Shown piece by piece: positions 1 through 32,000 of a DNA stretch of 32,000 nucleotides. Within the stretch, counting starts at the first letter, position 1, and every line of letters begins with the position of its first letter. The stretch covers positions 330,001-362,000 of the forward strand of contig NZ_CP088239.1 of the NCBI RefSeq assembly GCF_021054785.1. Direction: 5' to 3'. The translations under genes were made by a program, and so were the position numbers. The notes under the pieces are model-generated. The model was not told where the DNA came from, made no database searches, and was given only the letters and a program-made list of their open reading frames with translations. Source of the stretch: Tannockella kyphosi. GTDB lineage: Bacteria; Bacillota_I; Bacilli_A; Erysipelotrichales; Coprobacillaceae.

Positions 1-2
1 TT

Positions 3-164
3 GAAAATTTTATGAATATGATATATGAAAGAGAATATGATGCAGAGTTATTAGAGGAAGGAATTGCTTTTATGAATACCCATAAACAAGCAAACCGAAT
101 CAAGTGTGCAACATTAGGTTGGACAGGTGTTACACAAATATTAGAAAGTAGCCAGGAGGGATAA
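3..164 (+). CDS. sufU: SufU/IscU-type Fe-S cluster scaffold, C-terminal fragment (5' end outside window)
   Basis: Frame open from the window edge: ...[35 protein letters not shown]. The RIKCATL-W motif is typical of SufU. TAA stop at 162-164, 1 nt before the sufB ATG. Confidence 0.7.
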
Positions 165-165
165 G

Positions 166-1572
166 ATGTCAGATATAAAAAATACCATTCCTAGCGATGA
201 ATATGCTTATGGTTTTAATGATGGAGATGTTTCTGTTTATAAAACAAGCGTAGGTTTAAATGAAGATATTGTTCGTGAAATATCAAAAATAAAAAAAGAA
301 CCAGAATGGATGTTAGAGTTTCGTTTAAAAGCTTTCCGTCATTTTGAAAAAACACCAATGCCTACATGGGGTGTTGATTTGTCTTTTTTAAATTTTGATG
401 ATTATACTTATTACATTAAACCAAGTGATAAACAAGAACAATCATGGGATGAAGTACCAGAAAAAATTAAAGATACATTTGATAAACTTGGTATTCCTGA
501 AGCAGAACAAAAGTTCTTAGCAGGAGTTAGTACGCAATATGAATCAGAAGTAGTTTATCATAACATGTTACAAGAAGTGGAAGATAAAGGAGTTATTTTC
601 TTAGATACAGATAGTGCTTTAAGAGAACATCCAGAAATATTTAAAAAATATTTTAATAGTGTCATTGCTTATAGTGATAATAAGTTTTCTGCATTAAATG
701 GAGCTGTTTGGTCAGGAGGGTCATTTATTTATGTTCCTCCAGGTGTTGTATTGGATAAACCATTACAGTCTTATTTCCGTATCAATTCTGAACAAATGGG
801 ACAATTTGAAAGAACTTTAATTATTGTAGATGAGGGTGCAAGTGTACATTATGTAGAAGGATGTACTGCTCCTACTTATTCAAAAGATTCTTTGCATGCT
901 GCAGTAGTAGAAATAGTTGTATTAGATGGTGGTAGTTGTCGTTATTCAACTGTCCAAAACTGGTCTACTAATATTTTAAATCTTGTAACAAAAAGAGCGA
1001 TTTGTAAGAAAAATGCATCCATGGAATGGATTGATGGAAATATAGGTAGTGCCATAACAATGAAGTATCCTGCTTGTGTATTAGCTGGTGAGGGTGCCAA
1101 AGGAACATGTATTACCATTGCTGTAGCAGGAGTCAATCAAATTATTGATTCTGGTGCTAAAATGATTCATGCTGCTAGAAATACTTCTAGTAATATTATT
1201 TCTAAATCAGTAGCTAGAAATGGTGGAAAAGTAGATTACCGAGGGTTAGTAAAACATTTACCTGGAGCATATAATGCAAAGAGTAAAGTAGAATGTGATA
1301 CATTGATTTTAGATCGTGAATCTTCTAGTGATACGATTCCAGTTAATCATGTCCTTAATAATGATTCATTAATTGAACATGAAGCAACGGTATCAAAAAT
1401 ATCAGAAGATCAATTATTCTATTTGATGTCTCGTGGTTTATCGAAAAAAGAAGCAACAGAAATGATTGTGATGGGATTCATTGAACCATTCTCAAGAGAA
1501 TTACCAATGGAATACGCAGTAGAATTAAATCAATTAATTAAGTTAGACTTTGGAGACCAAGGAATTGGATAA
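166..1572 (+). CDS. sufB: Fe-S cluster assembly protein SufB
   Basis: 468-aa ORF with SufB-like sequence throughout (e.g. [43 protein letters not shown]). GGAGG lies upstream of the ATG and the gene follows sufU. Confidence 0.93.
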
Positions 1573-2095
1573 AAAAGTAATTCGTAAAAAGATGATAAAA
1601 AAAAGACAAGGCTTATCAATGTTAGAATATAACGATAAGTCTTGTTCTATTATAACAAGACTGCGTAATCATCCTTTTTATAAAGAAGCAAAAACAATTG
1701 GTATTTATGTATCTTTTAATAAAGAAGTAGATACTTACTCTTATTTAGATTTACTTTGCCAAGAAAAACAAGTATGTATTCCTAAAACAAAAGGAAAAGA
1801 AATGGATTTTTTTGTTTATGATAAAAATAATTTAGAAGAGAATCAATATGGTATTTTAGAAACAAAAGATAGTCAAAAAATAAAAAAAGAAAATATTGAT
1901 TTATTGGTTATTCCTTTAGTAGCATATCATGATAGTGGGTATCGAGTTGGATATGGTGGAGGATATTATGATCGTTATTTAAAGGATTATAAGGGGCATA
2001 CCATTGGATTAGCTTTTGAGTTTCAAAAGATAGAGGAGATAGATTTTGAGGAGTTTGATCAAAAGGTTGAATTAGTGATTCATGAAAATAATTAG
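1550..2095 (+). CDS. 5-formyltetrahydrofolate cyclo-ligase
   Basis: 181 aa, N-terminal K-x-IRKK-x4-R pattern and C-terminal [11 protein letters not shown] motif typical of the MTHFS family. Overlaps the sufB end by 23 nt; an alternative start exists at 1592. Confidence 0.8.
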
Positions 2096-2145
2096 ACAAA
2101 AGAAGAATATTTGTTATAATAGATATGAAAAAGTGGGTGAAAACA

Positions 2146-3561
2146 ATGTCTAGAGAAGCTTCTTTAGCTAAAAATACAATGATTTTAGCACTTGGTACAT
2201 TCTTACCAAGAATTATTAGTTTGTTAACTACACCAATTATTACTGCTTATACACAAGGTGATGGATATGGTTATATTAGCTTATTAACTACAACAGTTTT
2301 ATCTTTTGTAGTTCCTTTAGCGACACTACAATTAGAACAAGCTTTCTTTCGTTTCTTAATTAATGCAAGAAATGATCATGAAAAGAGTGTTATTATTAGT
2401 AGTGGTATTTTTATTGTTTTTGGTGTAATGCTTTTGGTGTCATTAGGTTGTATGATTTTACCTTTTATAGATTTAACAGGATTTTGGTTATTTCTTTTGA
2501 TTTTATATATTTGGATTGAAGTATTTTGTCAGATTATGAGATTTATTTTACGATCATTTGCAATGTATAAGGAATATTCTTTTTTAGCAGCAATGGTGGT
2601 AGTTGTTAATTTTGTTATCTTATGTGTGTGTTTAATTGTATTTGAAATAGGATATATGGGTGTGTTGATTGCGTTAACTTTGGCTGATATAGTTGGAATA
2701 TGTTATTCAACCTATAAAACACAAATATTTAAATATATTCATATTAAGAATTTTGAATTTAATCAAGCAAAAGAAATGTTGTTTTATGCATGTCCATTTA
2801 TTCCTAATGCAGTAGCTTGGTATATTAATCAGATGTCTGATCAATGGATTATTACTTTATTTTTAGGTTTGACATCGAATGGGATTTATATTATTGCAAC
2901 AAAAGTACCAGCTATTTTAAATTTAATATATCCAGCTTTCAACTTAGCATGGACAGAATCAGCAACACGTAGTGTAGAAGATAGTGATAGTGATGATTAT
3001 TATGGAAGAATGTTTAAAGTAATATATTGTTTATTATCGGCAGGAACTGCAGGGTTGGTAGCTATTTCACCATTCTTATTTGCTTTCTTTAATCAAAATC
3101 CAGAATTGGATGCAGGATTTATATATACTCCAATTTTAGTGATTGGGGCATGTTTTTCATGTTTTGCACAATTCTTTTCTAGTATTTATGTTGCTTTAAA
3201 AGAAGGTAAAAATATGATGGTAACAACAGTTACTGCGGCTTTTTTAAATGTTGTTTTGAATTTGTTGTTTGTTAAGAAGTTTGGTATCATTGCTGCCGTA
3301 TTTGCTACGGTTATTTCAAATGCTACTTTAGCAGGATATCGTTATTATGATATTAATAAACGTTATTGTGCTTTAAAAATACCAAGACGAATGATTTTGT
3401 TTACTGTCTTTGTTTTCTTATTAACTGTTGTTTTAAGTTTACAAGGGGTGTTATGGATTAATGTTGTAAATGTTTGTATTTCAGTTATCTTTGCTTATGT
3501 GGTGGCAGGAGATATTGTAAAAATAATGCTTATGTCTATAGTAAAGAAAATAAAAAGATAA
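2146..3561 (+). CDS. MOP-superfamily polysaccharide/lipid-linked oligosaccharide flippase (Wzx/SpoVB/MurJ-like)
   Basis: Multi-TM ~470-aa ORF with 'polysaccharide biosynthesis protein' type composition. I prefer the ATG at 2146 (GGGTGA SD 6 nt upstream) over the ORF-track ATG at 2125, which sits 5 nt after a TATAAT box (2115-2120). Confidence 0.7.
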   Translation: MSREASLAKNTMILALGTFLPRIISLLTTPIITAYTQGDGYGYISLLTTTVLSFVVPLATLQLEQAFFRFLINARNDHEKSVIISSGIFIVFGVMLLVSLGCMILPFIDLTGFWLFLLILYIWIEVFCQIMRFILRSFAMYKEYSFLAAMVVVVNFVILCVCLIVFEIGYMGVLIALTLADIVGICYSTYKTQIFKYIHIKNFEFNQAKEMLFYACPFIPNAVAWYINQMSDQWIITLFLGLTSNGIYIIATKVPAILNLIYPAFNLAWTESATRSVEDSDSDDYYGRMFKVIYCLLSAGTAGLVAISPFLFAFFNQNPELDAGFIYTPILVIGACFSCFAQFFSSIYVALKEGKNMMVTTVTAAFLNVVLNLLFVKKFGIIAAVFATVISNATLAGYRYYDINKRYCALKIPRRMILFTVFVFLLTVVLSLQGVLWINVVNVCISVIFAYVVAGDIVKIMLMSIVKKIKR

Positions 3562-3581
3562 GTGAAAACTTATCTTTTTTT
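3553..3581 (+). terminator. Rho-independent terminator after the flippase gene
   Basis: AAAAGATAAG (3553-3562) / CTTATCTTTT (3569-3578) stem, 6-nt loop, then a T-run. It spans the flippase stop and the ORF-track GTG start of the next ORF. Confidence 0.6.
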
Positions 3582-3591
3582 GGAGGGAAAA

Positions 3592-3828
3592 ATGAACTAC
3601 GTATATATCGTATTATGCAATGATGGGACATACTATACAGGTTGGACGAATGATTTGGAAAAACGTATAGAAACGCATAACCTTGGTAAAGGTGCAAAGT
3701 ATACTCGTGCAAGGACACCTGTTGTTTTAGTTTACCATGAAGTTTTTCTTACGAAAAAAGAGGCAATGTCTAGGGAATATAGATTGAAAAAGATGACTCG
3801 TAAACAAAAGGAAGCTTTGTTTTTATAA
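3592..3828 (+). CDS. GIY-YIG nuclease-superfamily protein (UPF0213-like)
   Basis: MNYVYIVLCNDGTYYTGWTNDLEKRIETHN... is a classic GIY-YIG N-terminus. GGAGGG SD at 3582-3587. The ORF-track start at 3562 lies inside the terminator hairpin. Confidence 0.8.
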   Translation: MNYVYIVLCNDGTYYTGWTNDLEKRIETHNLGKGAKYTRARTPVVLVYHEVFLTKKEAMSREYRLKKMTRKQKEALFL

Positions 3829-3906
3829 GTTTTTTTTCAATTTATTAAAAATGATTTATTCTTCTTTATAAAAGAGTATACTAAAGAAGAATAAGGAGGA
3901 AGTTCT

Positions 3907-5076
3907 ATGAATTTTAATTATTATATTCCAACAAGAATTGTGTTTGGAAAAGGGAGTTTAAAAGAATTAAAGAATTATAATTTACCAGGGAAAAAAGCAT
4001 TAATTGTAACTACAAATGGTACTTCTGTTGTTAAATATGGATATTTAAAAACAGTAACTGATCAATTAGATGATTTAGGGATAGAACATCATTTATTTAA
4101 TAAAATATTACCTAACCCTATTAAAGAACATGTAGATGAAGGTGGAGAATACTGTAAAGAAAATGGTATTGACTTTGTCATTGGATTAGGTGGAGGAAGT
4201 GCAATCGATGCTTCTAAAGCAATTGCCATAATGGCCACTAATCCTGGAGATTATTGGGATTATGTAGGTGGTGGTTCTGGAAAAGGGATGCCTGTTCCAA
4301 ATGATCCATTACCAATTGTTGCGATTACTACAACAGCGGGAACTGGAACAGAAGCAGACCCATGGACTGTTACTACAAAAGTAGATACGAATGAAAAAAT
4401 AGGGTTTGGTTATGATAAAACATTCCCAGTGCTAGCAATTGTAGATCCTGAAATCATGGTATCAGTACCAAAGCATTTGACTGCTTATCAAGGATTTGAT
4501 GCATTATTCCATAGTAGCGAAGGATATTTAAATACAACAAGCTATGTGATGAGTGATATGTATGCTTTAAAAGCAATTGAGTTAATTGGAAAATCTTTAG
4601 CAAAAGCAGTAGCGGAAGGAACAGATATTGATGCAAGAGGAGATGTTGCCTTAGCTAATACACTAGCAGGAATGGTTGAATCAACTTCTGGATGTACTAG
4701 TGAACATAGTATTGCTCATGCAATTAGTGCTTTCCATTCTAACTTTGAACATGGAGCTGCGTTGATAGCGATTAGTAAAGAATATTATACACATATGGCT
4801 AGTAATCCAGTTTGTGAAGAAAGAATGATTACAATGGCTAAAGCATTAGGGAAATGCGATGCGACATGTGCAATGGATTTTGTTAGTGCATTAGTTGAAT
4901 TACAAGTTGCTTGTGGAGTAGATAATATTGAAATGTCATCTTATGGTATGAAAAAAGAAGAATTAAATCAATATGTTGTGAATGCAAGAGATACAATGGG
5001 TGGTTTATATACGGTTGATCCTTTTGAAGTAACAGATAAAGCAGTTTTAGAAATATTAGAAAAATCATATAAATAA
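3907..5076 (+). CDS. Iron-containing (group III) alcohol dehydrogenase
   Basis: 389 aa with GLGGGSAIDASKAIA and the later His-rich metal-site region (HSIAHAISAFHSNFEHGAA). AAGGAGG SD. Confidence 0.85.
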   Translation: MNFNYYIPTRIVFGKGSLKELKNYNLPGKKALIVTTNGTSVVKYGYLKTVTDQLDDLGIEHHLFNKILPNPIKEHVDEGGEYCKENGIDFVIGLGGGSAIDASKAIAIMATNPGDYWDYVGGGSGKGMPVPNDPLPIVAITTTAGTGTEADPWTVTTKVDTNEKIGFGYDKTFPVLAIVDPEIMVSVPKHLTAYQGFDALFHSSEGYLNTTSYVMSDMYALKAIELIGKSLAKAVAEGTDIDARGDVALANTLAGMVESTSGCTSEHSIAHAISAFHSNFEHGAALIAISKEYYTHMASNPVCEERMITMAKALGKCDATCAMDFVSALVELQVACGVDNIEMSSYGMKKEELNQYVVNARDTMGGLYTVDPFEVTDKAVLEILEKSYK

Positions 5077-5120
5077 AGTATAAGGCAAGGAATAGAACAT
5101 ATAGTAATGTAGGTGATTGT

Positions 5121-5741
5121 ATGAAAAAATTACTATTTTGTTTTGTCCTTGTTTTTTTATGTTTTTTTTCTTTTAGTTTTTTAATAGCTAGTAAAACAGA
5201 TGATATTGCAGAATATGAAATAAAAAGATTTTGTCAATTAGTAGTTAATGCAACAGCATCTAATTACACAATGGAAGGGATCGTATCTTCTAATGAAGAT
5301 ACGATTAGTATTGATATGTTACAAGCAAGCAATATTGCTTCACAAATAGTTTCAGAAATGGAAGAAGTATTCTTTTTAATTGAAGATGGGACATATCAAA
5401 AAAATGATAATTTATATCAATCTAGATTAAAAGAAATGAATGATCAAGGTGGAGTAATTGCAACTATTCCTTTAGGTTCTTTTTTAGATAACGCTTTTTT
5501 TATGAATATAGGGCCATCTATCCACCTAAAATATATTACGATGACTTATCTTACTAGTGAAGTAATAAAAGAAGTAGAGTCTTATGGTATTAATCATATG
5601 ATGATCGTTATTATACTAAAGGTTACGATTCATTTAAAAGTAGCAACCTTGTCTATTATGGATGAATTTACAAAAGTAATAGAATATCCATTGGTAATGG
5701 AAATAATACAAGGAGAGATTCCTCAATGGTATCAAAATTAG
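5121..5741 (+). CDS. yunB: Sporulation protein YunB
   Basis: N-terminal TM segment, then IPLGSFLDNAFFMNIGPSI and a C-terminal IQGEIPQWYQN that matches, as recalled, B. subtilis YunB (..VQGEVPQFYNG). Confidence 0.7.
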   Translation: MKKLLFCFVLVFLCFFSFSFLIASKTDDIAEYEIKRFCQLVVNATASNYTMEGIVSSNEDTISIDMLQASNIASQIVSEMEEVFFLIEDGTYQKNDNLYQSRLKEMNDQGGVIATIPLGSFLDNAFFMNIGPSIHLKYITMTYLTSEVIKEVESYGINHMMIVIILKVTIHLKVATLSIMDEFTKVIEYPLVMEIIQGEIPQWYQN

Positions 5742-6547
5742 AAGTATTATCTAGGTACTATCTAATTACAATAGATAGTTTAGAAGAAGATTATTTTGTT
5801 TATCAAAATCAAAATTATTATTTAAGTAACAAACAAATTCATTCTTTTGTATTGAATTATTATGAATATTATTTAGATAAGTTAGGGGTAGGAGGTTTTT
5901 TACAGGTAAAGAATTGTTATGGGAATTTTGATAGTGAGGGATATGTTTTGTATTGTTATCAAGCGTATGATATCGAATTAGAGAGATATTTCTTTCTTAC
6001 TAGTATGATGATTCCAAAAGAATTACTTGATATAAAAGAAATAAAGCAACAATGGTGTCTAATGATAGATGAAGCTAGAGCTAGTATATCAAAACATGCT
6101 AGTAGTATTCAATTAAATGAACAGTTTGTAGTACTATCTTATTACTATCAAGGTTTAGCAGAACATGCAGTTCAAATCATTAATTTGATTGAATATGCTA
6201 AAATACCTACTAGTATCCAACATAGAATTGTAAAACCACTTTATCGTTATATTGTGGCACCAGATAATCTTATTGTTAGTAGTAGGGTTCGAGATATTGC
6301 TTTGTGTTATAAACAAGGGGATATAGGGGAGGAAAAGTTGAAGGAATATATAGAACAGTTCTATTATTCAAAAGAGGAAATGATTTATTTGTATGCTAGA
6401 GTTTTGTTTCCTAGTCATTTTTTTCATCGTGAAAACGATGAAATGATTTTATTTTATCAACAATTGAATGTGGAAAGAATGAGAATGAAAAGACTTCATA
6501 GGCTTATTGGTCAATATGTTTATTTGCCAACTATTGATTGGATATAA
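5726..6547 (+). CDS. Hypothetical protein, possibly YutH/CotS-like spore-coat kinase-fold protein
   Basis: 273-aa ORF overlapping the yunB end by 16 nt (coupled). The family call rests only on a vague resemblance and the sporulation context. Confidence 0.3.
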   Translation: MVSKLEVLSRYYLITIDSLEEDYFVYQNQNYYLSNKQIHSFVLNYYEYYLDKLGVGGFLQVKNCYGNFDSEGYVLYCYQAYDIELERYFFLTSMMIPKELLDIKEIKQQWCLMIDEARASISKHASSIQLNEQFVVLSYYYQGLAEHAVQIINLIEYAKIPTSIQHRIVKPLYRYIVAPDNLIVSSRVRDIALCYKQGDIGEEKLKEYIEQFYYSKEEMIYLYARVLFPSHFFHRENDEMILFYQQLNVERMRMKRLHRLIGQYVYLPTIDWI

Positions 6548-6568
6548 AAAAACAACCCGAAGGTTGTC
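6545..6568 (-). terminator. Terminator of the tRNA operon (may also serve the convergent + strand ORF)
   Basis: ACAACC (6552-6557) cgaa GGTTGT (6562-6567). On the minus strand the hairpin is followed by TTTTTT. Confidence 0.65.
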
Positions 6569-6580
6569 TTGTTTATCATT

Positions 6581-6654
6581 TGGAGCGGGTGATGGGAATC
6601 GAACCCACGTAGTCAGCTTGGAAGGCTGAAGTTCTACCATTGAACTACACCCGC
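6581..6654 (-). tRNA. tRNA-Gly (anticodon TCC)
   Basis: Reverse complement GCGGGTGTAGTTCAATGGTAGAAC..CCTTCCAAG..GGTTCGATTCCC..CACCCGCTCCA. Cloverleaf arms, TCC in the anticodon loop, CCA encoded. Confidence 0.93.
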
Positions 6655-6660
6655 AAAAAA

Positions 6661-6749
6661 TGGTGCCCAGGGCCGGAATCGAACCGGCACGGATTTTAAG
6701 GTCCGCAGGATTTTAAGTCCTGTGCGTCTACCAGTTTCGCCACCTGGGC
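6661..6749 (-). tRNA. tRNA-Leu (anticodon TAA)
   Basis: Reverse complement GCCCAGGTGGCGAAACTGGTAGACGCACAGGACTTAAAATCCTG.. with long variable arm, GGTTCGATTCC T-loop, CCA encoded. Confidence 0.93.
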
Positions 6750-6773
6750 ATGGCTTAATGCTTCTATAAAAAA

Positions 6774-6849
6774 TGGTGACCCGCAGGCGACTCGAACGCC
6801 TGACCCTCTGATTAAAAGTCAGATGCTCTACCAACTGAGCTAGCAGGTC
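6774..6849 (-). tRNA. tRNA-Lys (anticodon TTT)
   Basis: Reverse complement GACCTGCTAGCTCAGTTGGTAGAGCATCTGACTTTTAATCAGAGGGTCAGGCGTTCGAGTCGCCTGCGGGTCACCA. Confidence 0.93.
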
Positions 6850-6858
6850 TTGTTTATT

Positions 6859-6934
6859 TGGCTGGGGTACCTGGATTCGAACCAGGGGGATGACAGAGTC
6901 AAAGTCTGTTGCCTTACCGCTTGGCTATACCCCA
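6859..6934 (-). tRNA. tRNA-Gln (anticodon TTG)
   Basis: Reverse complement TGGGGTATAGCCAAGCGGTAAGGCAACAGACTTTGACTCTGTCATCCCCTGGTTCGAATCCAGGTACCCCAGCCA. The 7-bp acceptor stem pairs perfectly. Confidence 0.92.
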
Positions 6935-6938
6935 AGAA

Positions 6939-7022
6939 TGGTGGAGAAGGGCGGATTCGAACCACCGAACCGTTAGGAACTGAGTTACAGTCAGCCGCGT
7001 TTAGCCTCTTCGCTACTTCTCC
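6939..7022 (-). tRNA. tRNA-Tyr (anticodon GTA)
   Basis: Reverse complement GGAGAAGTAGCGAAGAGGCTAAACGCGGCTGACTGTAACTCAGTT.. with long variable arm, GGTTCGAATCC, CCA encoded. Confidence 0.92.
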
Positions 7023-7026
7023 ATTA

Positions 7027-7102
<76 letters not shown>

Positions 7103-7115
7103 ATTAACTAAAAAA

Positions 7116-7191
7116 TGGTGGAGGTTAACGGGCTCGAACCGCTGACCCTCTGCTTGTAAGGCAGATGCTCTCCCAACTGAGCTAAACCTCC
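7116..7191 (-). tRNA. tRNA-Val (anticodon TAC)
   Basis: Reverse complement GGAGGTTTAGCTCAGTTGGGAGAGCATCTGCCTTACAAGCAGAGGGTCAGCGGTTCGAGCCCGTTAACCTCCACCA. Confidence 0.93.
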
Positions 7192-7212
7192 ATGACTTTC
7201 CAGTGCCATTAC

Positions 7213-7241
7213 ATATTAGCATTTCCATTATCGATAGTCAA
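7213..7241 (-). promoter_or_regulatory. Sigma-A type promoter of the tRNA operon
   Basis: Minus strand reads TTGACT (7241-7236), 17 nt, TAATAT (7218-7213), about 20 nt upstream of tRNA-Val. Confidence 0.55.
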
Positions 7242-7249
7242 TCTTTTTT

Positions 7250-7281
7250 TTAAAAAAAAGGAACGCATTTTTTGCGTTCCG
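7250..7281 (-). terminator. Rho-independent terminator of pgi
   Basis: GGAACGC (7260-7266) / GCGTTCC (7274-7280). On the minus strand it is followed by TTTTTTTT (plus-strand A-run 7252-7259). It begins 10 nt after the pgi stop. Confidence 0.8.
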
Positions 7282-7290
7282 ACTAACTTG

Positions 7291-8574
7291 TTATTTTGCA
7301 CCAGGTTTCCCTAATAATTTAAACATATTTGCTTTATAAACTTCAACACCAGGTTGATCAAATGGATTTACTTCTAACATATATACGGACATAGCACATG
7401 CTTTTTCAAAGAAATAAACCATGAATCCAAATCCTTTTGCATCCATTTTATCTAAAGATAATAAGATGTTTGGAACATTCCCAGTTACTACATGAGCTTC
7501 AATTGTTCCTTCACATGCTTTTTTATTTACCCAATCTACTGATTTACCAGCTAAGTAGTTTAGGTTATCTAAATCATCTTTATCACTAGGAACAGTTAAG
7601 TCTTTAGCAGGAGTTGCAACTTGTAAAATTGTTTCAAATACTACTTTAGAACCGTCTTGGATAAATTGACCTAAAGAGTGAAGATCTGTAGAGAAAGTAG
7701 CACTTGTAGGTAATATACCTTTGCTTTCTTTTCCTTCTGATTCTCCAAATAATTGTTTCCACCATTCTGCAACCATTGTGAATTGTGATTCATAAGTAAC
7801 AAACATTTCTGCAGGATATCCAGCTTTATGTAACATTTGTCTTGCTACACCATATTGGTAAGCAACATTTGTTTCTAAGTCTTCATTGTTATATAAATCC
7901 ATTGCTTCTTTTGCTCCACCTAACATTTCTTCAATGTCAATACCAGCCATAGCAATTGGGAATAAACCAACACCAGTTAATACAGAATAACGCCCACCAA
8001 CATCATCAGGTACTACAAAAGTAGTATATCCTTCATTTGTTGCAAGTGTTTTTAGGGCACCTCTTGCTTTATCTGTAGTAGCTACAATTCTTCTTTGTGC
8101 TTTTTCTTTACCATATCTAGTTTCAGCTAATTCTTTAAATACTCTAAAAGCAATTGATGTTTCTGTTGTTGTTCCTGATTTTGAAATTACATTAATAGCA
8201 AACTCTTTATCTTCTAAATAATCAACAACTTGTGCTAAGTAAGTTGAAGAAAAAGTATTTCCTACATAAATTATTTCTACTTTATTTGTTGGGAATAAAC
8301 CATTTAGGGCATCAATAGCAGCACGTGCTCCTAAATAAGATCCCCCAATACCACAAACTAATAAAACATCTACTTCTTCTTGTAACATAGCTGCAGTTTT
8401 CTTAATTAAAGCTACTTCTTCTTTATCATAATTTTCTGGTAATGCAACCCAACCTAAGAAGTCATTTCCTTTACCAGTTTTGTTGTGAATCATGTGATGG
8501 ATGTCTTTTACGGTTTCTTTATAAGAAGACATTTCTTCACTAAGTTTTGCATGTTGTAAATCGATAGTAATCAT
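7291..8574 (-). CDS. pgi: Glucose-6-phosphate isomerase
   Basis: Firmicute-type short PGI ([11 protein letters not shown]...[16 protein letters not shown]...GGRYSVLT...). ATG at 8574 has GAGGAGG 8 nt upstream. The ORF-track start at 8610 adds 12 residues overlapping the upstream gene. Confidence 0.93.
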
Positions 8575-8576
8575 TG

Positions 8577-8972
8577 TTATTCCTCCTCTATTACGCCTTT
8601 TTCTAACCATGATGGTAATGCTTGTTGTAAGGGTGCGAATCCATTAGGTGTTTCTACAATAAATCTTCTAGGATTTTTGTAATAAACTCGTTTTTCTCTA
8701 CGTCGATATGTTTTATCAATTGCCTTTAGGCTTAGCTTTGCATGGCTTGTAGCGTTATCAAAGTCTAATACTTTTACCTTTACGACATCTCCCACTGCGA
8801 CGAAGCTTTCGATACTTTTTACAAATTTTTCTGAAATTTCTGAGATATGAATTAATCCCGTACTATTATCAGGTAGTGATGCAAAAGCACCATAAGGTTG
8901 GACACCTGTTATTTTGACATCAATAATGTCACCTCGTTGTATTTTCAATATATTCACCCCTTGCGAGGACAT
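8577..8972 (-). CDS. yugI: S1 RNA-binding domain protein (general stress protein 13 / YugI-like)
   Basis: S1 domain [29 protein letters not shown], and a C-terminal [13 protein letters not shown] resembling the YugI tail. Adjacent to pgi as in B. subtilis. The true start is probably the TTG at 8948 (see finding). Confidence 0.75.
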
Positions 8973-9163
8973 TATATCATAAATAATGTCCTTTTTTTAT
9001 CATAAAATGAAACTTTCTTAATGAAAATACTTTTTATCAAAAATAGATGCAATCAATCATAGTTACTAATGAGGATGTTGTAAGCAGATTGTATTTGATT
9101 ATTAAATTCTTAGTAACAATAGCTATTTTTGTGGTACAATAAAAAAGAAGAAGGAGTGATAGT

Positions 9164-9409
9164 ATGGAACAAGTAATCGAGGATATTAAAAAGGTAATTG
9201 ATAAATTAAGACCTTATCTTCAAAGAGATGGGGGAGACATAGAATTTGTTGAATTTATTGATGGTATTGTGTATGTGCGTATGTTAGGAGCATGTGCCGG
9301 ATGTTCAATGTTGGATGATACTCTAAAAGATGGGGTAGAACAAATTTTAATGGAAGAAATACCACAAGTATTAGAAGTACAAAATATTGCAAGTAATACA
9401 TTATTTTAA
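9164..9409 (+). CDS. NifU-like (Nfu/YutI-type) Fe-S cluster carrier domain protein
   Basis: 81 aa with LRPYLQRDGGDIEFV...GACAGCSMLDDTLK, the Nfu C-terminal domain CxxC motif. AAGGAG SD. Confidence 0.85.
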   Translation: MEQVIEDIKKVIDKLRPYLQRDGGDIEFVEFIDGIVYVRMLGACAGCSMLDDTLKDGVEQILMEEIPQVLEVQNIASNTLF

Positions 9410-9573
9410 TACTAATTTGAAACAAAGATGGGATAAAAAATCTTGAAAAGCATGGTATACTAATATTGTTATAAAAATGCTTGCATTTTAAAACATTTTA
9501 TATTAATATATTTTTTGTTGGAAATTGGCGAATATTTTTATTCATCCTGGCTAAAATAATGCTAGGTGAAAAT

Positions 9574-9690
9574 ATGGAAAGAGTCAATCAACAATATCTA
9601 ATTGCGGAGATATTAAAGGATCTCGGGTTAGAAGAGGAAGTGATTAGTGCAATTACTTCTTTATCAATAGAAGAAATTAAAAACAAATAA
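9574..9690 (+). CDS. Small hypothetical protein (38 aa)
   Basis: ATG at 9574 preceded by AGGTGA (5-nt spacing): MERVNQQYLIAEILKDLGLEEEVISAITSLSIEEIKNK. The ORF-track TTG start at 9481 adds an implausible hydrophobic extension. Coding status is uncertain. Confidence 0.3.
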   Translation: MERVNQQYLIAEILKDLGLEEEVISAITSLSIEEIKNK

Positions 9691-9697
9691 TATAAAG

Positions 9698-9860
9698 CTC
9701 TTATTAAGAACCACTAGATGCAGATCTAAGATGTGGTGGCAACCCTATAGCATAGAAGGTGCCCGACTAAGCAAGTTTACTTGAACAATAAGAGAAAGCT
9801 ACAAAAATGCTTTCTCTTTGGGAAGCTTTTTTTGTTTTTACAAAAAGAAAAGGAGAAAGT
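9698..9860 (+). ncRNA. SAM riboswitch of the SAM-I clan (S-box-like aptamer 9698-9794) plus expression platform
   Basis: P1 CTCTTAT (9698-9704) / ATAAGAG (9788-9794) encloses a 4-helix layout with the conserved GGCAACC...GGTGCC core, immediately upstream of metK. The P2 region deviates from the canonical GGAGGGA..GGCCC. Confidence 0.6.
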
Positions 9861-11003
9861 ATGAAAGAGAAAGTTTTATTTACATCAGAATCAGTATCAA
9901 TTGGTCATCCTGATAAAATTTGTGATCAAATATCAGATGCTATTTTAGATGAATGTTTTAAACAAGATCCTAACTCAAGAGTGGCTTGTGAAGTATTTAT
10001 AACTACTAATTATGTTGTTATTGGTGGTGAAATTACTACGAATGCGATTGTGAATTATGAACAAGTAGCAAGAGATGTATTAAAAGAAATTGGGTATGAT
10101 GACCAAGATAAAGGAATTGATTATCGAACATGTAAAGTGGAAGTTGTATTAGATAGTCAATCTGTGGATATTGCGTTAGGTACCAATGATAATGTAGGTG
10201 GTGCTGGAGACCAAGGAATTATGTTTGGTTATGCATGCAAAGAAACAAAAGGATATATGCCTTTGGCTATTTCTATTGCTCATCATTTAGTAAGAGTTGC
10301 AACAAACAAACGTTTGTCTGGTGAATTCAAACATGCTAGACCAGATATGAAAGCCCAAGTAACGATTGATTATAGTGAAGCTACTCCTAAGATTGATACT
10401 GTATTAATGTCAGTACAACATGATGGAGATTTTGATGAAGCAAAATTCCATTCTTTTATTAAAGAACAAGTAATGGATGAAGTTGTATCTAAGTATGGTT
10501 TTGATACAAATTACAAAGCTTTAATTAATCCAACTGGACGCTTTGTGATTGGTGGTCCTCATGGAGATACAGGTTTGACAGGACGTAAAATTATTGTTGA
10601 TACATATGGTGGAAGTGCTCGTCATGGTGGTGGGGCTTTTAGTGGCAAAGATCCTTCTAAAGTAGACCGTTCTGGGGCTTATATGATGCGTTATATTGCT
10701 AAGAATTTAGTAGCAGCAAATTTATGTGAACAAGTAGAATTACAAGTTTCTTATGCAATTGGTGTAAAAGAACCTACTTCTATTTTCTTAGAAACTTATG
10801 GTAGTGAGAAAGTAGAAAAAGATGTTATTTTAAAAGCAATTCGTGAGAATTTTGATTTAACACCTTCAGGGATTATTGATACGTTACAATTGCGTCAACC
10901 TATCTATAAAGCAACTGCTGCTTATGGACATTTTGGACGTAGTGATGTGGAATTACCTTGGGAAAAGTTAGACAAAGTAGAAGTACTTGCAAAGTATTTA
11001 TAA
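9861..11003 (+). CDS. metK: S-adenosylmethionine synthetase
   Basis: MKEKVLFTSESVSIGHPDKICDQISDAILD..., GDQGIMFGYA, GGGAFSGKDPSKVDRS. AAGGAGAAAG SD. The ORF-track start at 9807 lies inside the riboswitch platform. Confidence 0.95.
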   Translation: MKEKVLFTSESVSIGHPDKICDQISDAILDECFKQDPNSRVACEVFITTNYVVIGGEITTNAIVNYEQVARDVLKEIGYDDQDKGIDYRTCKVEVVLDSQSVDIALGTNDNVGGAGDQGIMFGYACKETKGYMPLAISIAHHLVRVATNKRLSGEFKHARPDMKAQVTIDYSEATPKIDTVLMSVQHDGDFDEAKFHSFIKEQVMDEVVSKYGFDTNYKALINPTGRFVIGGPHGDTGLTGRKIIVDTYGGSARHGGGAFSGKDPSKVDRSGAYMMRYIAKNLVAANLCEQVELQVSYAIGVKEPTSIFLETYGSEKVEKDVILKAIRENFDLTPSGIIDTLQLRQPIYKATAAYGHFGRSDVELPWEKLDKVEVLAKYL

Positions 11004-11092
11004 ATATTGGTGTTTATCCCATAATTTATAATAACTATGGATTACTATGTACTTTTGAGTTATAATATAGATATAACAAGGAGGTACATCTT

Positions 11093-11623
11093 ATGAAAAT
11101 TATTGTAAGAGGAAAAAACATTGAGATCACTGATGCAATCGAAGCGAAAGTAGCTGAAAAGTTAACAAAGTTAGATAAGTATTTTATTGTTAGTGATGAA
11201 GTGGAAGCCAAAGTATTAGTTCGTGTGTATCCATACGGACAAAAGATTGAAGTAACAATTCCGACGGAATATATTATGTTACGAGCAGAAGTAGTGGATG
11301 ATGACTTATACAATGCAATTGATCAAGTTATCGACAAATTAGAGGGACAAATTCGTAAGTACAAAACACGTCTAAGCCGTAAATCTAAAGAACATAAGTT
11401 AGCTTTAAACTTATCAGAAGTAGCTGATGACGACCAAGAAGAAGAGGATGTATTAGTAAAAGTAAAAACAATTAATCCAAAACCAATGGATATGGAAGAA
11501 GCAGTAATGCAAATGGAATTAATTGGTCACTCATTCTTCGTGTACCGTGATACGGAAACAGAAAAAGTAAGTGTAGTTTATCGTCGTTTTGATGGTGAAT
11601 ATGGTTTAATTGAAACTGAATAA
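11093..11623 (+). CDS. hpf: Ribosome hibernation promoting factor, long form (YvyD/HPF)
   Basis: 176 aa: MKIIVRGKNIEITDAIEAKVAEKLTKLDKYF..., acidic linker, C-terminal dimerisation domain (KPMDMEEAVMQMELIGHSFFVY). AAGGAGG SD. Confidence 0.9.
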   Translation: MKIIVRGKNIEITDAIEAKVAEKLTKLDKYFIVSDEVEAKVLVRVYPYGQKIEVTIPTEYIMLRAEVVDDDLYNAIDQVIDKLEGQIRKYKTRLSRKSKEHKLALNLSEVADDDQEEEDVLVKVKTINPKPMDMEEAVMQMELIGHSFFVYRDTETEKVSVVYRRFDGEYGLIETE

Positions 11624-11636
11624 TAAAACTAAATAG

Positions 11637-11665
11637 AAAGGATGATTCGAGTGAATCATCCTTTT
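11637..11665. terminator. Bidirectional terminator between hpf and the convergent radical SAM gene
   Basis: AAAGGATGATTC (11637-11648) gagt GAATCATCCTTT (11653-11664), T-run on the plus strand. It overlaps the last codons of the minus-strand gene. Confidence 0.7.
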
Positions 11666-12588
11666 AATTTACAGCCTTGCATATATTGTTTTTGAACCAT
11701 GAGTTTATCAATATCATTTAATATCATTACTTTTTTAATAGACCATAATGGTGCTATTAAGTCATCTATTTTTCCATCACCTGTTAATCTTTCAATGATG
11801 ATGTTTTCAGGTAAATATGCTAGTTGTTCTACTACTAGATTAATAAATTGATCTCTTGATAAAATATCAAAGGGATCTTTTTTATATATTGTTGCTAGTT
11901 TTGTGTTTTCAACAACGTATAACATATGTATTTTAATAGCTTGGATATCCAATTGACCTACTACTTTTACTGTTTCTAACATCATTTCAGGTGTTTCATA
12001 AGGAAGACCATTCATTACGTGAACGCATACATTGAGTTGATATTTTCTTGCTAATGCTAGTCCATCAAGAAATTCTTGATAAGTATGTCCTCTATTAATA
12101 AAGGTAGCTGTATTTTCATGAATGGTTTGAAGCCCTAGTTCTAACCAAATATCTTTTTTCTGGTTAACTGTATGTAAATATTCTACAATTTCGTCACTTA
12201 AACAATCTGGTCTTGTCGCAATAGCAATAGCAACAACATCTTGTTTTTCTAGGAAAGGTTCTATGCATTGTTTTATTTTTTCTATTGGACCATAAGTATT
12301 CGTATTTGCTTGAAAGTAAGCAATATATTTACAATTAGGCCATTTTACTTGCATTAATTGACTTACTTTATTGAATTGGCTATCTAGACTTTCATTTGGA
12401 TTTCCGGCAAAGTCACCACTACCACTAGAACTACAAAAAATACAACCACCATATCCTTTGGTACCATCTTTATTAGGACAAGTAAAGTCAGCGTTTAAAC
12501 TTACTTTCGCTACTTTATGATGATATTTTTGTTTTAAATGATAATTAAAAGTATGATAACGCTTGTTATCAGTTGAATAAGGGAACAT
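11656..12588 (-). CDS. TIGR01212-family radical SAM protein (YtqA-like)
   Basis: MFPYSTDNKRYHTFNYHLKQKY..., Cys cluster FTCPNKDGTKGYGGCIFC. ATG at 12588 with GGAGGTG SD. The ORF-track start at 12630 is an unsupported extension. Confidence 0.8.
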   Translation of the reverse strand: MFPYSTDNKRYHTFNYHLKQKYHHKVAKVSLNADFTCPNKDGTKGYGGCIFCSSSGSGDFAGNPNESLDSQFNKVSQLMQVKWPNCKYIAYFQANTNTYGPIEKIKQCIEPFLEKQDVVAIAIATRPDCLSDEIVEYLHTVNQKKDIWLELGLQTIHENTATFINRGHTYQEFLDGLALARKYQLNVCVHVMNGLPYETPEMMLETVKVVGQLDIQAIKIHMLYVVENTKLATIYKKDPFDILSRDQFINLVVEQLAYLPENIIIERLTGDGKIDDLIAPLWSIKKVMILNDIDKLMVQKQYMQGCKLKG

Positions 12589-12631
12589 AAAACACCTCCA
12601 ATTAGGAGGATTATAACATAAAGGAGGCATT

Positions 12632-14437
12632 ATGACACTACGATTTGAGCATATTTATAAAGCTTTTGATAAAGAATTATTTGGAGATTTAACGATCCAT
12701 TTTGGAGCAATAGGACTAATTGGTGTTGTTGGTCCAAGTGGTTGTGGGAAAACAACATTCATAAACTGTGTAGGTGGTTTAGAAGAGGTAGATAGTGGTG
12801 TAGTCGAATATGGTGGCTTGCCAATTATGTCGAATGCTCATCAAAGACAAAAGCATAGTCAAAAGAATGTTAGTTATTTGTATCAATTTTATAATTTATT
12901 ACCAGCATTAACCGTTAGAGAAAATATTCAATTTGGAATGTATTGTAAACAATATGAATGGATCGATAACCATGCACTATATAAAAAGTTAGAAATAGAG
13001 GACTTATTAGATCGTTATCCAAGTCAACTTAGTGGAGGACAAAAACAACGAGTTGCTCTTGCAAGAGCGTTTCTATGTAATAGTCCTATTTTATTGTGTG
13101 ATGAACCTACCGGGGCAATGCATCAAAAGATGGGACAACAAGTAATGAAGTTGTTACAAGATTATGGAAAAAAACATTTGGTATTGGTAGTTAGTCATGA
13201 TAAGAAGTTGTTAGAAAAATATACAAACCAAATCATTGATTTTGATGATTTAAAACATCACTATTATTTTAGTGAAAGAATATATAGTTTATGCAATTAT
13301 CCTAAGAAGTGTACTACTTCTTTTTTATTTACGATACGATATTGTTATCGTCAATTTATATATCAGAAAAATACGTATCTTAATTTATTGCTTTTACAAG
13401 CAATTACGATTACTTGTTTTTTACTATTGTTTGGAGCTAAAAGTGGTATCGAAGATTATTTTCAACAAAGTTATAATCAGTATGTTACAAAGAATATCGT
13501 GGAAGTGCAAAAGATTGATTATAGTGATAGTTCTTTTTCGAAAGAAGAACTGGAAGATATGGTTAGTGATTACCAAGGTATCTCTTATGATTATTTATTT
13601 GATGTAGGCCAATATCCTGATCTTGATGAAACAATTGTTCACACAATAATGCCTAGTGCAACGAGTCATATTGAAATAGTGTCTGGAACATTAATGAGTA
13701 ATATGAATGAAATAGTTGTAAATGAAGCTTTTTTAGATATTTATCAAGAGGAAAGTATTGTTTATTTGTTAAATGAAAAAGAGTATGTTTTTCAAATTGT
13801 AGGGGTTATTGAAGATACATTATTAGGGATGCCTAGTGTTTATTATCGCGATTTTTATATTCCAAATGAAATAGTAGAACAAATAGAAAATGATCAAAAA
13901 GTATATTTAGAGATTTTTGAAGATCAAGATATTGAAAGTGTATTAGAAAAATGGAATGATGATATCTATTATAGTTTTTCTAGTTTAGAAACAATGAAAC
14001 AAGGACAATCGTCCTTGTTTTTATTAGGAGAGGTGGTTGCTTATTTGTTTATGTTTTTAAGTTTTTCGATTTCTTTGTTATTAATACAGTTGGTATATAC
14101 AGCACTTTTATATCAAAGAAGAAAAGATAATGCGATTGCTTTTAGTAATGGGATGAGTAAGTCTAGGTTATGTTTGATCTATGCTGTACAAGGTTTTTTG
14201 TTTGGTTTTTTGGTTGCTTGTGTTGGGAATTGCCTAGGTATGCTAACAATAAGTTTGTTTTCTATTTATAATCCCTTTACCAAGTGGATTGCAATAGAAA
14301 AGTTGTTTTTATATCCGGATATTTCTATTAATTTGGGGATTCTTTTTGTTTATAGCATGTCGTGTAGTATGGTTGCTTACATAGTGAGTAGGAAATCAGT
14401 AAATGTAAAGTGTAGTGATGTAATTAAGGAGGAATAA
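12632..14437 (+). CDS. Fused ABC transporter ATP-binding domain + FtsX-type permease (MacB architecture), subunit 1
   Basis: Walker A GPSGCGKTT, signature LSGGQKQR, Walker B LLCDEPT, H-loop VSHD. Then TM1, a ~200-aa extracytoplasmic domain, and 3 C-terminal TMs with an FtsX-like loop (QRRKDNAIAFSNGMSKSRL). Confidence 0.85.
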   Translation: MTLRFEHIYKAFDKELFGDLTIHFGAIGLIGVVGPSGCGKTTFINCVGGLEEVDSGVVEYGGLPIMSNAHQRQKHSQKNVSYLYQFYNLLPALTVRENIQFGMYCKQYEWIDNHALYKKLEIEDLLDRYPSQLSGGQKQRVALARAFLCNSPILLCDEPTGAMHQKMGQQVMKLLQDYGKKHLVLVVSHDKKLLEKYTNQIIDFDDLKHHYYFSERIYSLCNYPKKCTTSFLFTIRYCYRQFIYQKNTYLNLLLLQAITITCFLLLFGAKSGIEDYFQQSYNQYVTKNIVEVQKIDYSDSSFSKEELEDMVSDYQGISYDYLFDVGQYPDLDETIVHTIMPSATSHIEIVSGTLMSNMNEIVVNEAFLDIYQEESIVYLLNEKEYVFQIVGVIEDTLLGMPSVYYRDFYIPNEIVEQIENDQKVYLEIFEDQDIESVLEKWNDDIYYSFSSLETMKQGQSSLFLLGEVVAYLFMFLSFSISLLLIQLVYTALLYQRRKDNAIAFSNGMSKSRLCLIYAVQGFLFGFLVACVGNCLGMLTISLFSIYNPFTKWIAIEKLFLYPDISINLGILFVYSMSCSMVAYIVSRKSVNVKCSDVIKEE

Positions 14438-14438
14438 G

Positions 14439-16250
14439 ATGTTAGAGTTAAGAGGAATAACTAAAACTTATCAAGAGAAGGTATTGGATGAAATATCTTT
14501 TGATTTACCTAATACTGGTTTTGTTTTATTAAGTGGTCCTTCTGGGTGTGGTAAGACAACGTTGTTGCATATTTTAGGAGGATTAGATAGTGATTATACA
14601 GGGCAATTATTATGGCAAGGAAAGGAATGTCGTAAGAATAAAAAATATCGTAAAAAAGTTTGTTTTATTTTTCAACAATTTCATTTAATAGACTATTTAA
14701 AAGCTTATCAAAATAGTATTTTATCAAGATATTTCAAGAAAACAAAGACACCATCAATGGCCTTAGACTTTCCATTAAAAAATAGATTATCTACTTATTC
14801 TGGTGGACAAAAACAAAGAATAGCTATTTTACGATGTTTGTATAATCAACCAAATATTTTGTTGTGTGATGAACCTACATCCTGTTTAGATAAATCAAAC
14901 CAACTAGAAATCATGCAACTATTAAAAGAATTGTCAAAACAGTGTTTAGTCATTGTAAGTAGTCATCAGTTAGATGAAAAGTATTTTGATGAGGTTATTA
15001 AAATGCAAGATGGGAAAATAACTTGTAAAACAAAAGCAAAAGAGAGTGGTACTTTGGTTGAAAAACAAGATTCTCAAAATCCGTATCCTTTATTTACTTT
15101 TGCTTTTTTACAAAGTAAAAGTAAATCAAAAAGAAATTTAAAAATATTGTTTGGTGTATCTTTGGCATTATTTTCTATCTTATTTAGCTTTTCTTTGTTA
15201 GAAGCAACAAATAGCCAAATCAAGGAACAAATATATAAATTACTTCCTAGTAATACCTTAACAATTTTACCGGATAGCAAAGAGTTAGAATATGAACAAA
15301 TAAAAGAAGTAACAAAGGAATATTTCACATATGTAGAATATGAGGATGCTTATTGTTTAGGGATATCATTCGATGCTAGTTATCAAAATGAAAACTGTAT
15401 TTATATTGGAGATAGCACCAAACAAATAACGAACGTAGATGTTGGGGAAGTTACAAAAAATAATAACGAAGTAGTATTGGCTAGTAGTACAGCTAAGAAG
15501 TTGCTATCATCAGGAGATGTAACTTCTATCATTGGTGAAACAGTTTATTGTTGGTATACTTATGAACAACAAGTGTTATCAATAGAATTAGAAGTAGTTG
15601 GAGTTAGTGAGGAAAGTGTTTTATTAGATACTGCATATTTTAATGAGTATAGTAATATTGCTCATATAGAGGAGTTATTTGGTAGTAATGGTTATAAAAT
15701 TATGTTAGCAATGGTAGAATTGGATTCACAGGTTGATCCATCGAAAATACAAGCCACTTTAGAAAATCAATTAGATGGTTCTAAAATAGAAGTGTCTTCT
15801 TTTACTATTAGTGATTCTATTGATGAGATATTTAGCCAAGTACAAATAGTATTGTTTCTATTTTGTGGATTAGCTATTGTTTCTGCTTGTTTTTTGGTTG
15901 GACAAGTGTTGTTTCTTTCAGTTGTAGAAAGAAAAAAAGAAATTGCTATTATACGTTGCTTTGGTGCTGATCAAAAACAAGTATTTCTATTAATTGTACT
16001 AGAGTCCATTCTTATTGTGACAGGGGCATATGTTGGTAGTGTTTTTTGTTTTTTGTTGGTCCAAGGAGTTATAAATGAATGGTTAACAACTTATTTATCA
16101 ATTGAATTAATAGGAGGTTTTTTAAATGTGAATATTGGAATGTTTAGTAAGGTTTATCTTAGTGCACTTTTTTTAAGTGTTATTTGTAGTAGCTTTCCAG
16201 CGTATTATGGATGCCAGCAAGATATTGTAGAAGCTTTAAGGGAACGTTAA
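14439..16250 (+). CDS. Fused ABC transporter ATP-binding domain + FtsX-type permease (MacB architecture), subunit 2
   Basis: Walker A GPSGCGKTT, YSGGQKQR, LLCDEPTSCLD, SSHQ. Same TM/extracytoplasmic layout, FtsX loop ERKKEIAIIRCFGADQKQV. The ATG is 1 nt after the upstream stop (TAAGATG). Confidence 0.85.
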   Translation: MLELRGITKTYQEKVLDEISFDLPNTGFVLLSGPSGCGKTTLLHILGGLDSDYTGQLLWQGKECRKNKKYRKKVCFIFQQFHLIDYLKAYQNSILSRYFKKTKTPSMALDFPLKNRLSTYSGGQKQRIAILRCLYNQPNILLCDEPTSCLDKSNQLEIMQLLKELSKQCLVIVSSHQLDEKYFDEVIKMQDGKITCKTKAKESGTLVEKQDSQNPYPLFTFAFLQSKSKSKRNLKILFGVSLALFSILFSFSLLEATNSQIKEQIYKLLPSNTLTILPDSKELEYEQIKEVTKEYFTYVEYEDAYCLGISFDASYQNENCIYIGDSTKQITNVDVGEVTKNNNEVVLASSTAKKLLSSGDVTSIIGETVYCWYTYEQQVLSIELEVVGVSEESVLLDTAYFNEYSNIAHIEELFGSNGYKIMLAMVELDSQVDPSKIQATLENQLDGSKIEVSSFTISDSIDEIFSQVQIVLFLFCGLAIVSACFLVGQVLFLSVVERKKEIAIIRCFGADQKQVFLLIVLESILIVTGAYVGSVFCFLLVQGVINEWLTTYLSIELIGGFLNVNIGMFSKVYLSALFLSVICSSFPAYYGCQQDIVEALRER

Positions 16251-16265
16251 ATTATAGCAAAACTG

Positions 16266-16294
16266 TTGACAAAGATACTGATTTTATATATTAT
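16266..16294 (+). promoter_or_regulatory. Sigma-A type promoter of the aro operon leader
   Basis: TTGACA (16266-16271), 17 nt, TATTAT (16289-16294). Confidence 0.6.
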
Positions 16295-16323
16295 GGTTAC
16301 AACAACTAGTCGTATAAATACAT

Positions 16324-16578
16324 TGAAAAGAAATAGTACATATAGAAATATTTTTAGAGAGTTCTTGGTTGGTGGAAAAGAATAATGGATCTATATCGAA
16401 TTCATCTTGGAGTAGAGTGCTGAAAAAGAAAGTAGGCATCTCCGGTAACACCCGTTATAGTGTACAAGTATAACTCGAAAGAACGTACTTGATAAGGTTT
16501 ATATAGTAATATATAAATGAACAAAGGTGGTAACACGAAGTGAATGCTCTCGTCCTTATATAGGATGGGAGTTTTTTT
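16324..16578 (+). ncRNA. T-box leader (tRNA-sensing riboswitch), specifier probably UUC (Phe), with intrinsic terminator
   Basis: AGAGA bulge (16356-16360), distal loop GGTTGGTGGAAA (16367-16378), GAA-TTC-A specifier context (TTC 16401-16403), AGTA box, F-box CCGTTA (16452-16457), T-box core AAAGGTGGTAACACG (16523-16537), terminator CTCTCGTCC/GGATGGGAG + T7 (16547-16578). Confidence 0.8.
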
Positions 16579-16616
16579 ATTTATACAGCGGTTGACAAGA
16601 CAAGGGGGACTATAAA

Positions 16617-17630
16617 ATGATTATAGTAATGAAAAAAGAGGCAACGAAACAAGATGTAGCAAATGTTTCACAAATGATTGAAGACAAAGGATTAGCAGTA
16701 AGTGTAGTAGATGGACAGGGCGTTAGTGTTGTAGGTGTTATTGGGGATACAACAAAAGTCGATGCTCGCCAATTAGAAGTATTACATTCAGTAGATAAAG
16801 TAATGCATGTAGGAGAGCCTTATAAATTAGCGAACCGTGCTTTTCATCCAGAAGATTCTATTATTGATGTAGCTGGTGTTAAAGTGGGAGGAGAGAACTT
16901 AGCTTTAATTGCAGGACCATGTTCAGTAGAGAGTGTAGAACAAGTAGTAGAAATAGCAAAAGCAGCAAAAGCTGCTGGGGCAAATATGTTACGTGGTGGA
17001 GCATTCAAACCAAGAACATCACCTTATGCATTCCAAGGGATGGGAAGTAATGGATTGGATATTTTAGTAGAAGCAAAGAAAATCACAGGATTACCAATTG
17101 TATCAGAATTAATGGATGCCAGTTATATTGAAGAATTTGAAGAAAAAGTAGACTTAATTCAAATTGGAGCAAGAAACATGCAAAACTTTGATTTATTAAA
17201 AAAATTAGGGAAAGTAAAAAAACCAATCTTATTAAAGAGAGGATTATGTGCAACATTTGAAGAATGGATTATGTCAGCAGAATATATTATGGCTCATGGG
17301 AATCCAAATGTTATCTTATGTGAAAGAGGGATTCGTACATTTGAAAGCTATACAAGAAACACATTAGATTTACAAGCAATCCCAGTAGTACAAAAACTAA
17401 CACATTTACCAATTATTATTGATCCAAGTCATGCTGGAGGAAAATGGTGGTTAGTAGAACCAATGGCAAAAGCAGCAGTAGCAGCTGGATGTGACGGATT
17501 AATGGTAGAAGTACATAATAATCCAGAATGTGCAATGTGTGATGGACCACAATCATTAAAACCAGAAAAGTATGCAAAATTAATAAAAGAAGTTGGAGCA
17601 ATTGCACAAATCGTAGGAAAGAAGGTTTAA
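16617..17630 (+). CDS. aroF: 3-deoxy-7-phosphoheptulonate (DAHP) synthase, type I-beta with N-terminal ferredoxin-like regulatory domain
   Basis: 337 aa. The N-terminal ~70 aa (MIIVMKKEATKQDVANVSQMIEDKGL...) precede a KDSA/DAHPS barrel (LIAGPCSVES, LRGGAFKPRTSPY, IIDPSH). Confidence 0.88.
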   Translation: MIIVMKKEATKQDVANVSQMIEDKGLAVSVVDGQGVSVVGVIGDTTKVDARQLEVLHSVDKVMHVGEPYKLANRAFHPEDSIIDVAGVKVGGENLALIAGPCSVESVEQVVEIAKAAKAAGANMLRGGAFKPRTSPYAFQGMGSNGLDILVEAKKITGLPIVSELMDASYIEEFEEKVDLIQIGARNMQNFDLLKKLGKVKKPILLKRGLCATFEEWIMSAEYIMAHGNPNVILCERGIRTFESYTRNTLDLQAIPVVQKLTHLPIIIDPSHAGGKWWLVEPMAKAAVAAGCDGLMVEVHNNPECAMCDGPQSLKPEKYAKLIKEVGAIAQIVGKKV

Positions 17631-17631
17631 T

Positions 17632-18690
17632 ATGAAAATGATTGTAGACTTAGGGAAAGATAGTTATCCTATATTTATTGAAAAAGGAATCTTAACAAAA
17701 CTTGATTTGTATATAAAAGATGTTTTTCAAGGTAAGAAAATAATGATTATTAGTGATGACAATGTCTATGGTCATTATGGAAAACAAGTAGAAGATGTTT
17801 TATCAAAACAATATGAGGTTTCTTCTATTGTTGTAGAACATGGAGAAAAAGCAAAAAGATTTGATATTTTACCATCTTTATATAAACAATTATTAAATGC
17901 AAAAATAACAAGAACTGATTGCATTATTGCTTTAGGTGGGGGTGTTATTGGAGATTTAGCTGGCTTTGTTGCGGCTACTTATTTGCGAGGAATACCGTTT
18001 GTACAAATACCGACTTCTTTACTTGCACAAGTGGATTCTTCTGTAGGAGGGAAAGTAGCAGTTGATTTACCAGAAGGTAAGAATTTAATAGGGGCATTTT
18101 ATCATCCGAAATTAGTTTTAATTGATCCAACAACATTATTAACTCTTTCTGATCATTTTATTAGTGATGGAATGGGTGAGGTTATTAAATATGGATGTAT
18201 AAAAGATGCTAAACTATTTGAACAATTGTTAAATTATCAAGATTTTAAAGATTTATATCAAGATATTGATCAGATTATTTATCGTTGTGTTGATTGTAAA
18301 AGAATTGTTGTAGAAAATGATTTATATGATTTTGGTGATCGTTTGATTTTAAATTTTGGACATACATTGGCACACGCTATTGAACAATATTATCATTATG
18401 AAAACTATAGTCATGGTCAAGCAGTAGGTATTGGTATGGTTCAATTAACACACATTAGTGAACAAACAGGTATGACAGTTCCAGGGACTGCTGATTTAAT
18501 TGCTTCACTATTAGAAAAATATCATATTCCAACTGCTTGTGGTTTAAAGACAAAAGATTTATTACAAGCTATTTCTTTAGATAAAAAGAATATTCATTCT
18601 TCTTTGTCTTATGTCATCTTAAAAGAAATAGGGCAAACTATTATTTATAAGGGAAGTCATGACTTTGTGTTGAATAAAGAAGTGATTTAG
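17632..18690 (+). CDS. aroB: 3-dehydroquinate synthase
   Basis: 352 aa with GGGVIGDLAGFVAATYLRGIPFVQIPTSLLAQVDSSVGGK and NFGHTLAHAIE. Confidence 0.92.
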   Translation: MKMIVDLGKDSYPIFIEKGILTKLDLYIKDVFQGKKIMIISDDNVYGHYGKQVEDVLSKQYEVSSIVVEHGEKAKRFDILPSLYKQLLNAKITRTDCIIALGGGVIGDLAGFVAATYLRGIPFVQIPTSLLAQVDSSVGGKVAVDLPEGKNLIGAFYHPKLVLIDPTTLLTLSDHFISDGMGEVIKYGCIKDAKLFEQLLNYQDFKDLYQDIDQIIYRCVDCKRIVVENDLYDFGDRLILNFGHTLAHAIEQYYHYENYSHGQAVGIGMVQLTHISEQTGMTVPGTADLIASLLEKYHIPTACGLKTKDLLQAISLDKKNIHSSLSYVILKEIGQTIIYKGSHDFVLNKEVI

Positions 18691-18701
18691 GGGAAAAAAG
18701 A

Positions 18702-19982
18702 ATGACGAAATTAAAAATAACTCCAAGAAAACTAAGAGGGACTATTCAAGTCCCTCCTTCTAAAAGTTTAGCACATCGTGCTATTCTTTGTGCATCATTA
18801 GCTAATGGAATAAGCCGTATTGATAATATTCAATACTCAAAAGATATAGATGCAACAATTAAAGCAATGGAATCATTAGGTACTCAAATAATGCGTTATC
18901 ATGATTTTTTAATTATTGATGGAACTACTACTTTTAAGAAAAAGGATAGTTATATTGATTGTAAAGAATCAGGTTCAACATTACGTTTTTTAGTTCCTAT
19001 TTCTATTGTAAAAGAAAATAAAGTACACTTTGTTGGTGAAGGTAACTTAGGAAAACGTCCTTTACATACTTTTTATGAAATATTTGATCGTCAAAATATA
19101 GATTATACATGCCAAGAGGGTGTGTTGGATTTACATATAGAGGGTCAACTAAAAGCCGATGTCTATCAAATACCAGGTAATATTTCATCACAGTTTATTA
19201 CTGGATTGTTATATGCTTTACCTCTATTAGAACAAGATTCAGTGATTGAAATAACATCTCCTTTAGAATCAATTGGTTATATTGATTTAACACTTCAAAT
19301 GTTAACCATGTTTGGTATTGAAATAGAACATGAAAATTATCAAAAATATTACATAAAAGCAAACCAATCATACCATGCTATGGACTATACAGTAGAAGCT
19401 GATTTTTCACAAGCTGCATTTTATTTAGTAGCTGGTGCGATCGGAAATGATGTAACTTTAACAAACTTAAATGTAAAATCATTACAAGGAGATAAGGAAA
19501 CATTAGATATTTTAGAACGTATGAATGCTTCTATTAGCCACAATAAGGATGGCTTGAAGGTAACTGCAAAACAGTTACAAGCAACAACAATTGATGCGAG
19601 TCAATGTCCGGATGTTATTCCTGTTATTAGTTTGGCTTGTAGTCAAGCAAAAGGACATACTTCGATTATTAATGCCGGTAGACTGCGCATTAAGGAGTGT
19701 GACCGTATTGAAGCAACAAGAAGTCAGTTAAATATATTGGGAGCTAATATTGAAGAATTAGAGGAAGGGATGGAAATAGATGGAGTAACTCCACTACATG
19801 GTGGAAAGACAAGTACTTTTGATGACCATCGTATTGCCATGATGCTTGCAATAGCATGTACAATTAGTAATCAACCGATTATAATAGATAATATGGAATG
19901 TGTACAAAAGTCTTACCCTAATTTTTGGGAAGATTATCAATCACTAGGAGGAATTATTGATGAGTGCGACATGGAAGAATAA
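18702..19982 (+). CDS. aroA: 3-phosphoshikimate 1-carboxyvinyltransferase (EPSP synthase)
   Basis: 426 aa: PPSKSLAHRAILCASLA, GNLGKRP, RIKECDRI, DDHRIAMMLAIA. Confidence 0.92.
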   Translation: MTKLKITPRKLRGTIQVPPSKSLAHRAILCASLANGISRIDNIQYSKDIDATIKAMESLGTQIMRYHDFLIIDGTTTFKKKDSYIDCKESGSTLRFLVPISIVKENKVHFVGEGNLGKRPLHTFYEIFDRQNIDYTCQEGVLDLHIEGQLKADVYQIPGNISSQFITGLLYALPLLEQDSVIEITSPLESIGYIDLTLQMLTMFGIEIEHENYQKYYIKANQSYHAMDYTVEADFSQAAFYLVAGAIGNDVTLTNLNVKSLQGDKETLDILERMNASISHNKDGLKVTAKQLQATTIDASQCPDVIPVISLACSQAKGHTSIINAGRLRIKECDRIEATRSQLNILGANIEELEEGMEIDGVTPLHGGKTSTFDDHRIAMMLAIACTISNQPIIIDNMECVQKSYPNFWEDYQSLGGIIDECDMEE

Positions 19983-21027
19983 TATTGAAATATCTATTTT
20001 TGGAGAAAGTCATGGAAAAGCAATTGGTGTTTTACTCGGTAATTTACCGAGTGGAATTATTCTAGATAAAGAATTTATTCATCAAGAAATGCAACGACGT
20101 GCACCAGGTAAAAATAAAATGTCTACAGCAAGAGTAGAAAAAGATGAAGTAGAGATTATGAGTGGTGTTCTAGAAGGTAAAACAACAGGAGCTCCTTTAA
20201 TGGCAATGATTTATAACAATGATCAACACTCCAAAGATTACTCTGTTTTAAAAACACATATGCGACCAGGACATAGTGATTATCCTGCTTATATTAAATA
20301 TCTTGGGTTTAATGATGTTCGTGGAGGAGGTCATTTTTCAGGGCGTATTAGTGCCCCAATTGTATTTGCCGGAGCAATTGCTAAACTTATTTTAAAACAA
20401 AAAGGAATTGAAATAGTTGGACATATGAGTGCAATAGAAAATATCCAAGATGATTTGTTTGAAACAACAATTACAAAACAAACAGTGCAATTGTTACAAG
20501 AACAAGTTTATCCTGTTCTAAACAAAGCAATCTATTCAAAAATGCAAGAAGCTATTGAAACAGCAAGAATGGATCAAGATTCAGTTGGAGGTAAAATAGA
20601 ATGTGCTATTCTAGGAATACCAGCAGGAATTGGAGAACCTTTCTTTGATTCAATAGAAAGTCACTTAGCTAGTTTGATGTTTTCAGTACCAGCTGTAAAA
20701 GGAATTCATTTTGGAAATCGCCAAATTAGTCAGTTAAAAGGGAGTCAAGCAAATGATTGTTATGTTTATCAAGGGGAAAAAGTGACTTGTTTAACAAATA
20801 ATAATGGTGGTATTACAGGTGGTATTAGTAATGGAATGCCAATTATATTTGAAGTTGCCCTAAAACCAACTCCTTCTATTTCAAAACAACAAAATACAAT
20901 TAATGTAGAAACAAAAGAAAATACAACATTGGAAGTACATGGTCGTCATGATCCTTGTATCGTTCCTCGAGCAATCGTTGTCATTGAAGCAATGGCAGCA
21001 ATAACGATGCTTGATTTTATGAGGTAA
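19957..21027 (+). CDS. aroC: Chorismate synthase
   Basis: 356 aa: FGESHGKAIGVLLGNLPSG, RPGHSDY, GGGHFSGR, GRHDPCIVPRA. Overlaps the aroA end by 26 nt. Confidence 0.92.
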   Translation: MMSATWKNNIEISIFGESHGKAIGVLLGNLPSGIILDKEFIHQEMQRRAPGKNKMSTARVEKDEVEIMSGVLEGKTTGAPLMAMIYNNDQHSKDYSVLKTHMRPGHSDYPAYIKYLGFNDVRGGGHFSGRISAPIVFAGAIAKLILKQKGIEIVGHMSAIENIQDDLFETTITKQTVQLLQEQVYPVLNKAIYSKMQEAIETARMDQDSVGGKIECAILGIPAGIGEPFFDSIESHLASLMFSVPAVKGIHFGNRQISQLKGSQANDCYVYQGEKVTCLTNNNGGITGGISNGMPIIFEVALKPTPSISKQQNTINVETKENTTLEVHGRHDPCIVPRAIVVIEAMAAITMLDFMR

Positions 21028-21029
21028 TT

Positions 21030-22145
21030 ATGAAAGATTTAGAAACTTGTCGTCAAGAAATAGACTCATTAGATAGCCAAATAGCAAGTCTTTTTGAACA
21101 GCGTATGGCTGTTTCAAAAGATGTAATTACTTATAAGTTAGCAAATAATTTACCTATCTTTCAACCAGAAAGAGAACAAATTGTTTTAGAAAAAAATAGT
21201 CAAAGAATAAAAGATCAAGACTTACAAAAATATGCATTAAGCTTTTTTCAAGATATGATGGATACATCAAAAGCATATCAAGCTAGCTTTATTCCTTTAT
21301 CACAAGAAATAGAATTAACAAAACCAATGGAAACTACTTTAAAAGCAGGTTATCAAGGAGTACCAGGTTCTTTTTCTAATCAAGCATTACAACAATACTT
21401 TGGTAAGATAGAAAGTGTCTATTTTCCTAAATTTGAGGATGTTTATATTGCTTTAATGAATCAAACAATTGATTATGGTATTGTTCCTTTGGAAAATTCA
21501 AATACAGGTTCCATTAATGATAATTATGACTTATTACGCTTATATAACTGTTTTGTAGTGGGAGAGATTAGTATTCCTATCACACAACATTTATTAGCTA
21601 AAGAGGGAGCGAAAGTAGAAACTATTCGTGATGTATATTCACACCCTCAAGGTATTTTACAATCATCAAAATATTTAGATGAACATCCAAATATGGATTG
21701 CCATGATTTTACGAATACTGCAGCTGCAGCAAAATATGTTAGTGAACAAGATGATTTCTCCAAAGCAGCAATTGCATCATTGCAAGCTGCTAAAATATAT
21801 GGTTTAAAAGTTATTCAAGAAAATATTCATACTCAAGAAAACAATCATACTCGTTTTATTGTTATTAGTAGGAATTTAGAAAAGAATAAAAAGGCAAATA
21901 TTGTGAGTATTGTGTTTACTTTGGATCATAAAGTAGGAGCATTGTATAGTATTTTAAAAACAGTAAAAAATCATCATTTAAATCTAACTAGAATTGAATC
22001 AAGACCGATTGTAGATCAAGAATGGCAATATTATTTTTATATTGATTTTAATGGTAATTTAGAAGATAGAACAGTTCAAGTTGCATTACAACAAATGAGA
22101 AGTTATTGTTTAACATTAGATGTAATAGGAAATTATGAAGGATGA
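21030..22145 (+). CDS. pheA: Bifunctional chorismate mutase / prephenate dehydratase (P-protein) with C-terminal ACT domain
   Basis: N-terminal CM_2 helix pattern (LETCRQEIDSLDSQIASLFEQRM), PDT core (GYQGVPGSFSNQA, VPLENSNTGSI, TRFIVIS), ACT region (GALYSILKTVKNHHLNLTRIESRP). Confidence 0.9.
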   Translation: MKDLETCRQEIDSLDSQIASLFEQRMAVSKDVITYKLANNLPIFQPEREQIVLEKNSQRIKDQDLQKYALSFFQDMMDTSKAYQASFIPLSQEIELTKPMETTLKAGYQGVPGSFSNQALQQYFGKIESVYFPKFEDVYIALMNQTIDYGIVPLENSNTGSINDNYDLLRLYNCFVVGEISIPITQHLLAKEGAKVETIRDVYSHPQGILQSSKYLDEHPNMDCHDFTNTAAAAKYVSEQDDFSKAAIASLQAAKIYGLKVIQENIHTQENNHTRFIVISRNLEKNKKANIVSIVFTLDHKVGALYSILKTVKNHHLNLTRIESRPIVDQEWQYYFYIDFNGNLEDRTVQVALQQMRSYCLTLDVIGNYEG

Positions 22146-22639
22146 AAAATATTGTTTTTATTGGATTAATGGGATGTGGAAAAACAACAATAGCTTATGA
22201 ACTATCTAAAAAACTATCATTAGAAATCATTGATTTGGATCATTATATAGAAACTAAATATCAGGAAACTATTCAAGATATGTTTTGTCAAGGAGAAGAT
22301 TTATTTAGAAGTAGAGAAACAGAGTGTTGTCATGAAGTAAGTAAAAAAGAAGGCTGTATTATTTCTACAGGTGGAGGAGTTATTAAAAATAAAGAGAATA
22401 TTGATGCACTAAAAGAGAATGGATATATTATTTATATAGATCGTCCTGTAGAAAATATTGTTTTAGATGTTACTACTGCATCGAGACCTTTATTGAAGAA
22501 TGGTCCTCAAGCATTATATGATTTATATCATGAGCGTCATCATTTGTATCAAGATTATTGTGATTATCACTTTATAAATGATATTTCTTTACAAGAAGCG
22601 ATAGAAAAACTAATGGAGCATATCAATAGAAATCTTTAG
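22142..22639 (+). CDS. aroK: Shikimate kinase
   Basis: 165 aa, P-loop GLMGCGKTT, FRSRETE, STGGGV. ATGA overlap with pheA. Confidence 0.9.
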   Translation: MKNIVFIGLMGCGKTTIAYELSKKLSLEIIDLDHYIETKYQETIQDMFCQGEDLFRSRETECCHEVSKKEGCIISTGGGVIKNKENIDALKENGYIIYIDRPVENIVLDVTTASRPLLKNGPQALYDLYHERHHLYQDYCDYHFINDISLQEAIEKLMEHINRNL

Positions 22640-22681
22640 TCACCTAAGATATAATAGGTTTTGTCAAAGGGGGTATTGAAT

Positions 22682-22924
22682 ATGACATCAAATAATCAAC
22701 AAGTAGATAACTTAGTTTCCATGTTAGATGGATATGCAGCAAATGGTGGACATCACTTAAATGTTAATGTTTTTACAAAAGAAACATTAATGGATGCTCA
22801 AGCTCACCCAGAAAATTATCCACAATTAACAGTACGTGTTTCAGGATACGCTGTTAACTTTGTAAAGTTAACAAAAGAACAACAAGATGACGTTATCTCT
22901 AGAACATTCCATAGTCAAATGTAA
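22682..22924 (+). CDS. grcA: Autonomous glycyl radical cofactor (GrcA/YfiD-like)
   Basis: 80 aa with GGHHLNVNV and the glycyl-radical motif [24 protein letters not shown] ahead of the ATG at 22682. The ORF-track TTG at 22661 is unlikely. Confidence 0.85.
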
Positions 22925-22928
22925 TGTT

Positions 22929-22951
22929 AGCACCTTCGGGTGCTTTTTTTG
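22929..22951 (+). terminator. Rho-independent terminator after grcA
   Basis: AGCACC ttcg GGTGCT followed by TTTTTTT. Confidence 0.85.
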
Positions 22952-22989
22952 TTTTTTATATTATGATAGAATGAAGAATGAGGTGACTT

Positions 22990-23391
22990 ATGAAACTTAA
23001 ATTAAATGAATTTGTACATGATGGACTCCCAGTATCTTGGCACCCTTACTATATTTTTGATATGATGGTGCATAAAAAACAAGTAGGAACACTCACTTTT
23101 CGAACTGGTAGTAATCAAGATAATTATTATGCTGGCCATATTGGTTATAGTGTAGAAAAGCAATATCAAGGAAATGGTTATGCCTATCAAGCATTGTTAT
23201 GTTTAGAACCATGGATTTTAGAGCATGGTTTTCATGAAGTGATTATTACATGTGATCCTAATAATATTGCTTCTAAAAAAACAATTGAAAAAGTGGCTAC
23301 TTTTTTAGAAACCAAAGAGATACCAAAACAGTATCGAAAAGACTTTTCGAAAGAAGAGAAAATAAAAGATATTTATTTATGGAAGCTATAG
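22990..23391 (+). CDS. GNAT-family N-acetyltransferase
   Basis: 133 aa with a motif-A-like QYQGNGYAYQAL and a downstream CDPNNIASKKTIEK. Confidence 0.7.
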   Translation: MKLKLNEFVHDGLPVSWHPYYIFDMMVHKKQVGTLTFRTGSNQDNYYAGHIGYSVEKQYQGNGYAYQALLCLEPWILEHGFHEVIITCDPNNIASKKTIEKVATFLETKEIPKQYRKDFSKEEKIKDIYLWKL

Positions 23392-23458
23392 GAAACGTTC
23401 TTGCAAGAAGGAGCAACTTATAGTAGAATTATCTAGATAGAAACAAAGGAGAATTTCA

Positions 23459-24895
23459 ATGGCAAAAAATATAAAAAATGATGCTATCACATCAATGGAA
23501 GATGATTTTGCACAGTGGTATACAGATGTATGTCGTAAAGCAGAATTAATGGATTATAGTAGTGTAAAAGGATTTATTATTTATCGTCCTTATGGATATG
23601 CAATGTGGGAACAAATTCAATCTTATATGGATAAATTATTCAAAGAAACAGGACATGAAAATGTATACATGCCAATGTTAATCCCTTCATCATTACTACA
23701 AAAAGAAGCGGATCACGTAGAAGGGTTTGCCCCTGAATGTGCGGTAGTTACCAAAGGTGGATTAGATACTTTAGAAGAAAATTTAGTGATTCGTCCAACA
23801 TCGGAAACATTATTTTGTGAACATTATGCAAAGATAGTAAATTCATACCGTGATTTACCAAAGTTATATAATCAATGGTGTTCTGTGGTACGTTGGGAAA
23901 AAACAACAAGACCATTTTTACGTGGTTCGGAGTTTTTATGGCAAGAAGGACATACTATTCATGCTACAAAAGAAGAAGCCCAAGCAGAAACATTACAAAT
24001 GTTAGATATTTATGAAAAAACATCAATAGAATTATTAGCTATTCCTATGATAACAGGAAGAAAAACAGACAAAGAGAAGTTTGCTGGTGCTAAAGAAACA
24101 TATACGATTGAAGCTCTTATGCATGATGGAAAAGCACTTCAATCAGGAACTAGTCATTATTTTGGAGATGGTTTTGCGAAAGCTTTTGATATGAAATATT
24201 TATCAAAAGAAAATAAGTGGGAACATGTTTACCAAACATCATGGGGAGTATCAACAAGATTATTAGGAGCTATTATTATGGTTCATGGTGACAATAATGG
24301 ATTAGTGTTACCACCTAGAGTAGCACCAACACAAGTAATAATTATCCCTATTCAACAACAAAAAGAGGGAGTATTAGATAAGGTTTATGAATTAGAAGCA
24401 AGCTTAAAAGCTGCTGGAATTCGTGTAAAAGTAGACGCTAGTGATAAATCTCCAGGATGGAAGTTTGCAGAAGCAGAGATGCGTGGAATTCCACTTCGTT
24501 TAGAAGTAGGTCCTAAGGATATTGAAAAATCTCAATGTATCCTAGCAAAACGTAATGATGGAGTGAAAGAAAGTTATCCTTTAGATGATGCTTTAAGTAC
24601 GACAATCCATCAATTATTAGATACAATTCATGATGAAATGTATCTAAAAGCAAAAGAATTCCGTGATGAAAACATTCGTCAAGCAAAAACATATGATGAA
24701 TTTAAAGATATCCTAAATAAAAAAGCAGGATATGTAAAATTAATGTGGTGTGGAGATGAAGCATGTGAAATGAAAATTAAAGATGATACAGGAGCAACTA
24801 GCCGTTGTATTAAAGAGGAAGAAGCATTTAGTGATGTATGTCCTATTTGTGGAAAACCGGCTCATCAAGTAGTTTATTTTGCAAGAGCATACTAA
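23459..24895 (+). CDS. proS: Proline--tRNA ligase, archaeal/eukaryote-like type (no INS editing domain, C-terminal Zn-binding domain)
   Basis: 478 aa: [30 protein letters not shown], class II motifs ([22 protein letters not shown]), C-terminal CGDEACE...CPICGKPA...YFARAY. Confidence 0.92.
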
Positions 24896-24923
24896 AGCAA
24901 AGAATATTTCTTTGCTTTTTTTT
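24895..24923 (+). terminator. Rho-independent terminator after proS
   Basis: AAGCAAAGAA tat TTCTTTGCTT followed by TTTTTT. Confidence 0.8.
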
Positions 24924-24940
24924 AGAAAGGAATCGATAAG

Positions 24941-25672
24941 ATGCAATTAAGTAGAGAAGAAAGATATATTAAATTAACAGGGATGCCTAATACTCGTGAT
25001 TTGGGTGGTTATGAAACACAGGGTGGAAGATATACTCGCAGTAATTGTTTTGTTCGTGCTTCGAGCATGGCTGGAGCAAAAGAAGAAGATATGGATATTT
25101 TAAGAAAAAAAGAAGTTGAAATCATTATTGATTTACGTAGTCCTAATGAACGTCATCATCAACCAAGTAAGGCTTATGATGAACCTTCTTTTCAAGTATA
25201 TGAGATTCCATTATTACAAGATAAATTTGTTCATACATTACCAGAAGATATAAAAAACTTTCAAGATTTAAGTGGCTTTTATATTTATTTATTAGAAGCC
25301 AATAAAGAGAATATTCGTAAAATATTTGAAGTTTTCGTAAAGCATAGTTATCAAACTATTTTATTTCACTGCTCTGCAGGGAAAGATCGTAGTGGTGTTA
25401 TTAGTGCTTTGTTATTAGATTTAGCAGGATGTTATGAATATGATATTGTTAAGGACTATAGTCAATCTTATGAAAATAATCAAAAGATGATGGAATCATT
25501 GGAACAAGTGATGGATTTAGAAGACAAAAAATTTCTAAGTTCTAACCCTAGATATATGATGAAGTTCTTAGGATATTTAAAAGAAAACTATGGTAGTGCA
25601 AAAGGATATTTATTGAGTTGTGGCATAAAAGAAGAAGATATTGAAATTATTATTGAAAATTTTACAATTTAA
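24941..25672 (+). CDS. Protein-tyrosine phosphatase (Y_phosphatase3-like)
   Basis: 243 aa. N-terminal NTRDLGG and the CX5R active site HCSAGKDRSG. Confidence 0.8.
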   Translation: MQLSREERYIKLTGMPNTRDLGGYETQGGRYTRSNCFVRASSMAGAKEEDMDILRKKEVEIIIDLRSPNERHHQPSKAYDEPSFQVYEIPLLQDKFVHTLPEDIKNFQDLSGFYIYLLEANKENIRKIFEVFVKHSYQTILFHCSAGKDRSGVISALLLDLAGCYEYDIVKDYSQSYENNQKMMESLEQVMDLEDKKFLSSNPRYMMKFLGYLKENYGSAKGYLLSCGIKEEDIEIIIENFTI

Positions 25673-25722
25673 GAAGTAATTCCCCAATTTATCTCGTATA
25701 CAAGATTAGGAGGGGAATTTTT

Positions 25723-26124
25723 ATGACAAAAATCAAAGCACTCACATTTCGTGAAAAACAATTAGTATTAGAAAAAATATTTAGCCAGTATCGAAGAGCA
25801 AAGATAAAATTGCATTGTTTAAATCAAACATCTTTTTATCCTGCAATTCATTATGATTTAGTTCGTGAAAAAGGAAATCATTATAGTGTTAGTATGATGG
25901 ATAAATTAAATGAACATATTGATAATAAAGATGAATTAGAAAGTATTATTATTACTTTTGAATGCATTGTAAGTACTTTATCAACAGAAACAAAAAGAAT
26001 CATTATGAATGAGTTTGTAGAACCATTAGATGAGGGTTGGTGGTATGAGTATTATTCTAAATCTACTTATTATCGAGTGAAGTCTAGAGCAATGGAAGAA
26101 GCTTTGTTCTATTTGAATATCTAA
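25723..26124 (+). CDS. Putative ArpU-family / sigma-70 region-4-like transcriptional regulator
   Basis: 133 aa. The size, the N-terminal ..IFSQYRRAKIKL.. and the C-terminal ..YSKSTYYRVKSRAMEEALFYL resemble phage ArpU/RinA-type late regulators. Recalled similarity only. Confidence 0.4.
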   Translation: MTKIKALTFREKQLVLEKIFSQYRRAKIKLHCLNQTSFYPAIHYDLVREKGNHYSVSMMDKLNEHIDNKDELESIIITFECIVSTLSTETKRIIMNEFVEPLDEGWWYEYYSKSTYYRVKSRAMEEALFYLNI

Positions 26125-26169
26125 ACCACACTATGATAATAGGAATTGTTTGAAAAAAGGATAATTTTA

Positions 26170-26198
26170 TTGCAAATAAGGAGTTGTTTCGCTATAAT
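26170..26198 (+). promoter_or_regulatory. Sigma-A type promoter of the NCS2 permease gene
   Basis: TTGCAA (26170-26175), 17 nt, TATAAT (26193-26198). Confidence 0.55.
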
Positions 26199-26226
26199 AA
26201 GCCTGTTGTTTTATAGGAGGAAGATT

Positions 26227-27543
26227 ATGTTAGAAAAAATGTTTAAATTGTCTCAAAAAGGGACGAATGTAAAAACGGAAGTTTTTGCAGGTGTTACTAC
26301 TTTCTTGGCGATGGCTTATGTATTAGCGGTTAACCCTGCTATGCTTAGTGAAACTGGATTGTCATTTGAAGGTGTTTTCTTGGCGACAGCATTATCAGCC
26401 TGTGTTGGAACAATGATTATGGGATTGTTAGCAAACTATCCAGTAGCATTAGCTCCAGGAATGGGTGTAAATGCATTATTTACATATACGATTGTATTCC
26501 AAATGGGATTCTCTCCAGCTGCTGCCTTAGCTGCTGTAGTAGTATCTGGTGCTATTTTCTTAGTAATTTCAGTTACGGGAATTCGTAAAGCAGTTATTAA
26601 TGCAATTCCTGCTCAATTAAAATTAGCAATTGGTGCTGGTATTGGGTTCTTTATTGCTTTTATCGGTTTAAAGAATGCTGGAATTATTGTCTCTGATGCA
26701 TCTACATTTGTTGCATTAGGAGATTTAACGGATCCTGTAGTATTACTTTCTGTTTTTGGTATCTTGGTAACTTTAGCTTTATTAGCAAAGAAAGTTCCAG
26801 CTGCCGTATTTTATGGTTTAGTAGTTACTGCAATAACTGGAATTATTGCTGGGTTATGTGGTGTAGCTGGGATGCCAACTGCTCCAACAGCGATTATTTC
26901 TACTGAATTAGACTTTAGTTTATTTGGTTTATTTGTAGAAGGATTTGGTGAGTTATTCGCGAATCCACAATGCATTGTAGCTTTATTCTCATTATTATTC
27001 GTAGACTTCTTTGATACTGCTGGGACATTAATTTCAGTAGCAAATAGAGCAAAGTTAGTAGATGAAAATGGAGAATTAGAAAATATTGAAAAAGCACTAA
27101 TTGCAGATTCTGCGGGGACTATTTTTGGAGGATTCATTGGAACTTCCACTGTAACATCTTATGTAGAATCAACGGCTGGTGTAGAAGTTGGTGGTAGAAC
27201 AGGATTAACTGCTTGTACTACAGCGCTTTTATTCTTATTATCTATCTTCTTTTCACCTTTATTATCAATTGTAACAAGTGCAATCACAGCTCCTGCATTA
27301 GTAGTAGTAGGTGTATTGATGGCTCAACAATTAGGTGGTATTGATTGGGAAGATTTCGTATTTGCTGCATCTGGATTTGTTACTATCATTATGATGATTT
27401 TAACTTATTCTATTTCTGATGGGATTGCTTTTGGATTTATCGTTTATGGTTTATCAATGGCAGTAACTGGAAAAACAAAACAAGTAAGTCCAATTGTTTG
27501 GGCATTAATTGCTATTTTCGTTGCATATTTTGCAATTATTTAA
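26227..27543 (+). CDS. NCS2-family purine permease (AzgA/PbuG-type adenine/guanine/hypoxanthine transporter)
   Basis: MLEKMFKLSQKGTNVKTEVFAGVTTFLAMAYVLAVNP... is the typical AzgA-family N-terminus. Multi-TM. TAGGAGG SD ahead of the ATG at 26227. The ORF-track start at 26146 lies upstream of the promoter. Confidence 0.88.
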   Translation: MLEKMFKLSQKGTNVKTEVFAGVTTFLAMAYVLAVNPAMLSETGLSFEGVFLATALSACVGTMIMGLLANYPVALAPGMGVNALFTYTIVFQMGFSPAAALAAVVVSGAIFLVISVTGIRKAVINAIPAQLKLAIGAGIGFFIAFIGLKNAGIIVSDASTFVALGDLTDPVVLLSVFGILVTLALLAKKVPAAVFYGLVVTAITGIIAGLCGVAGMPTAPTAIISTELDFSLFGLFVEGFGELFANPQCIVALFSLLFVDFFDTAGTLISVANRAKLVDENGELENIEKALIADSAGTIFGGFIGTSTVTSYVESTAGVEVGGRTGLTACTTALLFLLSIFFSPLLSIVTSAITAPALVVVGVLMAQQLGGIDWEDFVFAASGFVTIIMMILTYSISDGIAFGFIVYGLSMAVTGKTKQVSPIVWALIAIFVAYFAII

Positions 27544-27547
27544 TAGC

Positions 27548-27579
27548 AAAAAGGGTTTCTTTTAATAGAAACCCTTTTT
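27548..27579. terminator. Bidirectional terminator between the permease and the convergent TspO gene
   Basis: AAAAAGGGTTTCT (27548-27560) tttaat AGAAACCCTTTTT (27567-27579). The A/T runs make it usable on both strands. Confidence 0.8.
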
Positions 27580-28018
27580 AATTTAAAATAACAATAGTGA
27601 TATTTAAGAATAGTGCAAAAGTGATCCAAAAAAGATAAGGTAGAAGTAAATAACCAGAAGTATGATCTATTTGGAAGAATAAGATTATTGTTCCTATTAC
27701 TAAAATAATTAAAAGCAAAAGCCACAAAGCAGAAAAAGTAAAGAATTGATATTGAAAAAAGAAAAAAGGCCAAATTAAATTAATAAACAGTTGTATAAAA
27801 TAGATAACTTGAGCTATTGTTGTTTCACTCTTTTTATAAATCCGATAACTGCTATAGCCCATCATAAGATATAATACAGTCCATACAATAGGAAAAACAA
27901 AACTACTAGGGGCAAAGCTAGGAAGAACTAGATTTGTATACAAGGATGTATCCACAAATATCGAAATCAGCCAGCTTGTTAATAAAGGAAAAAATAGTAA
28001 AAATATAGAAAATATCAT
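27578..28018 (-). CDS. tspO: TspO/MBR family (tryptophan-rich sensory) membrane protein
   Basis: 146 aa, 5 TM, LPSFAPSSFVFPIVWTVLYLMMGYSSYRIY and LFINLIWPFFFF. AAGGTGA SD, and TTGCAT-18-TATAAT upstream on the minus strand. Confidence 0.85.
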   Translation of the reverse strand: MIFSIFLLFFPLLTSWLISIFVDTSLYTNLVLPSFAPSSFVFPIVWTVLYLMMGYSSYRIYKKSETTIAQVIYFIQLFINLIWPFFFFQYQFFTFSALWLLLLIILVIGTIILFFQIDHTSGYLLLPYLFWITFALFLNITIVILN

Positions 28019-28062
28019 TTTATCACCTTATTAGATTATAGCTAATAAATAATAAAATATGC

Positions 28063-28091
28063 AAAAAAGATATCAAATAAATGATATCTTT
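28063..28091 (-). terminator. Rho-independent terminator of the hydrolase gene
   Basis: AAAGATATCA (28066-28075) / TGATATCTTT (28082-28091). The minus strand follows with TTTTTT. Confidence 0.7.
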
Positions 28092-29013
28092 ACATATATT
28101 TTTTCAAAAAAGAATGGATTACTTTAAAATAACTATCATCTAATAGAGCTAAAGCGTGTCCTGCATCAGGAACTACTAATAGTTCTTTTTTGGCACTACA
28201 TGCTTCATAATTATGGTAAACCATTTCAAAAGGAACATAGGTATCCTTTGTTCCATGTATAAATAATGTAGGTGTTTTTGATTTTTTAAGCTGATCAACA
28301 CTGCTTGCTTTAAAAATATCATATCCTAGTTTTCTTTTACACAAAGCTTGGAAACCAACTAATAGAGCTTTAAAATCAGAACCATATTTCTTTTTCATTT
28401 GACTTAATAATATTTCACCAACACTTGTAAAACCACAATCCTCAATCGCACATACAACATTCTCTGGTAAATTATTACCAGTAGTATTCATAACAGTAGC
28501 AGCCCCCATACTAACACCATATAAGGCTATTTTAGCATCGCTATGAATATCTTGAATATATTGAATCCAATCCATTAAATCATTTTGTTCTAACCACCCC
28601 ATACCAATATACTTACCATCACTATTACCATGACTTCTTTGATCAAACACCAATATGTTATATCCTTGTTCAAAAAAGTTTTGGGCACTAATATACATAC
28701 TTACTTTTGTAGACTTATATCCATGTGCTAAAATAATCCATTTCTGACACTCTTTATGGACAATAATATCCCCTTTTAAAGTAAGTCCATCAAAAGTCTT
28801 TAATTCCACTGCTTTTTTAGGTGCTTTTTTAAACCAAATAGATGCATCAATTGTTGGTTGAGTTAAACAACTAGTATCGGTATCATGAACAGATACTGAT
28901 TTTTTGTGTCCTACTAAAGTAGCATTAAATAATTTAGTGTTGGCCCAATAATAACCAGCACTAGCACTAACACTCGTTGCAAGACCTAATGTAATTAATG
29001 TTGATTTTTTCAT
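28090..29013 (-). CDS. Alpha/beta hydrolase with N-terminal signal/anchor
   Basis: 307 aa. N-terminal hydrophobic segment, HGY...HGNSDG, nucleophile elbow GVSMGA, C-terminal DAGH. Confidence 0.8.
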   Translation of the reverse strand: MKKSTLITLGLATSVSASAGYYWANTKLFNATLVGHKKSVSVHDTDTSCLTQPTIDASIWFKKAPKKAVELKTFDGLTLKGDIIVHKECQKWIILAHGYKSTKVSMYISAQNFFEQGYNILVFDQRSHGNSDGKYIGMGWLEQNDLMDWIQYIQDIHSDAKIALYGVSMGAATVMNTTGNNLPENVVCAIEDCGFTSVGEILLSQMKKKYGSDFKALLVGFQALCKRKLGYDIFKASSVDQLKKSKTPTLFIHGTKDTYVPFEMVYHNYEACSAKKELLVVPDAGHALALLDDSYFKVIHSFLKKYM

Positions 29014-29136
29014 TTTCTACCTCCGTTAGCTAGAATTAAAATAATTGCTCACTTCTATTCTAGTCAATTAGAAGTAGAAAAACAACTATTTTATTGGTAT
29101 AATATAATAAAGATAGGCTTAATAAAGGAGACGTTT

Positions 29137-29721
29137 ATGAAAAAGAGAATCATTACAATTGCTCGTGAATATGGATCTGGTGGGCGAGGGATTGCACAAA
29201 AATTAGCAGAGGAATTGGGTTTAGTATATTATGATAACGAAGTGATTCATTTAGCAGCATTGGAATTAGGGGTTGATGTTTCTGTAGTTATGGAAGTGGC
29301 AGAGACTAAAAGTTCACCATTTATGTACAATACCGGATCTTTTCATATGGATTTACCAATGAATGATAAGGTTTATGGTGCTCAAGCAAAGATTATTCGT
29401 CATCTAGCAAAATACGATCAGTGTATTATTGTAAATCAATGTGCGGATGCTTTTTTACAGGGCAGAGAGGATGTTATTCGTGTCTTTATACATGCTCCTT
29501 TAGAATCTCGTATTCAGCGAGTCCAAGAAGAATACGGAGAAGATCAAGAAGATATTAAAAAATACATTCAAAAAAAGGACAAGCAACGTGCTAGCTATTA
29601 TAATTATTATACAGAACAAAGATGGGGTAATGTAAGTAGTTATGATATTACATTAAATAGCGATATGGGATTTGATAATGTAATCAAAGCCATTCGTGGA
29701 ATTTTTGATAACAAAGACTAG
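29137..29721 (+). CDS. Cytidylate-kinase-like family protein (P-loop NTPase)
   Basis: 194 aa beginning KRIITIAREYGSGGRGIAQKLAEELG, typical of the cytidylate_kin2 family. Extended -10 TGGTATAAT at 29093-29101. Confidence 0.75.
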   Translation: MKKRIITIAREYGSGGRGIAQKLAEELGLVYYDNEVIHLAALELGVDVSVVMEVAETKSSPFMYNTGSFHMDLPMNDKVYGAQAKIIRHLAKYDQCIIVNQCADAFLQGREDVIRVFIHAPLESRIQRVQEEYGEDQEDIKKYIQKKDKQRASYYNYYTEQRWGNVSSYDITLNSDMGFDNVIKAIRGIFDNKD

Positions 29722-29841
29722 AAATAGTCTTTTTCACTACTCATAAATGAGCGGTGAAATAAATAATAACTCATTAAAGAGTGCTTTCTCTAAAATCGCA
29801 GATAAATAATTATAATAAGAGTGATGAAGGAGGAGGTATAC

Positions 29842-30183
29842 ATGATTGGAGAAAGAATTCAATTTTTACGTAACGAACATAACCTAAAACAAGAAGAATT
29901 AGCGAAGATATTAAAAATAGGGCATAGTACTTTGGCAGCATATGAACAAAACAAGAGAAAGCCTAAAGTGGAAACAATTATTTTAATAGCAAAATATTTT
30001 AATGTTTCTACTGATTTTATTTTAGAGTTAACAAATAAACCAGATCAACAATATAACCAAGGCAAAACTTTGGTAGATAATAAACACTTTGTATCCATAC
30101 CAGACTCTTTGTGGGATGTAGAAGTAGCAATTGATGAATTTGAGTTATTAAAGGAGTTTATCGTTTATAAATACAATAAATAA
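29842..30183 (+). CDS. XRE-family helix-turn-helix transcriptional regulator
   Basis: MIGERIQFLRNEHNLKQEELAKILKIGHSTLAAYEQNKRKPKVETIILIAKYFNVSTDFIL. GAAGGAGGAGG SD. The ATG at 29842 is preferred over the GTG at 29821. Confidence 0.85.
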   Translation: MIGERIQFLRNEHNLKQEELAKILKIGHSTLAAYEQNKRKPKVETIILIAKYFNVSTDFILELTNKPDQQYNQGKTLVDNKHFVSIPDSLWDVEVAIDEFELLKEFIVYKYNK

Positions 30184-30184
30184 G

Positions 30185-30880
30185 ATATATCGCATTGCAA
30201 TATGTGATGATGACCAACAATTTTTAGAAAAACTTCAGCAACACTTCAAACCTTATTTACATAAAATAGAACTCACATCTTATCAAGATCCTAATGAATT
30301 ATTAGAAAATATAAAACATTATCATGCAATACTAATAGATTATGAAATGAAAACGATGACAGCTTTTGATCTATTAGAAAAAATTAGAAAAGAAAACATT
30401 TTAAAAGTTATCATTAGCTCTCATAATGAATATATTTATCAAAGCTTTGCATATCATATTTTCTGGTATATCCAAAAACAACAGTTATCAAAATACTTTC
30501 CTATTATGATGGAAAAGTTAATAGAACAGATGGAACAAAATAACCAAAGGATAATATTAAATGAGGGCAGTGTTCATATTAATATTCCTAAAGAGGAAAT
30601 AAGATATATAGAAAAACAAAAGAATTATCTTTATATTCACGCAAATCAAACATATAAAATTAGATATTCATTTAAAGACTTTGTTGTTCAATTTTATGAC
30701 GATGATTTTGTAATACCAATATATGGAACAATGGTTCACATCCAAAATATAAGGTATGTACATAGTGGTAGAAAGCATCTTATATTATGGGACGATACAA
30801 CATTACCAATTAGCTATACCCATAAAAACAATCTCTTACAAAGAACAAATGCATATAAAATGAAAAGACCAAACAGTTAG
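30185..30880 (+). CDS. LytTR-family response regulator (AgrA-like). The receiver-domain N-terminus is in frame but lacks a canonical start codon, so it may be a pseudogene or use a non-canonical/coupled start
   Basis: The frame is open from 30152. From 30185 it reads IYRIAICDDDQQFLEKLQQHFKP...AILIDYEMKTMTAFDLLEKIR...VIISSHNEY (REC-like), then a LytTR domain (IPKEEIRYIEKQKNYLYIHANQTYKIRYSFKDF...). The first ATG/GTG/TTG in frame is at 30347. Confidence 0.6.
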   Translation: MYRIAICDDDQQFLEKLQQHFKPYLHKIELTSYQDPNELLENIKHYHAILIDYEMKTMTAFDLLEKIRKENILKVIISSHNEYIYQSFAYHIFWYIQKQQLSKYFPIMMEKLIEQMEQNNQRIILNEGSVHINIPKEEIRYIEKQKNYLYIHANQTYKIRYSFKDFVVQFYDDDFVIPIYGTMVHIQNIRYVHSGRKHLILWDDTTLPISYTHKNNLLQRTNAYKMKRPNS

Positions 30881-30891
30881 TTTGGTCTTTT
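30863..30891. terminator. Bidirectional terminator between the LytTR gene and convergent agrD
   Basis: AAAAGACCAAAC (30863-30874) agtta GTTTGGTCTTTT (30880-30891), a 12-bp stem with flanking A/T runs. Confidence 0.75.
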
Positions 30892-30909
30892 AAAAGAAAG
30901 AGTGATTTT

Positions 30910-31035
30910 TTATTTGTTATTTAATTTGGCAGGCATTTCTGGTTCATATAACCAGAAGAATGTTCCAATATTGCTTGCTGAAAGTGCAATAGCACAGATA
31001 CCTAAACATAATAATGATTTAAATTGTTTTTTCAT
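30910..31035 (-). CDS. agrD: AgrD-like autoinducing peptide precursor (41 aa), not in the ORF track
   Basis: MKKQFKSLLCLGICAIALSASNIGTFFWLYEPEMPAKLNNK. AAGGAG 8 nt upstream, 17-nt overlap with the end of the AgrB-like gene, AgrD-like tripartite layout and YEPxxPxKL tail. Confidence 0.7.
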   Translation of the reverse strand: MKKQFKSLLCLGICAIALSASNIGTFFWLYEPEMPAKLNNK

Positions 31036-31534
31036 GTGATAATCTCCTTAATATAATTAATAATATAGTTATTAGTACTGCTAAAAACATACAAAAACTA
31101 ATAGTAGAATTTAAGCAATACACGATGTAAAAAGCAATGAACATGATACCGTGGATAAATAAGTTCTTTTCATAAGAAACTAAGTAATTAATTACTAATA
31201 ACACTGCAAAAACATAATATATATATCTAGGCGCAGCTACTGTATGTATCATCGTTGTTGTTAAAAACATGAGAATATTAGAACATATAGTACATTGTAA
31301 AAATGTTTTGCAGTGATAGCTTTTATGTGCTTTACGAAAAGGGACAAAAATAATATTAAATAAAACAAATTCATAAAACAACCCACATGTAATAGAGACT
31401 AGTATTGCTAATGCAGTGTTAATGGTTGTTGTTATTATTGCTTCGATACCATATCTTAATATTTGAATGTCCTCTAAGTCATCGCTTACTGTAATTTTAT
31501 GTGCTAACTTATTTGATAATCCAATAATGTTCAT
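31019..31534 (-). CDS. agrB: AgrB-like accessory gene regulator B (AIP-processing membrane peptidase)
   Basis: 171 aa, multi-TM. N-terminal ..DLEDIQILRYGIEAI.. and FRKAHKSYHCKTFLQCTICS, where His and Cys are 7 residues apart as in S. aureus AgrB H77/C84 (..RRHAHGAHAPSSFWC..). AAGGAG SD. Confidence 0.8.
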   Translation of the reverse strand: MNIIGLSNKLAHKITVSDDLEDIQILRYGIEAIITTTINTALAILVSITCGLFYEFVLFNIIFVPFRKAHKSYHCKTFLQCTICSNILMFLTTTMIHTVAAPRYIYYVFAVLLVINYLVSYEKNLFIHGIMFIAFYIVYCLNSTISFCMFLAVLITILLIILRRLSHEKTI

Positions 31535-31557
31535 ATAAATCTCCTTCTTTCTACGAA

Positions 31558-31586
31558 ATCATACTAAAATAGTGTGGAATTGTAAA
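31558..31586 (-). promoter_or_regulatory. Putative agrBD promoter
   Basis: Minus strand reads TTTACA (31586-31581), 17 nt, TATGAT (31563-31558), about 20 nt upstream of the agrB SD. Confidence 0.5.
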
Positions 31587-31620
31587 CAATGTGGTAAAAT
31601 TATAACAATAGAGGTAAAAT
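31585..31620. repeat. Imperfect tandem direct repeat, candidate LytTR-regulator binding site
   Basis: AACAATGTGGTAAAAT (31585-31600) and AACAATAGAGGTAAAAT (31604-31620). Period ~19-20 bp, abutting the -35 of the agrBD promoter. Confidence 0.45.
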
Positions 31621-31633
31621 ATGGAGGTTTTTG

Positions 31634-32000
31634 ATGGATATAGTCATTTTATTAGTTTTTGCTTTTGGAGAAATGTTTTTATGTTTGTTGTTATGTGATG
31701 TATTTTTGAAGTATAAAGATACAAAGTTAGGGACAAAGATTATTTTGTCTGTTGTTTATGGTGTAATGATGCACTATGTGGGTGTGGTTGATAATAATGG
31801 TATTTTTTCATTTGTAATCTTTTTGTTTTGTTTATTTGTTTATGGTTATTTATCAACGGGGACAAATTTTAGAAAAATAATAATGACAGTATTTTTGGTT
31901 GCAGTGAATTTAATGGTTATTAATGCATTATTTTTGGTATTAGCGTTTTTAAGTGCGGAATCAACTACTAGTTTGTTGAATGGTACAGAATCAGAGGTGC
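31634..32000 (+). CDS. Multi-TM membrane protein, N-terminal part (3' end outside window). Possibly the sensor domain of an AgrC-like histidine kinase
   Basis: GGAGG 6 nt before the ATG at 31634. Open to the window end: MDIVILLVFAFGEMFLCLLLCDVFLKYKDTKLGTKIILSVVYGVMMHYVG...MTVFLVAVNLMVINALFLVLAFL.. (at least 4 hydrophobic segments). The kinase call is based on context only. Confidence 0.4.
   Translation, partial: MDIVILLVFAFGEMFLCLLLCDVFLKYKDTKLGTKIILSVVYGVMMHYVGVVDNNGIFSFVIFLFCLFVYGYLSTGTNFRKIIMTVFLVAVNLMVINALFLVLAFLSAESTTSLLNGTESEV

Follow-up and report, generated by a model that had tools for sequence, protein, structure and literature searches.

Threonine at the ring-closing position of an AgrD-type autoinducer precursor encoded by Tannockella kyphosi

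A 41-codon gene on the minus strand of the window, the whole 32,000-nt stretch of T. kyphosi DNA that was analysed, is almost certainly a real and translated agrD homologue, and its product carries a threonine, Thr25, at the position at which a ring-closing cysteine or serine stands in characterised AgrD precursors. The explanation that we favour overall, with a probability of roughly 0.55, is that this gene is the agrD of an agr-type locus, the product of which would be an autoinducing peptide (AIP) closed as a lactone through Thr25 and acting in an autoinduction loop. The organism, a cultured isolate of the Coprobacillaceae in the Erysipelotrichales, has been linked to the hindgut of Kyphosus sydneyanus, a herbivorous fish. 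The locus has all four agr functions (Table 1), namely AgrB, AgrD, a kinase of the AgrC type and a LytTR regulator, and the Thr at the ring position is its sole unusual feature.

Table 1. Features of the agr-type locus, given as positions within the window
Feature	Position	Strand	Basis or remark
Xre-type HTH gene	29821..30183	+	Pfam HTH_3, E=1e-15; ends 1 nt before the regulator ATA
LytTR response regulator gene, AgrA-like	30185..30880	+	Pfam LytTR, E=6.9e-8; convergent with agrD
Intrinsic terminator 3' of agrD	30863..30891	-	12-bp stem, 5-nt loop, T-rich tail
agrD, 41-codon precursor peptide gene	30910..31035	-	ORF list; TIGR04223; RefSeq WP_249029832.1 identical
Predicted C-terminal follower YEPEMPAKLNNK, AgrB recognition tail	30913..30948	-	Profile positions 28-37
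Predicted core/macrocycle codons T25-F-F-W-L29	30949..30963	-	TIGR04223 register; T, F, W and L invariant in three homologues
agrB, 171-aa membrane peptidase/cyclase, RefSeq WP_249029833.1	31019..31534	-	Pfam AgrB, PF04647
Shine-Dalgarno sequence AAGGAG	31044..31049	-	Direct reading; inside the agrB 3' end, 8 nt 5' of the agrD ATG
Candidate agrBD promoter TTTACA, 17 nt, TATGAT	31558..31586	-	Sigma-70-like consensus match, 10/12
Direct repeats ATTTTACC, candidate LytTR-regulator sites	31593..31620	-	20 bp start-to-start, just 5' of the -35
AgrC-type sensor histidine kinase gene, 5' part, cut by the window end	31637..32000	+	Divergent from agrB

The ORF starts with ATG, stops with TAA and translates to the 41-residue peptide MKKQFKSLLCLGICAIALSASNIGTFFWLYEPEMPAKLNNK; the reading of the minus strand and the ORF list agree exactly on this, as they do with the first-pass annotation, which had placed such an ORF from 31035 to 30910. 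That annotation was also right about the AAGGAG (read at 31049-31044, and separated from the ATG at 31035-31033 by the 8-nt spacer ATTATCAC), about the ATG lying 17 nt inside the end of an AgrB-like ORF (the overlap is 31019-31035, and the upstream ORF belongs to Pfam PF04647), and about a terminator with a 12-bp stem, which the scan placed at 30891..30863 on the minus strand. Its statement that the gene was unannotated has to be withdrawn, since RefSeq entry WP_249029832.1 is the identical peptide, named as AgrD family, and the gene was missing solely from the ORF track that had been supplied; as a gene call it is public already and not new. With its 41 codons, on the same strand as agrB and overlapping it, agrD is a small ORF of the AgrD kind, for which about 40-55 codons are usual. 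In the relatives the overlap is 11 nt, and the metagenomic relatives have GGGAGA where agrD in the window has AAGGAG. The terminator begins 19 nt past the agrD stop codon. The scan covered 1.8 kb and found this one site, where shuffled sequence gave an expectation of 0.2; hairpin-plus-T-run sequences likewise lie 3' of agrD in the metagenomic loci L007 and L009.

Against the NCBIfam model TIGR04223 (quorum_AgrD), which describes cyclic lactone autoinducer peptide precursors and has a curated cutoff of 19 bits, the window peptide scored 23.9 bits (E=3.5e-5), with residues 15-39 aligned on profile positions 13-37 of 38. Of its two relatives described below, P0009 scored above the cutoff on the same model (21.6 bits) and P0007 below it (16.7 bits), and a Pfam search with the 41-aa peptide gave no match. 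Direct reading of the sequence gives a leader that opens with the basic stretch MKKQFK and continues with SLLCLGICAIAL, which is hydrophobic; a signal-peptide-like leader would span about residues 1-21 and be followed by a core ...NIG-TFFWL. In the follower, the relatives keep Y30, E31, P32, P35, A36 and K37 without change. Two other roles for leader residues were considered and set aside. Cys10, although invariant, would as nucleophile give a ring of 20 residues, and it is part of the hydrophobic leader, which is as a rule cut off; and S-L-L-C does not read as a lipobox, because the residue at position -1 is Leu and not Gly, Ala or Ser.

The product of agrB matches PF04647 over residues 8-118 with E=7e-19 and 68.3 bits (cutoff 23), and the RefSeq name of WP_249029833.1 is accessory gene regulator B family protein. 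Three orthologues at 40% identity all have R67, H74 and C81, in the pattern R-x6-H-x6-C, and H74 and C81 are the putative catalytic residues. In S. aureus AgrB the catalytic pair, which we take to be H77/C84, consists of a His and a Cys seven residues apart, and the top hhalign alignment, which is ungapped, puts H74/C81 on this pair, with a weak E value of 0.15. A pairwise BLASTP comparison of the window AgrB with S. aureus AgrB was uninformative, and a sequence search for solved structures found none related to the window AgrB. The kinase gene, of which the window holds a 121-aa fragment without a Pfam match by itself, is whole in the contigs L001-L006, which reach beyond the end of the window; there it encodes 430 aa with an AgrC-type GHKL domain, Pfam HATPase_c_5 (PF14501), and a multi-pass membrane N-terminus. 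The regulator is entered in RefSeq as a 226-aa version named LytR/AlgR family response regulator, and the N-terminus of its receiver domain reads IYRIAICDDD... There is no ATG, GTG or TTG at the head of this domain and no Shine-Dalgarno sequence, and the start codon appears to be ATA, whereas the orthologue in L007 has ATG at the homologous codon and encodes 227 aa; given this non-canonical start, the circuit could be weakened in T. kyphosi. Candidate starts of the regulator gene are the ATA at 30185, an ATA at 30200 and an ATG at 30347. The Xre-type HTH neighbour is syntenic, being present in L007, and is probably co-transcribed with the regulator gene. The order of a single agrBDCA operon is not found here, since the kinase gene runs divergently and the regulator gene, with the HTH gene ahead of it, convergently. 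Split agr arrangements are known in Clostridia (PMC12312760).

The candidate agrBD promoter is the top-scoring sigma-70-like site in the region, in which promoter-like sites as a class are not enriched (19 found vs 15.8 expected from shuffles). The two copies of the repeat lie at 31620-31613 and 31600-31593 on the minus strand, and the 8-mer as such shows no enrichment across the window (6 found vs 3.1 expected). At the homologous position, L007 and L009 each have two TTTTnCC copies, likewise 20 bp apart, in intergenic DNA that is otherwise diverged. The geometry of the repeats is as expected for LytTR regulators, which makes an autoinduction loop plausible.

Six metagenome contigs from the Logan assemblies carry the same locus, with agrD identical and agrB intact and identical. 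An exhaustive phmmer search of 1.84 billion protein representatives yielded one credible relative of the peptide, P0007 (MKNKLMSYRVRSMLCTFVAAIAVVLETPNTWFWLYEPKKPAKFNKK), and a profile search added a second, P0009 (...VVLDSPNTWFWLYEPKKPAKFKK); agrD orthologues are present in L007, L008 and L009. The loci of P0007 and P0009 are syntenic with that of T. kyphosi, with a divergent kinase gene, an agrB/agrD overlap, a convergent gene for a 227-aa LytTR regulator and the HTH gene, and their AgrB proteins are 39-40% identical to the window AgrB. The three peptides share T-x-F-W-L-Y-E-P-x-x-P-A-K exactly. Moreover, between the two metagenomic lineages, which have 82% nucleotide identity, 11 codon changes in agrD are synonymous and 4 are conservative non-synonymous ones, with none in the ring or the tail; judged from the codons, this is the pattern of a gene that is translated and under purifying selection. 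The same small ORF is therefore conserved, with an excess of synonymous changes, beside AgrB orthologues in two diverged syntenic loci, and the AgrD identity proposed at first is upheld by the TIGR04223 score above the cutoff, the coupling to agrB, the adjacent kinase and LytTR regulator genes and the syntenic orthologues.

Searches further afield added nothing to this set. Three sequences with high phmmer scores (P0005, P0006 and P0008) are long tandem-repeat proteins whose scores were summed over six repeats, and they were discarded as spurious. With the peptide or AgrB as query, word-indexed homologue searches gave back the query itself only, and neither in 185,579 species genomes nor in the JGI metagenomes did an AgrB-alignment scan yield a confirmed relative. 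Back-translated FWLYEPxxPAK had no match in the 185,579 species genomes, a set apparently without T. kyphosi, and the nine matches of WLYEPxxPAK in the JGI metagenomes are due to chance, as they have the wrong GC content, nearby stop codons and no small ORF. Since no further relatives were found in the protein representatives, the species genomes or the JGI metagenomes, the Thr subtype is rare.

To place the ring residue, characterised AgrD precursors were aligned to TIGR04223 together with the window peptide and its relatives. The alignments were of equal length and hence apparently ungapped, except that of S. pseudintermedius, which has one insertion; the rings of the reference sequences match the table in PMC12312760. 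At profile position 23, a ring Cys or Ser stands in six of six characterised AgrDs (C28 of S. aureus AgrD-I, C24 of C. perfringens AgrD, C28 of C. difficile AgrD1, C25 of L. plantarum LamD, C32 of Listeria AgrD and S28 of S. pseudintermedius AgrD), while the same position is held by Thr in the window peptide (T25), in P0007 (T30) and in P0009 (T30). Across the three peptides, which represent two independent lineages, this Thr is the sole hydroxyl or thiol residue in register. The AgrD layout described in the first-pass annotation thus stands as far as leader, core and tail are concerned, but it had been overlooked that the core is without a ring Cys or Ser and has a Thr there instead. The same alignment bears out the likeness of the tail to those of Listeria, C. 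perfringens and S. aureus AgrD, and the product ending in ..TFFWL that had been expected fits the profile register, with the predicted AgrB cleavage falling there.

It is known that AgrB installs a thiolactone via a conserved Cys and, rarely, a lactone via Ser (PMC8251862, PMC12312760, PMC11953309). In the full-text literature that was searched, no Thr-closed AIP was found. The Thr found here keeps a hydroxyl, and a lactone via Thr is chemically possible, although Thr is a secondary, beta-branched alcohol, unlike the primary alcohol Ser of the Ser-lactone AIPs. These AIPs, RIPT[STGFF] of S. pseudintermedius and NSA[SSWVA] of C. difficile AgrD2 (PMC8251862, PMC12312760), provide a precedent for a five-residue lactone of the AgrB type that is closed via a side-chain hydroxyl at the same position.

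We assume the following course of events, the underlying AgrB mechanism being summarised in PMC8251862. The 41-aa three-part precursor would be translated from its own AAGGAG, with coupling to the end of agrB. AgrB would bind the follower YEPEMPAKL, and its Cys81/His74 pair would cut between L29 and Y30, a site predicted from the register with Listeria AgrD, in which ...CFMFV is followed by YEPKSP. The cleaved peptide would stay on C81 as an acyl-enzyme thioester, and the hydroxyl of Thr25, in place of a Cys thiol, would attack it to give [T-F-F-W-L], a macrolactone of five residues. The leader would then be taken off by an extracellular or membrane peptidase, which would leave a short exocyclic tail, as in NIG-[TFFWL]; the small residues S19-A20-S21 suggest NIG[TFFWL] or ASNIG[TFFWL], which is a guess only. 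The secreted peptide would be sensed by the divergently encoded AgrC-type kinase, which would phosphorylate the LytTR regulator, and the regulator may bind the paired TTTTACC repeats 5' of the agrBD promoter and so close the autoinduction loop. For the closure of a five-residue lactone by Thr25 taken alone, the chances appear close to even, and that T. kyphosi and its uncultured relatives make a Thr-closed beta-methyl lactone, [T-F/W-F-W-L], is a tentative proposal with somewhat less than an even chance.

Among the alternatives, the one that survives best, though it is unlikely, is a non-cyclic product: AgrB would act as a peptidase only, the acyl-enzyme would be hydrolysed, and a linear ...TFFWL signal, or no signal, would result. 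The canonical position is indeed without Cys or Ser, Thr is a poor nucleophile relative to Cys, and S. aureus AgrD Cys28 mutants are reportedly still cut by AgrB without giving any AIP. However, a linear product leaves unexplained why the Thr at the ring position is invariant although AgrB has diverged to 40% identity, and the kinase, the regulator and the catalytic motif of AgrB are all kept.

We rank next, as doubtful too, a larger lactone like that of GBAP, closed via a hydroxyl upstream of Thr25, which would run from Ser21 to Leu29 in T. kyphosi (the 9-residue ring SNIGTFFWL) and from Thr27 or Ser27 to Leu34 in the relatives (an 8-residue ring). In the window peptide one Ser stands at exactly -9 relative to the predicted cleavage site and another at -11, the relatives each carry a hydroxyl residue at -8, and Ser, as a primary alcohol, is a better nucleophile than Thr. 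Furthermore, a Ser lactone with a 9-residue ring is documented for GBAP (PMC12312760); the E. faecalis FsrD product, QN[SPNIFGQWM], is a lactone AIP, and the window Ser at -9 would give a ring of equal size. Against this, the candidate residues are out of register (-9 vs -8) and differ in kind (S, T, S), the relatives having nothing at -9, so that the window Ser is not conserved in register, whereas the Thr at -5 is the same in all three peptides and occupies the canonical position of the profile. FsrD differs from the window peptide also in its gene, which lies in frame within fsrB, another arrangement. TIGR04223 recognises the window peptide and not FsrD, so the window peptide belongs by sequence to the AgrD lineage with five-residue rings.

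It is improbable that the agr system is decaying and non-functional, with the ring Cys and the regulator ATG lost and the ORF a relic. The Thr in place of Cys or Ser would agree with this, as would the ATA of the regulator in place of the ATG of its relative and the lack of a Shine-Dalgarno sequence there. However, the excess of synonymous changes in agrD between relatives (11:4) speaks against decay, as do 7 synonymous vs 1 non-synonymous changes in the regulator between T. kyphosi strains and the intact, identical agrB and agrD of the six contigs; and in L007 this Thr goes together with an intact regulator of 227 aa that starts with ATG, so the Thr is not linked to decay. Finally, a chance ORF is hardly credible: ORFs of 25-45 codons occur by the dozen in this AT-rich window, so that a length of 41 codons is not significant by itself, but the match to a curated profile above its cutoff, the position with ribosome-binding site, agrB coupling and terminator, and the conservation in syntenic orthologues with a synonymous excess make this ORF more than chance, and RefSeq annotates it.

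Returning to the favoured reading of a Thr25-closed AgrD product, the closest overall layout among known systems is that of the clostridial AgrDs of C. perfringens ([CLWFT]) and C. difficile (ANST[CPWII]). They share with the window peptide a signal-peptide-like leader beginning MKK..., an aromatic ring (CLWFT vs TFFWL), a follower of the form x-x-P-E/K-x-P-K and the profile register, and several Clostridia keep agrBD apart from the kinase and regulator genes (PMC12312760); they differ from it in that the window peptide has Thr at the ring position. AgrD of Listeria monocytogenes (AIP A[CFMFV]) has the same TIGR04223 register, is likewise encoded by a small gene 3' of agrB, and has a five-residue hydrophobic ring segment that is followed directly by Y-E-P-x-x-P (follower YEPKSP...). 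It has, however, Cys at the ring position, a long and hydrophilic leader and the operon order agrBDCA, in contrast to the Thr, the signal-peptide-like leader, the divergent kinase gene and the convergent regulator gene found here. The window peptide is thus an AgrD by sequence model, position, follower and leader, and departs from the rule that the ring nucleophile is Cys or Ser.

The value of the finding lies in the chemistry and not in the gene call, as the NCBI pipeline already names the peptide AgrD. Another AgrD is no surprise to a specialist, whereas one would not expect to find Thr conserved at the cyclisation position. Pipelines for the prediction of AIP structures, such as syn-BNP (PMC11953309), assume closure through Cys or Ser, and mining rules built on these two residues would mispredict or discard such Thr precursors. 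Since T. kyphosi is cultured and the candidate products are peptides of 5-12 residues that can be synthesised, the question of the ring is directly testable. If the proposal is true, the Thr lactone would be a third linkage installed by AgrB, beside Cys thiolactones and Ser lactones, and AgrB-type enzymes would accept a secondary alcohol as nucleophile. Because the conserved Thr stands beside an intact AgrB, kinase and regulator, there are two outcomes: either the scope of AgrB and the space of AIPs take in a beta-methyl lactone that resists hydrolysis better, or this is an AgrB system that releases a linear signal.

The head of the receiver domain of the LytTR response regulator, encoded convergently with agrD, has no ATG, GTG or TTG (window 30181-30203, plus strand). 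The frame, which begins 1 nt past the stop codon (TAA) that ends the HTH gene upstream, reads ATA TAT CGC ATT GCA ATA TGT..., that is, IYRIAICDDD, and no Shine-Dalgarno sequence precedes this ATA-headed frame in the window. The orthologue in L007, a locus from a metagenomic relative (8873 region), reads ATG TAT AAA ATA GCA (MYKIAVCDDE) with AGGAG upstream. The RefSeq version of the T. kyphosi regulator is begun at the second ATA (30200) and has 226 amino acids, and that of the ORF finders is begun at ATG 30347 and has 177 amino acids, which would leave the protein without most of its receiver domain. The ATA at the head is common to all T. kyphosi contigs.

The hydrophobic leader of the AgrD-like peptide carries a Cys at codon 10 (window 31006-31008, minus strand), equivalent to codon 15 in P0007 and P0009, the two AgrD homologues from syntenic metagenomic loci. 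This Cys, which lies in an S-x-L-C context, does not vary among the three peptides (3/3), and the remaining leader residues are poorly conserved among them. It is also the sole conserved Cys of these peptides, whose family is normally Cys-dependent. A pattern exactly matching the window's own agrD gave 0 matches in the genome_contigs collection (185,579 species), which apparently either lacks the T. kyphosi genome or has it masked; the lack of relatives in this collection is therefore weaker evidence than it appears. The ORF called beyond the kinase gene in L007 and L008, loci of metagenomic relatives, had no match in a Pfam search, and the other features listed below, which lie in other parts of the window, are ordinary chromosomal ones.

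Features called in the window and in two loci of metagenomic relatives
Feature	Sequence	Position	Strand	Context
43-codon ORF	L007	5935-6066	+	just past 3' end of kinase gene
43-codon ORF	L008	245-376	+	just past 3' end of kinase gene
Seven-tRNA gene cluster (Gly, Leu, Lys, Gln, Tyr, Thr, Val)	window	6581-7191	-	
SAM riboswitch	window	9698-9794	+	upstream of ORF at 9807
T-box leader	window	16314-16560	+	upstream of ORF at 16617

When the 1.55-kb stretch at window 30150-31700 was compared with the T. kyphosi metagenome contigs L001, L002 and L005, nine nucleotide differences were found between the strains, eight of them in the regulator gene (seven synonymous and one L17F) and one in the kinase gene, while agrB, agrD and the intergenic promoter region held none of the nine. 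Were SNPs spread evenly, the 625-bp agrBD would be free of them with a probability of about 0.01. The SNP-free agrBD could stem from a recombination boundary or from unusually strong constraint.

Follow-up and report, generated by a model that had tools for sequence, protein, structure and literature searches.

An AgrD-type signal precursor with threonine at the predicted ring-closing position in Tannockella kyphosi and related Coprobacillaceae

The DNA analysed here is a window of 32,000 nucleotides from the gut bacterium Tannockella kyphosi (Coprobacillaceae, Erysipelotrichales), to which all coordinates refer. Near its end a small gene encodes a peptide which, by profile comparison, is an AgrD failing one defining feature of that family: the position of ring closure (usually -5, counted from the cleavage site), where Cys or Ser is expected, is occupied by Thr. 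The comparisons described below place the precursor in a small clade within the Coprobacillaceae in which Thr at this canonical position is invariant. The AgrB-type peptidases of the clade probably, though far from certainly, close the signal ring via the side chain of a threonine. For T. kyphosi itself, a five-residue Thr-lactone made by AgrB from AgrD would appear to be the product by a slender preponderance of the evidence.

The agrD gene extends over 30910..31035 on the minus strand and its open reading frame translates to 41 amino acids (MKKQFKSLLCLGICAIALSASNIGTFFWLYEPEMPAKLNNK), the predicted AIP precursor. It can be divided into a leader (M1-G24), the predicted ring segment T25-F26-F27-W28-L29 (30949..30963, minus strand; codons ACA TTC TTC TGG TTA, with that of T25 at 30961-30963) and a tail for recognition by AgrB (Y30-K41), after which the stop codon follows at 30910-30912. 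The carboxyl group of L29 is the predicted acyl donor. The tail corresponds to the C-terminal follower peptide YEPEMPAKLNNK (30913..30948, minus strand), which AgrB is predicted to remove; it carries Glu at +2 and, at +6, the Pro which is invariant in the family. Its first residues, Y30-E31-P32-E33-M34-P35, thus show the proline and, close to the cleavage site, the acidic residue which are expected of the AgrD family.

The peptide matched the NCBIfam model TIGR04223, "AgrD family cyclic lactone autoinducer peptide", with 23.9 bits (E 3.5e-5), the cut-off of the model being 19 bits; a match to the Pfam AgrD model (PF05931) was not obtained, even at E<=10. In RefSeq, the exact peptide and the neighbouring AgrB are named as members of the AgrD and AgrB families, respectively. 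The start of agrD overlaps the 3' end of agrB by 17 nt, and a Shine-Dalgarno sequence, AAGGAGA (31043..31049, minus strand), is located within the 3' end of agrB, 7 nt 5' of the ATG of agrD. Behind the two genes is an intrinsic terminator (30863..30891, minus strand) with a 12-bp stem, a 5-nt loop and a T-rich tail, the sole terminator-like site between 30300 and 32000 (0.4 expected in shuffled sequences). A small open reading frame (about 40-55 amino acids) directly 3' of agrB and co-transcribed with it is the arrangement typical of the AgrD family, and the same order of agrB and agrD was present in the related loci L001, L003 and L018 and in Thomasclavelia cocleata. The DNA of agrD was identical across eight independent metagenome contigs. 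Because of the match to TIGR04223, the overlap with agrB, the Shine-Dalgarno sequence, the terminator and a conservation at the protein level which is accompanied by mostly synonymous change in the DNA, 30910..31035 on the minus strand is a genuine gene and no chance open reading frame.

The gene agrB (31019..31534, minus strand; Pfam AgrB, E 7e-19) encodes a predicted membrane cysteine peptidase/cyclase of 171 amino acids. Its residues R67, H74 (31313-31315) and C81 (31292-31294) match R70, H77 and C84 of S. aureus AgrB, whose roles have been described (PMC10196373). In an alignment these three residues were invariant among T. kyphosi, four relatives and S. aureus; the putative catalytic His and Cys are seven residues apart and are accompanied by the conserved Arg, as is characteristic of agr loci. 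Identities between the AgrB proteins of the relatives and that of T. kyphosi were 33-40%. Ser72 of T. kyphosi AgrB stands at the place of G75 of S. aureus, which is required for the activity of the latter enzyme (PMC10196373); the relatives have Gly there.

Divergently from agrBD, the 5' part of an agrC-like histidine kinase gene is found at 31634..32000 on the plus strand; it runs past the end of the window and encodes 430 amino acids in full. The full kinase, taken from metagenome contigs with an identical locus, matched Pfam HATPase_c_5 with E 2.6e-20 and, when compared along the entire protein, showed 30% identity with its counterpart in locus L001. Convergent with agrBD is a gene for an agrA-like LytTR response regulator (30200..30880, plus strand) with the Pfam domains Response_reg and LytTR. 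It is devoid of an ATG start, and the Met of its orthologue aligns to an ATA codon; RefSeq lists the regulator as WP_249030570.1 with 226 amino acids from the ATA at 30200. Open from 30152 onwards, the frame can be aligned from residue 1 of the L001 regulator. A truncated pseudogene was considered and rejected on account of the open frame, the homology from the first residue and the 226-aa RefSeq product. Just upstream, at 29821..30183 on the plus strand, is a gene for an XRE/HTH_3 regulator (Pfam HTH_3, E 1e-15), the true start of which is likely M8 at 29842. Its product was 55%, 50% and 38% identical to the proteins encoded next to agrD in L001, L018 and T. cocleata, respectively. In all three lineages described below, agrBD occurs together with genes for an AgrC-like kinase and a LytTR regulator and with the orthologous HTH gene; the nearby genes for a kinase of the HPK10 type (HATPase_c_5) and a LytTR regulator are those expected of an agr locus.

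A promoter-like site of agrBD (31558..31586, minus strand), identified by its match to the consensus, consists of TTTACA, a spacer of 17 nt and TATGAT, with 10 of 12 matches. Abutting the -35 element on its upstream side, in the agrC-agrB intergenic region, are two direct repeats of 10 nt with a period of 20 nt, G[TA]GGTAAAAT (31591..31620, plus strand); the pattern search gave a chance expectation of 0 for such a pair. L001 contains an analogous 12-nt repeat, also with 20-nt spacing, upstream of agrB. Activators of the LytTR type usually bind directly upstream of the -35 element of a promoter, and the repeats are a candidate binding site for the LytTR regulator. The gene described above is the agrD of a complete and seemingly functional quorum-sensing locus of the agr type.

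The register of the peptide was examined by two alignments and by the scoring of substitutions. In the alignment to TIGR04223, which was most likely ungapped since the length of the match was equal in protein and profile, T25 of T. kyphosi AgrD and the corresponding Thr of three relatives fell on profile position 23, which is occupied by C28 of S. aureus, C32 of Listeria, C28 of C. perfringens and S27 of S. pseudintermedius. Alignment with MAFFT likewise placed T25 in one column with the Cys or Ser of five reference AgrDs, and among 12 AgrDs the sole invariant column was that of P35 (+6 from the cleavage site). The ring segments of the reference precursors agree with the table in PMC12312760. 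Thus, the first-pass annotation of this DNA, which had placed the cleavage at L29/Y30 with Pro at +6 and had noted Thr in the column of Cys and Ser, agrees with the profile and with MAFFT, and as to the Thr also with the substitution scores given below; its ring segment (T25 to L29, 30963..30949) was borne out by the codons, and the translation contained, as had been stated, C10 and C14 as the only cysteines as well as S19 and S21, from which rings of 11 and 9 residues, respectively, would result.

Single substitutions of T. kyphosi AgrD were scored against TIGR04223. Relative to the wild type (23.9 bits), replacement of T25 at -5 by Cys raised the score to 30.8 bits (+6.9) and replacement by Ser to 27.5 bits (+3.6); Ala brought no change (23.9 bits) and Val a decrease to 19.2 bits. 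Cys at -6 (G24C) gave 28.2 bits (+4.3). No gain in the profile was seen with Cys at -9 (S21C, 22.9 bits), -8 (N22C, 21.1 bits) or -4 (F26C, 24.2 bits), the first two being below the wild type. By these scores T25 occupies the main nucleophile column of the profile and, since the profile treats Thr like Ala in this column, Thr is outside the known repertoire of the family. A six-residue ring, as occurs in some clostridia, was considered and discarded, the residue at -6 being Gly, Asn or Ala and neither Cys, Ser nor Thr in any member of the clade. Discarded also was a thiolactone via C10 or C14 of the leader, which would require a ring of 16-20 residues; the precursor of T. cocleata contains no Cys at all.

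Relatives of the precursor were obtained by several routes. An exhaustive search with phmmer yielded one true relative (P0005), besides three long matches which proved to be repetitive proteins and were dismissed, and a word search with the profile added P0007. A scan of metagenomes for the AgrB signature H-[KR]-x-Y-H-C-x-T-F-x-x-C led to a third lineage (L012); a second pattern match from metagenomes, L013, was located inside a surface protein of 735 amino acids and was regarded as a chance match. Look-ups of sequence clusters provided further variants and identified the third lineage as Thomasclavelia cocleata, likewise a member of the Coprobacillaceae. More than 500 contigs, complete genomes among them, carried the peptide of this species. 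Both T. cocleata (DSM 1551, with a complete genome) and T. kyphosi have been cultured. Word-based protein searches with AgrB and AgrD returned the query alone; scans of genome contigs for AgrB gave no relative, and no match was found by tblastn of AgrB against plasmids and phages, by a sequence search of the PDB with AgrB, or by a scan of viral contigs for the pattern W-L-Y-E-P-x-x-P-A-K.

Altogether, 15 distinct related precursors from three lineages were available, namely T. kyphosi, a lineage known from metagenomes (lineage 2) and T. cocleata. With a slash at the predicted cleavage site, the core of the T. kyphosi peptide is SASNIGTFFWL/YEPEMP, that of lineage 2 (L001, L003, L018, P0008-P0010) [ED][TS]P[NA]TWFW[LM]/YEPK[KT]P, and that of the T. 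cocleata group DS[PA]NTW[IT]WM/YEPK[RK]P. The follower motif Y-E-P..P is common to all, and the relatives scored 16.7-21.6 bits against TIGR04223 (cut-off 19). The cytidylate-kinase-like gene which neighbours the T. kyphosi locus is found also in lineage 2, with 60% identity, which suggests vertical inheritance in related genera.

Thr was present at -5 in all 15 precursors, encoded by ACA or ACT, from which Ser, Ala and Ile are each one base change away. The first-pass annotation had proposed that orthologues with Cys or Ser at this position would mark the Thr as a degenerate allele; the comparison gave the opposite result, and the Thr, as far as can be concluded from these sequences, is no degenerate allele. 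That explanation is removed because Thr is found throughout a conserved clade of the Coprobacillaceae and not in a single gene. Ratios of synonymous to replacement changes in agrD of lineage 2 were 11:4, 7:6 and 10:7 (over 42 codons), and none of the replacements affected positions -5 to -2 or +1 to +4, and the gene is under purifying selection. The invariance of Thr carries modest weight, since only three independent lineages are represented; moreover, Trp at -2 is as invariant as Thr at -5, although it is no nucleophile. From the AIA motif of the leader to the tail, T. kyphosi and lineage 2 could be aligned without gaps; position -8 is occupied by Asn in T. kyphosi and position -9 by Glu or Asp in the other members. 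Because of this ungapped alignment and the differences at -8 and -9, position -5 is the only hydroxyl position which is homologous in all members. The cores of three precursors of lineage 2 (P0005, P0008 and P0009) are without Ser or Cys; these peptides would therefore need a Thr ester at any size of the ring, unless their products are linear.

Several known systems resemble the locus of T. kyphosi; nearest to it among those described are the pentapeptide Ser-lactones of S. pseudintermedius and C. thermocellum and AgrD of Listeria. In the five-residue lactone AIPs closed by Ser, i.e., those of S. pseudintermedius/intermedius, RIPT[STGFF], of Hungateiclostridium (Clostridium) thermocellum (Clo1313_2818) and the predicted one of C. 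difficile Agr2, NSA[SSWVA], the ring is likewise hydrophobic, position -5 holds an oxygen nucleophile and the follower has Pro at +6; even the numbering of the C. thermocellum precursor, S25...F29/Y30...P35 (PMC5322536), is the same as that of T25...L29/Y30...P35 in T. kyphosi. The alcohol is primary (Ser) in those peptides, whereas it would be secondary (Thr) in T. kyphosi. At the cleavage junction of AgrD of Listeria monocytogenes, CFMFV/YEPKSP is nearly the same as TFFWL/YEPEMP of T. kyphosi and TWFWL/YEPKKP of lineage 2. The Listeria AIP, A[CFMFV], the ring sequence of which has been confirmed (PMC12312760), and the predicted ring of T. kyphosi are both hydrophobic, comprise five residues and occupy the same profile positions; however, Listeria has Cys and thus a thiolactone where T. 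kyphosi has Thr, and its operon has the order agrBDCA, while in T. kyphosi agrC is divergent, the regulator is convergent and an extra HTH gene is present. With the prototype, the agr system of S. aureus, are shared the equivalents of AgrB R70/H77/C84, the position of agrD directly after agrB, a follower with Glu in position +2 and Pro in position +6, and the combination of a HATPase_c_5 kinase with a LytTR regulator. In contrast, S. aureus AgrB shows 16% identity to that of T. kyphosi, which lacks 12 residues in the cytoplasmic loop by comparison and has an extra conserved Cys (Cys75) beside the catalytic His; the gene order of S. aureus is different, and Cys28 stands where T. kyphosi has Thr.

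By analogy with the pathway of S. aureus, Cys81 of AgrB, together with His74, would cleave the precursor between L29 and Y30, by which YEPEMPAKLNNK would be released and the remaining peptide left as an enzyme-bound thioester of Leu29. The hydroxyl group of Thr25 could then attack this thioester, yielding a five-residue macrolactone (T-F-F-W-L). A secondary alcohol is a poorer nucleophile than that of Ser or the thiol of Cys, and no AgrB-type enzyme is known to use a secondary alcohol. Trimming of the leader would take place extracellularly and may leave an exocyclic tail of 0-4 residues of S-N-I-G; alternatively, a tail-free lactone could result, which would be able to rearrange by an O-to-N acyl shift. 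Calculated [M+H]+ values are 695.3551 for cyclic TFFWL (713.3657 when linear) and 1066.5356 for cyclic SNIGTFFWL (linear 1084.5462); for T. cocleata they are 718.3381 for cyclic TWIWM and 1016.4659 for cyclic SPNTWIWM (linear 1034.4764). The peptide would be sensed by the AgrC-like kinase, leading to activation of the LytTR regulator, which probably binds to the repeats that precede the promoter of agrBD. The five-residue Thr-lactone is favoured because -5 is the only homologous hydroxyl position and because of what is seen in other five-residue lactone AIPs. Those that have been defined experimentally all use -5, even with Ser or Thr nearby (PMC12312760; PMC5322536), as exemplified by RIPT[STGFF] of S. 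pseudintermedius (PMC12312760) and the ring from S25 to F29 of C. thermocellum (PMC5322536).

A different ring size should be considered as well. GBAP of E. faecalis, which is formed by an AgrB homologue, is a nine-residue Ser lactone, QN[SPNIFGQWM] (PMC12312760), and the S-P-N at its start and W-M at its end resemble SPNTWIWM of T. cocleata. Because the core of the relatives, [S/T]PN-T-W-x-W-[LM], is so similar to it, a larger ring deserves more weight than the first-pass annotation gave it. In T. kyphosi the ring would be S-N-I-G-T-F-F-W-L, closed via Ser21, which is at exactly -9 as in GBAP; in the relatives it would be [S/T]-P-N-T-W-x-W-[LM], closed via -8, and the Thr at -5 would serve as a contact to the receptor. 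A hydroxyl residue at -8 or -9 is present in 15 of the 15 peptides, with [S/T]-P-N at -8 to -6 and a terminal W-[ML] in the relatives; MAFFT puts the Ser of FsrD, the precursor of GBAP, in the -8 column, and Ser would be the better nucleophile compared with Thr. Such closure would, however, require that ring size differs among close relatives, the position not being homologous (-8 is Asn in T. kyphosi, -9 is Glu or Asp elsewhere), and within one group of 90% identity -8 alternates between Ser and Thr, so that a Thr ester would still be needed in some members. GBAP has no Thr at -5, and FsrD had no match to TIGR04223 at E<=10, while all four representatives of the present family matched; the lower scores with Cys at -8 or -9 also speak against closure there. 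Furthermore, Ser and Thr are common in exocyclic tails and yet are not used, e.g., in AIP-I of S. aureus, YST[CDFIM]. On balance the larger ring would seem rather unlikely, and closure by a Thr side chain would hold for at least part of the family whether the ring comprises five or eight residues, because some cores are without Ser and Cys.

It is also conceivable, with a probability which we consider low, that no ring is formed and that the acyl-enzyme of AgrB is hydrolysed, giving a linear peptide ending with ...TFFWL, or that the peptide has a role other than that of a cyclic AIP. The poor nucleophilicity of Thr would be consistent with this, as would the profile, in which Thr scores no better than Ala at the ring-closing column, and a literature in which no Thr-closed AIP was found. 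This would not explain why Thr is kept so strictly, in all 15 peptides, when a single base change would give Ser, Ala or Ile, and the full set of catalytic and sensing components is kept in three lineages. Linear analogues of AIPs were inactive in the systems tested (PMC12312760; PMC5322536). Very improbable, in our opinion, is a decaying system, in which Thr would be a loss-of-function allele and the T. kyphosi locus would no longer be signalling. Such decay might be suspected from the regulator gene, with ATA where the homologue has its Met codon and without an ATG start, and from Ser72 of AgrB at the place of the Gly needed in S. aureus; but the regulator frame is open throughout, encodes both the receiver and the LytTR domain and is annotated in RefSeq as intact from ATA, and the R/H/C residues of AgrB are preserved. 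Against decay are also the Thr in all three lineages, including T. cocleata with its peptide on more than 500 contigs, the purifying selection on agrD and the identity of agrD in the eight independent metagenome contigs.

Descriptions of AIPs and the rules for genome mining assume ring closure by Cys or Ser (PMC12312760, PMC11953309, PMC8251862): a primer from 2025 lists rings closed by these two residues only (PMC12312760), and recent mining papers state the same rule (PMC11953309; PMC8251862). Full-text searches of the literature, the coverage of which was not exhaustive, yielded nothing relevant on a Thr-closed AIP, on the rings described here or on agr systems of T. cocleata or the Erysipelotrichia. 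The earlier opinion that an AIP closed by Thr is undescribed is therefore consistent with the searchable literature.

If closure of the ring by a threonine side chain proves true, the resulting Thr-lactone would join the Cys-thiolactones and the Ser-lactones as a third chemical class of AIP. Its secondary ester, which bears a beta-methyl group, may be hydrolysed more or less readily than that of Ser-lactones and may differ in the tendency for acyl shifts. The overall picture of agr signalling would be unchanged and the impact would be moderate, with interest mainly for chemists working on AIPs and RiPPs. A clade with conserved Thr would extend the known chemistry of AgrB to secondary alcohols and would supply a natural ester variant for studies on signal stability. 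It would also mean that structure predictions based on Cys and Ser miscall or miss some of the signals of gut commensals.

The AgrB proteins of the Coprobacillaceae Thr-type clade differ from S. aureus AgrB around the catalytic histidine. Residues 67–81 of the window AgrB (31292–31336, minus strand) include the motif H-K-[GS]-Y-H-C, shared by the AgrBs of the clade, where the S. aureus protein has H-G-A-H-A; owing to this difference, an extra cysteine, Cys75, lies next to the catalytic His74, and is conserved in the clade AgrBs, in contrast to S. aureus AgrB. Within the clade, only the window AgrB has a serine, Ser72, in place of the glycine corresponding to S. aureus G75; in the S. aureus enzyme, this glycine was reported as required for activity (PMC10196373).

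Just upstream of the promoter-like site of agrB, two direct repeats with a period of 20 nt were found in the window (G[TA]GGTAAAAT, 31591–31620, plus strand), and likewise in L001, a metagenomic locus of the second lineage (CC[GA]TTTTTCCCT, two copies, 20-nt period, 5406–5437). Read in the orientation of agrB, both pairs have TTTT[AT]CC in common; they are candidate LytTR boxes. The frame of the LytTR response regulator itself (30152–30880, plus strand) contains no ATG, GTG or TTG start for the receiver domain. An ATA at 30185 occupies the aligned position of the orthologue's methionine; the RefSeq start is a different ATA, at 30200, giving a protein of 226 aa, and the earliest ATG is at 30347, from which initiation would delete the phospho-acceptor aspartate. 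Either initiation at ATA/ATT is genuine, or the start codon was lost recently.

The kinase-like gene adjoining the agr genes of T. cocleata (CP068170.1; locus L015, 4381–5661, minus strand) encodes a protein with 23% identity to the window AgrC, aligned over the membrane and dimerisation regions. No Pfam HATPase match to this protein was obtained; it may have an ATP-binding domain that has diverged strongly or degenerated.

Elsewhere in the window, a T-box leader (16314–16560, plus strand, 126 bits) precedes a complete shikimate/aromatic amino-acid operon (16617–22639) with genes for DAHP synthase, DHQ synthase, EPSP synthase, chorismate synthase, chorismate mutase-prephenate dehydratase and shikimate kinase. 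A SAM riboswitch (S-box; 9698–9794, plus strand) is located immediately 5' of the S-adenosylmethionine synthetase gene (9807–11003). Two neighbouring 600-aa genes (12632–16250, plus strand), whose products each join an ABC ATPase to an FtsX/MacB-type permease in one chain, adjoin a divergent radical-SAM gene (11656–12630, minus strand). Seven tRNA genes are clustered at 6584–7191 (minus strand), and a 273-aa ORF (5726–6547, plus strand) 3' of a YunB-like sporulation gene had no Pfam match at E ≤ 1e-5.

An XRE/HTH_3 regulator gene (29821–30183, plus strand; product of about 110 aa) adjoins agrBD in the window, as do its orthologues in L001 (6883–7215), in L018, another locus of the second lineage (6888–7241), and in T. 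cocleata (L015, 7157–7492). The orthologues are 38–55% identical, and this adjacency is kept in all three lineages, while the remaining gene order around agrBD varies. This regulator appears to be a fifth, conserved part of the Thr-type agr variant.
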